From positions 57,130 to 121,129 of the forward strand of contig JAXMAM010000001.1 of NCBI GenBank assembly GCA_046350455.1: a stretch of DNA of 64,000 nucleotides, given 5' to 3'. This DNA comes from Phycisphaerales bacterium. GTDB lineage: Bacteria > Planctomycetota > Phycisphaerae > Phycisphaerales > SM1A02. Of the stretch, positions 1-64,000 are shown piece by piece (position 1 is the first letter of the stretch; every line of letters begins with the position of its first letter). The translations under genes were made by a program, and so were the position numbers. The notes under the pieces were generated by a model. That model was not told the origin of the DNA. It saw only the letters and a list, made by a program, of their open reading frames with translations, and searched no databases.

Positions 1-264
1 CAGACCGTGCTCAGCCAGATCCACGCCAGGCTCCACCACCAAGGCGCGCTGCTGCTGTCTTCGGTGACTGGGGACGGGACAGAGCCAACCATGAGCGTTG
101 GGGACCAAGGCACCCGCGTGGTGACGTACCTGCGCACGCCTGCTGCCATCCAGGAGATGGTGATACGGGCTGGCTTTGCCGTGCTGTCCAGCCACAGCGT
201 GCCAAGCCCAGAGAACGCATCCGTACAGACGTCCGACGTGGTCCTGCTTGCGCGGAAGAAGTGA
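1..264 (+). CDS. 3' end of a class I SAM-dependent methyltransferase-like gene (partial; continues upstream of window)
   Basis: The frame is open from nt 1, with high GC3. The C-terminal peptide ...GTRVVTYLRTPAAIQEMVIRAGFAVL... resembles the MTase C-terminal motif. No start codon lies inside the window. Confidence 0.35.
   Translation, partial: QTVLSQIHARLHHQGALLLSSVTGDGTEPTMSVGDQGTRVVTYLRTPAAIQEMVIRAGFAVLSSHSVPSPENASVQTSDVVLLARKK
137..250 (+). repeat. copy A of a ~110-bp duplicated segment (lies inside the methyltransferase 3' end)
   Basis: About 88% identical to 2925-3032 (core gccgtgctgtccagccaca.cgtgc.aagccca.agagaacgc.tc.gt.cagacgtc.gacgtg). Confidence 0.6.
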
Positions 265-290
265 GCAGCGCTGCGCTGCACCCACGGCGC

Positions 291-1205
291 TCAGATGGTC
301 CACGCACCCAGCAGGATGCCAAGGTCTGTGCCGCTAACGTCGCCATCGCCGTCTACGTCGGCCCGGCAACCACTGCAAGATCCCCAAGAGCCCAGAAGAA
401 TGCCGAGATCGGTTCCGTCCACGCGGCCATCGCAATCGAGATCAGCGGCCTGCTCTGTCCACACATCCTCTCCTCCGAGCACCGGTGCCGTGGCTTCGCT
501 GAACCCCACACCGAGCGTTCCATGCATGCCCATCGGACTCTCGTCGGCGATGGTTGTACTCCCTGGCGCCTCGTTGAAGTTGAACAACAGCACGGTAGAC
601 GGGAGGACCGGCAGATCGCCGCTTGGTGGGGTGAATGAAGGTCCCGAATAGAGCGCCGCATTTGAAACGCGGAACGAGTCCACCAAGCCAATGAAGGACG
701 GAAGCACGCTCGAAACGTCAACTCGCTTCACCGCGCCGATGGCGCCAACGCTGCCGGGCGCAGAAGAGTCCCCCACGTTGCTTCCGGATGAGCGGCTTGT
801 CAAGAGCATTCCATCCACATACAAGCTCTCCATCGCTCCAGTGTTGACATACGCCACGTGGATCCACCGGCCAGGATGCAGGCAGGTTGCCACGTACAGG
901 CTTTCATTGCTGTTGGGCCAGGCGTAACCGCTCAGAAAAGATGGACCAATCCACAACGACTTGTTTTCCTGCGCGGGCATGTGCTCGTTGTAGAGCATGC
1001 CAGAGCCAAGGGGATTGCTGAGCACCTTGACGACCGCCTCATAGGTCGCGGTCGTGCCGAGCTGCGTATCGCCTTCAATCCGGATTGTGTCCGTCGATTG
1101 CGCAAAGTACGCATACTGGGCCGATGCCGGCGCGGCGCACGCGCCAAGGGCAACCAGGGCGAGTCCAGATGCGGCGAGAACGTCAATGGATTTCAGGGCG
1201 ACCAT
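291..1205 (-). CDS. secreted LamG/concanavalin-like domain protein with C-terminal tandem dockerin-type repeats
   Basis: Signal peptide MVALKSIDVLAASGLALVALGACAAPASAQ. LamG-like core (LYVDGMLL...FRVSNAALYSG). C-terminus DLDCDGRVDGTDLGILLGSWG / DVDGDGDVSGTDLGILLGAWT. The first 74 codons of the listed ORF are low-complexity shadow. Confidence 0.6.
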   Translation of the reverse strand: MVALKSIDVLAASGLALVALGACAAPASAQYAYFAQSTDTIRIEGDTQLGTTATYEAVVKVLSNPLGSGMLYNEHMPAQENKSLWIGPSFLSGYAWPNSNESLYVATCLHPGRWIHVAYVNTGAMESLYVDGMLLTSRSSGSNVGDSSAPGSVGAIGAVKRVDVSSVLPSFIGLVDSFRVSNAALYSGPSFTPPSGDLPVLPSTVLLFNFNEAPGSTTIADESPMGMHGTLGVGFSEATAPVLGGEDVWTEQAADLDCDGRVDGTDLGILLGSWGSCSGCRADVDGDGDVSGTDLGILLGAWTI

Positions 1206-1530
1206 GCAGTCAGTGTAGTGGCCCTTCAACACTGGGCGGCTCGCTGCCCTCGTGCCGCGTTGATGGCTTCTACTGGGCGCTTGTCTTCGGCAGCACCACG
1301 CCGTCAGACTGGGCTGCGCCCTCAGGGGGGCTGGGCTATCCGCTGGCCACGGGGCCGGTGGCTGTGGAGGTGGTGGCCACGCTGGGCGGATGGAAGCTGT
1401 GGACGCACTCGCGCGATCTGCGTGCATCCTTTGCTGTGCCCGGCGAAGTGCTGTACTGGCTGGCCATCATCGGCATCCTTGCTGCCAGGCGGAAGCCAAT
1501 CCAGCCGTAAGCAGCGCATGCGGAGCGGCT

Positions 1531-2986
1531 TCACCCCCCCGGCGCAAACTCCGCAAGGAACGATTCCCACGGCTGGATGGCGTCGAACTCCTCGGGGGCG
1601 CCCTTGGCTCGCTGGCGCGCCTCTGCCAGCGACGCATCGGCCGCAGTGGTGTCGCCTGTGGCTCGCTGACACGCGCTGCGAAGAAGCGCGGCCAGCGGCG
1701 GCTGCCTGAGACCATTCATCGCAGCAGTCTCCTCCGCTGTCTTGAGCAGCGGAAGCGCATCGCTCCATCGGCCCTGACGCACCAGCGCCAAGGCCAGAGC
1801 AAGGTCGGCGCGGGTCACGTGGGAACGCCCCTCCACTGCGCGGCGCGCGCATTGCTCGGCATCCGCATAGGCCTGCGCAGGAAGCCCCGGGAGCTGCGCC
1901 AACGGTCACGCAATCAAGAGATGGTATCCCGCTGAAATCGGTGGTTCGCCAGGAAGCGCCTCGCAGGCCAGCATGGCGGAGGCCTGGTCTGCCAGGATGG
2001 CTCCAGCTTCGGAGGCTCGGCCCTCTGCAGCAAGCGCCAGCGCAGCATCGCGAGTGGATGCAATGAGCGCGATGGCTGTGGGCCAGGTCCGGCGGTGCAC
2101 ATCCTCCCAGGCGCTGCGCACCATCTCTCGGCCTTCCTGGGTCCGGCCCTGCGCCACCAGAGCGCGGCCCAGCATTCGGCGGCAGTTGGCGGCTGCGGAG
2201 CTGCCGGGATCTGTGTCGTGCTGGGCCACATCCAGCGCACGGCGGGCCAGGGCCTCTGCCGCATCCGGTGCGCCTTCGCCCAGCGCCATCACGCTGGCCC
2301 ACCAGAGCGCGGTGCCTTGTGCTGCGCGGAGCGGCGGGTTGCCTGTGGCGTCGCCTTCGGCCAGCGTCTCCAAAAGCCTGCGGAGGGGGCCACGCGCTGC
2401 ACCTGTGGTGCTGTCCGCAAAGCTCTCGAGCAGGGGAAGCATGGGCATGAGCACGTCTCGGCGCGCTGCGTCGGGCTGGGGGGCTGCGCGGATCGAGTCA
2501 GCCAGCGCTGTGGCAGCGTCCGCGCGCGCCTTGCTGATGGTGGTGGTGGTGGCGTCCTGAGCGTAGGCCGAGATCAGGCCTTCGATGGGCTCCAGATGAT
2601 CCGCCAGCGGCCCGAGAATCCCAGCCAGGAGCCCGCGCCGCCCGCTCGTGAGCTCGAATGTAAGGACGCGTTACGCCGTAGCGGACGTGCTCCTGCGAGC
2701 CGCCCGTGCGCTCAAAGAGCCCGCGACACCCTTCGACGAGGCACTTCTGAGCCTCATCCGCGCGCCCCATGCGGCCCAGGAGCATCCCCTCCAGCGAAGT
2801 CAGCTCCGCCTCCAGCCAATGTCCGGGTGGCACGTGGTGCTGGAGCTCCTCCCGAGCCTGGCGCGTGAACCGCAGCGCCACGGGATCCATGCCACCCCAT
2901 GTGGCGTCTTCTGCCGCGCGCGTCGCTCCAGCGGCCATCCAAGCGATTGTGGCGAAGGCTGGCTCTGCCGTGCTGTCCAGCCACAT
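1531..2986 (-). pseudogene. TPR-repeat protein, apparently disrupted (in-frame TGA at 1906-1908; frame change near 2665-2680)
   Basis: Three Ala/Leu-rich TPR-like ORF pieces (1531-1902, 1906-2454 extending open to 2670, and 2498-3118). The first two are in the same frame and separated only by TGA-CCG-TTG. The third lies in another frame with a garbage tail. Confidence 0.35.
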
Positions 2987-3032
2987 CGTGCTAAGCCCAA
3001 GAGAACGCGTCGGTGCAGACGTCTGACGTGTT
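2925..3032 (+). repeat. copy B of the ~110-bp segment: non-coding remnant of the methyltransferase 3' end
   Basis: Aligns to 137-250 at about 88% identity. In the + frame it still reads AAIQAIVAKAGSAVLSSHIV versus AAIQEMVIRAGFAVLSSHSV. Confidence 0.6.
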
Positions 3033-3036
3033 GTTG

Positions 3037-4554
3037 TCACTCTTGCCTGAGCACGGTGAGCACCCGCTCTTCGAGCAGCCCGCGGGAGAGTTCCGATGGA
3101 ACAGCGATTCCGATCCACACCTCGCCAATGAGTCCGAGTTCTGGCGCTGTGCCGCTGGCAAACAGCTGCTCAGTGCGCGCAAAGTCAATCTGTCCCCGAC
3201 CGAGGTAGGGTGTGCAGAGCGCAATGGAGGAGATCCCTTTGGCTGGAATGCGGCGCTCGCGGCCCAGGCGACCGCGGCGCAAGAGCCGCAAGGCTCCTGG
3301 CTCCACGATCCAAGCCAACGTGCCCCGTTGAAATCGTGCGCGGGGGCGTGCGACGGGGCGGCGGTAGAGGACCACGGCATAGCCCCAGAAGCAGAGAAAG
3401 GGAACCGCAGCGGCAAACTTGAGCACCTTGCCCCAGCTGCGAAGCGCGCCGTCGCCGATCACATGACTGTCGAGCAGCAGTCCCAGCCCCAGGAACACCA
3501 CCAAGAGTAGCAAGAGCGCCATGCATACCTTGGTTGATTCAGGATCGTCCACCGTGTACCCCGCAGAGCGACTTCCCATGATCACGATGGACCCAGCGGG
3601 TGCTTCCAGTCCGCACTTCGCACAGCGCACAGGTCCAGGAAGTGGCTCCCACCAAGGTTCGGTGGTGGCGGATCCCTCTGGCAACGGCGAACTGCAGCAG
3701 GGACACATGAGTGGGAGCGCAGGCGTAGAGGCCTCTTGCGTGGCTGGCACCTTCCAGCGCGAGGACTGATTCGCCCGAACCAGTGCCACATCTTCAACCT
3801 GACCTCCGTGCAGCGCCAACTCCAACTGCTGAGCGTATGCGTCCGCGCTGAGGCCATCGGGAAGCGGTGCCCACATGACGCCCATGGCGTCATCGCGCTC
3901 CCTGCTCACCAATCCAAGCCAATGCGAGTACCACCGCGTGGATGGTGGCGTCCTCGCCCAGTTGGACAGAGGTGTGTCGAGCGAAATGCGCGCGAGCACC
4001 GGCGCATTGGGATCGCCTAGGAGCGGCACATGGCGATGGGCAGTCACAGAGCGGATGTCCAACGCTGATATGGAGTGCGGTTCAGCGGTGGAATTGGGAA
4101 TGCCCCTCCAGAGGTGCATCGCTCCGCGCATGATCAACACACGCCGCTCCCTGCCTCCACCGCGCCGTGCCGCATCGGCAGCCTTCCACCGCCGCCAGAG
4201 GACAAAGCTGGCGATCCCCAGTGCCAGCACCATTGCCGCGGCCAACTGCATGTCACGTGCAGTGACGCCGCCGATGGCGCTTTGCGTGAACACGATCAGC
4301 GAACACACGATGACCCACGGGATTGCAAAGATGACGGAAACCACAAGTTGGTTCGTGCCGCTGTCGCCTAGGCCGCCAGGGTCGATCACCGCTCTGGGCG
4401 CCACCCCAGCAAGGCAATGGGCACCCTGCGGGATCTCCAAGGCACACTCTGGGCATTCGACGCACGCACGGTAAGGTCCTCCCACGCGATCTGGCGCGCC
4501 TGGGAGTCCCGTCAGTTCATATGCACAGCGCGGGCAGCGTTCGACAGCAGGCAC
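3037..4554 (-). CDS. zinc-ribbon membrane protein, paralog family member 1 (CxxC-x-Y-E-L ... CPEC plus second CxxC...CxxC)
   Basis: 505 aa. CPRCAYELTGLP...CVECPECALEI, a TM helix (VVSVIFAIPWVIVCSLIVF), a second TM near residue 340, and CPCC...CAKC. Confidence 0.5.
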   Translation of the reverse strand: MPAVERCPRCAYELTGLPGAPDRVGGPYRACVECPECALEIPQGAHCLAGVAPRAVIDPGGLGDSGTNQLVVSVIFAIPWVIVCSLIVFTQSAIGGVTARDMQLAAAMVLALGIASFVLWRRWKAADAARRGGGRERRVLIMRGAMHLWRGIPNSTAEPHSISALDIRSVTAHRHVPLLGDPNAPVLARISLDTPLSNWARTPPSTRWYSHWLGLVSRERDDAMGVMWAPLPDGLSADAYAQQLELALHGGQVEDVALVRANQSSRWKVPATQEASTPALPLMCPCCSSPLPEGSATTEPWWEPLPGPVRCAKCGLEAPAGSIVIMGSRSAGYTVDDPESTKVCMALLLLLVVFLGLGLLLDSHVIGDGALRSWGKVLKFAAAVPFLCFWGYAVVLYRRPVARPRARFQRGTLAWIVEPGALRLLRRGRLGRERRIPAKGISSIALCTPYLGRGQIDFARTEQLFASGTAPELGLIGEVWIGIAVPSELSRGLLEERVLTVLRQE

Positions 4555-5332
4555 GCGGGAAATCTACCCCGACTCAAATGCCAGTGCTGTGCGGAAACGT
4601 CATCCCGTCTACTGCACTCGTTCGGCTCCTTGTATGGCGCGTCTCCACAGCTCAATGTCGCTGGGGCGTGTGTAGGTCTGTGCAAACCACCAACGCTGTA
4701 CAGCGCTGACCCCGCGTCATGTGAACACCCAATGATGTTCTTAGACGCACCTCCCTACGCATACTGCATGCCGCCGAACAGTGCGCGGGGGTTGCCTGGA
4801 TTTCGGCTGGGCCCAGCGAGGCGCCCTGGCGCTTTGCGGTGGATTGGAACAATCATTGGCACGGAGATGAGTACCCGCAGTGGAGCGCCGAGCCCAAGTG
4901 GTAGTTGCGCGGGTCGATGGAGCAGGCCGAAAGACAGCAACTGGCCGCGCTGGCACTCAGACTGGAGTTTGTCAATCAAGATGCTGATGGACTTCACGTG
5001 CTGCTGAGAGCCCTACAGGAGGTGCACTGCAGCACCTTCACCTTGAAAGTGCAGCCGTGCCCTGAGTCTGGCTCCGGGCGTCGTCGGCTGGCGGCTTGTG
5101 TTCAAGCCCGCTATTGGACGCGCACTTGGACGCGCAACTGTCTCTGACGATGGACCAATCTTGCGCTGGGGTGGCGCTGCGGGGTCTGTTTGGCAATGGG
5201 ATGTGATCAGTTGACATTCTGGGAGGCTGCTCACGGCCCCTCTGGCCAGACCCAGAGATAACCCTCCTTGGTCCTTGTATTTTTCACTGGTGAAACTACC
5301 TTGGGGAGTCGATCTCGTAGAAGAACTCCACC

Positions 5333-7585
5333 ATGCAGACCCTCCACCGCGCCCGAACCATCGTTGCCGCAGCGCTTTGCGCTCTTGCTTCCCCCCTCGC
5401 TGCCATGGCTGGCGACAATTCGGCCACCTGCACGGGTGCCACCCACAGCTGCTACGAGCGAGGCGCTCCTGGCTGCAACGACAGCGCCTGCTGCGAGCAG
5501 ATCTGCGCGCTGGATCCCTATTGCTGCAACGCGGAGTGGGACATCTCCTGCGTGAACCGCGCCATCCTGGTCTGCGGCTTCCCCGCCTGCGACTGGGCCT
5601 GCCCGCCCGGCGCCACGCCAGAAGGCGAGCCCTGCGGCACCCAGATCAACGGTGGCTGCGAGCTCCCCATCAACGGCGACAGCAGCTGCTGCCGCAGCAA
5701 CCCCACTGGCAGCTGCGATGACGGCACCTGCGCTGCCGCAGTCTGCGCTGACTGGAGCAACTGCTGCGAGTACGAGTGGGACCAGTTCTGCGCGCAGCTG
5801 GCGTTGCGCTACTGCCCAGACCTGTGCACGCTGGGTGCGCCGGCCTTCACGCCCATCGCCTGCGGTCAGACCATCTGCGGCACCATCTGGGCTGACAACG
5901 GCCAGCATGACAACGACTGGTTTGAGTTCACCATCGCCGAGACTCGCCGCGTGACCATCACGGTGAGCTCCAAGCTGGACCTGCGCTTTGGCATCGCCAA
6001 CAACCACGGAATTCCGGACTGCGGCGGCTCGCTCCAACTGAGCCCCTTCAGTTTCACGGGTGTGTGTGGCACCACCACGGTGGAGGCCTGCCTGGTGGCT
6101 GGCACCTACTGGGTCCAGGTGGCTCCCACCGCGTACGGCGACTTCCCCTGCGACAGCGGCCTCAACGAGTACTTCATCAGCCTGGCCTGCGGCGAGGCAT
6201 GCATCCCGCCCACCTGCGGCTCTCCTGAGGCGGGCAGCTGCTTTGAGGCTGGTGGCTCGCCTTTCTGCGCCGACGCTGCCTGCTGCGCGGTGGTCTGCGA
6301 GGTGAATCCATACTGCTGCGACGTGGCGTGGGACGTGTCCTGCGTGGCAGAGGCCAAGACCTACTGCGTGAGCTGCGACCTGGCCACCGTGCCAGGCGAA
6401 GTGCACGAGCAGGAGCCCTGCGGTGCTGACACCAACGGCGGCTGCAACCTGCCGCAGCTGGGCACCAGCTCCTGCTGCCACCCCGGCAGCGCTCCAGGCT
6501 GCGACAACGGCGACTGCCAGCAGCTGATCTGCGAGTACGACGCCTACTGCTGCGAAGTGATGTGGGACGCATACTGCTCCAACATCGCGCCCCTCCTCTG
6601 CCCCGACCTCTGCCCGCTGGGCTCGCCGGCCTTCGAGCCCATCTCGTGCGGCATGACCATCCGCGGCACCGCGTGGGCGGAGAACGGCTTGAAGGACACA
6701 GACTGGTACGAGCTGCAGGTCTCGCAGCGGACCACCATCACCTTCTCTGGCACGGCGCAGTTCCCGCTGGTGATCGGCCTGTCAGACACGGGCGGCACAG
6801 GCGGCTGCGTGTACGGCACGGGCTGGTCGCAGCTCAATCCCTACGTGCTTGCCAACCCCTGCAACGAGGCCACCTTCACCACGTGCATCGAGCCTGGCAC
6901 CTGGTACCTCTTTGTGGCGCCGCAGATCACCTTCAACTGGCCATGCGTGGACGCTGGATGCCACTGCCCAGACCTGAACAACGACGGCGTGGTGGACGGC
7001 ACTGACCTGGGCATCCTGCTGGGTGATTGGGGCCCCGGCGAGAGCTGCGCCAGCCTGGACGGCGTTCCAGGCGTGGACGGCGTGGACCTGGGCCTGCTGC
7101 TGGGATCGTGGGGTCCGTACCACTGCACCAGCACCGGCAAGAACGAGTACGTCGTGAACCTTGAGTGCGGTGGCGAGTGCACCTCCAAGGTGGCCAACGA
7201 CACCTGCGCCGAGGCCACGCCGATCGGCGTGGGCTCCACTGAGTTCTCCACCGTGGGCGCCACCAGCGGCGGACCCGTGCTCCCCAAGTGGTGCGACGAG
7301 TTCGGCCTGATCTTTGTGCGCGATGTGTGGTTTGAGTTCACCGCACCATCCACGGGCCTGCTCCTGGTCTCCACCTGTGACCAGGCCAACTTCGACACCC
7401 GCTTGGCGGTCTACACCGGCGCGTGCAGCGCGCTGGAGATCGTGGGCTGCAACGACGAGGACGAGGCGTGCCTGATGCACACCTCGCAGCTCTACGTGGT
7501 GGTGGAAGAGGGCGTGAAGTACAAGATCCGCGTTGGCAGCTACGCCGACTGGGGTTCTGGCACGCTGACGCTCACGTATCCCTGA
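5333..7585 (+). CDS. large secreted protein with four Cys-rich ~40-aa modules, PPC (pre-peptidase C-terminal)-like domains and a dockerin-type repeat pair
   Basis: Signal peptide MQTLHRARTIVAAALCALASPLAAMAG. Four repeats of the form C..ACC..(I/V)C..(D/N)PYCC..WD..C. DNDWFEF / DTDWYEL / DVWFEF PPC motifs. CPDLNNDGVVDGTDLGILLGDWG ... GVDGVDLGLLLGSWG. Strong GC3 skew. Confidence 0.7.
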   Translation: MQTLHRARTIVAAALCALASPLAAMAGDNSATCTGATHSCYERGAPGCNDSACCEQICALDPYCCNAEWDISCVNRAILVCGFPACDWACPPGATPEGEPCGTQINGGCELPINGDSSCCRSNPTGSCDDGTCAAAVCADWSNCCEYEWDQFCAQLALRYCPDLCTLGAPAFTPIACGQTICGTIWADNGQHDNDWFEFTIAETRRVTITVSSKLDLRFGIANNHGIPDCGGSLQLSPFSFTGVCGTTTVEACLVAGTYWVQVAPTAYGDFPCDSGLNEYFISLACGEACIPPTCGSPEAGSCFEAGGSPFCADAACCAVVCEVNPYCCDVAWDVSCVAEAKTYCVSCDLATVPGEVHEQEPCGADTNGGCNLPQLGTSSCCHPGSAPGCDNGDCQQLICEYDAYCCEVMWDAYCSNIAPLLCPDLCPLGSPAFEPISCGMTIRGTAWAENGLKDTDWYELQVSQRTTITFSGTAQFPLVIGLSDTGGTGGCVYGTGWSQLNPYVLANPCNEATFTTCIEPGTWYLFVAPQITFNWPCVDAGCHCPDLNNDGVVDGTDLGILLGDWGPGESCASLDGVPGVDGVDLGLLLGSWGPYHCTSTGKNEYVVNLECGGECTSKVANDTCAEATPIGVGSTEFSTVGATSGGPVLPKWCDEFGLIFVRDVWFEFTAPSTGLLLVSTCDQANFDTRLAVYTGACSALEIVGCNDEDEACLMHTSQLYVVVEEGVKYKIRVGSYADWGSGTLTLTYP

Positions 7586-7602
7586 GCCTCAGGGAGTTGA
7601 TT

Positions 7603-7656
7603 TCGGCGCCGCTTCCAACCCTGCTGCGGTTGGGCGGGGCGCCTCTTTTTTTGTGC
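7603..7656 (+). terminator. Rho-independent terminator after the 5333-7585 gene
   Basis: cggcgccgcttccaaccctgctgcggttgggcggggcgcc forms nested GC stems (ggcgcc/ggcgcc and ccaacc/ggttgg), followed by tcttttttt. Confidence 0.55.
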
Positions 7657-7741
7657 GTTCGCCGCCGGCGCGCGAGAGGAGAAGGGCGATCAGCCGCGCC
7701 AGAGCGCGTCTCGCTACGCTAGTTGGACCTGCACGGGGAGC

Positions 7742-8455
7742 ATGCACATGAGCCACGCACACATTGCATCGTTGTCAGAGCTGGCTGATCAGGTGGCAGA
7801 GCAGGGCTGGGTTGTCACTGAACCGGTGGTAGAGCCAGAGCTCATCGAGCAGGCCATTCAGGAGACGGCGCACCTGCCAGCAGCGGCTGGCATTCGTAAC
7901 CTGCTTGATCACGCTGCGTGGGCTCGCACCATGGCGCGGCACCCGGCGGTGCGCGCCATTCCAGAGTCCATGCTGGGTGCGCAATGCTTTGTGGCGCGCG
8001 CCATCTTGTTTGACAAGACGCCCGACTGCAACTGGAAGGTGCCTTGGCACCAGGACCTGACCATCGCTGTCCGTGAGCGGCGCGACATGCTGGGGTTCGG
8101 GCCATGGTCTGTGAAGGAAGGCGTGCACCACGTGCAGCCGCCCGCGGAGGTGCTGGCGCGCATGGTCACCGTGCGCGTGCATCTGGACGAATGCGGCGTG
8201 GACAATGGCCCCGTGCGCGTGATCCCGGGCTCGCATCGGCACGGCGCGCTTGCGCCAAGTGCAGCAGAAAATCTGCGCCAGCAGACGCCCGAGGCTACGT
8301 GCGCGGTGGCCAAGGGTGGCATTCTGGCATTTGCGCCGCTGGTGCTGCACGCGTCATCGCCAGCCAAATTGCCGTGCCGTCGTCGTGTGGCTCACTTTGA
8401 GTTTGCAGTGGACGACTTGCCCGGAGGACTGCAGTGGGAAACCCAGTGGCGGTGA
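7742..8455 (+). CDS. phytanoyl-CoA dioxygenase (PhyH) family Fe(II)/2OG oxygenase
   Basis: NWKVPWHQDL motif, the HxD...H arrangement (VRVHLDECGVDNG ... GSHRHG), length 237 aa. Confidence 0.6.
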   Translation: MHMSHAHIASLSELADQVAEQGWVVTEPVVEPELIEQAIQETAHLPAAAGIRNLLDHAAWARTMARHPAVRAIPESMLGAQCFVARAILFDKTPDCNWKVPWHQDLTIAVRERRDMLGFGPWSVKEGVHHVQPPAEVLARMVTVRVHLDECGVDNGPVRVIPGSHRHGALAPSAAENLRQQTPEATCAVAKGGILAFAPLVLHASSPAKLPCRRRVAHFEFAVDDLPGGLQWETQWR

Positions 8456-8530
8456 AGTTCCTTGGCGCGGACGCTCGCGCAGCGCTCTCGCTGGCGCGTT
8501 AGCGGCCCACTCTCGCACGATGCCCAGCTG

Positions 8531-9172
8531 ATGATTCTCTTCCTCGCATTCATCCTCTTGCTGGTGTCCGTCCTTCTGAGCGCCATGCCATCGCTGCGCG
8601 GGCGCACAGGCTGGGCCCGGAACGCAGCGCTGTGGATTGGCGTGGGTGTCGTGGGCGTGTGGGTGGCGCACTTTTCACTGCGAGCGCTGGATCTCACCTG
8701 GCTCACGCCAGCCATCCAGGAAGAGCGTTGGTTCCGCGCAGACGCGCCGGGAGAACTGGCAAATATGGTCACTCTGGACGCACGGATGGTGGTGCGCCGA
8801 GACACACATGTGTTCTCCACAACACGCGGGGAAGAGCGCATGGTCTCGCTGGACACAACCGCTCGAGACGTGCGGAAGAAGGACGCAGACCTGCACATGC
8901 ACGAGCCAGCTGGCGATGGTCATTCAGGCGCAACAGACGCGCCGGCTGGCGACGCCGCCCGCGTGCTGGCCGAGTGGACGCGCGCGCTGAGGCAGAGCAA
9001 CGGTGCGGCGCCACAATGGAGCACATCGGTTCGACGGGAAGACCTGCCCGTGCACGCTTCCGATGCCTGGATGCTGTGGGGTGATCCCGCCGCAGAGGGC
9101 ATGGTGTTGTGCGGCGTGACGGGCGCTGGCGTCATCGCCATGTGGGTGATGGCGCGGAGGGCGGCGCGTTGA
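8531..9172 (+). CDS. hypothetical membrane protein
   Basis: Internal ATG at MILFLAFILLLVSVLLSA, two or three predicted TM helices, good GC3. No recognisable domain. Confidence 0.35.
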   Translation: MILFLAFILLLVSVLLSAMPSLRGRTGWARNAALWIGVGVVGVWVAHFSLRALDLTWLTPAIQEERWFRADAPGELANMVTLDARMVVRRDTHVFSTTRGEERMVSLDTTARDVRKKDADLHMHEPAGDGHSGATDAPAGDAARVLAEWTRALRQSNGAAPQWSTSVRREDLPVHASDAWMLWGDPAAEGMVLCGVTGAGVIAMWVMARRAAR

Positions 9173-9190
9173 GGCTTGCTGCTGCAGCGG

Positions 9191-9730
9191 TCAGCGCGCG
9201 CGCCGGCGGCCGCGGGCGGTCAGCCCAGCCAGGCCAAAGAAGGCCACAGCGCCAGGGGCGGGTGACTGCTCGATCTTCAGATACACCAGCGGATCGCCGA
9301 CCAGGCCCTGGCCAGTGCCGTCCCAGCGCACCTTGTTGCCGTCCTGGATGATGGCGGTGCCTTGCGTGGCGGTGACGCCCACCAGGGAGTGGTCGTTCTT
9401 CAGTCCGATGATCTCAAACGCATGCAGGCTGTACTGGCCTGGGCCGTAGTTGGAGAAGTCAATGCAGAAGGTGACAGACGTGGGGCTGTTCACCCACGAC
9501 GAGACGGTGACAAAGAAGTTGGAGCTGGTGCTGTCCGCAAAGGTCTGGCCGGAGGTGCCCAGCGCGTGGTTCATGCCGTTGATGTTGGAGCCCCAGTACG
9601 TGTAGCCGTTCTGTGGGCCAGCCACGCCCTGAATGAACACCTCATTGCCAGCGATCATCTCAGCCGTGGCAGTGGTGGTGACAAGGCAGGCGGACGCAAG
9701 CGCAAGGGTGCAGGCCAGAGAACGGTTCAT
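9191..9730 (-). CDS. PEP-CTERM-type sorted secreted protein (PAPG variant)
   Basis: Signal peptide MNRSLACTLALASACLVTTTATA. C-terminus SPAPGAVAFFGLAGLTARGRRRAR (motif, TM helix, Arg cluster). Confidence 0.6.
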   Translation of the reverse strand: MNRSLACTLALASACLVTTTATAEMIAGNEVFIQGVAGPQNGYTYWGSNINGMNHALGTSGQTFADSTSSNFFVTVSSWVNSPTSVTFCIDFSNYGPGQYSLHAFEIIGLKNDHSLVGVTATQGTAIIQDGNKVRWDGTGQGLVGDPLVYLKIEQSPAPGAVAFFGLAGLTARGRRRAR

Positions 9731-9860
9731 GGGAAGGGCTCCAGCCACCAGGGTGGCGTAGGCCGGCGCTCAGGAAGGAAACGCGCGCGGCCGAAAGGGT
9801 GCACCGAGGCTACCAGCGGGGGTGCGTGGCGCTGCGCGGAAAGCAGCAGTTTGGGGAAGA

Positions 9861-10375
9861 TCAGCGCAGCACCAGCTTCACAGTCTCCCTGGCGCCGCAC
9901 CGAGGCGTTTCAGCCGACCAGCCCCGTGACAGCTCTGCAAAGCCGTTTTTCTTCAGCACCCGCAGCGAGGGAAGGTTGGTAGCAGCGGTGGTTGCAAAGA
10001 GCGGGCGTTTGGTGAATTCCGCAAGCATGAGCGCCACGGCGCGCGTGGCGATGCCGCGGCCCCAGTGCTCCGGTGCGATGACGTAGCCAATGGAGTCCTC
10101 TTCCTCCTGCGGTGAGATGTTCACAGCGCCCACCACGACGCCACCCTCCAGGATGACGCGTGGCATCACGCGCGTGGCAGTGCCGTCCTGGTCTGCCAGG
10201 ATCTCCGCCCAACGGGCTTGGAACGCTGGCCAGTCGCGGGGTTTGGTGCCGGCCAGAGCGTTGCACCGCTCGTCCTGCTCAAGCGCAAAGAGCGTGGGCA
10301 CATCCGCCTCCTGCGTGCGGCGCAGCACGATGAGATCCGCCTGATGACCAGGAGCGCTCAACGCGCGGCGCTCCT
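9861..10375 (-). CDS. GNAT family N-acetyltransferase
   Basis: VGAVNISPQEEEDSIGYVIAPEHWGRGIATRAVALMLAEF... is an acetyl-CoA binding motif (Q/RxxGxG/A). No ATG is present; a probable TTG start lies near 10375. The long N-terminal part of the listed ORF is shadow. Confidence 0.5.
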
Positions 10376-11614
10376 TGACCGCGCGGCGCTCCCTGAGCGC
10401 GTGGTTGCACCTGCCGTGCCCACCGAACGCACCGTCCACTGAAGCGCCAGACCAAGCTGCGCGGCCAGGCGCTCTGCAGCGGCGCGTGCGTGCCGGGCTG
10501 ACTGGCGGCGTGGTTCGGATGGCTCGGCCCACGCGCGGTCCACGCGCAGCACGCCGCGCTCTCGGTCGCTGCTGAGGTCCAGCCGGCACACCAGGCGGTC
10601 GCACACCAGCACGGGCATGGTGTAGTAGCCGTACAGCCGCTTGCGGGCGGGCACGAACGCCTCGAACCGGTAGTCGAACCCAAAGAGCTCCAGCAGGCGG
10701 GTGCGGTCGCGGATGAGCGGGTCGAAGGGCGACAGAAGGCGGGGCGCTGCGGCCGCACGCGCGCTTGCTGCGGCAGCGGCAGCCGCACGGGCCTTCCAGT
10801 CGGGCAGTGCAAATCCAGGGCGCGGAGCCCGCCCGCGGCGCTCCAGCAGCACTGGCTGAATCCGCCCTGCGCGCGCAGCGTTCCGGCACCACGCCTGGGC
10901 GTCTGCCAGGCCGATGGCGTTCAGGAACGCAGCGATCTCTTTGGCAGTAGCGGCGCCAAGCCGGTCCAACGCCGCGGTGCACGCCCACTCCACGTGCGCC
11001 TCATGGTCTGGGCGTGGTGGATGCTCGCCATGCACGCGCGCGGCAAGGTCGTACACTTTCTCAAAGTTGCGGCGCGAATGGATGGCCACCTCGCCGGTCC
11101 GCCAGAGAAACTCCAGCGCAGCCTTGTGCGGCGACCAATCCCACCAGCCTGTGGAGCGCGGGCGCTCCGACGGCAGGAGGTCGTGCACCTGACGAACGGT
11201 GAGCGGGCCAGAGGCTTCCAGCGCCCCTCGCACCGCCTGCATGCGCAGCTTCCAGTCTGGTCCCAGGCGTTGGCGCATCCATGCGTTCTTCAGATACCGC
11301 GCGCGGCTGCGTTCAAAGCGGTGAAGCCACCAAGGCAGCCAGTCTGCGCGGATGAGGCTGGCGTCGTGCGTCCAGTGCTCAAAGAGAGAGCGCTTGATCT
11401 CGGCGTGGTGCGCCAGCTGCTGCGGTCTGTAGCCGTCCAGTCTGGCGTGCATGATGAGGTGGTGCGCACGCTCCACCGCAGTGATGCTGTCCAGCTGGAT
11501 GAAGCCCAGCGCCCGGACCACGGACATTACGCGGGCGCTTGTGGCATTGACAGGCTTTGCATGGAGCGCGCAGCCAGCCAGCAGCAGGTGCTGCGCCGCA
11601 CGCACAGGAATCAT
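10358..11614 (-). CDS. winged-helix DNA glycosylase YcaQ-like (DUF1006) protein
   Basis: About 418 aa with characteristic blocks (SVVRALGFIQLDSI, LFEHWTHDASL, YGYYTMPVLVCDRLVCRLDL). Family call is from memory. Confidence 0.5.
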   Translation of the reverse strand: MIPVRAAQHLLLAGCALHAKPVNATSARVMSVVRALGFIQLDSITAVERAHHLIMHARLDGYRPQQLAHHAEIKRSLFEHWTHDASLIRADWLPWWLHRFERSRARYLKNAWMRQRLGPDWKLRMQAVRGALEASGPLTVRQVHDLLPSERPRSTGWWDWSPHKAALEFLWRTGEVAIHSRRNFEKVYDLAARVHGEHPPRPDHEAHVEWACTAALDRLGAATAKEIAAFLNAIGLADAQAWCRNAARAGRIQPVLLERRGRAPRPGFALPDWKARAAAAAAASARAAAAPRLLSPFDPLIRDRTRLLELFGFDYRFEAFVPARKRLYGYYTMPVLVCDRLVCRLDLSSDRERGVLRVDRAWAEPSEPRRQSARHARAAAERLAAQLGLALQWTVRSVGTAGATTRSGSAARSRSAAR

Positions 11615-11768
11615 GGTGGGAGTGCTGGCTGGCACGGCGACTTTCAGAAATCTGCTCGACCTAGAAACAGCCCAAAAAGTGCGTGGAACAAGTGCACCAG
11701 ACTCGTACGATATCGGGGTCGCCTGTGATCGGCACGGGCTTCGTGGGTGTCTTCAAGGAGTTCGTTCC

Positions 11769-12920
11769 ATGGTTCAGGTGTCGTTCCGCGGTGGTGTGGG
11801 TGCGGCTGTTGCCAGCATGCTGGTGATGTGCTCCTCGGCTTTCTCACTGGGCAATTCAACCTGCTTCTGCGCTGGTGACTATGACCAGTCCGGCACGGTG
11901 GATGGTTCTGACCTGGGTGTTCTCCTGGGCCAGTGGGGCAATTTCACTTCCACCTATGACCTGAACGGCGACAACTTTGTGGATGGCACCGACCTGGGCA
12001 TCCTGCTCTCCTACTGGGGCGCCTGCGAATCCATCGCCAACGATGTGTGCGCCAACGCGCAGCTGATTGACCTTGACGGGATCACTGAGTTCTGCAGCAC
12101 CCACGCAAACACGGAAGGTCCGGCCGTCTCGCCCGCTCTGTGCGACGGCTTGTCCACCATCTACAACGATCTGTGGTTCCAGGTGGATGTTCAGAGCGCC
12201 GGCTACCTCACAGTGAGCACCTGCGCTGGCGTGACCAACTGGGATCCTGTCATCGCTGTCTATGGTTCCACGTTGCCCGACATCTCGCCGTGCCCCACAA
12301 GCGGCTTCAGCCTTGCGCCGCTGGTGGCGTGCAACGACGACAACGTCAACACGCTTGGCTGCACCCAGCTTCAACCCTTCATTGGAATGTCCGTCGCGGG
12401 CGGCAAGTCCTACAAGATCCGCGTGGGTGGGCACGGCCCCGGGGACAGCGGCGCGGGAGCGCTCCGGCTGCAGTATTCCCAGTACGGCGCCACCTGCACG
12501 TTTCCGGTCAATGCCCCCAACAATCAGGCCGTCGTGGAGGTCTTTGGCACGACGGTGGACAACGATGTGACATCCTTGCCCTCCAACTGTTTTGGCGGCC
12601 AGCCGCAGGGACCCGCCGAGTGGATCCGGTACACGCCCACCTGCACGGGCACGCTGGTGATCACCACCTGCCACCCAGCGACGGACTTTGACACGGTGCT
12701 CAACGTGATGAAGTACACCAACGGCGGCTTTGGCTGCCCCAACTTCCTGCTGGGCTGCAACGATGATTCAGCCGCGCCGAACTGCCAGATTGATGGCTTC
12801 AACCGGCGTTCGCGCGTGGAAGTCAGCGTGACTGCCGGCGAAGACATCTACATCGTCGTTTCCGGCTACAGCGGCGCCAGCGGCAACTACGGCGTGGTGA
12901 TCACGCGTGTCTGCAACTGA
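11769..12920 (+). CDS. secreted protein with N-terminal dockerin-type repeat pair and two PPC-like domains
   Basis: Start MVQVSFRGG, then a signal-like stretch. DYDQSGTVDGSDLGVLLGQWG / DLNGDNFVDGTDLGILLSYWG. DLWFQVDVQSAGYLTVSTC...KIRVGGHG and a second PPC-like block. Confidence 0.6.
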   Translation: MVQVSFRGGVGAAVASMLVMCSSAFSLGNSTCFCAGDYDQSGTVDGSDLGVLLGQWGNFTSTYDLNGDNFVDGTDLGILLSYWGACESIANDVCANAQLIDLDGITEFCSTHANTEGPAVSPALCDGLSTIYNDLWFQVDVQSAGYLTVSTCAGVTNWDPVIAVYGSTLPDISPCPTSGFSLAPLVACNDDNVNTLGCTQLQPFIGMSVAGGKSYKIRVGGHGPGDSGAGALRLQYSQYGATCTFPVNAPNNQAVVEVFGTTVDNDVTSLPSNCFGGQPQGPAEWIRYTPTCTGTLVITTCHPATDFDTVLNVMKYTNGGFGCPNFLLGCNDDSAAPNCQIDGFNRRSRVEVSVTAGEDIYIVVSGYSGASGNYGVVITRVCN

Positions 12921-13000
12921 AGTCGCGGCGGGGCTGGCTCACCGCCCTTTGTGCTCTCGTGGCCTGGTGCCCCAGGCAGAATCAAACCTCGGAGTTCCCA

Positions 13001-13639
13001 ATGAATCGCTCACATCCACACCTTCGCTGCCTGGTTCCGGGCCTGTTGCCTGCCTTGTCTCTGGCTGCCGCTGCGCACGCCACGGTGATTGACTTTGAAG
13101 ATCTTCCGCACTCGGGCGGCGCCATCTTGCCGGTGGCAGGCGACCACTACGCGTCCAGCGGCTTGTACATCAGCTCGGGCACCATTCCTGGCCTGCCGCA
13201 GGTGGGAGATGTGTTCACCATGACCGACATGGTGAACGAGTTCGCCTACGTGAGCAATTCCAGCAGCGTGTCAAGCCCCAACCTTGCGGGCGCGCGCGAT
13301 CTTGGATTGCAGGATTCGCTCTTCTCCTTCTCCACGCCGGTCAGCAGCTTTTCACTGACGTCCGACAGCGTGTCCGACGGGCCCACCTTCCGCCTCCTGG
13401 CTTTGGAGGCCACTGGCGAGCCCAACACCTTCCGCGTGCTGGCGGTGGATGAGGCTGAGTCTGGCTACCAGGATCACTTGGGCTTCACCATCGCTGGGGG
13501 ATTCTCGTTTGTGGCGTTCCAGGTGACCACCGAGCAGGAGGGCTACGACAACCTGGAGTTCACCTTTGTGCCAGGCCCAGGTGCGCTGGCCCTGCTGGCG
13601 GCGGGCGCGCTGGGCATGTCGCGCCGTCAGCGGGTGTGA
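13001..13639 (+). CDS. PEP-CTERM-type sorted secreted protein (VPGPG variant)
   Basis: Signal peptide MNRSHPHLRCLVPGLLPALSLAAAAHA. C-terminus FVPGPGALALLAAGALGMSRRQRV. Confidence 0.6.
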   Translation: MNRSHPHLRCLVPGLLPALSLAAAAHATVIDFEDLPHSGGAILPVAGDHYASSGLYISSGTIPGLPQVGDVFTMTDMVNEFAYVSNSSSVSSPNLAGARDLGLQDSLFSFSTPVSSFSLTSDSVSDGPTFRLLALEATGEPNTFRVLAVDEAESGYQDHLGFTIAGGFSFVAFQVTTEQEGYDNLEFTFVPGPGALALLAAGALGMSRRQRV

Positions 13640-15333
13640 TCGGTCCCCTTGGAAATGCCTGACCACCAGGCGTCCAGCGGCACGGCCTTGAGCGCGTCGC
13701 GCACGTCCTTGGCTGGGCGGTCTGCCACCACAAGCTCTGCAAGCGCCTGCGCCTGCGGGGTAATCTGGTCCAGATGGAAGGGCGCCACCAGCACTGCCGC
13801 CTCGGGTGTGCTCCAGGAGACCGGACGCCCCGAGTTGTGCGCATAGGCGTACTCCGCGGTGAGCGCCGCCAGCACGCGCTGGGCATCGGTCAGGCCTGCG
13901 AGCCACTGGCTTGATTCGGTCCGGTCCAGTTCGCGGCCCTCGTCCTGGTCGTCTGTAAAGGTGAAGCCGCAGCACCGCTGAATGCCTGCCAGCGTCTCAG
14001 TTGCCAGCGCGAAGGTCCTCGCGTCTGGGTCCAGCACGAACGCCGCCATGTCCGATCCAATGCCGTGCTCCTCCTTGCAGTGGCGGATCACAGCCTTGGT
14101 CAACGAGGCAAGCTGGAGCGCGCGCGCGTTGTCGCCGGCCGCGCGCCGCTCTGCTGCGCGGTCCTGCAGCCACCGGCCCACCACCACACGCTCCAGTCCA
14201 TCGGGCCAGACGATGTGTGCACAGCACGCGTCGCAGCGTGCGGCAAGGGCGCTGAAGCGCTGCGTACTTGCCGCCAGCTCCGCAGCCCGCAGCGCAGCCT
14301 CCATGCTCTCCGGCCGCGCGGGATCGGCCGCGGAGATCAAGCGCGCGGCGTTGCGATAGCGATACAGTCCGTTCGTCAGGCGCTCGCGGGCCTCTGCATG
14401 CTGGTCATGGCGGGAGAGAACCTCCAGGTTCTCCAGAACAGGGCTGCATACGGCGGACACACGTTCGCACATGGAGGCCGCCTGCCTCAGCTGGGACGCA
14501 AGATGCGCACCCCATGCGCCGCACCCTTGTCTGCTGGCCGCTTTCCCAGCAAAATCTCGCATCGCCGCCACCGCCTCTGCGGCGCTGGTGCTTCTAGCCA
14601 CGGCAGCGCGGCCCTCCTTCAGCAGCTGCTGTGCGCAATCAGCAATCGCTGCATCTGACCGCTGCGTGACGATCTCCAGCTCTGTGGCTCCAAGTTCCTC
14701 TGCTAGCTGCGCGGTGGGCTCGGCGGACTGCAGGAGGTGCTCATGGCGCGTGAAGCACTGCGCCAGGATTCCAAGCGAGTCTGGACGTGCCAGCGGCTGA
14801 ATGGCCGCATGCAGGCGCGCTGCCTGCTCTGGGTTGAGTGCGCCGCATTCCATCAGCTCCTGGGTGATCCGCAGTGCATTGAGGGTGCAGCGCGTGAACA
14901 GCGCCCCACTGATGTGGCATGGGCCAGATGCCGCCGCCGTGGCCTTGGAGGCGCGCGCCAGAGATGCAACGGCTGCAACCGCGTCGTCCGGGCTTCCGTC
15001 TGCCAACCGCGAGAACGCCGAGGCGGTGATGGCAAACACACCCTGCGAGGCTTGGTTGTACGTGGCTTGTTCCAGTGCAGTGGTGCGCTCCAGCGCTCGC
15101 ATGGCATCCCGGGCGGCCGCAAAGCCCTTTGACAACCTGCGCTGGTCGCTGCTCAGGACCGCGCTGGGGCAGTCCAGCACCTGATACATCACCGTGCGCG
15201 CGTCTGGTCCAACAACGCGATCAAACTGCTCAAGCTTGTCCTGGAGCGCTGCGGCCGCAGGGCGCTGGTCCTGCGGGTTGGCTGCCCCGCAGGCCAGCAT
15301 GGCAAGCGCCCACGCTGTGGCCAGCCGCATCAT
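13627..15333 (-). CDS. hypothetical secreted alpha-helical protein (about 568 aa)
   Basis: Signal peptide MMRLATAWALAMLACGAANPQ, many Cys, no recognisable domain. Converges on and overlaps the 3' end of the 13001 gene by 13 nt. Confidence 0.45.
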   Translation of the reverse strand: MMRLATAWALAMLACGAANPQDQRPAAAALQDKLEQFDRVVGPDARTVMYQVLDCPSAVLSSDQRRLSKGFAAARDAMRALERTTALEQATYNQASQGVFAITASAFSRLADGSPDDAVAAVASLARASKATAAASGPCHISGALFTRCTLNALRITQELMECGALNPEQAARLHAAIQPLARPDSLGILAQCFTRHEHLLQSAEPTAQLAEELGATELEIVTQRSDAAIADCAQQLLKEGRAAVARSTSAAEAVAAMRDFAGKAASRQGCGAWGAHLASQLRQAASMCERVSAVCSPVLENLEVLSRHDQHAEARERLTNGLYRYRNAARLISAADPARPESMEAALRAAELAASTQRFSALAARCDACCAHIVWPDGLERVVVGRWLQDRAAERRAAGDNARALQLASLTKAVIRHCKEEHGIGSDMAAFVLDPDARTFALATETLAGIQRCCGFTFTDDQDEGRELDRTESSQWLAGLTDAQRVLAALTAEYAYAHNSGRPVSWSTPEAAVLVAPFHLDQITPQAQALAELVVADRPAKDVRDALKAVPLDAWWSGISKGTDHTR

Positions 15334-15433
15334 GGCAGGAGCATAGGGCAGTAGGACGCTGGGCTCCGCCGCAAGCGGCCGTGCGCGAGCGTGCGCATGG
15401 CCTTGCACACCAGGGAGGAACCCGGCCAGACTT

Positions 15434-16935
15434 TCAGGGCTTGCTAGCCAGTTGATCCCACTCAGGTCCGAACGCAAAGGCGTAGTTCTTCCAGCGCCCG
15501 ATGGATGCGCGGTTGATGCTGCGCCGCACCTGCTGCGAGCTCAGCGTGAGCACGGCACGCTGGTTCTCTTCCGGCGCAAGCACGGCGGGCTCAAACTCCA
15601 GTCCAAGATGCTCCAGCATGCGGCGCGCCTGGCCCGCTGGGTCATCCACCAGCTCTTCATACTGCACCTTCAGCGCGCGCAGCCGAAGCGCTTGGACCGC
15701 CTCTGGCACCAGCTGGCGCTCCATGATGGTGCACCGCCGAATGGCCTCCAGGCTGGAAGTGAACGCCCACTGCGTGGCGTGGAACGCCGAGAGGTACATG
15801 CTGATGGCGCGGTCGCGCGGGTCACGCTCCACGTGGAGGTACCGCGCGTCTGGCAGCACCGCGGCCAGCCACGGCAGATAGCGCCACGGATACAGCGACT
15901 TGTCCAGCGTCCAGGACGTGCCCGGCCGAGAAGGGCGCCAGCCTCTGCCTGATACTCCGCGCGGATCCGCGCAGCATCCGATGGAAGCAGGCCGGACAGG
16001 TTCTCAAGGCCAAAACCCAGCGCAGCCACGCTCTGGCGTACGCGCACCACACCCTCATACTCACCAATGCCAGCAATCTGCGAGTGGCGGTCCAGCATCT
16101 GCTCCACCAGCGTGGTGCCGCTGCGGGGCAGGGCCAGCATGAAGGCCGTTTGGCGCGGGGCGGCCGCTGCGGCGTCGCGTTGCATGCGCTCGCGTGCTGC
16201 GTGGGAGGCAGCGGCCTGCAGGTATGCGCGCTGGCGCGTCAGCTCTGCCTGCATGGGCCCCAGATCAAATGGACCAGTGGTGTCTTTGTGCACCGTTGTG
16301 GCCAGATTGAACGCCTCCTGGTACCGGCCCTCTGCATCCAGGCGCTGCACAGCCGCAAAGCCAGCGGTACGGCGGATGGCGGGCGTGCGGCCAGACTTGG
16401 CCACCTTGAGCAGCAGGTCCAGCCCGGCCTGCGTGCTCTCACGGCTCACACGGCGCGCTTCAAAGAGCACCGCGCGCTCATCCTGCAGCCACGGACCTCC
16501 GGCGTGCAGGTGCTCGTCCAGCTCCTGCGTGCGCCCGGCCTGCTCCAGCACGTAGGCCAGCGCGCGGGCAGCGTCGGATGACAGCACGCTCTTGGAGTCC
16601 ACCAACTTGCGCAACCTTGCGATGGCCTCCTGCGTGAGGCCGGTGTTGTGCTCGCTGAGCGCCATGATGAGCTGGATGGGCTGATCCGCAGGCGCAGCTT
16701 TCAGGAGGCGCGAAGCCGCCTGGCGGGCCTCGCCAAAGAGGCCGAACGCAAACGCTGCACGTGCCAGGCAGGACCACGCGTTCAGATCATTGATCTGCCG
16801 CCGGGTGGCGGCGCGGCTCAGCGCGAGCGCTTCGCCATGCTTGCCCTGTGAAAGCAGCGCATCAATCTCGCGCGGGTTGAAAGGCGCATGCCTGGAAGCC
16901 ATGGGAGGCGGATGGTAGTCGGCGAGCGGGGCCAA
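15434..16935 (-). pseudogene. TPR-repeat / sulfotransferase-domain protein interrupted by a frameshift near 15900
   Basis: N-terminal TPR-like repeats. 5'-PSB motif LPRSGTTLVEQMLD in ORF 15670-16935. 3'-PB motif YLHVERDPRD only in the separate frame of ORF 15434-15859. Tandem 7-bp tgtccag/cgtccag sits at the junction. Confidence 0.45.
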
Positions 16936-16948
16936 CTAGAATGAGCCC

Positions 16949-17335
16949 ATGCAACGCAACGTGCTCACCACAGATGATCTGGTGTTTGTGGGTTTCAATG
17001 GCAAGGTGTTCGCGGTGAATTTGCACACGGGCGACCGCGTGTGGCGGTGGCAGGCGCCGAGCGGCTCACGAGGCGTGCCCATGATTCTGCCACTGGGCGA
17101 ACGGCTCATCGTCAGCATCAACGGCTACACGTGGTCGCTGGACATGGCCTCTGGAGCGGAGCAGTGGTACCAGCCGTTCAGTGGCGAAGGCACGGGCATT
17201 GCAGCGCTGGCCTCAAAGAGCAGCAGCGGCTTCGGCACGCCCGCTGCAGCGCAAGCCGCTGCACAGGCTGCAGCGCAGGCTGCCGCAGCCGCGGTGGTGG
17301 CGAGCAGTGCGGCTGCTTCAGCGGCAAGCAGCTAG
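16949..17335 (+). CDS. small protein with a PQQ-like beta-propeller repeat and Ala-rich tail
   Basis: VFVGFNGKVFAVNLHTGDRVWRWQ resembles a PQQ repeat. Good GC3. 128 aa. Confidence 0.35.
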   Translation: MQRNVLTTDDLVFVGFNGKVFAVNLHTGDRVWRWQAPSGSRGVPMILPLGERLIVSINGYTWSLDMASGAEQWYQPFSGEGTGIAALASKSSSGFGTPAAAQAAAQAAAQAAAAAVVASSAAASAASS

Positions 17336-18000
17336 CGCGCGGATTGGTTCACGGCAAAGCCGGCAGGTGCAGCGCGCCACTCCTCGCGCAGCATGCCAAA
17401 GACCAGCGTGTCGTCCCAGCCGTGGCCGGGCACCCAGCGCTCCTTGCGCAGAGTGGCTTCGTGCGCGAAGCCCAGGCGCCTGGGCACTGCGCTGGACGGA
17501 ACATTGAGCGCAGCACACCGAATGTGGATGCGCCGCAGTCCCCAACCGCCCTGGTCTTGCGGCATGAACGCCCAAGTGACCAGCGCAGCCACAGCCTCGG
17601 TGCAGAAGCCCTGCCGCCGACGGTCGGCGCGCATCCAGTAGCCGATCTCAGCCTCGTGGTAGGCGTGCACCATGCGGTGCAGGCCCGTGCCGCCCAGTGC
17701 ATCGCCTGTCATGGCATCAAAGATCGCCACCACCACGTCCTCAGGCTGGCCGTCTGCGCGCTCGCGCTTCTCCCGCTGGCGCTCGATGGCCGCGCAGCAC
17801 TGCTCCACCGTGCGGTTGTCTGTCAGGGTCCACGGAAGCCATGGCAGGAAGCTCTCTCGATCAATGGTGAGCGCGGCCAGCATGGCGGGAGCGTCTTCCA
17901 GCTGCCAATAGCACAGCGATAGTCGGCTGGTGCGGCAGCCCGTAGGCAGGGGCTGTGGCGCTGTCCACGGGGCGGGTGCGTTCGAGCCTTGCAGAGACAT
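17332..18000 (-). CDS. GNAT family N-acetyltransferase (RimJ/RimL-like)
   Basis: IGYWMRADRRRQGFCTEAVAALVTWAF (acetyl-CoA site), 222 aa. Confidence 0.55.
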   Translation of the reverse strand: MSLQGSNAPAPWTAPQPLPTGCRTSRLSLCYWQLEDAPAMLAALTIDRESFLPWLPWTLTDNRTVEQCCAAIERQREKRERADGQPEDVVVAIFDAMTGDALGGTGLHRMVHAYHEAEIGYWMRADRRRQGFCTEAVAALVTWAFMPQDQGGWGLRRIHIRCAALNVPSSAVPRRLGFAHEATLRKERWVPGHGWDDTLVFGMLREEWRAAPAGFAVNQSAR

Positions 18001-18098
18001 GTTTTGAACGATAGCCGCCGCTGGTTACGATGGCTCCGCGCAGGGCCCCTTTGCCTTGCGCGCGTTCCCACCCCTTTCTTCAAACTCTGGAGTCGTCC

Positions 18099-18722
18099 AT
18101 GCGTTTTGCAGGTTCCCGTTGTGTGGCTCTCGCCTCTCTGCTGTCCCTGGCGCCTGCGGTGCCAGCGCTGGGCAACCTCATTCAGAACGGTGACTTTGAA
18201 GCTGGCAACACTGGCTTCACGTCCGCCTTCACGTACACGTCCGCCAGCTTCTCTCCGTACGTCAATCAGTACGGCGTGGTGAACAACAGCTGGGAGTGGA
18301 CCAGCTTCTGGAACACAGTGCAGGGCGATCACACCACCGGGCAGGGGCTGTTCCTCATTGCCGACGTGGGCTCCACCAGCACCATCTGGCAGCAGACGGT
18401 CAATGTGAGCGCGGGCACCAGCTACACGCTGAGCGCGTGGCTGGCCACGTGGACCACGTTTGCTCCCGCCACCATTGGCGTGGAGATCAACGGCGAACTG
18501 GTCACTGTGTGGAATGCGCCGGGGGCTGTTGGCCCGTGGGTGCAGAACGCCGCAGTGTGGAACAGCGGTGCATCCACCACAGCCACCATCCGCTTCTTTG
18601 CCACGCAGGTCTTCCAGCCCGGCGACGATGTGGCCATCGATGACATCCAACTGGTGCCAGGCGCAGGCGTGCTGCCAGCCCTTGCATGCGGCGCCACGCT
18701 GCTGCGCCGCCGCCGGCGCTAG
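18099..18722 (+). CDS. PEP-CTERM-type sorted secreted protein (VPGAG variant)
   Basis: Signal peptide MRFAGSRCVALASLLSLAPAVPALG. C-terminus QLVPGAGVLPALACGATLLRRRRR. Confidence 0.6.
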   Translation: MRFAGSRCVALASLLSLAPAVPALGNLIQNGDFEAGNTGFTSAFTYTSASFSPYVNQYGVVNNSWEWTSFWNTVQGDHTTGQGLFLIADVGSTSTIWQQTVNVSAGTSYTLSAWLATWTTFAPATIGVEINGELVTVWNAPGAVGPWVQNAAVWNSGASTTATIRFFATQVFQPGDDVAIDDIQLVPGAGVLPALACGATLLRRRRR

Positions 18723-18831
18723 CTGCTGCGGGTGGCTCGCCAGCGCGGCTGCTTGCCGCGCTGGTGGGCGACCGACAGAGCGGTACACTGCGGGGGTCCC
18801 GTTCGTTCATCATCCTGAAGAGGTGTTCAAT

Positions 18832-19470
18832 ATGACGTTCCCGCATCGCCTTGCGTTGGTTTCTGCTGCCGCCTTGATCCTTGCTCCGGTGTCTGCCGCC
18901 AACATCCTGGTGAACGGCGGCTTTGAAGATCAGCCCAACTGGGGCATCAACGGCGATGGTGGCTACACCCGCCTGAGCGGCGGTGAAATGCCCGGCTGGG
19001 TCATCGCTGACGGCCACTCGGTGACCGTGCATCGCGAGTTTGGCTATCCGACGATCTCTGGCAACTACTCCATCAACATGGACGGCGAAGGGTTCAACGA
19101 CCACAACGCCGACTTCTATCAGGACTTCGCCACCGAGGCTGGGCACGTCTATGCGTTGGAGTACGACTGGTCCACGTGGTGGTTTGGAACGCCCGTCCTG
19201 GGTGTGCAGGTGATCAACCTGGCTGACTCCTCTCTGGTGGTGAACGACGAGCACGGTTGGGTGGAAGGCGGCGTGCACCACGAGTCCATCCAGTTTGTGG
19301 GCACAGGCGGCGCCTTCCGCCTGCGGGTGCTTGAGACCTTTGAGTCTGGCATCAACGACAACACCTTCATCGTGGACAACTTCCAGATCAATGAAGTCCC
19401 GGGTCCTGGTGTTGCTGCCGTGCTGGCTTGCACTGGCCTGATGCGCTCGCGTCGGCGGCCCGGTCGCTAG
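18832..19470 (+). CDS. PEP-CTERM-type sorted secreted protein (VPGPG variant)
   Basis: Signal peptide MTFPHRLALVSAAALILAPVSAA. C-terminus NEVPGPGVAAVLACTGLMRSRRRPGR. Confidence 0.6.
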   Translation: MTFPHRLALVSAAALILAPVSAANILVNGGFEDQPNWGINGDGGYTRLSGGEMPGWVIADGHSVTVHREFGYPTISGNYSINMDGEGFNDHNADFYQDFATEAGHVYALEYDWSTWWFGTPVLGVQVINLADSSLVVNDEHGWVEGGVHHESIQFVGTGGAFRLRVLETFESGINDNTFIVDNFQINEVPGPGVAAVLACTGLMRSRRRPGR

Positions 19471-19512
19471 CGCTGCGCACAGCAGCGGCAGGCTGGGCCA
19501 GAGAGGATTGCA

Positions 19513-19953
19513 GTGGCGACAGAGCCTCCTAAGCACCTGCCTGCACCAGTTTCCTCTGAAGGCGCACCGCATGGAGGCGCGTCCAATGTAGGCGCGCCGA
19601 TTGATAACGCGGCGCTCGCACACATGAAGCCGCGGCGCACGGCGCGTTTCCTGCTCGCCCTGGTGGTGGCGTTGGCGTCTGATCTGATCGGCATGCCGCT
19701 GGAACTGGCGCCGCCGCTGTCCATCGGGCTGGATGTTGTGACTGCGCTGGTGCTGTGGGCCATCCTGGGGCGCGGCTGGCTTCTGCTGGTGGCGCTGGTG
19801 CTGGAGGCGATTCCAGGCCTGGGGCTGGTGCCGTTCTGGACCATGGCGGTCTGCGGCATGGAGTTCATCACCGCCAGCGCCCAGGTGCGCATGAAGCAGC
19901 TGCTGGGGCGGAAGGGCGTCGCAGGAGAAGGCAGCCAGGATGACCGCGGGTGA
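19513..19953 (+). CDS. small hypothetical membrane protein
   Basis: Two TM helices (FLLALVVALASDLIG ... LVLWAILGRGWLLLVALVLEAIPGLGLVPFWTMAV). Confidence 0.35.
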   Translation: MATEPPKHLPAPVSSEGAPHGGASNVGAPIDNAALAHMKPRRTARFLLALVVALASDLIGMPLELAPPLSIGLDVVTALVLWAILGRGWLLLVALVLEAIPGLGLVPFWTMAVCGMEFITASAQVRMKQLLGRKGVAGEGSQDDRG

Positions 19954-20971
19954 CCGGCCGGCAGCTTCGGTCCGCCAGGCGCCGGCGCGCGGCGCAGGCT
20001 GGGTCCGGCGTGGGCTGCGCACGCTCCTGATGCTGGCGGTGCTTGTCTATCTGGGTTGGTGCGTGACGCTGTATGTCATGCAGGACGCCATCCTGTACCA
20101 GGCTGCGCAGGCAGGCATGCCTTGGAAGGACGCAGCGATCGCTGGGCTCCCGCGGCTGGTTCGGATGCAAGATGCCGCACCGGATGGCACGCGCACGGAA
20201 GCGTGGCTCTTCGCAACGGATCAGGGGCGCAGCCGTGGCCTGGTGGTCTTCTTTCACGGCAACGCAGAGCTCATCCAGCACGCGTTGTACGAGGCCCGTG
20301 AGTGGAACCAGCGTGGCTACGACGTGCTGCTGCCCGAGTACCGCGGCTATGGGCTGGCGCCTGGGAAGCCGTCGCAAGCGGCGATCGTGGCCGATTCTCT
20401 GCGCGCGCTCCGGCAGGCCGCGGCGCGCACAGGTGCCACGCACCTCATCCTGCACGGCCGCTCGCTGGGCACCGGCGTGGCGGCACAGGTGGCTGCAGCG
20501 GTCGCCACGGCACCGGCTGCGCCTGGCATTGCGCCCAGCGCCGCACCGCCCGCCACGCCACCCGCCACTTCACTCGCCACTCCACCCGCCACTCCACCCG
20601 CCGCACCGCCCGCCGCTTCGCCCGCCGCTCCGCTGGTGTTGGACGCGCTAGTGCTGGAGAGCCCCTTTGCCAGCGTGGCTGGATTCGCGCATGGCTACGG
20701 GGTGCCGGAGTTTCTGGTGAGCAATCCGTATCGCACCAACGAGGTGCTGCCAGCGCTGCAGTGCCCCATCCTGATTCTGCACGCGCGCCACGATGAGATG
20801 GTGCCGTTTGAGCAGGGCCAGTCCCTGGCTGCGCTCAACCCGCGGGCGCGGCTGGTGGAGATGGAGGGCTCCCACAACTCGGGACTCTCGCAGGACGCGG
20901 TCTACTGGGCTGCAGTGGATGACCTGCTGAAGCAGCTGCCTCCAGGCACACCGGCCCAGCCTTCGCCCTAG
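19940..20971 (+). CDS. alpha/beta hydrolase with Pro/Ala-rich low-complexity insertion
   Basis: N-terminal TM, FFHGNAE, the GxSxG nucleophile elbow HGRSLGTG, an Asp/His pair near the C-terminus, and the insert TAPAAPGIAPSAAPPATPPATSLATPPATPPAAPPAASPAAP. Confidence 0.55.
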   Translation: MTAGDRPAASVRQAPARGAGWVRRGLRTLLMLAVLVYLGWCVTLYVMQDAILYQAAQAGMPWKDAAIAGLPRLVRMQDAAPDGTRTEAWLFATDQGRSRGLVVFFHGNAELIQHALYEAREWNQRGYDVLLPEYRGYGLAPGKPSQAAIVADSLRALRQAAARTGATHLILHGRSLGTGVAAQVAAAVATAPAAPGIAPSAAPPATPPATSLATPPATPPAAPPAASPAAPLVLDALVLESPFASVAGFAHGYGVPEFLVSNPYRTNEVLPALQCPILILHARHDEMVPFEQGQSLAALNPRARLVEMEGSHNSGLSQDAVYWAAVDDLLKQLPPGTPAQPSP

Positions 20972-21876
20972 CTCTGGTGCCGCGCGACGTAGCTGCGGAG
21001 CGCTTGCTCAATCTTTGGGTCTGTCATCTGGAGCGCCTTGGCCTCCGCCATGGCCTGGTCCATTGGCACCTTGCAATCCAGCACGCGGTAGGCGGCCCAC
21101 GATGGCGCTGTGCGATTGCTGGACCGGCAATCCATGACCACCACCTGGTGGTCCTTTGCGGCCTGGCGCAGCATGGCACGCGCCTGGTCCAGTGCCTGGT
21201 CAGTCAGCGCTGCAGCTTCCAGTTCGCCCACCTGCTTGGCGTCGGGCTGTGCCAGCTGGAATCGGTGAGGCACGCCGCCGATGGCCAGCTCGCTGGCGGG
21301 AAGGGGGCCTCCAGCAGGCAGCTTGGATGTCTCGCGGTCGTTGGCGTCGGCTCCCTCGCGCACAAAGTCGCTCACGCCCATGGCGTGCGAGCGCATGAGC
21401 GCGATGGTTTCTGGATCGGCGCATGACTCCCGGATGCGCACGCCCTTGTCAATGAGCGTCACCTCCAGCCGCACCTTGGCGTGATTCTCAAAGAGCTCAA
21501 CGAACACAGGGTCCCACCCGCGCACCATGGCACCCGCCTTCATGCGCTCCTTCATGGCCTTGGCATGGTCCTGGATGCGGGCGGCGACTGCTGGATCATC
21601 GCTCTCGGTGGTGGCAACCACCACACCCACATCGCCCTCCTGCGTGTGCACCACCGAGCGCCGGATCTTGGAGTGTTCTGCCAGGAGCTGCATCCACACT
21701 GCCCGGTCCTGGCCAACCGTGTTCACGCTGGCGTTGGGATCTGGTGTGGAAGTGGTGTTCGGGCTGGCGTGGGAGCTGGTGTCGGGGCTGCTCGCACACG
21801 CACCCATGACCGCAGCCGAGATCACGGTCAGGGCCAGCGGGCGGAGACGGAGCCTGGGTTGGCGTGGAGTGGACAT
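20968..21876 (-). CDS. hypothetical lipoprotein
   Basis: MSTPRQPRLRLRPLALTVISAAVMGACASS (lipobox) followed by an S/T/P-rich linker. The first 52 codons of the listed ORF are shadow. Confidence 0.4.
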   Translation of the reverse strand: MSTPRQPRLRLRPLALTVISAAVMGACASSPDTSSHASPNTTSTPDPNASVNTVGQDRAVWMQLLAEHSKIRRSVVHTQEGDVGVVVATTESDDPAVAARIQDHAKAMKERMKAGAMVRGWDPVFVELFENHAKVRLEVTLIDKGVRIRESCADPETIALMRSHAMGVSDFVREGADANDRETSKLPAGGPLPASELAIGGVPHRFQLAQPDAKQVGELEAAALTDQALDQARAMLRQAAKDHQVVVMDCRSSNRTAPSWAAYRVLDCKVPMDQAMAEAKALQMTDPKIEQALRSYVARHQS

Positions 21877-21945
21877 CGAGTCAAGAGTAGTGAGACGCGG
21901 TCCGCTGCGGGGGTTCCTGGGAGTGTTGAAGCGCGCTTCCTGTGC

Positions 21946-21999
21946 TCCCCTTGACACGCAAGGGGAAAGGCGGCATACTCCCCTTGTTGAACAAGGGGA
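21946..21999 (+). promoter_or_regulatory. two tandem palindromic operator-like sites upstream of the PadR gene
   Basis: tccccttgacacgcaaggggaa and tccccttgttgaacaaggggaa each have 8-bp inverted arms TCCCCTTG/CAAGGGGA with a 6-nt spacer. They lie 6-50 nt before the ATG at 22005. Confidence 0.4.
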
Positions 22000-22004
22000 A
22001 CCCC

Positions 22005-22376
22005 ATGCCAAGCACTCAAGATGAGATTCCACCAGGCACGCTGGACCTGCTGATTCTGCGCTGCATCACGGATGCTCCGCAGCACGGCTATGCCATCGCG
22101 CGGCGCATCAAGCAGCGGTCACGGGGCGCGTTGCTGGCCGAGGAGGGTTCGCTGTATCCAGCGTTGCACCGGCTGGTGCGCCTGAAGTACGTCACCGCCG
22201 AGTGGGGCGTGAGCGAGAACAAGCGCAAGGCCCGCTTCTACCGCATGACATCCGCTGGCCGCAAGCGCCTTGAGGCCGGCAGCACGGTGTGGCGCCGCGT
22301 GTCTGCGGCAGTGAACGCGGTGCTGGACGGCCGAGGCGCAGAGCCAGAGTCCGGAGGCGCGGCGTGCGCGGGCTGA
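22005..22376 (+). CDS. PadR family transcriptional regulator
   Basis: LDLLILRCITDAPQHGYAIARRIKQRS...EGSLYPALHRLVRLKYVTAEW is a PadR winged-helix signature. Confidence 0.65.
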   Translation: MPSTQDEIPPGTLDLLILRCITDAPQHGYAIARRIKQRSRGALLAEEGSLYPALHRLVRLKYVTAEWGVSENKRKARFYRMTSAGRKRLEAGSTVWRRVSAAVNAVLDGRGAEPESGGAACAG

Positions 22377-22414
22377 ATGCAGGCCGCCATGGCGCCAAAG
22401 GGGACGGCGATGCC

Positions 22415-23101
22415 ATGGCCGATGCAGTTGCCGACGAACTGCAGTTCCACGTGGAGTCCTGCGTAGCGGAGTTGATGCGCGATGGTCTATCAGAGGACGC
22501 CGCACGCGCTGAAGCGCTGCGGAGGTTTGGAGACATGCAGGCCCACGCAGAGGCCTGCCGGCGCCAGGCGCCAGGAGCACACATGAGCCGGATGATGAAG
22601 ATCGCCGTGGCCGGGGTTGCTGGAAGCATGGCCGTTGCGCTGGTGACCACCGGACTGCTTGCCTTCAAGCAGCACGGTGAGCTTGCTGAGGCGCGCGCGT
22701 CTCAGAAGCGCGCTGAGGAGCTGGTGGGCAAGATGAACCTGGAGCTCACGCAGCTGCGGGCCGCAGCAGGCGCGTCGGTGCACGACACCGGCGTGGTCTA
22801 TGTGGATGGTGTCATTGCACGCCCCGGCGTGTACAGCCTTCCTGCAGTTGGTGATCTGCGCGCGTCGCGGTTGGTGGCTGCGGCTGGCGGCATCAAGGCA
22901 GATGTTCACATCGAAGTGGAACCAGACAGCGAGAGCGATCAGCGGATCAAAGAATGGCAGGCCAAGGGTGCCACAGTGGTGCCTGGCTACCACCAGCGGC
23001 CGGCGCTCCGCGTGCGGCTCAGCCACGCGGATGGCCTGCAGGGGATTGACCCCGTGCTCCGCGCCAATGACATGGTGCGTGTCATCGCGGCCGGCGAGTA
23101 G
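22415..23101 (+). CDS. PadR-associated membrane protein with C-terminal SLBB-like domain
   Basis: N-terminus ELQFHVESCVAELMRDGLSEDAARAEALRRFGD is typical of genes downstream of padR. One TM helix. DGVIARPGVYSLPAVGDLRASRLVAAAGG. Confidence 0.45.
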   Translation: MADAVADELQFHVESCVAELMRDGLSEDAARAEALRRFGDMQAHAEACRRQAPGAHMSRMMKIAVAGVAGSMAVALVTTGLLAFKQHGELAEARASQKRAEELVGKMNLELTQLRAAAGASVHDTGVVYVDGVIARPGVYSLPAVGDLRASRLVAAAGGIKADVHIEVEPDSESDQRIKEWQAKGATVVPGYHQRPALRVRLSHADGLQGIDPVLRANDMVRVIAAGE

Positions 23102-24302
23102 CCCCCTTGCTGGCCAGCGTGCAGCCCATCAGCTTGTAGAGCACGCGCGCGCCCACGTTGGCGTTCCACTCGCCGTCGCCGGCGGCTGGCGCCACTTCGC
23201 AGAGGTCGAACCCCACCACGCTCTTGCCGCTCTTGGCAAGCACGGCCAGCAGGTGCGCCACCTCTGCAAAGGTCAAGCCTCCTGGCACTGGCGTACCTGT
23301 GGCAGGGCAATGGTCTGGCGTCAGCCCATCAATGTCAAACGAGATGTACACCTTGCTGGGCAGCGTCTTCACGATGTCCTTGCAGATGGCGTTCCACGCA
23401 GCGCGTGCGCCACCGGCGGCCTGGCGGTCGCGCAGGTCTTGGTCGTAGAAGCAGCGCACGCGCCCCTTGGACTGCTCCACAAACTGTCGCTCGCGCATGC
23501 CAAAGTCGCGGATGCCCACCTGGGTGAGCCGTGCCACGCCTGGCAAGCGCGTCATCACGTTGTGAAAGATGCTGGCGTGCGACCAGGTGAACCCCTCAAA
23601 CTCCTTGCGCAGGTCTGCATGCGCATCAATCTGCAGGATGCCCAGGCCGGGATGCTTCTCCGCCAGCGTCTGGATGAGCGCAAATGGACTGGCGTGGTCT
23701 CCTCCCAGGAGCGCTGGAATGGCGCCGCGCTTGATGATCTCTGCGGCGCGCGCGCCCACCATGCGGTGCACCTGCATGCTGGCTGCGTTCACCGCTTCGG
23801 CGGCCTTGGCATGCGCACGATTGCCAGGCTGCACGCCGCCGGCACGGAGCACTGACTCGGCTACCTTGCGGGCGGCCGTTGACAGCGCGGCTACATCCCG
23901 CGGGATGGGGAGCATGGCGATGCCTGCCTGCCAGATGGGGCCGTACTGCAGGTCCTCCAGGTCCACCTGCTTGCTGGCTTCCAGCACAGCGGCTGGGCCG
24001 CGCGCGGTGCCGGGCCGGTAGCTGGTGGTGGCGTCAAAGGGCACAGGGATGACCACCAGGGCCGCCTCCTGCACGGGCGTGGAGAGCCCGAACAGCCCGT
24101 CTCCAGTCGCTGCAGAATCCGGATCAAAGTTGATCTGATTTTTGCATGCCGCCGGGCGAGGGGTCCCGCCGGGATGGCTGGCGCGCGTGGCGGGTGTGGC
24201 GTGCGCGGCGGGATTGGCACGCTTGGCACGGTTGGCGCGCTCGGCACGATTGGCGCGCTGGGTGTGGTGGGTGGTGCGGCCGGAAGGGGAGGTGGAGGCC
24301 AT
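23082..24302 (-). CDS. ureohydrolase (agmatinase/arginase/formiminoglutamase family)
   Basis: LGGDHASPF and SFDIDGLTPDHCPATGTPVPGGLTFAE motifs. The start is placed at MASTSP; the N-terminus is low-complexity (RANRAERANRAKRAN from tandem DNA repeats), so the true start is uncertain. Confidence 0.6.
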   Translation of the reverse strand: MASTSPSGRTTHHTQRANRAERANRAKRANPAAHATPATRASHPGGTPRPAACKNQINFDPDSAATGDGLFGLSTPVQEAALVVIPVPFDATTSYRPGTARGPAAVLEASKQVDLEDLQYGPIWQAGIAMLPIPRDVAALSTAARKVAESVLRAGGVQPGNRAHAKAAEAVNAASMQVHRMVGARAAEIIKRGAIPALLGGDHASPFALIQTLAEKHPGLGILQIDAHADLRKEFEGFTWSHASIFHNVMTRLPGVARLTQVGIRDFGMRERQFVEQSKGRVRCFYDQDLRDRQAAGGARAAWNAICKDIVKTLPSKVYISFDIDGLTPDHCPATGTPVPGGLTFAEVAHLLAVLAKSGKSVVGFDLCEVAPAAGDGEWNANVGARVLYKLMGCTLASKGATRRPR

Positions 24303-24589
24303 TTTCGCACTGTAGAGGCGCGAAGGGTGCCCTGCGCAGGCGTGCCCTGCGCAGGCGCGCGTGGCGCAGATGCGCCCTGTGGCCACGCGGGGGCGGCGGT
24401 GGGGCGCTGGGATGCACCCGCTCTGCAAGGGTCGTATTGACAAGGAGTTGTGTGACACCCCGGAGGGTGGCCTGGGATTCTCACAGGGTCTGAACACGCC
24501 GGCGGAGCCACAGCACAGGGCGAGCTTCTGGCGGGAGGTAGCCTTTGGGCTCGTCGTCGCGCGTCATTCACGAGATCTGGAGGTCAGAC

Positions 24590-27082
24590 ATGAGCCTTGC
24601 CTGTCGGTCGCTGCGTGTGGTCGCCCTGTTTTTCACTGGTGCAATCTCGCTGGGGGTTGCGAACGCGGCGCAGGCGCAGGTGATGACTGGCGCGCCAGGC
24701 GCACCTGGCACGCGGGAGTTCCCAGACTCGCGCACGCTGCCGCTGCCCAAGCCAAAGTTCGACGGGCAGATCATGCCCAACCTCATCGACAGCACGCCCA
24801 GCTGGCCAGCCACCATCGCGCCGCCAGAGGGCGCCCCCAACGTGCTGCTCATCCTGATTGACGACGCTGGCTTTGGTTCCAATGCGGTGTTCGGCGGCAT
24901 AGTGCCCACGCCAGCGCTGGACAAGATTGCCAAGCGCGGCATCCGGTACACGCAGATGCACAACACAGCCCTGTGCTCGCCCACGCGCGCAGCGCTGCTG
25001 ACCGGCCGCAACCACCATGCGGTGAGCTACGGCGATGTGGCCGAAGGAGCTGTGGGTTACCCCGGCTATGACACCGTGACTGGCCCAGACTGCGCGCACC
25101 TGGCCATGACGCTGAAGCAGAATGGGTACGCCACGGCCTGGTTTGGCAAGAACCACAACGTGCCCATCTGGACTGCCACGCCCATGGGGCCGTTTGATCA
25201 ATGGCCCGTGGGGCTGGGATACGACTACTTCTACGGGTTCGTGGGCGGCGACACCAGCCAGTGGCAGCCAGGAAACCTGTTCCGCAACACCACGCCCATC
25301 CACCCCTATGACGGGCATCCAGGCTGGAACCTGGTGACCGCCATGGCGGACGACGCCATCGAGTACATCCACACGCAGACGTCCACCAATCCCAAGCGCC
25401 CGTGGTTCATCCACTATGCGCCGGGCGCCACGCATGCGCCGCACCACCCCACCCAGGAGTGGGTGGACCGCATCAGTGCCATGCACCTCTTTGACGACGG
25501 CTGGGAGAAAGTGCGCGAGCGCATCTTTGAGAACCAGAAGAAGCTGGGCGTCATTCCGTCGAACGCTGTCCTGCCAGAGTGGCCATCATTCCTGCCCAAG
25601 TGGGACTCGCTGAATGCAGACCAGAAGAAGCTGTACCTGAAGCAGATCGAGACCTGGGCTGCATACATGGGCTACGTGGACAACGAGACCGGACGCGTGG
25701 TGGAGACGCTGGAGAAGCTGGGCCTGGCGGACAACACGCTCATCATCTGGGTGTGCGGTGACAACGGCATGAGCGGCGAAGGCTCCATGAACGGCACGCC
25801 CAATGAAGTGGCCTACTTCAACGGCTTTGCCTTCACGGTGGAGCAGATGCTTCCGTTCATGCCAGTGTGGGGAACAGACAAGACGTACCCGCACTTTGCA
25901 GTGCCGTGGGCCTTTGCCATGGACACGCCATATCGCTGGATCAAGCAGGTGGCTTCGCACCTGGGCGGCACGCGCACGGGCGCAGTCATGGCCTGGCCCA
26001 AGCGCATCAAGGACGCTGGCGGCATCCGCAACCAGTTCCACCATGTGATTGACATTGCCCCCACGGTGCTGGACGCCATCGGCATTCCGCAGCCCACGTT
26101 TGTGAACGGCATCCAGCAGCGCCCATATGACGGCGTGAGCATGACCTACACGTGGGACAAGGGCAATGCCAACGCACCCACCACGCACACCACGCAGTAC
26201 TTTGAGATCTTTGGCAACCGCGCCATCTACCACGATGGCTGGTACGCGTGCACCACGCCGGCTGTCTATCCATGGCAGGGCATCACCGCCACGCCGCCCA
26301 CCGACGTGATGAACGGCTACCAGTGGGAGCTGTACAACCTGAAGGACGACCCCACGCAGGTGAACAACCTGGCGGCCAAGGAGCCAGAGCGCCTGCGCAT
26401 GATGCAGGAGCTGTGGCTCATCGAGGCCACGCGCAACAACGTGCTGCCGCTGAACAACTCGCAGCTGCCGGTGCTGACAGCGTTGCGTCCCGGCCCAGCC
26501 GCAGAGCGCACGCACTTTGTCTACACCGCCCCCATGATGTCCACGCAGTTTGCGGCAGCGCCTTCCATCATCAACCGCTCGTACAAGATCACAGCCGAGT
26601 TTGAGGTGCCAGCCAGCGGTGCCAACGGCGTGCTGGTCACGGAGGGTGGCCGGTTCAGCGGCTATGGCCTGTACCTGAAGGACGGCAAGCCCACCTTCAC
26701 CATGAACCTGCTGGACATCGAGCGCCCCAAGTGGCAGTCCCCAGACGCGCTGAAGCCAGGCAAGCACACGGTGGTGTTTGAGTGGACGATGGCTCCGCAG
26801 GGCGCAGCGCTGGCCCGCGGCGGCACCGGCACGCTGACCGTAGACGGCAAGAAGGTGGCGGAGAAGACCCTGCCGCACACGCAGCCAGTGATCTTTGCCT
26901 GGGACGAGACCTTTGACGTTGGCCTGGACACTGGCACCTCCGTGGACGACGCGGACTACCAGGTGCCGTTTGCCTTCACCGGTGTGTTTGGCACGGTGAC
27001 CATTGACCTGGGCGCGCTCACTGCGACCCCAGAGGCCATTCGCACTATGATGGAGGAGGCAGCCAAGAAGCGCGACCGCTGA
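24590..27082 (+). CDS. arylsulfatase (sulfatase family)
   Basis: Signal peptide MSLACRSLRVVALFFTGAISLGVANAAQAQ. NVLLILIDDAGFG ... CSPTRAALLTGR (the formylglycine motif CxPxR) ... GKNHN. Confidence 0.7.
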   Translation: MSLACRSLRVVALFFTGAISLGVANAAQAQVMTGAPGAPGTREFPDSRTLPLPKPKFDGQIMPNLIDSTPSWPATIAPPEGAPNVLLILIDDAGFGSNAVFGGIVPTPALDKIAKRGIRYTQMHNTALCSPTRAALLTGRNHHAVSYGDVAEGAVGYPGYDTVTGPDCAHLAMTLKQNGYATAWFGKNHNVPIWTATPMGPFDQWPVGLGYDYFYGFVGGDTSQWQPGNLFRNTTPIHPYDGHPGWNLVTAMADDAIEYIHTQTSTNPKRPWFIHYAPGATHAPHHPTQEWVDRISAMHLFDDGWEKVRERIFENQKKLGVIPSNAVLPEWPSFLPKWDSLNADQKKLYLKQIETWAAYMGYVDNETGRVVETLEKLGLADNTLIIWVCGDNGMSGEGSMNGTPNEVAYFNGFAFTVEQMLPFMPVWGTDKTYPHFAVPWAFAMDTPYRWIKQVASHLGGTRTGAVMAWPKRIKDAGGIRNQFHHVIDIAPTVLDAIGIPQPTFVNGIQQRPYDGVSMTYTWDKGNANAPTTHTTQYFEIFGNRAIYHDGWYACTTPAVYPWQGITATPPTDVMNGYQWELYNLKDDPTQVNNLAAKEPERLRMMQELWLIEATRNNVLPLNNSQLPVLTALRPGPAAERTHFVYTAPMMSTQFAAAPSIINRSYKITAEFEVPASGANGVLVTEGGRFSGYGLYLKDGKPTFTMNLLDIERPKWQSPDALKPGKHTVVFEWTMAPQGAALARGGTGTLTVDGKKVAEKTLPHTQPVIFAWDETFDVGLDTGTSVDDADYQVPFAFTGVFGTVTIDLGALTATPEAIRTMMEEAAKKRDR

Positions 27083-27117
27083 CCGCGGCGCGCCGCTGCC
27101 AGGGAGCTATCGCAGCC

Positions 27118-28023
27118 ATGGGCAAGATCAAGCGTTCCGGTGAGTTGTTCGTGCAGGCTTGGGGTGTGCTGAAGGGCGACCCAGCCCTGGCCATGTTCCC
27201 CATCATCAGCTCGGTGGCCACGCTGGCGGTTGTTGCCAGCTTTGTGCTGCCGGTGGTGCTGAGCCCGGAACTGCGAGAGACCTTCACCGGCGTGCTGGAA
27301 TCCCAGGGCCGCCACAGCTCGCACGCCGCGGCCCAGGACGGCCAGGCGGTGAGCGCTGGCGGGCGCGTGCTGGTGCTGGGCATCATGTTTGCGTTCTATC
27401 TGGTCACCAGCTTTGTCACCATCTTCTTCAACGCAGCGCTCCTGGGCGCAGCAGACCGCAAGTTCCGCGGTGAACCCACTGGCGTGGGCGTCGGCATCAG
27501 CGTGGCCATGAGCCGCCTGCCGCAGATCATTGGCTGGTCCATCCTGAGCGCGATTGTGGGAACCATCCTGCGTGCGCTCGAGGAGCGCGTGGGCTTCCTG
27601 GGCCGCATTGTCATCGGCTTGCTGGGCGTGGGCTGGGCCATTGCCAGCTACTTCGCAGTGCCAGCACTGGTGCTGGAAGGCGTGGGGCCGTTTGAGGCGG
27701 TGAAGCGCTCTGTGTCGGCCATCCGCAAGTCATGGGGCGAAGGCCTGGTGCTGGCTGTGGGCTTTGGCGTGGCTGGCTTCCTGGTCACGCTGCTGGTGCT
27801 GGCGTTCATCGCGGGCGGAATCGTGCTTGGCATCATGACGGAAAGCGTGGCGCTGGGCATCGCAGTTGGTTCGCTGGGTGTGCTGCTGCTGCTGGCCTGG
27901 GCGGTGGTGGCCAGCACGCTGAAGACCATCGTGCAGATGGCGCTGTACCGGTACGCAGTGGATGGCGTGGTGCCCAACGGGTTCCAGCAGTCCTCGCTGG
28001 CGGGAGCGTTTGCGCGGAAGTAA
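27118..28023 (+). CDS. polytopic membrane protein of unknown function
   Basis: About 6 TM helices. MGKIKRSGELFVQAWGVLKGDPALAMFPIIS. Confidence 0.4.
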   Translation: MGKIKRSGELFVQAWGVLKGDPALAMFPIISSVATLAVVASFVLPVVLSPELRETFTGVLESQGRHSSHAAAQDGQAVSAGGRVLVLGIMFAFYLVTSFVTIFFNAALLGAADRKFRGEPTGVGVGISVAMSRLPQIIGWSILSAIVGTILRALEERVGFLGRIVIGLLGVGWAIASYFAVPALVLEGVGPFEAVKRSVSAIRKSWGEGLVLAVGFGVAGFLVTLLVLAFIAGGIVLGIMTESVALGIAVGSLGVLLLLAWAVVASTLKTIVQMALYRYAVDGVVPNGFQQSSLAGAFARK

Positions 28024-28084
28024 GTTGCCAGCGCGCGCGGGTGACTGGTCCGCGCCATGTGACTGATCCGCACGGTATGACGGT

Positions 28085-29407
28085 TCAAGGCTGTGGCATG
28101 GTCACGTCTTGCTTGAAGAACTGCACCTCGGCGCGCAGGTAGCAGGTGAAGTCCACGGTGCTCTCGGCAGCCTGCTGGGAGGCCCGCAGCAGCACGTCTA
28201 CTTGCTGGCCTGGAGCATTGCTTGCGGGCCAATCTCCGCCCATGGAGTGGCCCCATGAACCAGTTGGATGATTGCACAGCGTGCCAATGCGCACCCATGG
28301 ATCACTGGGGGTGCTGGAGTTCCGCGCGAACACCTCGAACGCCAGTGGATGCTGGGACCCCACGCCACTGAACGACAGCCCCAGATGGCCCTGCCGTCCC
28401 GATGGGCTCCAGGTCACCCGGTCCAGGCGCAGTGACTTGCGGAGCGCAGCAGCAGCCTCTTCATCGTCTATGGGTTGCGCGGTGGCGGCTCCTGCAGGCA
28501 CCACCAGCGACACCAGCGGATACGACTCCTCCCACGTTGCAATGGTTGGCTGTCCCAGGCGGATGGTCAGTTTGAGCACTCGCACCTGCACTAGCGTGCC
28601 ACACTGCGCGGTCTCCAGATCCAGCCAGTTGGTGGTGGTTGAGTTGCGGCTGATGTCGCTGGTGCTGCCTCGCTCTGAGAAGCCTCCGTCTGCATGGTCT
28701 TCGCGCACGCTGATCTCAAGCGGCCCAATGGTGCCTTGGCCAAGCCGCGTGGCGCGCGACTCAACCTTGGCGGGCAGCTTGCGTCCGGCCTGCACCACAG
28801 GTCGAGCAGCCACGGTCAACTCCAATGCCTGTCTGGCGTAGGTGGCCCAGTCAGCAGGTGCCAGCCGCGCTGAAGTATGCGCTGATTCCACCAGCGAACC
28901 CCACGCAGGCTCCCACGGCTGAGAGCGGTCTGCTTGCAGCGCCAGCGCACGCTGCACCAGTGCATCAAGGTCTGCTTGCGGCAGCGCATTGGATGGCACC
29001 CGGCTTGCAAGCTCATTCAGCGCAGGGACCTCCAGCTGGGGAGACCAGCGGGTCTCCAGCATGAGCGCCCAGTTTGGCAGCGCTGCCTGCACAGCGGGCG
29101 ATGCAAAGCGGCTGCTGCCCACAATCAGGCCCAGCACACACGCACTTGCCAGGCCCATCACTCCCAGCAGCATGGCCAGCGGCCGCCGCCTGCGCAGATG
29201 CGGCAGCACCGCGCGGGGCGCGGCAAGGTCTGCGCCGCACTCTGGGCAGCGCACAGCAGGGCTGGCGGCGATGGTGCTGGCCGCCAGGTCATACCGGCAG
29301 CGGCGGCACGTGGGCCCAACGCGCAACACGGTGCCACGCACGCCCCAGCCAGCGAGCGCAAGCCCACAGGCACCCAGCAGCAGCAGCCCAGCGGTCTCGA
29401 GGGTCAT
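28085..29407 (-). CDS. zinc-ribbon membrane protein, paralog family member 2
   Basis: N-terminal TM, CRRCRYDLAASTIAASPAVRCPECGADL, a second TM, and a periplasmic domain. Confidence 0.5.
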   Translation of the reverse strand: MTLETAGLLLLGACGLALAGWGVRGTVLRVGPTCRRCRYDLAASTIAASPAVRCPECGADLAAPRAVLPHLRRRRPLAMLLGVMGLASACVLGLIVGSSRFASPAVQAALPNWALMLETRWSPQLEVPALNELASRVPSNALPQADLDALVQRALALQADRSQPWEPAWGSLVESAHTSARLAPADWATYARQALELTVAARPVVQAGRKLPAKVESRATRLGQGTIGPLEISVREDHADGGFSERGSTSDISRNSTTTNWLDLETAQCGTLVQVRVLKLTIRLGQPTIATWEESYPLVSLVVPAGAATAQPIDDEEAAAALRKSLRLDRVTWSPSGRQGHLGLSFSGVGSQHPLAFEVFARNSSTPSDPWVRIGTLCNHPTGSWGHSMGGDWPASNAPGQQVDVLLRASQQAAESTVDFTCYLRAEVQFFKQDVTMPQP

Positions 29408-29434
29408 GGACGCTGCATAGCGTAGCTGGCGTGC

Positions 29435-30790
29435 TCAGCCAGTCCACGCTGCCAGCATGATGCCCAGGTCTGTGCCGTCTACCAGCAGGTCGTTGTTCAG
29501 GTCTGCAGCGCAGTTGTTGCACACGCCCCACGCGCTCAGCAGCAGGCCCAGGTCTGTGCCGTCCACGTGGCCGTCGCAGTTCAGGTCTGCTTCTGCGCAG
29601 GCAGGGCAGCCGTTCCACTGCGCAATGCTGGCAGCAGGCGTGGCGCCAACCATGCTGAACGCGCCGCCCACGCAGAGTGATTGCGATCCGTCAGGATTGT
29701 GCAAGGCGTACAGCGCGCGCACACCGCCGTTGGGCTGCTGAGGCAGCTCCTGCCAGCCAGTTCCAGTCCACTTGGCCAGCATGCGCGTGGGCACGCCACC
29801 GCTGGTGGTGAAGTCGCCGCCTGCGTACAGCGCAGGGCCAGTGCCGTCGTCGAACTGCCCAAACGACATTACGTTGTTGGTGAGGCCAGCGCCGGCAGCC
29901 ACCCAGTTGGTGCCGTCCCAGCGCGCAACATTCAGTGAAGGAGCGCCAAAGAAGCCACCGGCGAAAAGCTGTGGGCCTGCGGGTGTCTGCAGCACGCCCA
30001 GCGCATACAGCTGCAGTGCGTTGATGCCAGCGCCCATGGCGCTCCACGCGCCTGCGCGCCAGCGGGCCACCATCTTCACGGGCTGCCCGCCTGCGGTGGT
30101 GAAGATGCCTGCTGCGATCAGCGAAGGGCCAGCAGGATTGCCATCGCTGAGGCCAGCCAGCGCGTACACGCTGGAGCCCACGCCCAAGCCGAGCGGTGCC
30201 CACGTGGTGCCGTTCCACTTGGCTACGCGATTGGCGGCCACGCCGCTGATGACTGTGAAGTTGCCACCGGCATACAGCGCGGGTCCGCTGCCAGAGGTGT
30301 CGTCGTAGACACACAGCGTGCGCACGGAGCCGGGCGTGGGCGTCATGGCGCCCGTGCCCACAGGAGCCCAGCGTGCGCCATTCCACTTGGCGATGCCCTC
30401 TGCTGTCACGCCGTCCATGCTGCCAAACTGGCCACCGGCGTAGAGCTCAGGACCGTTGCCAGTGCCGTCGTCAAAGACGGTGAGCGCGTAGACGCCAAGC
30501 AGCGGGTTGCTGCCTGCCACGCCAGTGCCCACTGACTGCCAGGTGCTGCCAGTCCAGCGGGCGATGCCGTGCACCGTCTGCCCGCCCATGACGGTGAACT
30601 GCCCGCCGGCGTAGAGGGCTGGTCCACTGCCGTCGTCGTACTCCACCAAGGCGTGCACGAAGTGGTCAGCGCCGGTGTCGAGCGTGGTCCAGTACGGGCC
30701 GCACTCTTGGCCAGCGCGCGCAGAGGAGGTTGCGAATGCCGCCAGAAACGCAGCGCCCAACAGAGTGGCCCAGCCCACGAGGTGTCTCAT
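29435..30790 (-). CDS. secreted beta-propeller-like repeat protein (about 9 LYAGG.F...G.A..IAKWNG..W repeats) with C-terminal dockerin-type pair
   Basis: Signal peptide MRHLVGWATLLGAAFLAAFATSSARA. C-terminus DLNCDGHVDGTDLGLLLSAWG / DLNNDLLVDGTDLGIMLAAWTG. Confidence 0.55.
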   Translation of the reverse strand: MRHLVGWATLLGAAFLAAFATSSARAGQECGPYWTTLDTGADHFVHALVEYDDGSGPALYAGGQFTVMGGQTVHGIARWTGSTWQSVGTGVAGSNPLLGVYALTVFDDGTGNGPELYAGGQFGSMDGVTAEGIAKWNGARWAPVGTGAMTPTPGSVRTLCVYDDTSGSGPALYAGGNFTVISGVAANRVAKWNGTTWAPLGLGVGSSVYALAGLSDGNPAGPSLIAAGIFTTAGGQPVKMVARWRAGAWSAMGAGINALQLYALGVLQTPAGPQLFAGGFFGAPSLNVARWDGTNWVAAGAGLTNNVMSFGQFDDGTGPALYAGGDFTTSGGVPTRMLAKWTGTGWQELPQQPNGGVRALYALHNPDGSQSLCVGGAFSMVGATPAASIAQWNGCPACAEADLNCDGHVDGTDLGLLLSAWGVCNNCAADLNNDLLVDGTDLGIMLAAWTG

Positions 30791-30917
30791 GCAGCACAGT
30801 GTGCCACAGGCGCGCAGAACTCCAGTGGCAGCAAGTGGTTGCAGCGCCATTATGCGGACCAGCGCAACGTAAACTGTTGGCCCAGTTGCGTTCCCAGCAG
30901 CTCCTGAGGAGAACCCC

Positions 30918-33083
30918 ATGTCATTCAACGTGATCCAGTCCGGGTTGCATTCGCACCTTCCAGCCACCTTGGCTGCCACCGGCGGAAGCGTGGCCTTGGC
31001 TGCGATGTTCGCAGTCATCGGTGGCCTGGGCGGATTGGTGCTCCTGTACTTCATCGTCACCCGCTGGGTGGTGAACGTGGGCGCCACAGAGCTGGCCATC
31101 ACAGAGCGGCGCTTCTCTGGCCGGCGGCTTCCGGCTGGGCGCGTGTTCGCCGCCAATGGCGAGGTGGGCATCCAGGCTGCGTACCTGGCGCCGGGTATGC
31201 ACATCGTGCCGTGGCCCTTCGTGCGCGTGGTGGGCAAGTACAGCTTTGTCACCATCGGCTCGGATGAGCTGGGCGTGGTGACCGCCACCGACGGCGAGTC
31301 CATGCCAGCTGGGCGCATCTACGCAGAGGACCGCGCTGGTTCGCAGCACGACAACTTCCAGAACCCCACTGCGTTCCTGAACGGCGGCGGCATCCGCGGC
31401 AAGCAGCTGCGATTCCTGACCAACGGCACGTTCAAGATCCATCCGCTGCTCTTTAAGGTGGAGAAGATCAAGAAGACCGTGGTGCCGCAGGGCGCCATCG
31501 GCGTGATCACCGCGGCAGACGGCGTGCCGCTGGAGCAGGGCCAGCTGCTGGGCAAGAGCGTGCAGGGGCACGACTCGTTCCAGAAGGCGGAGATCTTCCT
31601 GACTCAGGGCGGCCAGAAGGGCCCGCAGATTGAGTTCCTGCGCCCAGGCACGTACAACATCTTCACGGACATGTTCCAGGTGACGCTGGAGCCAGCCATC
31701 GCCATCGCAGATGATCAGGTGGGCCTGGTGGAGGCGCGCGACGGCAAGCCCATGCCGCGCGAGGACGTGGTGGCGCCCACGCCGGACGTTCGGACGCACA
31801 ACAGCTTCCAGGATGGCCAGGCCTTCCTGGACAACGGTGGCTACCGTGGCCCGCAGGAGTCGGTGCTGCGGCCGGGCACGTACTACATCAATCCCTACCT
31901 ATTCAGCGTGATGGGTGCGCCGCTCACGGTGATCAAGCAGGGCGAGGTGGGAGTACTGATCTCCAACGTGGGCAAGGATCCGGCCACGCTGCCAGCAGAG
32001 CTGCAGTCTGTGGCGGCAGTGCAGAGCACGCCGCTGGAGCGCAGCGCACAGGACCCTGAGGAGGTCCGCGTGGACACTGGCGTGCGCACTCGCCACGTGG
32101 TGCCAGAGGGCTTCCGCGGCATCCAGCGCAATGTGCTGGGGCCAGGCAAGTACAACATCAACCCGCGCGCATTCACGGTGATCCCCATCCCCACCACCAC
32201 GCGCAGCGTGGAGTGGGGCGGCGACGAGCGCAAGCAGGGCAAGGGGTTCGATCCGTTCCAGGTGGTCTCGCACGACGGCTTTGAGATGCGCGTGGAGGTG
32301 CGCTGCCAGTACCGCATCCTGCCAGAGAACGCGCCGTACGTGGTGCAGAAGCTGGGCTCCATCGCAGACCTGGAGGCCAACGTCATCCATCCGCAGATTG
32401 ACGGCATCTTCCGCGCGCAGGTGTCCAAGAGCCCAGCCATCAGCTACCAGCAGAACCGCGCTGAGGAGCAGGCTGCGGCCGAACGCGCGGTGCGCGAGGA
32501 CCTGTCGTTGTACAAGGTGGAGGTGGTGTCCGTGATGATCACCAACATCCATCTGCCGGAAGCGCTGATGAAGACCACGCAGGAGAAGAACCTGGCCGAG
32601 CAGCGCAAGAGCATGTTTGACTCGCAGGAGCAGGCAGAGAAGCGCCGCATCGAGTTCCAGAAGACCAAGAGCCAGGCGGACCAGCAGGACGCGCTCATCA
32701 AGGCGGAAGTGGGCATCGCCATTGCCAAGCACGAGGCTTCGCAGGCCGAGGAGCGCGCGCGCGGCACAGCTGCGCAGATCCGCATCCAGGCCGAGGCAGA
32801 AGCAGCGCGCAACAAGGCAGTGGGCGACGCTGAGGCCGCGGTGATCCGCTCCAAGGGCGAGGCACAGGCCGAGGCCTACCGCCGGCAGGTGGAGGCGCTC
32901 ACCGCCAACGGCGTGACCATGGTGGAGGTGACCAAGTCCATCGCAGGCGCTGGGCTGAAGATCACGCCCGACATCGTGGTGGGCGGTGGTGGCCGCGAGG
33001 GCGGCGGTCTGGTGGACGTGCTGCTGGCCAACATGCTGCGCGAGCAGCGGACCAAGGAGATGGCGGGCAGCGCGGGGGGCTGA
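30918..33083 (+). CDS. flotillin-like SPFH/band-7 family protein
   Basis: N-terminal TM, repeated SPFH-type segments, and a long EA-rich coiled coil (QAEAEAARNKAVGDAEAAVIRSKGEAQAEAYRRQVEAL). 721 aa. Confidence 0.65.
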   Translation: MSFNVIQSGLHSHLPATLAATGGSVALAAMFAVIGGLGGLVLLYFIVTRWVVNVGATELAITERRFSGRRLPAGRVFAANGEVGIQAAYLAPGMHIVPWPFVRVVGKYSFVTIGSDELGVVTATDGESMPAGRIYAEDRAGSQHDNFQNPTAFLNGGGIRGKQLRFLTNGTFKIHPLLFKVEKIKKTVVPQGAIGVITAADGVPLEQGQLLGKSVQGHDSFQKAEIFLTQGGQKGPQIEFLRPGTYNIFTDMFQVTLEPAIAIADDQVGLVEARDGKPMPREDVVAPTPDVRTHNSFQDGQAFLDNGGYRGPQESVLRPGTYYINPYLFSVMGAPLTVIKQGEVGVLISNVGKDPATLPAELQSVAAVQSTPLERSAQDPEEVRVDTGVRTRHVVPEGFRGIQRNVLGPGKYNINPRAFTVIPIPTTTRSVEWGGDERKQGKGFDPFQVVSHDGFEMRVEVRCQYRILPENAPYVVQKLGSIADLEANVIHPQIDGIFRAQVSKSPAISYQQNRAEEQAAAERAVREDLSLYKVEVVSVMITNIHLPEALMKTTQEKNLAEQRKSMFDSQEQAEKRRIEFQKTKSQADQQDALIKAEVGIAIAKHEASQAEERARGTAAQIRIQAEAEAARNKAVGDAEAAVIRSKGEAQAEAYRRQVEALTANGVTMVEVTKSIAGAGLKITPDIVVGGGGREGGGLVDVLLANMLREQRTKEMAGSAGG

Positions 33084-33248
33084 GCACCCAGGCAGGCGGC
33101 ACTGGCCGGCGTTGGCGCAGCTGTTTGCGCAACGACGTTGGGTTTTGGCGGATTCTGGCGCACCACGCTGTGCGGCTGGCGTAGGTGCGCCGTGAAGCAG
33201 TCGAAGGACAACCAAGTGCGGGCGGCTGCATCTGGCCCGTGGCGGCGC

Positions 33249-34340
33249 ATGCAGGCTGCCGGCAGGATGTGCTGCGTGCTGGTCGCCAGCGCAGTGGGGC
33301 TGGGTGCCGCGCTGCTCTTTGTGATGGGTCGCGTGGGGCCAGCGCCGGTGGAGGCCATCACAAGCCCATTCACCGCGCACGCATGCGTGGCGCTGTGCGT
33401 GGCGGCGGCGGTGTTTGTGGCGCTGCGGGCGTTCCGGCGTGCCGCAGCGCTGGGAGTGCTGTGCGCGTGGGCTGCGGTCATTGTGGGGCCGGTCGTCCTG
33501 CCGCATGCCAGCGCGCAGCAGGCTGGCGCGCAGCACGCGCAGCTGGACGTGCCAGCGGAGAGAGCGCCGGACGAGCAGCTGCGGGTGGCTTCGTTCAACG
33601 CGCTGGTCAGCAACGCGCCCTCTGAAGAGAAGCTGCGCTGGCTGGTGGACACGCACGCGGATGTGCTCTGCGTGGTGGAGTGCAACACGCCCTGGCTGGC
33701 GGCGCTCAAGCAGGCGCGGGAGAACGGACAGCTGGTGTGGCCCCATTGCATTGCCCAGGCGCATGACGACGCTGCAATTGGAATCGCCATCCTGAGCCGG
33801 TTTCCGCTGGAACAGGCGCAGATCCTGCAGCTGCCGGGCGCGCGCAACCTGCATGCCGTGGCAACCGCGGTGACCCCTGGTGGTTCAGTGCGCGTGCTGG
33901 CGGTGCATCCCATGTCGCCGGTGTCCATCCGCTGTGTGGGCATGCGCAATGACGAGCTTGCGTGGCTGGCGGGGATGTGCGCGGCCAGCAGCGCGCCCAC
34001 GTTGGTCGTGGGCGACTTCAACGAGACACCGTATGGCCGCGCGTTTGCGCAGTTTGTGGACACCACTGGCTACGCCAGCGCACGAAACGTGGCTGGCGTC
34101 TGCCCCACGTGGCCAGGCCAGCTGGCGCGCGAGCACTTGCCCATGCTGGCGGGCATACCCATCGACCACGTGCTGATGTCGCGCCACTTTGCGCCAGTGC
34201 AGATGCAGGTGGGGCCGTACCTGGGGTCAGATCATCTGCCAGTGGTGGCGGATGTACTCAGGGTGCAGGGGGCGGGTGGCCTGGCTGAGCGGGTTGAGCA
34301 GGCTGGGCAGGGCGGCTCGGTTCAGCCTGCGGCACGATGA
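33249..34340 (+). CDS. endonuclease/exonuclease/phosphatase (EEP) family membrane protein
   Basis: Three N-terminal TM helices. EEP motifs LRVASFN, VLCVVE, VVGDFN, SDHLPV. Confidence 0.5.
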   Translation: MQAAGRMCCVLVASAVGLGAALLFVMGRVGPAPVEAITSPFTAHACVALCVAAAVFVALRAFRRAAALGVLCAWAAVIVGPVVLPHASAQQAGAQHAQLDVPAERAPDEQLRVASFNALVSNAPSEEKLRWLVDTHADVLCVVECNTPWLAALKQARENGQLVWPHCIAQAHDDAAIGIAILSRFPLEQAQILQLPGARNLHAVATAVTPGGSVRVLAVHPMSPVSIRCVGMRNDELAWLAGMCAASSAPTLVVGDFNETPYGRAFAQFVDTTGYASARNVAGVCPTWPGQLAREHLPMLAGIPIDHVLMSRHFAPVQMQVGPYLGSDHLPVVADVLRVQGAGGLAERVEQAGQGGSVQPAAR

Positions 34341-35886
34341 TGGTGGCATCCGCGGCGAGTTCTACGCAGGCGCTGCCGGGTGGAAGCACAGGAACGCCGC
34401 GGCTGTCCAGCGGAAACGTGTGCTTGAACTGGGCGAACGGCACCACCACGCTCCACGCGTGCAACGTGATGGTGTGGCGGCCATGAGTGGTGATTGCAGG
34501 CAAAGTGAAGGTGCTGGTCTGGCTCGCGTTCCCTTCGGTGACCATCCAGGGCTCAAGCGGCTGGGCGACGCCGTCCATCGTCACACTGCTGATCTGGATG
34601 CAGCGCATGTGCGTGAGCTGGAAGTGGTTGGGGCCGAACCATGCAGTGACTGCAAGCGTGAGGGGCTGTCCCATGGCCAGCGCAGCGGGGGGCTCAAGCT
34701 GCACCTGCGTGGTGGCTCGGATGAGGTTCTCAGCGTCGCTTGAAGCGAGCGCGCCACTGAGAAGCGCCTTTCCCGGGACAGAAGTGTGAACGAAGTTCGA
34801 GGAGTCGTGTCTGCCGCTGTTGGCGACCAGCGCATCGCACAGCGCGTGGAGCTCTGTAGGGCTGAGCGTGCGGCCCTCGAGATGCTGGGTGAGGAGCCAT
34901 TGCTCGCGCGGGGCTGCGCCCTGCACCTTTGCCACCAGCGCAGCAGGCGACATCCAGCGGTAGTGCAACCCCATTCCGCTGATGATGGGCCACGCAAAGA
35001 GCGGAGTGGTCAGCAGCGCAATGACCATGATGGGCTTCCAGGAGATGGATTGGAACGGCTGGACCACGCTGCCTGGGGCGGAGAGCCCAGCGCCGCACTC
35101 TGTGCACGTGGCTCGGCTCCGTTGTGGGGGAAGTTCATGGCCGCACCTGGCGCAGCGCAACGGCGCGCTGCGTGCTGCGGCGATGGCGGGCGCCATGCTG
35201 GCCATCATGGCGGCCATCATGATGGCCGTTCCCACCGTGATGGGAAGGAAGTTGGTCTCAGTCATGAACCCAATGCCAGCCACCTGCGTGAAGACCCACA
35301 TCCACAGCATCATGGGCAGCGCCAGCCCGACGGAGGCTGCGGCAAAGCGGCGTATCCACGCAGCCTTCGCATCAAGGAGCGTGGCGCGCGCGCGATCCTG
35401 GAGGCGCACCGTCCAGAATGCGTCGGGGGACTGCGCGATCATGTGTGAAACGGCTTGAAAGGCCGCGCTCGCACGGCCCTTCCAGCCCAGGATGGTGCCT
35501 TCCCAGTACTCGCAGAGCAGCGCGGAGTGCTCTTCTGAGAGACCGTGCCTGCACGGTGTGCGGGTGACGGGCTTGTTGCACCGAGGGCAGAAGTTCCCCT
35601 TGGACGCCAGGAGCAGCGTGTGCCGACGAAACAGCAGGAGGTGGCTTTGCCACAGGAGAGGCGCAAAGGAGAGGCAGAAGTACAGTCCCAGCGCGAGCGC
35701 TGCCAGCCAGAATGGGATGCCGAGCGGTGGCTCTGGTTGGGTCCGGGTGCTGGAGAGGATCCTGGGGAGAAGCGCAAGGAACAGGCACGCCGCCAGACCA
35801 AGGGGAAGCAGGACAAAGCGCAGCAGCACGGCGCGCTGGCGCCACTGCTTGAACTGCGCTGGCGTGATGGTCCACTCAACCCGCAT
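34258..35886 (-). CDS. zinc-ribbon membrane protein, paralog family member 3
   Basis: CPRCNKPV...C and RCARCGHELPPQRSRATCTECGAGL, multiple TM helices, a periplasmic C-terminal domain, and a PAQPAQPAQPG tail. Confidence 0.5.
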   Translation of the reverse strand: MRVEWTITPAQFKQWRQRAVLLRFVLLPLGLAACLFLALLPRILSSTRTQPEPPLGIPFWLAALALGLYFCLSFAPLLWQSHLLLFRRHTLLLASKGNFCPRCNKPVTRTPCRHGLSEEHSALLCEYWEGTILGWKGRASAAFQAVSHMIAQSPDAFWTVRLQDRARATLLDAKAAWIRRFAAASVGLALPMMLWMWVFTQVAGIGFMTETNFLPITVGTAIMMAAMMASMAPAIAAARSAPLRCARCGHELPPQRSRATCTECGAGLSAPGSVVQPFQSISWKPIMVIALLTTPLFAWPIISGMGLHYRWMSPAALVAKVQGAAPREQWLLTQHLEGRTLSPTELHALCDALVANSGRHDSSNFVHTSVPGKALLSGALASSDAENLIRATTQVQLEPPAALAMGQPLTLAVTAWFGPNHFQLTHMRCIQISSVTMDGVAQPLEPWMVTEGNASQTSTFTLPAITTHGRHTITLHAWSVVVPFAQFKHTFPLDSRGVPVLPPGSACVELAADATIIVPQAEPSRPAQPAQPAQPGHPPPAP

Positions 35887-35912
35887 GCGGGTGGCAGTAT
35901 CGCATGGTGGCG

Positions 35913-36602
35913 CTAGTCCCAGGACAGTGCGGCGTCTGTGACCTGTGCGCCAGCCGCAGCGGCGGCTTTCTGGATGACCAGGTAGATGTCTGGCGCAGAG
36001 CCGGGGGCAGCGCTGCCCTGGAAGACGCAGTCGCCGTTGATCATGGGGCAGCTGAGCGACTCACAGTGCGAGTCACTGAAGCAGACGGCGTGGGCCCAGC
36101 CGGCGCTCCGCTTGGAGAAGTGTGCCGAGTAGGGGGCGTCCGCGTCTGCGCAGTTGCGTGGGCCGCGAAGGGCCATGATGGGGCCGAGCGGCGCGTTGCT
36201 GCAGGAGAGGCTGAACCGGTCGCTGGCATCCAGCGGCGGCATGGCATAGGACGCGTTGCAGCGGGTGTTGAGGTCCAGCTGGAAGGGCGTGCCAGCGGTG
36301 TGCGCGGTGACGGTTGGGTGGTTCTCCAGCGGTGAGATCAGCAGGTCGGCGGCGATCAAGTTCTGCGTGATCATCCAGCTGTAGAGGTCGGCGTGACTCT
36401 GGATGGAATCCGGCAGTCTGCGGCCCTTGTGCTCGTTCAGCGCGGCGGAGAGCGCCGTGGCGATGCTTCGGATCTGCATGCTGTCTCGCACGCCCCTGGC
36501 GGGGCGGTGGCCATCTGTGTTGAGCATGACCAGCAGGTAAGCGCCGCCACAGGCCAGGAGCGCTGCAATCGGAATGAGGGTGGTTCGGTAGGAGGCGGCC
36601 AT
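35913..36602 (-). CDS. hypothetical exported/membrane-anchored Cys-rich protein
   Basis: N-terminal anchor MAASYRTTLIPIAALLACGGAYLLVML, then 10 Cys. Good GC3. Confidence 0.35.
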   Translation of the reverse strand: MAASYRTTLIPIAALLACGGAYLLVMLNTDGHRPARGVRDSMQIRSIATALSAALNEHKGRRLPDSIQSHADLYSWMITQNLIAADLLISPLENHPTVTAHTAGTPFQLDLNTRCNASYAMPPLDASDRFSLSCSNAPLGPIMALRGPRNCADADAPYSAHFSKRSAGWAHAVCFSDSHCESLSCPMINGDCVFQGSAAPGSAPDIYLVIQKAAAAAGAQVTDAALSWD

Positions 36603-36714
36603 TGGTCTTTCGTTTGCTGGACGTCTTCCATATGCTCCGGAAAGCGGGTGCGGCTTTCGCGGCCAGCACGGATGGATTCACTGTGCAGAGGCAAACATAT
36701 CATGGAGCACGGGC

Positions 36715-37239
36715 ATGACTGCAACTGAATCGGACGCTGGTGCGGGACGCGCTGCCGCAGGACCAGGAGCTGACACCGCCGCCACGCATCGCCGCCTGGC
36801 GGCGCAGTGCTTCAACGATGCGTGGCGGCTGATGGAGAAGGCGCCGCGGACACCGCAGGAGGATCTGCTGATGTTCGAGACGTGCATGGCCTCCATCTAC
36901 CACTGGAGGAATAGCCCGGACTGCACCGCGAAGAACCTGAGCGTGGGGTACTGGCAGGCTTCGCGGATCGCGGCCATGCTGGGGTGGAGTGCAGAGGCGG
37001 TGCGCTTTGCCGAGCTCTGCAGCCAGAGCAGCACTGGCCTCACCTCCTTCTACGCGGGGTACGCGGCAGAGGCTGCATGCAGGGCGGCGCTTTGCAGCGA
37101 AGATGCGGCTGCAGCAGCGCGGCACCTAGCAGCGGCAGAGCAGCTGTGCGGCGCAGTGGGTGATGCCAAGGACCGGGCGCTCCTGGCCGGAGATCTGCAG
37201 CAGCTGCGGGCGCAGGTGGAGGCGCGGGGCGCGAGCTAG
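36715..37239 (+). CDS. hypothetical cytoplasmic protein
   Basis: 174 aa, helical with Ala-rich ends, GC3 skew. No known motif seen. Confidence 0.3.
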   Translation: MTATESDAGAGRAAAGPGADTAATHRRLAAQCFNDAWRLMEKAPRTPQEDLLMFETCMASIYHWRNSPDCTAKNLSVGYWQASRIAAMLGWSAEAVRFAELCSQSSTGLTSFYAGYAAEAACRAALCSEDAAAAARHLAAAEQLCGAVGDAKDRALLAGDLQQLRAQVEARGAS

Positions 37240-37267
37240 CGCTGGTGTGGCGCGCGCTGGTGTGGCG

Positions 37268-37998
37268 CTAGCGGGTCGGCGGAGCAGGGCGGGCTGTGCC
37301 GCTGGTGGCTGCGGCGTCCGAGTCGTCCACCAGCCAGGCCTGGACAGCCACCAGCACAGTCTCGCCGCTGCCATCGAGCGCTGGCATGGTGAGCATGGCG
37401 GTCTGTCCCTTGGGCAGGATGAATGAGCGTTCCACAGTCGTGGTGCGGAGGATGGGTTCGCCCACAGGCAGCGAGGTGCCTGGGACCTCCTTTCGTCCCA
37501 CGCACTGATCCATGCGCACCACCAGACGCTTGATGCCGACCGCGCCATCAGCTGTGGGCGCGGCGGTCACTTCCATGTGCAGGCCTTCCTGGTAGGGATC
37601 ATCGTGCACCAGGCGCAGGTCCCGTTGCTTGCGGCTCCATGTGCTCCGGAAGCCACCTGGCGACCGATGTCCACCTGCGCTGCACTGTCGGCCGAGATGA
37701 ACAGTCGCGGCGCGGTGACCACGTGGCTGGCGAGGTCGTCCAGCCCCAGGCGCTTGCCGTCGTCCATCACGGCGATGTCCTGCGCGATGACCAGGGAGGG
37801 TGCAGCGTCGCCGGGGAGCGATTCGATCACGGCGCCCTCGGCCAGCAACTGCGAGTCTCGCAGCTGGTAGACGTGCGTCTGGATCAGGATGAACGACTCG
37901 CGTGTTCCAGCTGGGGCGGGCGTGGCGGCGGGTGCACCTGGCGGGGTGGCACCACCCTGCAGGAGCGTGGCGGCGGCGATGCATGCGGCGAGGATCAT
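37268..37998 (-). CDS. exported protein(s) downstream of the anti-sigma gene; two ORFs in different frames (possible frameshift near 37570)
   Basis: Signal peptide MILAACIAAATLLQGG. ORF 37567-37998 and ORF 37268-37576 (MEVTAAP...) overlap by 10 nt. Start coupled to the anti-sigma stop by ATGA at 37995-37998. Confidence 0.35.
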
Positions 37999-38471
37999 GG
38001 GTGTCCTTGGGTGAGCGGGGCTGGTTGCGGCGTCCACCGGGTGATGTCCAACGTGGGTGTGCCTGGGCTGCGGGTGAAGAACACGGGAACAGCGGGGCTG
38101 GTGGCACGGGCGCGCGGCGTGCGCTGGGTGTGCGGCGGAGGCCATGCAACATCCAGTGCAACAGCGCAGAGGAGTCCGGCCGCTACGGCAGCCCAGGTCA
38201 GACTGAGGCCAGGCGCGGCGCGAAGCAGCCGAGCGGGGTGGGGAGAGCGGGCGGGGTGGGGCGAGCGGGCAGAGTGCGCAGAGCGCGCGGAGTGCGGCGA
38301 ATGTGCGGAGTGGGGCGAACGGGCGGAGTGCGGCGCCAGGGCGGCGGCATCCGCTTCGGCCAGGCGTGCAGCCAGGCGGGTTTCATGACCGCCGGCCAGC
38401 GTAGGCAGCGGCGCTGCAGCCAGCAGGTGCTCCACGTCGGGCACGTGGGTGGCGTCGAATGGCTCAGCCAT
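37995..38471 (-). CDS. putative anti-sigma factor (single-pass membrane protein) with tandem HSARSP-type repeats
   Basis: Located immediately (2 nt) after the ECF sigma stop. TM helix WAAVAAGLLCAVALDVAW. Cytoplasmic APHSARSPHSAHSPHSARSAHSARSPHPARSPHPAR. Confidence 0.4.
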   Translation of the reverse strand: MAEPFDATHVPDVEHLLAAAPLPTLAGGHETRLAARLAEADAAALAPHSARSPHSAHSPHSARSAHSARSPHPARSPHPARLLRAAPGLSLTWAAVAAGLLCAVALDVAWPPPHTQRTPRARATSPAVPVFFTRSPGTPTLDITRWTPQPAPLTQGHP

Positions 38472-38976
38472 GGTGCGCCTCCGGGGTGAGTTCGGCACGG
38501 AGCTGTTCTAGGGCGCGGAAGTAGCGCGCTGAGACAGTGCCCAGCGGCTGGTCCAGCACCAGCGCCACCTGCGGCAGCGTGAGGCCAGCGCGGGCGTGGA
38601 GGACCACCACCTCTGCGGAGGCAGCGGGAAGGGTGTCGAGCGCTGCCTGCAGGGCCAGGAGGTCGTCCGGCTGCGGCGTGTCTGCATGGACCTCGATGGA
38701 GCGGCCCGGGTGGAACGAGGGCGTGCGGCGCGCCTGCCGGGCGCGGTCAGCCGCCTTGTTGCGGATGGCGCGGAAGGCGTAGGCCTCTGGTGCGGTGATG
38801 GGGTGGCGAATGGCCAGCATGGAGAGGAGGGCTTCGTGGACCAGGTCTTCCGCGTCGCTCCGGGAGCCGGTCAGGATGGCGGCATAAGCGGCGAGCGCCT
38901 GATGGCGGCTTCGATAGAAACCGTCCAGCCACTGACTGGTGACAACCGTTGCGTGCAGGTGCATTGGGTCCACCAC
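38464..38976 (-). CDS. ECF-type RNA polymerase sigma-70 factor
   Basis: Region 2 (AEDLVHEALLSM) and region 4 HTH (LTLPQVALVLDQPLGTVSARYFRALEQLR). 170 aa. Confidence 0.7.
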   Translation of the reverse strand: MVDPMHLHATVVTSQWLDGFYRSRHQALAAYAAILTGSRSDAEDLVHEALLSMLAIRHPITAPEAYAFRAIRNKAADRARQARRTPSFHPGRSIEVHADTPQPDDLLALQAALDTLPAASAEVVVLHARAGLTLPQVALVLDQPLGTVSARYFRALEQLRAELTPEAHHG

Positions 38977-39025
38977 AAGGACGAAGCTGAGCAGACGTTC
39001 GCTGCACCCAATCCCCGAATTTCCC

Positions 39026-39528
39026 GAAATTGGTGCCTGGCACGGGTGTCCCTACTTTCGGGGGGGCGACCGATGGTGGCGCTGCTGGGGGCGTGGGAGG
39101 GGCTGCGAAGCGGCTGCCGAAGCAGCGCACGCCGCCGCCGATCCGCCGGCACGCGCCGCCGCCGATCGTCCATCTCTCGCAGCGGCCGCAGCGCGGGGCC
39201 GGGGGGCGCGGCGTAGCGGCGTTGAGCGGAGCGAGGCAGGCTGTGTGGGTTCCTGGGCTCGCGGGCCGTTCCACCTGCCAAGCGCACGCGAAGCCGAGGC
39301 GAAGGCGGAACCTGGTGGAGCCGAGCCGTCCGCGGCCGCGCCCCCCGGCCCGCGCGGAGGCCGCGGGCGAGGCACGCACGGGACGGCCCGCACGGAGGCC
39401 GCGACACGGGGCGCTCGCGGTTCAGCGCGCGGTCCGGCGCGGGATCCCCGCGCCCCGCAAAAACCCGGGACAGGAGTGCCAGGCACCAGTTTCAGAAAGT
39501 AGGGACACCCGTGCCAGGCACCAATTTC
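39026..39528 (+). mobile_element. MITE-like non-autonomous element, copy 1 (about 503 bp, about 35-75-bp terminal inverted repeats beginning GAAATTGGTGCCTGGCACGGGTGTCCCTACTTTC)
   Basis: The left end gaaattggtgcctggcacgggtgtccctactttcgg and the right end ccgaaagtagggacacccgtgccaggcaccaatttc are reverse complements. The internal GC-rich core is the reverse complement of the core of the copy at 56133-56749. It contains no credible CDS. Confidence 0.6.
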
Positions 39529-41023
39529 AATCGTCCGCGTGGCCGAAGAGCGCGCGCACCACGCTGGCCATCCGGTCGGGCACAGCCAGCGCCACTTCGT
39601 CGCCTACCTCGAACACCGTGTCGCCACGCACGCGCTCTGCACGGCCGTTGCGCACCAGGAGCGCCACGGTCACCTCGCCGGGTAGCTTGGCCTCGGCCAG
39701 CGTCTTGCCCGCCACGGGCGAATCCGGATGCACGGGCATCATGATGAGCGCAGCGTCCATGGGCTGCGCGGTCACAATGTCAATGGTGGCCGAAGCCTGC
39801 GGCGCGGGCGGCAGCCGCAGCCGCAGCATGCCCATCACCCAGCGCACCGTGGCGCCAGGAATCACATTGCCTACGATCACGCAGAAGAACACCACCTTGA
39901 AGATGATCTGCAGTTCGTCGTTGCGCGTGTCGCCCGCGCTGACCATGAGCGGGATGGTCATCAGGATGACCGGCACTGCGCCGCGCAGCCCCAGCCACGC
40001 CACGCCTGCGATCTCGCTGGCTGGGAAGCCAAACGGCCACAGCACCAGGGTGACCACCAGCGGCCGTGTGATCAGCGCCAGCGCCAGCGCCAGCACGGTG
40101 CCGCCCACCGCCACAGGGAACTCCACCATCACAGCCGGATTCACCACGAACCCCAGCGCCACAAACATGACGATCTGCGCCAGGTACGCCATGGTGGCGT
40201 GGAACCGGATGAGCGTGGCGCTGAATGGCAGCTGCCGGCTGTTGCGCAGGTACAGCGCTGCCATGAACACCGCCAGCAGCCCGCTGGCGTGCAGGCTCTC
40301 TGCCACGCCATATGCCAGCAGCGCCACCGCCAGCGTGCGCGCGGGGTAGGCCTCGGGCGCGTCGTCGCGGAAGTGCTGGATGGCGTTCATGGCCACCCAG
40401 CCGATGAACACGCCCAGAAACGCGCCGCCTATCAGCTTCCACGCGATCCCCGGCAGCACCATCCAGCTGAAGCCGTCCCCCATGCTCATGGCTGTGAACG
40501 TGGCCACCAGGATGAACGCCATGGGGTCGTTCAGGCCGCTCTCCAGCTCCACGGTCTCCTTCACGCGGCCAGCGATGCGCTCGCCGCCCAGGATCTGCAG
40601 CACGCTGGCTGCGTCGGTGGAGCCCAGCACGGCGCCCAGGATGAGCGCTGCTGCAAAGGTGATGCCCGGAATGAGCAGCCACGCCACCACGCCGGTCACC
40701 AGGCTGATGCCCAGCACGCCCACCGTGGCCAGCGCGACCGCAGGCCAGAACACGCCGCGCACGCGCCGCAGGTCCGTGCACAGCCCGCCGTAGAACAGGA
40801 TGAGCGACAGCGCCACGTTGCCCACCACGTAGAGCACGTCGTAGTCGCCCACAGCGCTGCGCAGCTCTGGCTGGCGCCCCAGCGCCATGCCCAGCGCGAT
40901 GAACACCAGCGCCGTGGGAATGCCCAGCCGGCTGCTGGCCCGAGCGCTGAACGCAGCCGCGCCCAGGAGCAGCCCTGTGAGAGCCAGCAGCACTGGGAGC
41001 GTGTAGAAGAGCGCGCTTGACAT
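39527..41023 (-). CDS. CPA1-family Na+(K+)/H+ antiporter (NhaP-type) with C-terminal TrkA-C/RCK_C domain
   Basis: Start [15 protein letters not shown]. 10-12 TM helices. C-terminus ...[44 protein letters not shown]. The stop TGA overlaps the last 2 nt of the MITE TIR. Confidence 0.7.
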
Positions 41024-41051
41024 GGTGGCCAGTCCGGGGACGATACCCCGC

Positions 41052-42368
41052 ATGCAGCAGGCCTTCCCATCTGTCCAGCAGGTGCGCTACGAGGGCCCTG
41101 CCACCACCAACCCGCTTGCGTTCCGCCACTATGACCCGAGCGCGCTGGTGGAAGGCAAGCCCATGCGCGACCACCTGCGCTTTGCTGCGTGCTACTGGCA
41201 CACCATGCGCAACGGGCTGGCGGATCCCTTCGGCGCGCCCACGGCGCTCATGCCATGGGACGATGGCAGCAGCTCGGTGGACAACGCGCTGCGCCGGGTG
41301 GACGTGTTTATCGAGTTCCTCACCAAGTGCCAGATTGACTGGTACTGCTTCCACGACCGCGACCTTGCCCCGGAAGGCGCCACGCTCCGCGAGAGCAACA
41401 CCACCCTGGACCGCGTGGTGCAGCACCTGGCTGCGCAGACCAAGGCCGCTGGAAAGCGCCTGCTGTGGGGAACTGCCTGCCTGTTTGCCCACCCGCGCTA
41501 CCTGGCTGGCGCTGGCACCAGCCCCAGCGTGCAGGTCTTTGCGCACGCTGCAGCGCAGGTGAAGAAGGCCATGGAAGTGACGCACCAGCTGGGCGGACAG
41601 GGGTACGTCTTCTGGGGCGGGCGCGAGGGCTACACCAGCCTGCTCACCAAGGACATGCCGCGAGACCTGCGCCACCTGGCCAGCCTGCTGCACATGGCCG
41701 CTGCGTGGAAGAAGGAGCTGGGCTTCAGCGGCCAGCTGTACATCGAGCCCAAGCCGCGCGAGCCCAGCGTGCATCAGTACGACTACGACGCCGCCACCGT
41801 GCTCTCCTTCCTGCGCGAGCACGGCCTGCTGGGCACGTACACGCTGAACATCGAGACCAACCACGCCACGCTGGCCGGCCATGAGATGGAGCATGAGCTG
41901 CGCGTGGCTGCAGCAGCCAACGCGCTGGGCAGCATTGACGCCAACATGGGCACGCCCCACTGCGACTGGGACACAGACCAGTTCCCCACCGACCTCTACC
42001 TGACCACGCGCGTCATGCTGGTGGTGCTGGGCATGGGCGGGTTCACCACAGGCGGCCTGAACTTTGACGCCAAGCGCCGCCGCGAAAGCTGGGAGCCAGA
42101 GGACCTCTTCCGCGCGCACATCGCTGGCATGGACGCCTTTGCCTGCGGGCTGAAGGCAGCGGCTGCCATCCGCGCAGATGGCCGCCTGGCCCAGGCGCTG
42201 CGCGACCGGTACGGCAGCTGGGACACGCCGCTGGGCCAGCGCATCGAGGCAGGCAGCGCCACCATGGCAGAGCTGGAAGCCATGGTGCTGGACGCCGCAG
42301 TGCCGCCACCTCCCAGCGGGCAGCAGGAGCGGCTGGAAGCGCTCTTCAACCAGTTCATCCAGGGGTGA
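41052..42368 (+). CDS. xylA: xylose isomerase
   Basis: [28 protein letters not shown]..., FHDRD, WGGREG and further conserved blocks. About 438 aa. Divergent from the antiporter, 28 nt apart. Confidence 0.85.
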
Positions 42369-42427
42369 GCGGGCGCAGGGGCGGGTCCCGCGCAGGCGGC
42401 CCACGCAGCGCCGCGGGGCCCGCAGGC

Positions 42428-43429
42428 CTACGGCGGCGGGATGTACGTGTACGTGCCGCCCGTGTCCTCTGCGATGCGCTTCAGCACTGGCTCTGCAGCC
42501 TGCGAGTAGAACGCGATGGTGTGGATGACCACCTTGTGGTCCCCGTTGTACTGGTCCAGCACGTTGTCCACGGGCGCGCCGTTGAACTCGCCGTCGGTCA
42601 TCAGGTAGATGGTGTCGGGCCGCGGCTCGCGCAGCGCGATGCGCAGGGCTTCGGTGGGGTCGGTGCCGCCGCCGCGCTCCTGGGCGCGCAGCCACTCGAT
42701 GGCAGCCTTCTTGTTGGCATCCGTGGCGGCCACCAGCGAGCCGGGCGGCATGGCCAGGGCTGTGTCGTCAAAGAACACAATCAGGAACGCGCCGTTGTTG
42801 GGCAGTTTCTCAATGGACCGGCGCAGCTCCAGCTTGGTGTGCACCAGCTTCTGGCCAGCCATGCTGCCAGAGAAGTCAATCACATAGACCACGCGGCGCG
42901 AATCCGTCCGCACGCCCATGAACTCTGTGCCGCCGCGGGTGCCAGAGGCGCCCTCCACGCCGTGGCTGTCGCCAGAGCCCACCACTGGCGGCGCAGCAGG
43001 TGGCGCCACGGGCTGCGGTTCCTCGTCTGGCAGCGTGAAGCCAAACTTGGGCGGCGTCTGCTCAGCAGGCGGTGCGTTGCTGGGCGGACCGCTGGCCACA
43101 GCGGGGGAGCCAGCCCCAGGGCCCACGCCACCCGTTGCGTCCATCACATCGTTGCCGCCGCTCCCTGCACCGGTGCCCTTTTCACCAGACCCGGGACCAT
43201 TGCCGTGCGTGCCAGTGCCAGTGCCTGTGCCGCCGCCAGCGCCACCAGTGCCATGCCCATAGCCCAGGCCACCTCCGCGCAGCTGGCCATCTGGCCGGGC
43301 TGCATCTGATCCCGCCAGCCAGGCAGCCACGCACAGCACCATGGCTGCCACAAAGGTGGCTGCGATGCCCACCACCGCGGTCAGCCGCTCGTGTGGTTCG
43401 CAGGTGGTGCCGGTATTGACGTGCTGCAT
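42428..43429 (-). CDS. membrane-anchored von Willebrand factor type A (vWA) domain protein
   Basis: N-terminal TM, Gly-rich linker, then VVYVIDFSGSMAGQKL (the MIDAS motif DxSxS) ...TDGEFN. Divergent from the operon, about 65 nt apart. Confidence 0.6.
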   Translation of the reverse strand: MQHVNTGTTCEPHERLTAVVGIAATFVAAMVLCVAAWLAGSDAARPDGQLRGGGLGYGHGTGGAGGGTGTGTGTHGNGPGSGEKGTGAGSGGNDVMDATGGVGPGAGSPAVASGPPSNAPPAEQTPPKFGFTLPDEEPQPVAPPAAPPVVGSGDSHGVEGASGTRGGTEFMGVRTDSRRVVYVIDFSGSMAGQKLVHTKLELRRSIEKLPNNGAFLIVFFDDTALAMPPGSLVAATDANKKAAIEWLRAQERGGGTDPTEALRIALREPRPDTIYLMTDGEFNGAPVDNVLDQYNGDHKVVIHTIAFYSQAAEPVLKRIAEDTGGTYTYIPPP

Positions 43430-43494
43430 GGCGTGCAGGCGGAAAGTTCGCAGGTTCGCTGTGAATCTGGTCAGGGACGCCCGGAAAGCCGCCT

Positions 43495-44981
43495 TTGACT
43501 AGCGTATACGGAAGGGAACACGCCCTCTCCCACAACATTCACGAGGGAATCTTGACCCGCACGCTCAAGTCTTCCTGCACCTGCCCCCATTGCTGGCACC
43601 GTTTCCGGCCCGACGAGGTCATGTGGATCGCCGCCCACCCCGAACTGGTGGGCGACAACCTGCTGTCCGCAGAAGACCCGGTGCGCTTCCTGCCCAGCCG
43701 GTTTACGCCCGATGGGCACGCGCTGGACCCAGGTGGCCAGCCCACCCGCCGCCTGGCCTGCCCGCATTGCCATCTGGAGGTGCCGCAGCTGGTGCTGGAG
43801 CGCCCCATGGTGTTCATGTCCATCGCGGGCAGCCCCTCCAGCGGCAAGAGCTACTTCCTGGCCAGCGCCATGTGGCAGATGCGCCAGGATCTGGCCCGCT
43901 TCTTCAGCGTGGCCTTCACCGACACCGACCCCGCCATGAACCGGATGATCGCCCACAACGAGGCGCGCCTGTTCCTGAACGAGGACGCCAACGCGCTGGT
44001 GGCCATCGAGAAGACCGAGATGGAAGGCGCGCAGTACAACTCGGTGCAGTTCGACCCGGGCGCTGCCACGCTCCTGGCGCATCCGTTCATCTTCACCGTG
44101 CGGCCTGGGCGCGACCATGTGAACGGACACGGCGCTGGGCGGCTGACCACGCTGCTGACCCTGTACGACAACGCAGGCGAGCACTTCATGCCGGGCGCAG
44201 ACACCACGCGCGCGCCAGGCACCAAGCACCTGGCCAAGTCGCAGGTGCTGATGTTTGTGTTCGACCCCACGCAGGACGTGCGCTTCCGCCAGCGGCTGCA
44301 GGCTGTCTCCAGCGACCCGCAGCTGGCGGCAGGGCGCCGCACCGTGCGCCAGGACCAGCTGCTGGTGGAGATGGCGCGCCGCATCCGCATGCATGCAGGC
44401 CTGTCGCCCACCGCGCGCATCAAGCGTCCGCTCTTCCTCCTCCTCAGCAAGAGCGACATCTGGAAGGACCTGCTGCGCGATTCCAGCAGCCAGCCGCTGG
44501 ACGTGATCACCCCGCCCTACACGCGCGAGCGCGTGGGCCTGGGCAAGATGGACATCCGCCGCGTGGATGCAGCCAGCGACGCAGTGCGCGCGCTCCTCAC
44601 GCAGCTGGCGCCAGAGATCGTCACCGCCGCAGAGGACGCCTTTGAACGCGTCATCTACGTGCCTGTGAGCGCCACCGGCACTTCGCCCGTGCTCGATCCG
44701 GCCAGCGGCCTCCTGAAGGTGGCGGTGTCCAAGATCGCGCCAGCGTGGTGCGCATGCCGTTCATCTACTCGCTGGCGCGCTGGTCCAAGCACATGATGGC
44801 CACCAACAAGAGCGAGCCGCCGGGGTCGTTCTATGAGGAGGATGAAGGCACGCCAGAGACGCCGCCACCCGGCCACCCAGATGATGCTGGCGATGCTGGC
44901 GAGGCAGATGCGTCCGACGCAGCAGCGCGCGACGCTGGCCCGCCGCTCACACCCGTGGAGGGCCACGTGGATGGCGCATGA
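43495..44981 (+). CDS. zinc-ribbon + P-loop GTPase (G1 GSPSSGKS, G3 DNAG, G4 SKSD, G5 SAT); probable frameshift near 44735-44750 (upstream frame stops at 44796, downstream frame continues to 44981)
   Basis: CTCPHCWHRF...CPHCH, then MVFMSIAGSPSSGKSYF, TLYDNAGE, LLLSKSDIW, YVPVSATG. A TTG start at 43495 or 43553 (the latter preceded by GAGGGA). A second frame with high GC3 runs 44716-44981 and overlaps the next gene's start. Confidence 0.5.
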
Positions 44982-45471
44982 GCTGGTGTACACCTCGGCT
45001 GCGCGCGGTCTGCGCGATGGCACCAGCGGCTTCTGCACGGTGGCCATGACGCGTGGGCTTCCGCTCACCTTGGTGCCGCGGCTGGAGACGCTGGGCGGGT
45101 ATCGCCCTGGACCAGCTGGCGATGGGCCAGTCGCGCTCTCCCGCGGCCGGGAGAAAGCGGCAGCGTGCTGGGTCTGCTCTTCTACGCGCTGGGTGGGACC
45201 CGCAGCGCCGGACCACACGCAGCGCAGCAACAAGATCGCCACTACCTGGTGCTGGACGAAGAACCGCATCGATGGCCCAGCATGGCTGCTGGTGCTGCTG
45301 CGCTGCTGCGGCCTGGCGCGGACCGCCGGCGTGGTGCTGGCCGAGCAGCCTGCGGCGCTCCCCACTGCGCCTGCCACTGGGCCAGCGCCCCGTCAGGCGG
45401 GGGCGCTACGCGCGTGCAGGCGACGCTGGCTGCAGGGGAAGCTGGCTTCCAGCGCTCGGTGCTGGCGATGA
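44968..45471 (+). CDS. small protein of unknown function (operon gene B)
   Basis: ATG within ATGGCGCATGA overlapping the upstream stop. GC3 favours this frame over most of its length. An ambiguous 45100-45190 stretch leaves the frame uncertain. Confidence 0.3.
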   Translation, partial: WMAHELVYTSAARGLRDGTSGFCTVAMTRGLPLTLVPRLETLGGYRPGPAGDGPVALSRGREKAAACWVCSSTRWVGPAAPDHTQRSNKIATTWCWTKNRIDGPAWLLVLLRCCGLARTAGVVLAEQPAALPTAPATGPAPRQAGALRACRRRWLQGKLASSARCWR

Positions 45472-46346
45472 GCAAGCCAGCGCATGTGATCTACCCCGCT
45501 GGCATGGATCCCATGCCGCTCATCCTGGAGGCGCAGCAGCTGCTTCCTGCCTGGGCGCGCTGGCGGGCCACCTTCAGCACCTACTTCCTGCAGCCCGTGG
45601 CGGGTGCGCCGTGCCTGTGGCGCTTCTGCCTGGATGGCACGCCTGCCGCAGATGCCGCGCGCGCCTCCAAGGGCGTGGTGATTGACCTGACCAGGCAGCT
45701 GGGTGAAGCACCCGATGGCCGCTATGTGCGCGCGGCGCGCTCGGGCTCCCTGGAGGGCGAGGCTCCCGCAAGCGCGCAGGCTGGAGCCGCCGCGCCCCGG
45801 GGCTCGCGGAGCGGCGGTGCTGCGTTTGACGAGGAAGAGCCACAGGGCGGCTTCGCAGAAGGGCCGAACGCTGGCAGGTTGATGGACGAGCACGGCGAGC
45901 CGATCGGATTGGCGCCGCTGGAGTCAGCCGCCTCCAGCCGCTCCAGGCGCTTGAAGTCCAGCACCGATCAGGGCAGCGGGCCCACCTTCCGGCTGAGCCC
46001 CGCTGTCATTGGCGCGATTGCTGGCGCTGGCACGCTGGCGCTGGTGGTGGTGGTGGCCGTGCTGTTCTCGCGCGGAAGCGGGCAGACGCCGCAGCAGCCG
46101 GATGAGGCGGAACTGTCGGGCCAGGCGCAGCCATCAGGCCAGGCAGCGCGTCAGGGCAAGGCGCCGCCAAAGGGCCTGCCGTGGCCTCCCAAGGAGCCGG
46201 GGCAACGGCAGCAGGTGGTGGTGCAGGCCCCGAGCCAGCGCCTGTGGAGCCGCAACCTGTTGGCACGCAACCTGTCCAAACACAGTCTGTCCAGCCACAG
46301 CCAGTCGAGCCACAGCCGGACAAGCCATCATCAAGCGAGCCATTGA
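45468..46346 (+). CDS. membrane protein with one TM helix and Pro/Gln-rich linker (operon gene C; probably continuous with 46181-47500 through a frame change)
   Basis: The ATGA overlap with the gene B stop is weaker evidence because that boundary is itself low-confidence. TM FRLSPAVIGAIAGAGTLALVVVVAVLF. GC3 is high until about 46200. The C-terminal SHSQSSHSRTSHHQASH tail looks out of frame. Confidence 0.4.
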   Translation: MSKPAHVIYPAGMDPMPLILEAQQLLPAWARWRATFSTYFLQPVAGAPCLWRFCLDGTPAADAARASKGVVIDLTRQLGEAPDGRYVRAARSGSLEGEAPASAQAGAAAPRGSRSGGAAFDEEEPQGGFAEGPNAGRLMDEHGEPIGLAPLESAASSRSRRLKSSTDQGSGPTFRLSPAVIGAIAGAGTLALVVVVAVLFSRGSGQTPQQPDEAELSGQAQPSGQAARQGKAPPKGLPWPPKEPGQRQQVVVQAPSQRLWSRNLLARNLSKHSLSSHSQSSHSRTSHHQASH

Positions 46347-47500
46347 CGGGCAACGCGCAGCCAGCGGCACCCACGCAGCCAGCGCAGCAGCCCACGCAGC
46401 CCACAGAGCCCACGCAGCCAGCGCAGCAGCCCACGCAGCCCACCGCGCCTGCGCAGCCAGCGCTGGTGCCAGCTCCAGCGCCGGACCGCCCTTCGCGGCA
46501 GGTGGTCATGCGCCTGGTGGAGAACGCGGACACGCTGTTTGCCAGCGTGCAGCTCAACCAGCTCTGGGGCATCACCGGTGCGCGGTTCGCGCCTCCGCCG
46601 CTCCTGCAGCAGCAGGGCGTGGTGGCAGAGGACAACCAGCTGCGCATGCCAGGCGTGCATCCTTCGGCGGTGGTGGAGCTGAAGGATGGCGGCATCCGCA
46701 TCAGCTTCCCTGTGCGCGGCAACGGGCTTGAGGCGCTGGCGTCGGTGATCCGCATGCGCACCAGCGCCAAGCCAACCGACTACGCCCGCGCAGTGCTGCG
46801 CCGTGTGCCGCTGCTCCTGACCGACGCCAACGGCGTGGTGGTGGCCACTGCGCGGGTGGAGGCAGAGCCGCGCGTGGAGCTCCGCCGCAACGCGCAGCAG
46901 GCGCAGCTGCCGCTGACCGTGCGCGAACTGGCCATCCGCGCCGCCGTGGTCCACGACACCCCGCAGGGGCGCGAGGAGCTGGACTCGCGCGAGATCATGC
47001 CCGGACAGTCGCTGCCGGTGAAGGGCCGCCACGGCGACCTGCTGGTGACCTTTGAGAACGCCTACTCCCTGGCCGTGACGCCAGAGTCTGCGTCCGCTGC
47101 CGCGGCAGAGCAGGCCCGGCTTGCAGACGAGATGCAGAAGATCAGCGCCCGCCTTGGCGCGGTGGCGGTCCTGCAGCGCAAGCTGAAGGGCGCGAGCAGC
47201 GTGACCGACACGGACGTGGCGCGCGCCATCACCGAAGTGCAGAACGCGCTGAACGACGACGAGAAGGAGCACACCAAGGATGCCAAGGGCAAGGCGCAGC
47301 CGCTGACGGACACAGAGACGCTCCAGCGCGTGCTGCCGCGCTTTGAGGCGCGCTGCAAGCTGGAGGCGGAGACCACGCGCACAGCGCTCCTGGAGGCGCA
47401 GAAGCGCTCCCGCACCACCCCGGACGACAAGCTGCGCGTGGAGTTCTACGGCACGGATGGCATGCTCCTGGGCGTGGTCCTCCCGGAAGGAAAGTCCTGA
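46181..47500 (+). CDS. Pro/Gln-rich linker (PVEPQPV.. / QPTQPTEPTQPAQQ repeats) plus about 330-aa C-terminal domain (operon gene D or 3' part of gene C)
   Basis: High GC3 from about 46210 to 47500. Stop overlaps the next start (TGATG at 47500). Confidence 0.45.
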   Translation: MASQGAGATAAGGGAGPEPAPVEPQPVGTQPVQTQSVQPQPVEPQPDKPSSSEPLTGNAQPAAPTQPAQQPTQPTEPTQPAQQPTQPTAPAQPALVPAPAPDRPSRQVVMRLVENADTLFASVQLNQLWGITGARFAPPPLLQQQGVVAEDNQLRMPGVHPSAVVELKDGGIRISFPVRGNGLEALASVIRMRTSAKPTDYARAVLRRVPLLLTDANGVVVATARVEAEPRVELRRNAQQAQLPLTVRELAIRAAVVHDTPQGREELDSREIMPGQSLPVKGRHGDLLVTFENAYSLAVTPESASAAAAEQARLADEMQKISARLGAVAVLQRKLKGASSVTDTDVARAITEVQNALNDDEKEHTKDAKGKAQPLTDTETLQRVLPRFEARCKLEAETTRTALLEAQKRSRTTPDDKLRVEFYGTDGMLLGVVLPEGKS

Positions 47501-48606
47501 TGCTGCACCTGACCACCTTGCTCTGCGTGCTGCTGCTCACGCCGCCACCGGTGCCGGGCGGCGCGCCCTTCAAGCCGCCGCTTGCACCGCGCAATCCGCC
47601 CGGGACGCGGCCCAACACGCCGCCCATCGGCCCGGGTGGCAAGCAGCCGCCCGCCACTCCCACCACGCCTTCGCAGCCCAAGGCGCCAGGTCCCACCAAG
47701 CCAGCGGACACCCAGTCTTCGCAGCCCGCCGAGGAGGCCAAGCCGCCAGCGGCCACCGTGGCGGACACGGATCTGGTGCTGCTGGACACCAAGCTGCTGG
47801 TGCCCAAGTTGGACGCCATGCACGACGTGCAGCCGCTCAGCGGCGTGATTGGGCGATGCCCATCCTCGGTGGTGTCGGCGGTGCCAGCGCTGCCAGATCA
47901 GAGCGGGGTGCTGACGTGGCAGACAGATCCTGACCAGGTGAGGCTGATGGCTCGCAACGCAGCGGGGCAGAGCAGCGTGCTGGGTGTGCTGCGCTGGAAG
48001 GGCGCCTCGCTGGAGTGGTCGTGGTCTCGCTGCAGCCAGTCTTCGTTCACGCAGGCGGTGGCCGACGCAGAGCGTCTCCTGCGCTGGATGACCATCCGGA
48101 TCACGCTGGAGGGCGGCAAGCAGAAGCTGGGCACTGCAGCAGCGCAGCGCGTGGTGCGCACGCTGCCTGGCTTTGGTGAGTCGGCCATCATGCAGCTTCC
48201 GCCCGTGCGTGGCCTGGTAGTGGTGCCAGAGGCATCCGCCGTGTGGACGGTTACGCCGCCAGGTGGTGGCCAGACCATCCACCTGGAGAGCCCTGCGGGC
48301 GGTCTGGACATCCGGGTGGACACGCAGCAGCGCCGGCTGGTGGCGGACTTCTCCGCAGCTGGCGGCAGCGTGACCGTGGCTGAGCTCAAGCAGACCATCG
48401 CAGACCGCACCAAGGAGCTGCAGCGCGCCACGCCAGACGAGAAGCTGCTGATCGAGGCGGAGATCCAGAAGCTGAAGAACGAATTGGCCGCGGCAGAGGC
48501 CGAGGCCCACAAGCGCGCCCCGTGGTCGCCGCTGCCTGTGCTGCGCATGCAGGACGAGGTGGGCCGCGTGGTGGCCGTGCTGGAACTGCAAGTGAAGGGA
48601 TCATGA
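47500..48606 (+). CDS. N-terminally anchored protein with TonB-like Pro-rich spacer and about 250-aa C-terminal domain (operon gene E)
   Basis: MLHLTTLLCVLLLT anchor, PPPVPGGAPFKPPLAPRNPPGTRPNTPPIGPGGKQPPATPTTPSQPKAPGPTKP, and a coiled coil at the C-terminus. Confidence 0.5.
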   Translation: MLHLTTLLCVLLLTPPPVPGGAPFKPPLAPRNPPGTRPNTPPIGPGGKQPPATPTTPSQPKAPGPTKPADTQSSQPAEEAKPPAATVADTDLVLLDTKLLVPKLDAMHDVQPLSGVIGRCPSSVVSAVPALPDQSGVLTWQTDPDQVRLMARNAAGQSSVLGVLRWKGASLEWSWSRCSQSSFTQAVADAERLLRWMTIRITLEGGKQKLGTAAAQRVVRTLPGFGESAIMQLPPVRGLVVVPEASAVWTVTPPGGGQTIHLESPAGGLDIRVDTQQRRLVADFSAAGGSVTVAELKQTIADRTKELQRATPDEKLLIEAEIQKLKNELAAAEAEAHKRAPWSPLPVLRMQDEVGRVVAVLELQVKGS

Positions 48607-51512
48607 ACAGCGTCACCCGTGAAATGTTCGACGCCGTGCGCGATGCACTGGCGGGCCGCGAGATGGACGAAGCCCAGCGCCGCGACCTGGCGCAGCGCGT
48701 GAGCGAGGCCGGCATGGCGTTCCGCCGCCGCGTGGATCGCGCCGTGCGCTATACGCGCGATGGTCTGCGCTTGGAGGCCGCTGCGGAGGCGGAGGCAGAT
48801 CCCTCCATCTTTGAGGTGGCGCAGGCGCTGGACAGCCCCGACCTGCACAAGTGGCGCGCAGCGTGCCAGCGTGCGCACCTGCCAGCGCCGGACGCCCCGG
48901 ATCCAGCCGCGCTCGGCGAGATCGAGGAGGCCATCGCCCAGCTGCGTCCGCTGCGCAAGTACATGGCCCGCATGCGCACGCTGGTGCTGAGCGACGCGCC
49001 GCCGTGGGACCGCCTTCTGGTGCTGCGCAGCCTGCGTGCGCACGACCCGCACAACCACGCATGGAAGGAGGACCAGGCTGCGCTGGAGCCAAAGGCCGCA
49101 GAGTGGCTGGCGGAGCGCTGCGAGAAGGCAGTGCAGGCAGGGCACCTGAACACCGCTGCGCGCATGCTGGAGCATCTGGAGGATGGCGGCTGGCGCTCGC
49201 TGGACGTCAGCCGCCCTGTTGGCCAGCTGCGCACTGCGCTGCACGCCGCCGTGGTGGCGGAGTGCGTGCGCAAGGCGGCCCCCGTGGTGGAGCGGCTGGA
49301 GGCGGAGTGGGCCGCGGAGGACGCGCCTGCCGTGCGCGCCACGCTGGCTGAATGGCATGAGCTGAACGCCCGCGCGGTGGAGCACGACGGCCAGATGGAG
49401 GACGCGCTCTTGGCCCGCGTGGCCCGCGTGGAGGAGTGGCTGGACGAACGCACGCAGCTGGCCGAGGCGCAGCGCGACCACCGTGACCGCGCGGCCGCGC
49501 TGCAGCGCATCCTGGACGCGCAGGTGGCGCCGCTGCAGGAGATCCGCGCCGCCCTGAAGGCCAGCGAGGACACCAGCGAGGGCTGCCCAGACGACCTGCG
49601 CCGCCGCACGCTGGACCGCATCGACCAGCTGGAGCGCAAGCAGCGCGCACGGCGCGCCGCCGTGGCGGGTGCTGGTCTGCTGGTGCTGGCTGCAGCGGTG
49701 ACCGGCGTGTGGCTGGGGGTGAAGTACGTCACCCACAACGCAAGCGTGTCCAACATCGCGGCGTCCATCCAGAATGCAGTGGACGCTGGGCGGCTTGAGG
49801 ATGCGGAGCGCATCCTGAAGGAGGCGCAGGCGGACCCGGCTGTGGCCGGCGACGAGCGCATCGGCATCGCTGGCGCAGCGCTGGCCCGGGCGCAGCTGGC
49901 GCGCACGCAGGCGGTGACCAACTTTGCGGCCCTCATGGCGGAGGCCGGAGATCCGGAAAGCGCTGCCGCGCACCCAGAAGCTGTGGAGGAGGCCAAGGAG
50001 CTGGCGCGCACGCCAGAGCAGCAGGCAGCGGTGGAGGAGTGGGTGCGCAAGCGCCGCCGCGCAGAAGCGCAGCGTGCCGCCGAGCGCACGCGCGACCTTT
50101 CGCAGCGCATTGCAGAGCTGGCCAAGGAGGTCAGCGCGGTGGATCCAAGCACCGCCGAGGCGCCCAGCACGCTCACTGCGCTGGAGACCAAGCTGCAGGC
50201 CCTGGAGCGGAGCGCGGCAGACCAGCCGGAACTTCGCCAGCAGCTTGACAACGTGCGTGCGCTGGTAGTGGCGCAGCGGTCCTCTGCGCAGAGCGCTGCG
50301 GCTGGTTCAGAGCGGCAGAGCGCACTTCAGGCGCTGGCCGCGCAGTCCACTGAACCGCTGGCGCTGGCTGGAGCCATCAAGGCCTTTGCTGACCGCTATC
50401 CCGGCACGCCAGAGGCCGTGGCGCTGGCGCAGGCCGCTGTGGCTGCGCCGCAGTGGAACGCCGTGGCGCAGTGGAACGAAGTCGTGGGCACGCGGCCGTG
50501 GGGGCGCGCGGCGCAGCTCTCCAACGAAGAGCGCGACACCATGCGCGACGCGCTCAAGGCGTACGTGGACGCGTATCCGGCGTCGCCCTTTGCGGCTCTG
50601 GCCAGGCAGATGATGGCCATGCTCTCCAACCCGGAGAGCTGGCGCGGCTGGGCCAGCGGCAAGCTGGACACGCTGCCTGCCTTCACCTACTACGTGGTGG
50701 ATCTCATTGATGGCTCGCGGCTGTACACCACCCAGGACCCAGCGCGCATCAACCTGCAGTCGCGGGCCAATCTGCCGCAGTACAAGGTGATTCCAGTGCT
50801 GCAGAAGGATGATCCGGCGGGCGGCACGGTGCTGATGGACGTGGACACCGCGCGCATCAAGAAGGCTGGGCCCTCCCCGCAGATGCTGCTGGCTGGCCAG
50901 CTGCGCCAGGTGGTGGCGGATCCAGAGCCTCAGGGCGACTGGGCCAACGGCATGACCGCTGCGCTGGCCGTGCTGCAGCGCGTGCGCGACGCACAGGACG
51001 TGGACGGCGCCTTTGCCGCACAGCTGGCGCGCGGCGTGCTGGAGTCGCTGGACGCCGAGGCGCCTGCCGAACTCCGCCCCGCGCTGCAGAGCGCGGCCAA
51101 GCGCATCGCGCGCGAGCGCCCAGAGGACGTGGCGTGGGTGGCGGGCTCGCAGCCCGCACGGGCACGCAGCGCCGAGCTGCGCGCGCTGCTCAAGCAGGTG
51201 CTCACGGTGGAGGCGTGGCGCAAGACGCTTGCGGAGGCGCCCGCAGCCGTGGCTGGCGCCATGATGCGGCCAGTGCCGGTGGGCATGCTGATGGGGCTGG
51301 AGAGCCGTGTGCTCACCACGCCGCCGGGCACCAGCGCGCCAGCGGGCGCCTCGCTGCTGGCGCTGAAGGTGGGCGTGGGCACTGTGCCATCGGAGCTGGT
51401 GCGCATCGGCCAGGTGGATGGCGCTGGCGCGGTCACGCTTGATCAGGCGGCAAGCGCCTTCCCCATGGGCACCATGGTCTTTGCCCTCCCTTCCAAGGGG
51501 GCAGGCCAGTGA
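48603..51512 (+). CDS. 996-aa bitopic alpha-helical/coiled-coil protein (about 390-aa cytoplasmic, one TM, about 580-aa periplasmic; TolA-like architecture) (operon gene F)
   Basis: ATGA overlap with gene E stop at 48603-48606. TM RRAAVAGAGLLVLAAAVTGVWLGV around residue 390. Ala/Glu/Arg/Gln-rich heptad-like segments. Strong GC3. Confidence 0.55.
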   Translation: MNSVTREMFDAVRDALAGREMDEAQRRDLAQRVSEAGMAFRRRVDRAVRYTRDGLRLEAAAEAEADPSIFEVAQALDSPDLHKWRAACQRAHLPAPDAPDPAALGEIEEAIAQLRPLRKYMARMRTLVLSDAPPWDRLLVLRSLRAHDPHNHAWKEDQAALEPKAAEWLAERCEKAVQAGHLNTAARMLEHLEDGGWRSLDVSRPVGQLRTALHAAVVAECVRKAAPVVERLEAEWAAEDAPAVRATLAEWHELNARAVEHDGQMEDALLARVARVEEWLDERTQLAEAQRDHRDRAAALQRILDAQVAPLQEIRAALKASEDTSEGCPDDLRRRTLDRIDQLERKQRARRAAVAGAGLLVLAAAVTGVWLGVKYVTHNASVSNIAASIQNAVDAGRLEDAERILKEAQADPAVAGDERIGIAGAALARAQLARTQAVTNFAALMAEAGDPESAAAHPEAVEEAKELARTPEQQAAVEEWVRKRRRAEAQRAAERTRDLSQRIAELAKEVSAVDPSTAEAPSTLTALETKLQALERSAADQPELRQQLDNVRALVVAQRSSAQSAAAGSERQSALQALAAQSTEPLALAGAIKAFADRYPGTPEAVALAQAAVAAPQWNAVAQWNEVVGTRPWGRAAQLSNEERDTMRDALKAYVDAYPASPFAALARQMMAMLSNPESWRGWASGKLDTLPAFTYYVVDLIDGSRLYTTQDPARINLQSRANLPQYKVIPVLQKDDPAGGTVLMDVDTARIKKAGPSPQMLLAGQLRQVVADPEPQGDWANGMTAALAVLQRVRDAQDVDGAFAAQLARGVLESLDAEAPAELRPALQSAAKRIARERPEDVAWVAGSQPARARSAELRALLKQVLTVEAWRKTLAEAPAAVAGAMMRPVPVGMLMGLESRVLTTPPGTSAPAGASLLALKVGVGTVPSELVRIGQVDGAGAVTLDQAASAFPMGTMVFALPSKGAGQ

Positions 51513-52543
51513 GCGAGGGCTGGCATGTCCGGCAGGCAGGCCGCCAGAGCGGGCCGTTTGACCTGGAGCGGCTGCGCACCATGGCGCAGCGTGGCGCGCT
51601 TACGCGGTTCCACCAGCTGAGTCGCGATGGCGAGGAGTGGATCTCTGCTGCCAAGGTGCGGGCCGTCTTCAACGAGGATGGGTCGGTGGCAACCGGCCCC
51701 ACAGACAGCGGGGCATCCTTCAGCAGCACCAGCGCCTTTGAGGCCTTTGCCAACATGCGCATGCCAGAGCTGCCGGCGCTGCCCACAGCGCACTTCCGCG
51801 GCGGGGCGTTTGGCGCCACCGTGCTGTGGGCGCAGATCGCAGCGCTGGCGCTGGGCACGCTGGCCATGGTGGCTCCCACCAGCCGCGATGCTGATGGCGC
51901 GCTGCAGTGGTGGTTCCAGGAGGGGGCGCTGAGCATCTCGGTGCATGCCATGACGCTGCTGGCGTTCCTCACGTGGTGGGTGGTGGCGTTCCTGCCGCCC
52001 AACGCGTCGGTGGGCGCGTCGCTGGCTGCGGTGTCTGCGGTGCTGGCTGCAGGCAGCATGCTGCCGGCTGTGTCCTGGGCGCCGTGGGCGCTGCCAGCTG
52101 CCGCGGTCCTGCCGCTGGCGGCCATGCTGGTTGCCTTCGGCACAGAGGGCTCCAAGGCCGTGGGCGCGGTGGCCATCACGCTGTGCATCGAGGCCGGCCT
52201 GGCCCTGGTGGTGGCGGGCCTCCTGCTGGCATTCAACTTCAGCGGCTGGGGCCTGGCGGCCGTGCTGGTGCAGCTGGCTGGAACCGTGGCGCTGATCATC
52301 GGCGCTGTCCGCACCAAGAGCGGGTTGTCGCACGCGTTTGCGCTCACCGTGGGCGGCGCTGCGGCCATGGCCGTCACCATGTTCCTGGCGAGCGCTGCAG
52401 CCCTGGCTGGTGAACAGCCTGCGCATGGAGCGGCTGGAGCAACGTCCGCTGCGCTGTGCGTGTGCCTCTCCGTGCTAGCGTGGAGCGCGTCGCACCAGGC
52501 GCTGGGCGGTCCGCTGATCATCAAGTCAACCACAGAGTCATGA
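51509..52543 (+). CDS. DUF4339 (GYF-like) N-terminal domain fused to about 6 TM helices (operon gene G)
   Basis: GTGA overlap with gene F stop. WHVRQAGRQSGPFDLERLRTMAQRGALTRFHQLSRDGEEWISAAKV matches the DUF4339 pattern (W...G...GP.....L......G.....T.VW......W). Hydrophobic helices follow. Confidence 0.55.
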   Translation: MSEGWHVRQAGRQSGPFDLERLRTMAQRGALTRFHQLSRDGEEWISAAKVRAVFNEDGSVATGPTDSGASFSSTSAFEAFANMRMPELPALPTAHFRGGAFGATVLWAQIAALALGTLAMVAPTSRDADGALQWWFQEGALSISVHAMTLLAFLTWWVVAFLPPNASVGASLAAVSAVLAAGSMLPAVSWAPWALPAAAVLPLAAMLVAFGTEGSKAVGAVAITLCIEAGLALVVAGLLLAFNFSGWGLAAVLVQLAGTVALIIGAVRTKSGLSHAFALTVGGAAAMAVTMFLASAAALAGEQPAHGAAGATSAALCVCLSVLAWSASHQALGGPLIIKSTTES

Positions 52544-53439
52544 GCGCACAGACACCCACCACCGCAGATCCTTCGTCGCACAAGCAGCGCGCAGAGGCGC
52601 CCAGCAGCCAGCACCGCCTGGACGCCCGCAAGGGCGACCTGGAGTGCATGGTGGGCCTGCCATCTGGGCGGTACACCTCAGCCAGCGCCACGCTGTGGCT
52701 GGCTGGGGCGGCGGCGCTCACGGCGGCGTGCGGCGGGCTGCTGCTCCTGCTGGCGCCGCAGGGCTACGTGCTGCACATGCTCAACCGGTGCTGGACCAAC
52801 TGGGCGGTGGTGCTGCTCACGTGGTGGAGCCTGTGCATCCTGATCAACAAGTGGATCAAGACCAGCATCCAGATGAAGGCAGTGCGCATTGACACGCTGG
52901 TGCCGCGCCGCGGCGACTTTGTGCTGAGCCCCGGCACTGCAGGCGACGTGCTGCGCCACATGCGCGCCATCGCGGAGCGGCCCAAGGACTTCCTGCTGTT
53001 CCGGCGCATTGACATGGCGCTTTCCAACCTGGGCAACATCGGTGAGGTGCGCGACGTGGGCGCTGTGCTGGAGGGCCAGGCAGACTCGGACGCCAGCCAG
53101 GTGGACAGCAGCTACACCGTGCTGCGCGCGGTCATCTGGACCATCCCCATCCTGGGGTTCATCGGCACGGTGATCGGTCTGTCGGACGCCATCGGCAGCT
53201 TTACGGAAGTGCTCACGCAGCCAGGTGCGGACGTGGCGGCCATCAAGACCAAGCTGGGACCGGTGGTCACAGGCCTGGCCACGGCGTTTGAGACCACGCT
53301 GGTGGCGCTGCAGGCAGCGGTCATCGTGCAGCTGATCTCCACGTGGGTGTTCAAGCGCGAGGAGGACATGCTGGACGCCATGAGCGAATACACCACCGAG
53401 CACATCCTGAGCCGGCTGAAGCTGACCGACTGGAAGTGA
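52540..53439 (+). CDS. MotA/TolQ/ExbB-family proton channel subunit (operon gene H)
   Basis: ATGA overlap with gene G stop. Four TM helices. C-terminal signature ILGFIGTVIGL...LGPVVTGLATAFETTLVALQAAVIVQL. Confidence 0.65.
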   Translation: MSAQTPTTADPSSHKQRAEAPSSQHRLDARKGDLECMVGLPSGRYTSASATLWLAGAAALTAACGGLLLLLAPQGYVLHMLNRCWTNWAVVLLTWWSLCILINKWIKTSIQMKAVRIDTLVPRRGDFVLSPGTAGDVLRHMRAIAERPKDFLLFRRIDMALSNLGNIGEVRDVGAVLEGQADSDASQVDSSYTVLRAVIWTIPILGFIGTVIGLSDAIGSFTEVLTQPGADVAAIKTKLGPVVTGLATAFETTLVALQAAVIVQLISTWVFKREEDMLDAMSEYTTEHILSRLKLTDWK

Positions 53440-53457
53440 CGCCGGAGCGCCTGCACC

Positions 53458-54288
53458 ATGGGACGCCGCAAGAAGAAGCAGCAGGAGTCGCTCACGCTGT
53501 TCTCCTTTCAGGACATCATGGCATGCCTGACGGGCGTGCTCATCCTGATCTCGCTGCTGCTTGCACTGGACGGCCTGAGCGACCGCATTGACGACGCTGG
53601 CGCGCCTGGATCCGCCGCAGAGGCCGATGCCGCGCAGCGCGTTGAGCAGCTGGCAGCGGAGATCAAGACGCTGGAGGAGCAGGTGGACGTGCGCATGCGC
53701 GGCCTGCCTGTGACCGAGGACGAGGTGAAGGTGCTGGAGGCGCGCGCAGCCAGCATGCAGCGCGAACTGGATGAGGCCCAGCAGCGCGACCGCACGCTGG
53801 CGGCAGAGGTGGCGCGCCTGGAAGAGGAGGAGAAGGCGCTGATGGTGCGGCGCCAGGCTGCGGAGCGCACCCTGGTGGAGCAGGAGCTCCAGAAGCGGCG
53901 GCAGCGCGTGCAGTACCGCCCCGGCGGGCAGCAGGAGCGGACGCCGCTGTTCGTGGAGGTCTCGGCCAGTGGACTGCGCGTGGGCAAGCTGGACGCAGAG
54001 CGCACGCCAGTGATGCTGGCTGATCTGCCAGGCGCTGCGCCGCTGCCACCCAGGCCTGAAGAGGGGCTGGCCAAGGCGCTGAATCCGCTCGGGCCGGATG
54101 CGTACTACGTGCTGTTCGTGGTGCACCCGGATGGCATCAAGCGGTTCGAGGCGCTGCGCGCAGCGGTCTTCCGCAATGGCTACGAAGTGGGCTGGCAGCT
54201 GTGGGACGCAGCTGCGGGCGCGTTCCTGCAGCCAGCACCTGTGGTCACGCCCGCTGCGGCACCAGCAGGCGCGGGGGGTGGCTCATGA
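53458..54288 (+). CDS. TolR/ExbD/MotB-like subunit 1 with conserved TM Asp, long coiled coil and ExbD-like periplasmic domain (operon gene I)
   Basis: MGRRKKKQQESLTLFSFQDIMACLTGVLILISLLL (compare MotB YADFMTLLMAFFLLL). Coiled coil. ...YYVLFVVHPDGIKRFEALRAAVFRNGYEVGWQL. Confidence 0.55.
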   Translation: MGRRKKKQQESLTLFSFQDIMACLTGVLILISLLLALDGLSDRIDDAGAPGSAAEADAAQRVEQLAAEIKTLEEQVDVRMRGLPVTEDEVKVLEARAASMQRELDEAQQRDRTLAAEVARLEEEEKALMVRRQAAERTLVEQELQKRRQRVQYRPGGQQERTPLFVEVSASGLRVGKLDAERTPVMLADLPGAAPLPPRPEEGLAKALNPLGPDAYYVLFVVHPDGIKRFEALRAAVFRNGYEVGWQLWDAAAGAFLQPAPVVTPAAAPAGAGGGS

Positions 54289-55091
54289 ACCGCGGGCCGT
54301 TCAGGCGCCGGCGGCGGCGGCGAGCTGGGTCGCTGGCGGGCGACCCGTTCATCCTCTTCCTGGATGCCATCACCGATGCGCTGGGCGTGGTGATGTTCCT
54401 GCTGTTGATGGTGGTGCTGGCAGCACGCGCGTCCAACGTGGTGTCCAGGCTGGGCGGTGGCAAGCAGGCAGCGGCGGCAGCATTGCAGGAGGAGCGCGAT
54501 GCGCTGGCTGTGGAGCTGGCAGCGCTGCCGCCTGCGGGGGACCCGGAGGTGGCGGATCGCTGGCGCGCTGCGCAGGCCACGCTGGCCAGCCTGCGGCCGC
54601 AGCTGGACCGCGCTGCGCCTGCCATCCGCATGCGCGTGAATGAGTCGCAGTCCAAGCGAGTGGCGCTGACGTCGCTGGACACCGAGGTGCAGACGCTGGA
54701 GGCGCGCGTGAAGGCGCAGGCTGCCACGGCCAGCGTGACGCCTTCGCTGGTGCGCGTCAGCCGGTTCAAGAGCGACGCGCGCAAGCCCGTGCTCCTGGGG
54801 CTCAACCAGGGTGCGCTGTCTGCGCTCAAGGTGTCGCACGACACCAAGAGCATTGCGCCACCTGCCAGCGGCACGGCGGTGCCCACAGCCGCGGCAGCGC
54901 GCGCTGCGCTGGAGACGCTGCTGTCTGGCCAGCCGCGCGACACGTATCGAGTGGAGCTGGTGGTGTGGGCCAATTCCTTCGCGCAGGCCAAGCTGGTGGA
55001 GGAGGCGCTGGCCGAGATGGGGTACGACGTGAACCCGCTGCCAGTGGTGGACGGAGGCGTGCTGGAGCCCGGTGCTGGCGGCGTGCAGTAG
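54285..55091 (+). CDS. TolR/ExbD-like subunit 2 with conserved TM Asp (operon gene J)
   Basis: ATGA overlap with gene I stop. DPFILFLDAITDALGVVMFLLLMVV (compare ExbD/TolR TPLIDVMLVLLIIF). C-terminus YRVELVVWANSFAQAKLVEEALAEMGYDVNPL. Confidence 0.55.
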   Translation: MNRGPFRRRRRRRAGSLAGDPFILFLDAITDALGVVMFLLLMVVLAARASNVVSRLGGGKQAAAAALQEERDALAVELAALPPAGDPEVADRWRAAQATLASLRPQLDRAAPAIRMRVNESQSKRVALTSLDTEVQTLEARVKAQAATASVTPSLVRVSRFKSDARKPVLLGLNQGALSALKVSHDTKSIAPPASGTAVPTAAAARAALETLLSGQPRDTYRVELVVWANSFAQAKLVEEALAEMGYDVNPLPVVDGGVLEPGAGGVQ

Positions 55092-55139
55092 GAGGGGCGG
55101 GGTGCGGCGGGAGCGCGGCGCGGCGTACCATGGTGGGAC

Positions 55140-56132
55140 ATGCGCCGCGTTGCAGCCAGAGTGTTGGTCCTTGCTGCGGCGGCGTGTCTGCTGAGCGCGA
55201 GCCTGGCGGGGCTGGCTGGGTGCGGCAGGCCCATCACCGTGCAGGCATTGGCAGCGGGGTCGGATGCGCCGGTGGATGATGTGCGCATCTATCGCCACAT
55301 GTTCACGTGGTTCACGCTGTTCCCAGGCAAGAAGAGCGTGGAGACTGGGCCCGATGGCACAGCGGTGGTCACAGTGGGGCCGTCGAACACCAATCTCACC
55401 ATGCTTCGCCAGGGGTACGAGCCAGTGCTTTTGGGCGTGTTCGAGCAGGGCGCGCCCAGCATCCAGCCAGATGACGGTGGATACGACTATGTGCTGCTGT
55501 ACTCCACCATCAAGGACAAGCAGGTAGTGCCTGTGGAGTTCCGGCCTGTGCGGCGCGTGCCGCTGCAGCTGCATGTGGTGGATGCGGACAGCGGGCAGCC
55601 GCTGGCAGGTGCCACAGTGTTTGGGACCACGTATCTGTATCTGCCGCAGCCAGGCGTGGAGGCCGACTGGGGCTATCCGCCCGTGCAGGAAGTGACCACC
55701 AGCGCGCAGGGCCAGGCCGTGGTGGACCAGGTGAGCGGATTCCGCAATCGCGTGACAGTGCGCAAGCCGGGCTACTGCGATGCGGAGCTGGACATTGATG
55801 GCCGCAAGCTGGGCAGCGAGGCCGCGCGCGAGGTGGCGCTGCGGCCCTTCCGTGTGAAGCACGTGGATTTTCAGGTGTTTGACGCGTCCACGCGCATGCC
55901 TGTGGCCGGCGCAGAGGTGGTGCTGGGCGAGCAGCGCGACGGTCTCCCCATGAGCCCAGATGGCTGGAAGGCGGTCACTGGACCGACGGGCCGCACGGGC
56001 GTGCAGGCAGTGCCCAACATGGAGCCGCCGCTGATGACCGTGCGTGCCAAGGGCTACCCGGAATGGCGCGGCGCCCCGCTGTGGCGCGCGCTGCAGGACG
56101 GCGGCACCAAGCGCATCGAAATCCGCAAGTAG
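55140..56132 (+). CDS. lipoprotein with two or three carboxypeptidase-regulatory-like (transthyretin-fold) domains, in the Pal-like position (operon gene K)
   Basis: Lipobox LAGLAGC. TGPDGTAVVTV / DADSGQPLAGATVFG / VFDASTRMPVAGAEVVLG...TGPTGRTGV. The stop TAG is immediately followed by the MITE TIR. Confidence 0.55.
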   Translation: MRRVAARVLVLAAAACLLSASLAGLAGCGRPITVQALAAGSDAPVDDVRIYRHMFTWFTLFPGKKSVETGPDGTAVVTVGPSNTNLTMLRQGYEPVLLGVFEQGAPSIQPDDGGYDYVLLYSTIKDKQVVPVEFRPVRRVPLQLHVVDADSGQPLAGATVFGTTYLYLPQPGVEADWGYPPVQEVTTSAQGQAVVDQVSGFRNRVTVRKPGYCDAELDIDGRKLGSEAAREVALRPFRVKHVDFQVFDASTRMPVAGAEVVLGEQRDGLPMSPDGWKAVTGPTGRTGVQAVPNMEPPLMTVRAKGYPEWRGAPLWRALQDGGTKRIEIRK

Positions 56133-56749
56133 GAAATTGGTGCCTGGCACGGGTGTCCCTACTTTCGGAACCTCGTGCCAGGCACTCCTGTCCCGGGTTT
56201 CTGAGGCGCGCCGTAAGACCGTGCGGTACCGCGCGCTGAACCGCGCGCTGAACCGCGCGACGGACCGCAGGCACCGCGTGCCGCGGCCTCCGCGCGGTCC
56301 GGGGGGCGCGGCCGCGGACGGCTCGGCTCCACCAGGTTCCGCCTTCGCCTCGGCTTCGCGTGCGCTCGGCAGGTGGAACGGCCCGCGAACCGGGGAACCC
56401 ACACATCCTGCCTCGCTCCGCTCAACGCCGCTACGCCGCGCCCCCCGGTCCCGCGCTGCGGCCGCTGCGAGAGCGAGGTGATCAGCCGCTGCGAGAGCGA
56501 GGTGATCAGCCGCTGGGCGCGGAAGCCGGTCGAGAGTGGTGCTTGGCAGCACGTTCCCAGGCGACACGTGCCAGGTCACCATGCTCACTGGCACCTGCGT
56601 CCCAGGCACCTGTGTCCCAGGCACCCTTGACCCTGGCATCACTCTCCCTGGCACCACCCTCTGCGGCACGTATCTCCGAAAGGAGGGACACCCGTGCCAG
56701 GCACGAGTTTCGTCAGAAACCCGGGACACCAGTGCCTGGCACCAATTTC
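56133..56749 (+). mobile_element. MITE-like element, copy 2 (about 617 bp, inverted relative to copy 1, with internal tandem duplications)
   Basis: The same TIRs as copy 1. The internal core is the reverse complement of the copy 1 core. It contains the tandem duplications cgcgctgaaccgcg x2 and gctgcgagagcgaggtgatcagcc x2. The 3' end of asd lies inside the right end. Confidence 0.6.
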
Positions 56750-57768
56750 GGGAGGTGCTCGGCGATTTGGATGCCGGTCAGCGCAGCGCCCTTGCGGATT
56801 TGGTCGCCGGCCACAAAGAGCCACAGGCCCAGGCCCGCGGGCTGGCTGGCGTCGCTACGAATGCGGCCCACCAGCACTGGGTCGCGGCCGGACGCGTGGA
56901 TCGGCTCGGGGAAGCGGTTGGCCGCGCGGTCGTCCACCACCTCCAGGCCGGGCGCCTTTGCCAGAATCTGCCGCGCCGCATCCTCGGTGAGCGGCTTGCG
57001 CAGCGTGAGGTTGATGGCCTCGGAGTGCGACCGCAGCACTGGCACACGCACGCACGTGGCGGCCACGCCAATGGTGCTGTCCTCCATGATCTTGTGCGTC
57101 TCCAGCACCAGCTTGCGCTCCTCCTCGTTCATGCCGTCTGCGCCCACGGCGCTGTTGTGGCTGAACAGGTTGAACAGATACTGCCGCCCGAACACCGCGG
57201 TGGTGTACGGCTTTCCCGCAGCAAACTCGTGCGCCTGGCCTTCCAGCTCCGCCATGGCCTGCGCACCAGCGCCGCTGGCCGCCTGATACGTGCTCACCAC
57301 CATGCGCGCTACGCCCACGGCGCGGTGAATGGGCGCCACCGCCATGAGCGCGATGATCGTGCTGCAGTTGGGCACCGCCACAATGCAAGGCTCGGTCCGC
57401 CCCTTCAGCACGTGGCCGTTCACCTCCGGAATGACCAGCGGCACCGCAGAGTCCATGCGGAACGCGCTGCTGTTGTCCACCACCCACGCGCCCTCTGCGA
57501 CAGCGCGCGGTCCCCACTCCTTGCTCACGCCCTTGCCAGCGCTGAAGAACGCAATGTCCACGCCGCGGAAGCAGCCCTCGCGGAGCGCCTCCACCTGCAC
57601 AGGCTGACCGTTCACCATGAGCGTCTTGCCAGCCGACCGCGCACTGGCGAACAGCCGCACCTGGCCATGCGCCACGTGCCGCTCCGCCAGCAGCTGCAGG
57701 AACTCCTGGCCCACCGCACCAGTGGCGCCAACAACAGCAACGCAGGGCATGGAATGAGTCTGGCTCAT
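56713..57768 (-). CDS. asd: aspartate-semialdehyde dehydrogenase (C-terminal 11 codons supplied by the MITE TIR)
   Basis: MPCVAVVGATGAVGQEF (NAD(P) binding), active-site Cys region, 351 aa. The tail ...[19 protein letters not shown] ends inside the element. Confidence 0.85.
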   Translation of the reverse strand: MSQTHSMPCVAVVGATGAVGQEFLQLLAERHVAHGQVRLFASARSAGKTLMVNGQPVQVEALREGCFRGVDIAFFSAGKGVSKEWGPRAVAEGAWVVDNSSAFRMDSAVPLVIPEVNGHVLKGRTEPCIVAVPNCSTIIALMAVAPIHRAVGVARMVVSTYQAASGAGAQAMAELEGQAHEFAAGKPYTTAVFGRQYLFNLFSHNSAVGADGMNEEERKLVLETHKIMEDSTIGVAATCVRVPVLRSHSEAINLTLRKPLTEDAARQILAKAPGLEVVDDRAANRFPEPIHASGRDPVLVGRIRSDASQPAGLGLWLFVAGDQIRKGAALTGIQIAEHLPKLVPGTGVPGF

Positions 57769-57852
57769 GGGGGCAAAGATGCTACATCGCCCCGTTGCGC
57801 CTCGGGCCTGCAGTCTGCCTGTGCGCGGCCGGCGCAGCGCACCGGGCCTGCC

Positions 57853-58269
57853 TTACGCCCTGCGCCGTGGTTCTGGGGCCACCAGGAAGAACCGGCCGAC
57901 TGCGGCATCAAAGCTGGTCTGGTCCGCACGCTCAAAGGTGAACGTGCCCTCCATGGTGCCCCAGCTGGTCATGAGCGGCGCATAGCTCTGGTACTCGAAC
58001 TTCCCACCAGGCGACAGCGTGGGCTGCTGGCCAACCACGCCCTCGCCCTCCACGTCATGCGCGCCGCCGTCCGCGTCCACGATGTGCCAGCGACGCCGGC
58101 GCAGCGTGACCGGAAACTCGCCCTCGTTCACGATCATCACGTGATAGGCAAAGTGAAACCGGCCGCTGGCGGGGTCGCTGCTGTCAGCAACAAACGCAGG
58201 CGTGACGCTGACGCGGATGCCGTCCGTGACGGCCTCGCTGCCGAACTTGACTGGCGTAGCGGTGGTCAT
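57853..58269 (-). CDS. apaG: ApaG/DUF525 domain protein
   Basis: 138 aa. FAYHVMIVNEG...TLRRRRWHIVDADG...GEGVVGQQPTLSPG matches the ApaG fold consensus. Confidence 0.6.
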   Translation of the reverse strand: MTTATPVKFGSEAVTDGIRVSVTPAFVADSSDPASGRFHFAYHVMIVNEGEFPVTLRRRRWHIVDADGGAHDVEGEGVVGQQPTLSPGGKFEYQSYAPLMTSWGTMEGTFTFERADQTSFDAAVGRFFLVAPEPRRRA

Positions 58270-58338
58270 GGCTCGTGCCCAATTCTAGGCAAGCAGCGTG
58301 CCAAGCCAACGCAAACCCATCCGAGTCCCGCCCGCCCC

Positions 58339-59166
58339 TCACGCTGGCTTCACAGGCCCCAGCAGCGCCCGAAGCGCGTCGCCGGGGTCTGGCTCGCGCA
58401 TCAGGCTCTCGCCCACCAGCACGATATGGACCCCGTGCTCCCGCAGACGCGCCAGATCGGCAGGCGTGCGGATGCCGCTCTCTGCCACCATGACACGCCG
58501 CGTGGGTGCCTCCACCATGTCCGCCACGCGCATCACATGACGGATATCGGTCTGCATGGTCTCCAGATTGCGATTGTTGACACCCAGCAGTCCGTATCCA
58601 GCATGCGGGAAGCCAATGTGCGACAGCACCCGCCACAGGTTGTCCACCTGGTGGACCTCCAGCAGCGTGGTCATCTGCAGCTCGGTGGCCAGGATCTGAA
58701 AGTCAATGATCTGCGCCTCGCTCAGGCACTCTGCGATCAGCAGCACTGCATCAGCACCTGCTGCGCGCGACTCCCACACCTGGTACGGATCCACAATGAA
58801 GTCCTTGCGCAACACCGGCAGCGGCACGGCATCGCGGATGCGGTGGATGAAGTCCAGCTGCCCGCCAAAGAACTCCTGGTCTGTCAGGCAGCTGATGGCC
58901 GACGCCCCCGCCTCGTAGTATTTGCGTGCGATCTCCACTGGGTCGAAGTCGGCCCGGATGACACCCGCAGAGGGGCTCTTGCGCTTTACCTCCGCAATCA
59001 CACGCGTGCCAGTCGGATGCCGGTCGTCCACGACGTTGCGGAAGAAGTTCCGCGGCCTGCCCAGCTCTGCGATGCGCTCCTGCAGCACCTTCAGCGGCAC
59101 GCGTCTCTGCGCCTCCGCCACCTCGCGGCGCTTGTGTTCGACGATGTGCCTCAGGACCGGGACCAT
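58339..59166 (-). CDS. trpC: indole-3-glycerol phosphate synthase
   Basis: IAEVKRKSPS, RKDFIVDPYQ, LLIAECL and other IGPS blocks. 275 aa. Confidence 0.85.
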   Translation of the reverse strand: MVPVLRHIVEHKRREVAEAQRRVPLKVLQERIAELGRPRNFFRNVVDDRHPTGTRVIAEVKRKSPSAGVIRADFDPVEIARKYYEAGASAISCLTDQEFFGGQLDFIHRIRDAVPLPVLRKDFIVDPYQVWESRAAGADAVLLIAECLSEAQIIDFQILATELQMTTLLEVHQVDNLWRVLSHIGFPHAGYGLLGVNNRNLETMQTDIRHVMRVADMVEAPTRRVMVAESGIRTPADLARLREHGVHIVLVGESLMREPDPGDALRALLGPVKPA

Positions 59167-60133
59167 GGCGGGCGTACGTACGGCGTGCTGCCTGGTTGCC
59201 GCGCTGGTTGCAGTGCCAGCGGAAGCGGCGGGGCAGGTGGGAGAGGGTAGCGCAGCCCCAGATCAGGCGTGGCTCACGGTGCTGCTGTTCTCGGTACTGG
59301 CAGCGGTGTGCGTATCGGCCTTCGTGCGCGTGCCGCTGTTCCGCATCCCGCTGGGCACAGGGCCGGCCACGCGCCTGCGGTCAGACGTGCTGGTGCTGGG
59401 CTGGGTGGGAGCGATCGTGGCAGCCCAGCCTGGCGCATGGGCGGCTGCCAGCGTGGCGGGTGCGTGGACAGACTGGGACGCGCTGCCTGCGCTGGCGCAG
59501 AGCACGCTGCTTGGGCTGGGTGCAAACGTGGGTTCGCTGGCGTGGCTGGTGGCCATCCTGGTGCTGGCTGGGGTGCGGTGGGTGGAGCCGGCGGTGGAGC
59601 CCGCGCACGCCGCTGCGCCGTTCACGCCTCCTGCTCGCGCCCCGGCGGTGCTCTCGCTGGCGCTGGTGTTTGTCAGCTCGCTGCTGGCGTGGCCAGTGTG
59701 GACCGCGCTCGGCGGGATCGTCACGCTCATTCAGGAGCGTCTGGGCAGCCGCGCGCCCACGCTTGGCCATGAAGTGCTGGACGCCATGGTCCACTCGTCA
59801 GACCATGGCTGGCGCGTTGCGTCCATGCTGCTGGCGCTGGTGAGCGCGCCGGTGGTGGAAGAGCTGGCTTCCCGCGGGTTCCTGCAGCAGGGCATCAAGC
59901 GGCTGCAGTTCAGCCGGACCGTTGCAGTGCTGTGCACCTCTGCGGTGTTTGCGCTCATGCACTGGTCGGTGCTGCCAGCGCAAGCAAAGGCCTCTGGCCT
60001 CACAGTGCTCTTCACCGTGAGCGTGCTGTGGGGCTGGCTGTACGAACGCACCGGCCGCCTGTGGACCTGCATGCTGGGCCACGCGCTGTTCAACCTGGCC
60101 AACCTGCTGCAGGCGCTCAGCGTGGGTCAATGA
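59165..60133 (+). CDS. CPBP (CAAX protease/Abi) family intramembrane metalloprotease
   Basis: Motifs EELASRGF, FALMHW, HALFN. Multi-pass membrane protein. The ATG shares the CATG tetranucleotide with the divergent trpC start. Confidence 0.55.
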   Translation: MAGVRTACCLVAALVAVPAEAAGQVGEGSAAPDQAWLTVLLFSVLAAVCVSAFVRVPLFRIPLGTGPATRLRSDVLVLGWVGAIVAAQPGAWAAASVAGAWTDWDALPALAQSTLLGLGANVGSLAWLVAILVLAGVRWVEPAVEPAHAAAPFTPPARAPAVLSLALVFVSSLLAWPVWTALGGIVTLIQERLGSRAPTLGHEVLDAMVHSSDHGWRVASMLLALVSAPVVEELASRGFLQQGIKRLQFSRTVAVLCTSAVFALMHWSVLPAQAKASGLTVLFTVSVLWGWLYERTGRLWTCMLGHALFNLANLLQALSVGQ

Positions 60134-60145
60134 CCTGCGCAGCGG

Positions 60146-61789
60146 TCACGGCCCACTCGCCGCTGCCGGCTTGTCCAGCATCTTGATGCTGGTGGGCGGC
60201 TTGCCCAGGCTGTCGTAGGACAGCGAGCGGTGGATGTCCAGGTAGGTGGCGTCGTCCTGCGCCATGGCACGGGCGCCATCCAGGTCTGGGTGGATCTCCA
60301 GCGCGTAGGGCTTGCTTGGATCGAACCCTGGCGCGGTGACGCGCTGCAGGTTGTCAGGCGCGTTTGGCACCACCTTCAGGGGCCAGCGTCGGTCGCCCTG
60401 CTGCAGCGTGACCTGCAGGCGCATGATGGCGCCATTGAAGAAGGTTGAGTTGGATCCCTCCAGCACATAGGAGTCACTGGAGTCATCCTTGGTCAAGACA
60501 TAGGCGCGCAACTGGTCGTCCAGCCAGCCGTACCACTGTGGGTTGTCCACGGGCGTGAGCACCAGCGACTCGCGTGGCTTGATGACGAACTGCTGGCGCC
60601 AATGCATGGGAATTCCGTCCTCTGGCACTGGCTCGCTGGGGCCGCTGGTCTGCACCATGCGTCCATTCACCATGCGGGGCGTGCTGGGAGCGCGGCGCGA
60701 CTGCTGCAGCCACGCCTCTGCCTTGGCGCCGGTCAGCAGCACGCAGTCTGCGTCCACCTCGATGGTGCCAGAGGTGGGCGGCTCCAGGATGAGCAGCATG
60801 CGCTGCGAGCCCAGGCCTGTGGGCATGATCTGGTCCACCGGCTTCCATGCGTCGTCCCCCGCGCCGCTGGGACGCCAGCGCGCCAGCTTCACAGCCAGCG
60901 CCAGCCGGTTGCGGACAGCGAAGCCCAGCGGCGAGCCGGCAAAATTGGCCTGCAGGTTGGGCGACACTGGCGTGCCGTACACCAGCGTGGGAGGCTCGGC
61001 CGCGGGCTGGAAGAGCTTGTTCAGGAAGGCGGGCTGCGCCAGCAGGTCGTCAAAGGCGCGTTCGTCGGCGGATCCGGCCATGGTGATCAGCTGTCCGATG
61101 GCCTTCTGGTCCAGTGCTTCGAACTTCTCCTCTGAGTCTGCCAGCGTGGCGGCGACGAGCCTCACCAGCTGGTTCCGGGCGCTGCTGCCGCGCGAGTACA
61201 GGAACGGAAGCACGTTGGGCGACAGCACGGCGGGGAGCACCGCGTCGCGCACGGCCTGGTCGTTCCGCATGCGGTCCATCACCTGGTTGACCATGCCGAT
61301 TGGGCTCGCTGGCCCCATGCCAACGCGCGCGCGCGGGCCGCGGCTGGTGAGCTCTGCCACCACCTCGGCCACCGCGCTGCGGTCGCCAGCTCCAGCCAGC
61401 GTGAGCAGCTCGTCGATGGAGACAGCGTTGGCCAGCGTGCGGTCGCGCCAGTTCATGACCGCGTAGTTGAGATGCGTGGCAGCCATGGCGGCGCCACCAG
61501 CCATCACCATCAGGCCCAGCACCGCCACGCCCCAGCGGCGGGAACGCACGCCAAACCGCACGCTGCGCCGGCGCTTGAGCGACTTGCCGCATTCAGGGCA
61601 CGTCTCTGCTGTGTCTGGCGTGGCGCGCAGGTCAAACCCGCACGCTGCGCAGCGCGGCGCCCAGCCAGCCACGCGGCCTGCCAGGCCAAGGCCCAGCGTC
61701 ACGCCGCCAGCCGCAGCCAGCACCAGCGGCGCGTAGATCAGCGCTTCAAACAGCTCGACCGGAATGGCTCGGAGTGCAGAGACGATCAT
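60146..61789 (-). CDS. zinc-ribbon membrane protein, paralog family member 4
   Basis: N-terminal TM, RCAACGFDLRATPDTAETCPECGKSL, a second TM, and about 400-aa periplasmic domain. Confidence 0.5.
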   Translation of the reverse strand: MIVSALRAIPVELFEALIYAPLVLAAAGGVTLGLGLAGRVAGWAPRCAACGFDLRATPDTAETCPECGKSLKRRRSVRFGVRSRRWGVAVLGLMVMAGGAAMAATHLNYAVMNWRDRTLANAVSIDELLTLAGAGDRSAVAEVVAELTSRGPRARVGMGPASPIGMVNQVMDRMRNDQAVRDAVLPAVLSPNVLPFLYSRGSSARNQLVRLVAATLADSEEKFEALDQKAIGQLITMAGSADERAFDDLLAQPAFLNKLFQPAAEPPTLVYGTPVSPNLQANFAGSPLGFAVRNRLALAVKLARWRPSGAGDDAWKPVDQIMPTGLGSQRMLLILEPPTSGTIEVDADCVLLTGAKAEAWLQQSRRAPSTPRMVNGRMVQTSGPSEPVPEDGIPMHWRQQFVIKPRESLVLTPVDNPQWYGWLDDQLRAYVLTKDDSSDSYVLEGSNSTFFNGAIMRLQVTLQQGDRRWPLKVVPNAPDNLQRVTAPGFDPSKPYALEIHPDLDGARAMAQDDATYLDIHRSLSYDSLGKPPTSIKMLDKPAAASGP

Positions 61790-63369
61790 GCGGACGATCC
61801 GTCGCTATTGTGCCACGCCCGGCCCTCGCGGGCCAAGAGCTCATCTGCAGATGCAGGCCCCCAGCTGCCTGGCGCGTAGTTGCCGCGGATGCCTTCGCGC
61901 AGCGGTGCGCTGGCAGGACCCAGGAAGGGCATCACAGCGCGCCAGGCGTCCTCGGTCTCCTCACGGGTCTTGAACAGCGTCTGGTCGCCGCGCATGGCGT
62001 CCACGATGAGCGGGCCATACGCCTCCACAGGGCGCGTGGCAAACTGGCTGCAGTAGTCCATGCTGAGCTCCGCTGGGCGGAACTGGATTCCAGGCCCCGG
62101 CACCTTGCTGTTGAAGCGCACGCGGAAGCGCTCGTGCGGCGCGATCTCGATGATGATGCGATCGGGCGTGATGGCTTCGCGGGTCACGGCGCGGAACAGG
62201 TTGGCCGCTGGTGGCTTGAACTGCACCACGATCTCGGTGGACTTGCGCGCCAACCGCTTGCCCGTGCGCAGGTAGAAGGGCGTGCCGCCCCAGCGCCAGT
62301 TGTCAAAGGTGATGCGCAGCGCTGCAAAGGTCTCTGTGATGCTGCCAGGCGCGACGCCGGGGAGATCTGCGTAGGCAGGGGTGGGGGGGGTGCTCGCGGT
62401 CGTGCTGGCAGCGCTCGCGCTCGCGGCGCTCGTGCCCGCGGCGGTCGCGCCCGCGGAGTACTGCCCCAGCGCAGCCACGCGCGTGATGTCCTCTGCGCGC
62501 GGCAGCTGGATGCTCTCCACGATCTTGCGCTTCTCTGCGCGGATCTGGTCGGCCGTGTAGCTGCTGGGCGGCTCCATGGCCACGAATGCCATCACCTGCA
62601 GCAGATGGCTCTGGATCATGTCGCGGATGGCGCCCGTGTTGTCGTAGAAGGCGGTGCGGTTGTCCACGCCCAGCGTCTCTGCTGCGGTGATCTGCACGTG
62701 GTCCACGTAGCGCGCGTTCCACACCGGCTCAAAGATGCTGTTTGCAAAGCGGAAGACCAGCAGGTTCTGCACCACCTCCTTGCCCAGGTAGTGGTCGATG
62801 CGATAGACCGCGTCCTCCTCGAACACGCGGCCCAGCGCGCGGTTCAGCGCGCGTGCGCTGCCCAGGTCGTGCCCGAACGGCTTCTCCACGATGATGCGCT
62901 GCCAGCTGCGCCGCGTGCGGTCCAGGCTGCACCACTGCTTGCCTTCGGTCACCATGCCGGCCGCGTCAATCTGCGCGATGATGGGCTCGTACAGCTCGGG
63001 CGCCACGCTCAGGTAGAAGAGCACGTTGCCGTGGCAGCCGTACTGCTCCTGAAGCGCGCTCACGCGGGCGGCGATGGGGGCCCACGCTTCGGCCTTCACT
63101 GCGTCGCCGGGCAGGTAGTGGATGCGCGCGGCCAGTGCGGCCCATGCGGCGGCGTCAAAGTCGCTGCCAGCTGCGGCGCGCACGCCTTTCTCCAGATCGT
63201 CGCGGAAGCTCTGGTCTGTCTTGGGCGACCGGCTGACGCCCAGGATGCACGTGTTGTCCGGCAGCGCACCAGCGCGGGCCATCTCGTACATGCTGGGGAT
63301 GAGCTTGCGGTGCGTCAGGTCGCCCGACGCACCGAGGATCACAATGACGCACGGTTCAGCATTCGCCAC
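61786..63369 (-). CDS. zwf: glucose-6-phosphate 1-dehydrogenase
   Basis: IVILGASGDLTHRKL (NADP), RIDHYLGKE active-site motif, 527 aa, GTG start. A low-complexity poly-Ala/Ser insert lies around residue 300. Confidence 0.85.
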   Translation of the reverse strand: MANAEPCVIVILGASGDLTHRKLIPSMYEMARAGALPDNTCILGVSRSPKTDQSFRDDLEKGVRAAAGSDFDAAAWAALAARIHYLPGDAVKAEAWAPIAARVSALQEQYGCHGNVLFYLSVAPELYEPIIAQIDAAGMVTEGKQWCSLDRTRRSWQRIIVEKPFGHDLGSARALNRALGRVFEEDAVYRIDHYLGKEVVQNLLVFRFANSIFEPVWNARYVDHVQITAAETLGVDNRTAFYDNTGAIRDMIQSHLLQVMAFVAMEPPSSYTADQIRAEKRKIVESIQLPRAEDITRVAALGQYSAGATAAGTSAASASAASTTASTPPTPAYADLPGVAPGSITETFAALRITFDNWRWGGTPFYLRTGKRLARKSTEIVVQFKPPAANLFRAVTREAITPDRIIIEIAPHERFRVRFNSKVPGPGIQFRPAELSMDYCSQFATRPVEAYGPLIVDAMRGDQTLFKTREETEDAWRAVMPFLGPASAPLREGIRGNYAPGSWGPASADELLAREGRAWHNSDGSSA

Positions 63370-63381
63370 CCCCGCAGAATA

Positions 63382-63417
63382 GGAAAATGGTGCCTGGCAC
63401 TCCTGTCCCTACTTTCT
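63382..63417 (+). repeat. solo MITE TIR (degenerate), 13 nt upstream of the zwf start
   Basis: ggaaaatggtgcctggcactcctgtccctactttc versus the TIR gaaattggtgcctggcacgggtgtccctactttc. Confidence 0.45.
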
Positions 63418-63429
63418 GGGGCGACGGGG

Positions 63430-63590
63430 GCCGGGGGGCGGTGCGGTGGTCAGGCGGAGGGGCGCGCCTCACGCGGCACGCCGCGCCTCACGCCGCGCAC
63501 CCCGCTTCACGCGGCGCCGCGGGGTTCACGCTGGGCTGTGCCTCGCGTGGTCCGGTCCGCCTCACGCAGCGCCGCGGGCCTCGCGCCGCC
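63430..63590 (+). repeat. GC-rich degenerate ~20-bp tandem repeats containing the palindrome CGCGGCGCCGCG (zwf upstream / recombinase downstream)
   Basis: cctcacgcggcacgccgcg, cctcacgccgcgcacccc, cttcacgcggcgccgcgggg, cctcacgcagcgccgcgggc, cctcacgcagctccgcgggc ... Confidence 0.4.
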
Positions 63591-63593
63591 ACC

Positions 63594-64000
63594 TCACGCA
63601 GCTCCGCGGGCTTCGCGCGGGTGGAATCGCTCAATGGTGCGCCGCAGGTGGCTGCGGTCCACATGGGTGTACACCTGCGTGGTGCCGATGTCCGAGTGCC
63701 CCAGGAGCTCCTGCACCACGCGCAGGTCTGCGCCGCCTGCCACCAGGTGCGTGGCAAACGAATGCCGCAGGAGGTGCGGATGCACCCCGCGGATGCCGGC
63801 CAGCGCTGCATACCGCCCCACGATTTGCCACACCGCCACGCGCTCGATGGGCCGGCCGGTGTGCGAGAGCAGCAGCCGGTACCGGTCGCGCCCGTCGTTC
63901 CAGCGCAGCAGGTGCGGGCGCAGTTCTGCCAGGTATCGCTTGGTGGCCTCGATGGCCGGCACGCCGATCGGCACCAACCGGTGCTTGTTGCCCTTGCCGA
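63594..64000 (-). CDS. tyrosine recombinase XerC/XerD family, C-terminal part (gene continues beyond window end)
   Basis: [36 protein letters not shown] carries the catalytic R, H and Y. Confidence 0.7.

What the first reader, a model, noticed from the sequence alone, without database searches (positions are those of the whole stretch)
56713..56749. MITE insertion rewrites gene ends: asd C-terminus (…[12 protein letters not shown]) is TIR-encoded, and the antiporter stop codon at 39527 uses the TIR's last nucleotides
The asd ORF reads through the copy-2 right TIR for its final 11 codons before a TGA inside the element, so the native C-terminus was replaced. At copy 1 the antiporter TGA overlaps the last 2 nt of the TIR. 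At the other end of copy 2, the TAG of operon gene K abuts the first TIR base. These insertions landed precisely at gene 3' ends and produced chimeric but apparently tolerated termini.
Basis: seen in the sequence. Interest (0 to 1): 0.55.

Follow-up and report, generated by a model that had tools for sequence, protein, structure and literature searches.

The report
Repeat-encoded tail on Asd enzyme
A short repeated DNA element sits against the ends of several genes in this Phycisphaerae-like bacterium and supplies the last 11 amino acids and the stop codon of the essential enzyme Asd; this is real, but it is a known kind of event and changes only a dispensable tail.

Summary
All three observations are correct. 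The asd ORF (56713-57768, minus strand) ends ...IQIAEHL|[12 protein letters not shown]. Its last 37 nt are one copy of a ~34-nt repeat unit, GAAAnTG-GTGCCWGGCAC-nnn-TGTCCC-nnn-TTTC, plus TGA. The unit has 7 copies in the window against 0 expected.

The tail is not native. In 120 orthologues the conserved sequence stops at ...IAE[RHL]L and the tails differ. Only close strains (92.6-99% asd DNA identity) carry the unit. Repeat-free syntenic relatives (77-80% Asd identity) have asd and gene K convergent, overlapping by 29 nt or 55 nt apart.

So a 617-bp element entered directly after the gene K stop codon and cut off the non-conserved Asd tail. The frame entered is the one that stops soonest.

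"Rewrites gene ends" is overstated. The antiporter and gene K keep native-length C-termini. Only the antiporter's stop codon changed, from TAG in relatives to TGA here.

"MITE" is only partly right. There are no target-site duplications. The element is a mosaic of units and a separate ~190-nt palindromic core, more like REP/BIME repeats.

In other copies the outer units also lie 0-2 nt from stop codons. Repeats overlapping gene 3' ends are already documented (Coxiella QMITEs, ERIC/RU-1, GTAG REPs). This is a new member of a known kind, of modest interest.

The parts
56713..56749 (-). Outermost repeat unit (flavour 2: GAAATTGGTGCCAGGCACTGGTGTCCCGGGTTTC, then TGA). It encodes Asd residues [11 protein letters not shown] and the stop codon.
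   Evidence: the same junction occurs in L003-L009
56713..57768 (-). asd (aspartate-semialdehyde dehydrogenase), 351 aa. The conserved fold ends near ...IQIAEHL (residue ~339).
   Evidence: Pfam PF01118 and PF02774; alignment to PDB 2yv3 ends at residue 338; 120 orthologues
56678..56711 (-). Second unit (flavour 1: GAAACTCGTGCCTGGCACGGGTGTCCCTCCTTTC). It pairs with the first unit into a long hairpin, and the asd TGA lies in the loop.
   Evidence: (78-nt stretch with both units: -36.6 kcal/mol, z = -3.5)
56133..56749 (.). Composite repeat 'copy 2' (617 bp). It fills the whole space between the gene K stop and the conserved end of asd.
   Evidence: repeat-free relatives L013 and L014 have -29 and +55 nt here
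56133..56201 (+). End A unit doublet (56133-56166 flavour 1; 56168-56201 flavour 2). It starts directly after the gene K TAG and folds into a 15-bp-stem hairpin (16 stacked pairs with one bulge).
   Evidence: -36.2 kcal/mol, z = -4.9
56280..56469 (.). ~190-nt core repeat. It is itself an imperfect palindrome with ~35-nt inverted ends.
   Evidence: 87-96% identical copies in the window (39174-39366), L021 (x2), L022, L023 (x2) and L005 (x2); a conserved 38-nt block also occurs in L012
56536..56675 (.). Degenerate array of unit-like fragments (GGCACCTGYGTCCCAGGCACC...), next to a 24-nt tandem duplication at 56456-56503.
55140..56132 (+). Gene K (CarboxypepD_reg-like domain), 330 aa. Its native C-terminus ...KRIEIRK and native TAG abut the unit.
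   Evidence: (orthologues end ...KRLELKKK*...LRRK*, all with TAG)
39026..39528 (.). Composite repeat 'copy 1' (503 bp), inverted relative to copy 2. It carries one unit at 39026-39059 (+) and two at 39460-39493 and 39495-39528 (-).
   Evidence: (I11: 34 nt, 100% complementary)
39527..41053 (-). K+/H+ antiporter (Na_H_Exchanger + TrkA_C), 508 aa. The C-terminus has native length. The TGA (39527-39529) shares its G and A with the unit.
63383..63416 (+). Solo unit about 20 nt upstream of the G6PD (zwf) start codon.
   Evidence: an orthologous solo unit occurs in L003

Best explanation
In a recent ancestor of this species-level lineage, a non-coding mosaic repeat was inserted immediately 3' of the gene K stop codon. 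The repeat consists of ~34-nt units (GAAAnTG-GTGCCWGGCAC-nnn-TGTCCC-nnn-TTTC) flanking a ~190-nt palindromic core. The lineage is Phycisphaerae-like with high G+C.

In this clade asd and gene K converge, and their 3' ends touch or overlap. The insertion therefore fell inside the non-conserved 3' tail of asd. Translation of asd now runs from ...IAEHL into the outermost unit. It enters the one frame of three that stops at the unit's own ...TTTC-TGA. The result is a 12-residue tail, [12 protein letters not shown], in place of the native tail.

The catalytic fold is untouched, so the chimera is tolerated. It has persisted in frame in strains whose asd DNA has diverged by 7%.

At the antiporter and at gene K the same kind of unit simply abuts or overlaps the stop codon by 0-2 nt, and the protein is unchanged.

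Shown: the repeat identity of the tail; its absence from orthologues; the empty-site state in relatives; the intact domains; persistence across strains.

Inferred: the direction of the event (insertion rather than loss); that insertion right after stop codons is a property of the element; the mobility mechanism, which is unknown and may be transposase- or REP/RAYT-like.
For: The unit is a real repeat: 7 copies against 0 expected, with inverted arms of 84-100% complementarity.

The tail equals the unit in one frame.

Orthologue tails are variable. Only P0001 (97% identical; tail PKLVPGTPVPGF) and the frameshifted P0007 carry the unit.

The Asd fold ends at residue ~338-340.

Syntenic relatives without any unit:
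- L013: asd and gene K overlap by 29 nt.
- L014: a 55-nt spacer.
- L012: a lectin gene lies between them.

Gene K's TAG and C-terminus are conserved in all of these.

The other two frames through the unit would add 36 or more than 200 residues.

The junction, frame and TGA are kept in L004-L007, where asd DNA is 92.6% identical.

The antiporter C-terminus has native length, and a relative stops at the same codon with TAG.

Further copies place outer units at stop codons:
- L021: CGC-TA[G]AAATTGG.
- L023: CGC-T[GA]AAGTGG.
Against: No target-site duplication flanks any of the 5 composite copies. Classical cut-and-paste insertion is therefore not demonstrated.

The exact pre-insertion sequence cannot be reconstructed. 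Removing the 617 bp gives an asd tail 27 codons long that overlaps gene K by ~80 nt, which is longer than in L013.

A 97% strain (L004/L005) has the same asd junction but a differently oriented and duplicated interior. The asd-proximal unit and the rest of 'copy 2' may therefore have separate histories.

No parent transposase or RAYT gene was found. About 27 window ORFs were scanned.
Confidence: 0.8

Rival explanations
1. The units are REP/BIME-like palindromic repeats rather than the terminal inverted repeats of a MITE. They would be spread by a tyrosine (RAYT/TIRYT-type) transposase or by recombination. 'Copy 2' would then be a mosaic that accreted in the asd/gene K gap, and the unit inside asd arrived or was duplicated independently of the rest.
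For: There are no target-site duplications.

Units occur solo (63383; L010, L011), as tandem doublets and as triplets.

Two unit flavours alternate, as in the REP types of BIMEs.

The palindromic centre GGTGCCWGGCACC lets doublets fold into a 15-bp-stem hairpin (16 stacked pairs with one bulge).

The interior differs between 97% strains while the asd junction is constant.

The core exists without units in L012.

REP termini are reported to supply stop codons to flanking ORFs, and Planctomycetes carry such families (PMC3733652).
Against: A single unit is not a good stem-loop (z = -0.4 to -1.5).

No conserved GTAG or CGTC tag lies at the gene-proximal end, and the flanks 5' of GAAA vary.

No RAYT gene was seen in the window.

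Composite copies do have clean inverted outer units, as a MITE would.
Confidence: 0.4
2. The position at stop codons is functional rather than incidental. The unit doublets would act as 3'-end RNA hairpins, stabilising mRNA, terminating or insulating transcription between convergent genes, or tuning termination. They would be retained by selection, and the Asd tail would be a by-product.
For: Doublet hairpins are strong: -36 kcal/mol, z = -4.9 and -3.5.

Four outer ends lie 0-2 nt from stop codons, and asd lies inside a unit.

The element separates two convergent genes that overlap in a relative.

The junction is stable across 7% DNA divergence.
Against: No U-tract follows the hairpins, and no terminator-like site was found in the element.

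Other outer ends lie 15-50 nt upstream of start codons or ~75 nt after stops. One sits behind a native intrinsic terminator.

There is no covariation evidence and no expression data.

Relatives manage without the element.
Confidence: 0.15
3. The tail is an annotation or assembly artefact, and the real Asd ends elsewhere.
For: The near-identical MAG copy (L003) carries a 1-nt insertion in asd and a 1-nt deletion in the unit. This shows that the region is error-prone in assemblies. Contigs also break inside the unit (L008, L009, L018).
Against: The same junction and in-frame TGA are found in the window and in six independent metagenome contigs. There is no earlier in-frame stop.
Confidence: 0.03

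Closest known systems
Coxiella burnetii QMITE1/QMITE2 (PMC5896051)
   Same: These are small non-coding inverted-repeat elements that overlap the 3' ends of functional genes by 1-50 bp (ubiB 2 bp, kdgK 1 bp, pntAA 42 bp). In the Dugway strain EnhC has a C-terminal extension encoded by a QMITE2, with the stop just after it.
   Different: The host phylum and the sequence are different. The QMITEs are described with direct repeats, whereas no target duplication is seen here. The present element is a mosaic of 34-nt units plus a separate core.
Enterobacterial ERIC/RU-1 repeats fused to gene 3' ends (Delihas 2007, PMC2759123)
   Same: Repeat insertion removes the normal stop codon. The repeat then supplies a C-terminal peptide lying outside the conserved domain, for example in E. 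carotovora amidase ECA3499.
   Different: RU-1 is a single 127-bp element. Here a 34-nt terminal unit supplies only 11 codons and brings its own TGA.
REP/BIME elements, GTAG- and CGTC-tagged REPs (Di Nocera et al. 2013, PMC3733652)
   Same: These are short palindromic units, found solo, in dimers and in mosaics. They lie mostly downstream of ORFs and between convergent genes. Their termini often provide the stop codon of the flanking ORF, and some lie inside ORFs. Such families are reported in Planctomycetes.
   Different: The gene-proximal end here is GAAA, not a GTAG or CGTC tag. A single unit is a poor hairpin, and only doublets fold well. The link to a RAYT could not be tested.
Rickettsia palindromic elements (RPE) and Neisseria Correia elements (from my own knowledge, not checked with the tools)
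   Same: Both are small repeats tolerated inside or at the ends of coding sequences, adding peptide segments or changing gene ends.
   Different: RPEs insert in frame in the middle of genes. Correia elements duplicate a TA target and carry promoters and RNase III sites. None of this is shown here.

Membership tests
[quoted passage not shown] | Small size (under ~800 bp) with no transposase gene | tested here: met
   The copies are 503 and 617 bp. ORFs called across other copies (P0241-P0243) have no Pfam domain.
[quoted passage not shown] | Terminal inverted repeats | tested here: met
   Copy 1: 34 nt, 100% complementary (I11). Copy 2: 37 nt, 84% (I16).
[quoted passage not shown] | Target-site duplication flanking each copy | tested here: not met
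   No direct repeat of 2 nt or more flanks any of 5 composite copies (window x2, L021, L022, L023).
[quoted passage not shown] | Multiple dispersed copies in one genome | tested here: met
   There are two copies plus a solo unit in the 64-kb window. Further copies lie on two other contigs of MAG GCA_044230435.1 (L021, L022) and on ENA contigs (L023-26). Metagenome contigs break inside the unit.
[quoted passage not shown] | A related autonomous insertion sequence with the same ends | not testable with these tools
   Pattern scans of genome contigs and metagenome contigs did not retrieve the source genome. No transposase was found among ~27 window ORFs.
REP / BIME | A 20-40-nt imperfect palindrome able to form a stem-loop | tested here: inconclusive
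   The unit has a 12-13-nt palindromic centre, GGTGCCWGGCACC. Single units fold no better than shuffles (z = -0.4 and -1.5). Tandem doublets fold strongly (z = -4.9 and -3.5).
REP / BIME | A conserved GTAG or CGTC tag at one end | tested here: not met
   The flanks 5' of GAAA vary (TAG, TAC, CCC, ATT, CTA, ACG and others). GTAG occurs only inside flavour-1 units, as the reverse complement of CCCTAC, and not in flavour 2.
REP / BIME | Mostly extragenic, downstream of ORFs, in mosaic clusters | tested here: met
   All copies are intergenic or at gene ends. Two unit flavours and a core are combined in varying order.
REP / BIME | An associated RAYT (Y1/HUH transposase) gene | not testable with these tools
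   The complete genome was not available, and none was found in the window.
Aspartate-semialdehyde dehydrogenase (Asd) | An NAD-binding domain and a dimerisation/catalytic domain, both complete | tested here: met
   PF01118 matches residues 10-122 and PF02774 matches 145-326, both full length. The alignment to PDB 2yv3 covers residues 10-338.

The most novel reading that the evidence does not exclude
The 34-nt unit family may be actively targeted to the position immediately 3' of stop codons. Four of four stop-adjacent outer ends lie within 0-2 nt: TAG|GAAA, TA[G]AAA and T[GA]AA twice. The targeting would come from a so far unidentified recombinase that leaves no target duplication. Its three GGTG(T)CC half-sites would be the protein-binding site. 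If so, this would be a previously undescribed stop-codon-proximal insertion system in Phycisphaerae that regularly remodels 3' gene ends and 3' UTR hairpins.
Probability: 0.15. Interest if true: 0.55.

Novelty: new member of a known kind. Interest (0 to 1): 0.3.

Why it matters
This is a clean, comparatively dated example of a selfish intergenic repeat rewriting the C-terminus of an essential housekeeping enzyme without harm. The empty site in relatives and the persistence across strains give it a time frame.

It shows how tightly packed convergent genes leave only the few bases around stop codons open to insertion.

For annotation, it warns that Asd tails and similar repeat-derived termini (..KLVPGTGVP..) in these MAGs are not protein features.

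The unit family itself may be worth a genome-wide look. It combines three half-sites, strong doublet hairpins, no target duplications and frequent contact with stop codons. The gene-end effect, however, is already well documented in other bacteria.

Tried and rejected
(a) Rfam. No family reached the gathering score anywhere in the window. In the element only chance-level miRNA-type hits appeared (E = 0.17 or worse).

(b) tRNA/tmRNA origin of the core's ...GGCTCGGCTCCACCA... block. ARAGORN found no gene, so this was rejected.

(c) Sigma-54 promoter reading of CTGGCACGGGTGTCCC. The -24 TGGCAC part fits, but the -12 TTGC is replaced by TCCC, so this was not pursued.

(d) Intrinsic terminator. No terminator-like site lies within the element.

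(e) Structured RNA in the core. RNAalifold gives a long hairpin from the inverted ends, but the covariation term is unfavourable (+3.9) and the pairs are almost invariant. There is no support beyond palindromy.

(f) Pattern scans of genome contigs and metagenome contigs for the unit. These returned only 4 isolated hits. L001 and L002 are probably chance. L010 and L011 are real solo units in other organisms. The source genome is not in those collections.

(g) Target-site duplications, including the test for flanks exchanged by inversion between the two inverted copies. None were found.

(h) A concatenated six-frame 'protein' of the core was used to fish for spurious ORFs. This worked and gave L021-L026.

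(i) A transposase or RAYT in the window. None was found among ~27 ORFs.

Full report
OBSERVATION

The asd ORF runs from 57768 to 56713 on the minus strand. It is 351 aa long and ends ...[26 protein letters not shown]. In the sense of the gene the 3' end reads ...GAG CAC CTC CCG AAA TTG GTG CCA GGC ACT GGT GTC CCG GGT TTC TGA.

From the G of CCG onwards, this sequence is one copy of a repeat unit: GAAAnTG-GTGCCWGGCAC-nnn-TGTCCC-nnn-TTTC. The unit matches 7 places in the window at 3 or fewer mismatches, against 0.00 expected from shuffles. The places are 39026, 39467, 39502, 56133, 56685, 56723 and 63383. A weaker eighth copy lies at 56168.

The units form the inverted ends of two composite repeats. 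These are 39026-39528 (503 bp) and 56133-56749 (617 bp). They are inverted relative to each other, and their interiors are 83-89% identical.

The antiporter's stop codon is TCA at 39527-39529 on the plus strand. It shares two bases with the unit, which ends at 39528. The TAG of gene K (56130-56132) is followed directly by the unit at 56133.

The asd/unit junction recurs in an NCBI MAG (L003) and in six independent metagenome contigs (L004-L009). It is not an assembly artefact.

IS THE ASD TAIL NATIVE?

No. Among the 120 best Asd homologues the conserved sequence ends at ...GIQIAE[R/H/L]L. After that the tails vary in sequence and length: LKPAAG, LAR, AGRALQVAGK, AATSSSVQAA, AGRAEAGASVRVPGVARGAGV and others.

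Only two homologues carry the unit. P0001 is 97% identical and ends PKLVPGTPVPGF. P0007 is 99% identical and reads the same DNA in another frame after a frameshift.

Solved Asd structures align only to query residue 338-340. T. thermophilus 2yv3 ends 5 residues later. Both Pfam domains are complete.

THE EMPTY SITE

Relatives with 77-80% Asd identity keep the same gene order: G6PD, Rce1-like, IGPS, ApaG, asd, then convergent gene K and its operon. None of them has a unit anywhere in about 17 kb.

- In L013, asd and the gene K orthologue overlap by 29 nt. The Asd tail LAATSSSVQAA* is read antisense to the end of gene K.
- In L014 they are 55 nt apart.
- In L012 a lectin gene lies between them.

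Gene K ends ...KR[IL][ED][IL][KR]+K followed by TAG in all of these loci. Its end in the window is therefore native.

The junctions compare as follows:

- L013: ...GAA TTG CTC GCG G|CTA CTT...
- Window: ...GAG CAC CTC CC|617 bp|CTA CTT...

The repeat thus sits 0 nt from the gene K stop and inside the non-conserved tail of asd.

Parsimony over these outgroups makes it an insertion in the window's lineage. This is an inference. The insertion predates the split from the L004-L007 strain. That strain's asd DNA is 92.6% identical, and it keeps the junction, the frame and the TGA.

Of the three frames through the unit, the one used stops after 11 codons. The others would add 36 or more than 200 residues.

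THE OTHER TWO GENE ENDS ARE NOT REWRITTEN

The antiporter ends ...ALFGHADD*. All close and distant orthologues end at the same position (FGHAQH*, FGEEEE*, FGELHD* and others). The TrkA_C domain matches to residue 504 of 508.

An 84% relative (L016/L017) and a 65% relative (L019) have no unit, and they stop at the same codon with TAG. The only change in the window is TAG to TGA, with the G and A shared with the unit's GAAA.

Gene K is untouched. Chimeric termini therefore applies to one protein of the three.

WHAT THE ELEMENT IS

I retrieved further copies by searching a concatenated six-frame translation of the core for spurious ORFs. I then fetched the contigs that encode them. These were L021 and L022, both from MAG GCA_044230435.1, and L023-L026 from ENA.

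Findings from these copies:

(i) The unit has two flavours...CCCTACTTTCGG and ...CCCGGGTTTCTGA. It occurs solo, in tandem doublets and triplets, and as inverted outer ends.

(ii) Its centre, GGTGCCWGGCACC, is palindromic. Single units fold no better than shuffles. Tandem doublets pair into a hairpin with a 15-bp stem (16 stacked pairs with one bulge): -36.2 kcal/mol with z = -4.9, and -36.6 kcal/mol with z = -3.5. The asd TGA lies in the loop of such a hairpin.

(iii) The ~190-nt core is a separate imperfect palindrome with ~35-nt inverted ends. It often occurs twice per locus in opposite orientations. A conserved 38-nt block of it occurs, without units, in the 80% relative L012. RNAalifold gives a hairpin but no covariation support.

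(iv) The spacers between units and core vary in length and sequence.

(v) No target-site duplication flanks any of the five composite loci. The bases 5' of GAAA are not conserved.

(vi) In the 97% strain the asd-proximal doublet is followed by a core in the opposite orientation and then a second core. The interior therefore rearranges while the asd junction stays fixed.

(vii) Solo units exist in other organisms. L010 has one next to a tRNA gene. L011 is a lower-GC contig with one placed just after a stop codon.

(viii) There is no Rfam family, tRNA, terminator or sigma-70 signal in the element.

(ix) No transposase was found among ~27 window ORFs.

The label MITE fits on size, inverted ends and copy number. 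It fails on target duplications. The mosaic, multi-flavour architecture resembles REP/BIME repeats. The mobility mechanism remains unknown.

POSITION RELATIVE TO GENES

There are ten outer ends across the five composite loci.

- Four lie 0-2 nt from a stop codon or overlap it: gene K TAG|GAAA; L021 glycosyltransferase TA[G]AAA; the antiporter T[GA]AA; the L023 212-aa gene T[GA]AA.
- One lies 37 nt inside asd.
- Two lie about 75 nt after stops. One of these sits directly behind a native hairpin-plus-T-run terminator.
- Three lie 15-50 nt upstream of start codons.

With ancestral spacers of about 50-130 nt, four hits within 2 nt of a stop are unlikely under uniform placement. My rough estimate is below 1e-4, and this is an inference rather than a computation on a full genome.

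Two explanations are possible. The element may prefer the site just after stop codons, perhaps through GA/G microhomology or the rare A/T-containing sites of a ~70% G+C genome. Alternatively, only such placements survive in tightly packed DNA.

On this view the Asd tail replacement is collateral damage. The insertion went right after the gene K stop, where asd happened to overlap.

COMPARISON WITH WHAT IS KNOWN

Small repeats overlapping or extending gene 3' ends are well documented.

- Coxiella QMITE1/2 overlap functional genes by 1-50 bp and extend EnhC by 33 residues (PMC5896051).
- ERIC/RU-1 fusions remove the stop codon and add C-terminal peptides outside conserved domains (PMC2759123).

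The present case is a new sequence family in a poorly studied lineage, with an unusually clear empty-site comparison. It is not a new kind of phenomenon.

VERDICT

The Asd tail is repeat-encoded and replaced a non-conserved native tail. The antiporter and gene K proteins are unchanged. 'MITE' is an approximate label.

Novelty: new member of a known kind. Interest: 0.3.

The most novel reading not excluded is a dedicated stop-codon-proximal insertion system that leaves no duplication. I give it a probability of about 0.15.

Noticed in passing
L004/L005 (ENA contigs, Asd 97% identical) versus window 56133-56749: The asd/unit junction is the same, but the interior differs. The core next to asd is in the opposite orientation. 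A palindromic 'double-sided' unit (GGGACAGTGGTGCCTGGCACTCCTGTCCC) follows it, and a second core lies ~230 nt further on. This is strain-level rearrangement or nesting inside the repeat.
   Followed up: partly
L003 6583-7620 (MAG GCA_044230435.1, 99% identical to the window): asd carries a 1-nt insertion (ATTCCTGG versus ATTCTGG) that shifts the last quarter of the protein out of frame. There is also a 1-nt deletion in the unit (GGGCTCTGA versus GGGTTTCTGA). This is either MAG consensus error or a pseudogene. If only the first change is an error, that strain's Asd would read ~90 codons into the repeat.
   Followed up: partly
L012 1-330 (80% relative), upstream of G6PD: A ~170-nt tandem duplication contains the conserved core block GGCGGAACCTGGTGGAGCCGAGCCGTCC. 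Here the block forms a perfect 8-bp hairpin (GGCTCGGC...GCCGAGCC). No 34-nt units are present. The core family is therefore older and wider than the unit family.
   Followed up: partly
window 63383-63416: A solo unit lies ~20 nt upstream of the G6PD (zwf) start codon, in the likely 5' UTR or promoter. The orthologous copy in L003 has different flanking bases (CCTAC versus AATAG).
   Followed up: partly
window 39026-39059: The left end of copy 1 lies ~50 nt upstream of an ECF sigma-factor gene (38464-38976, minus strand). The repeat may therefore sit in that gene's promoter region.
   Followed up: no
window ~42400-56132, and L013, L014, L019: Gene K closes a conserved operon. It encodes VWA, DO-GTPase2, GAP1-N2/GAP1-M, a ~980-aa protein, a GYF_2 protein, a MotA/ExbB protein and several proteins with no recognised domain. 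The operon is conserved in 77-80% relatives. It has the look of a GTPase-centred system of unknown role.
   Followed up: no
window 6969-7133, 11958-12039, 29444-29590, 300-446: There are repeated dockerin-like coding segments (DLNNDGVVDGTDLGILLGDWG...) in several large secreted-protein genes on both strands (families D2 and D5, pairs I3-I8).
   Followed up: no
window 56536-56675 and 56456-56503: An array of degenerate 15-nt unit fragments (GGCACCTGYGTCCCAGGCACC) lies beside an exact 24-nt tandem duplication (GCCGCTGCGAGAGCGAGGTGATCA x2) inside copy 2. L022 10400-10520 has a comparable degenerate array (GGCACRCGGCACAC...).
   Followed up: no
L010 771-806 and L011 1655-1690: Unit-like sequences occur in unrelated metagenome contigs. 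One is beside a tRNA gene. The other, on a lower-GC contig, begins a few bases after a TGA stop. The motif GGGACAnnnGTGCCAGGCACCAnTTTCTGG is therefore not confined to one species.
   Followed up: no
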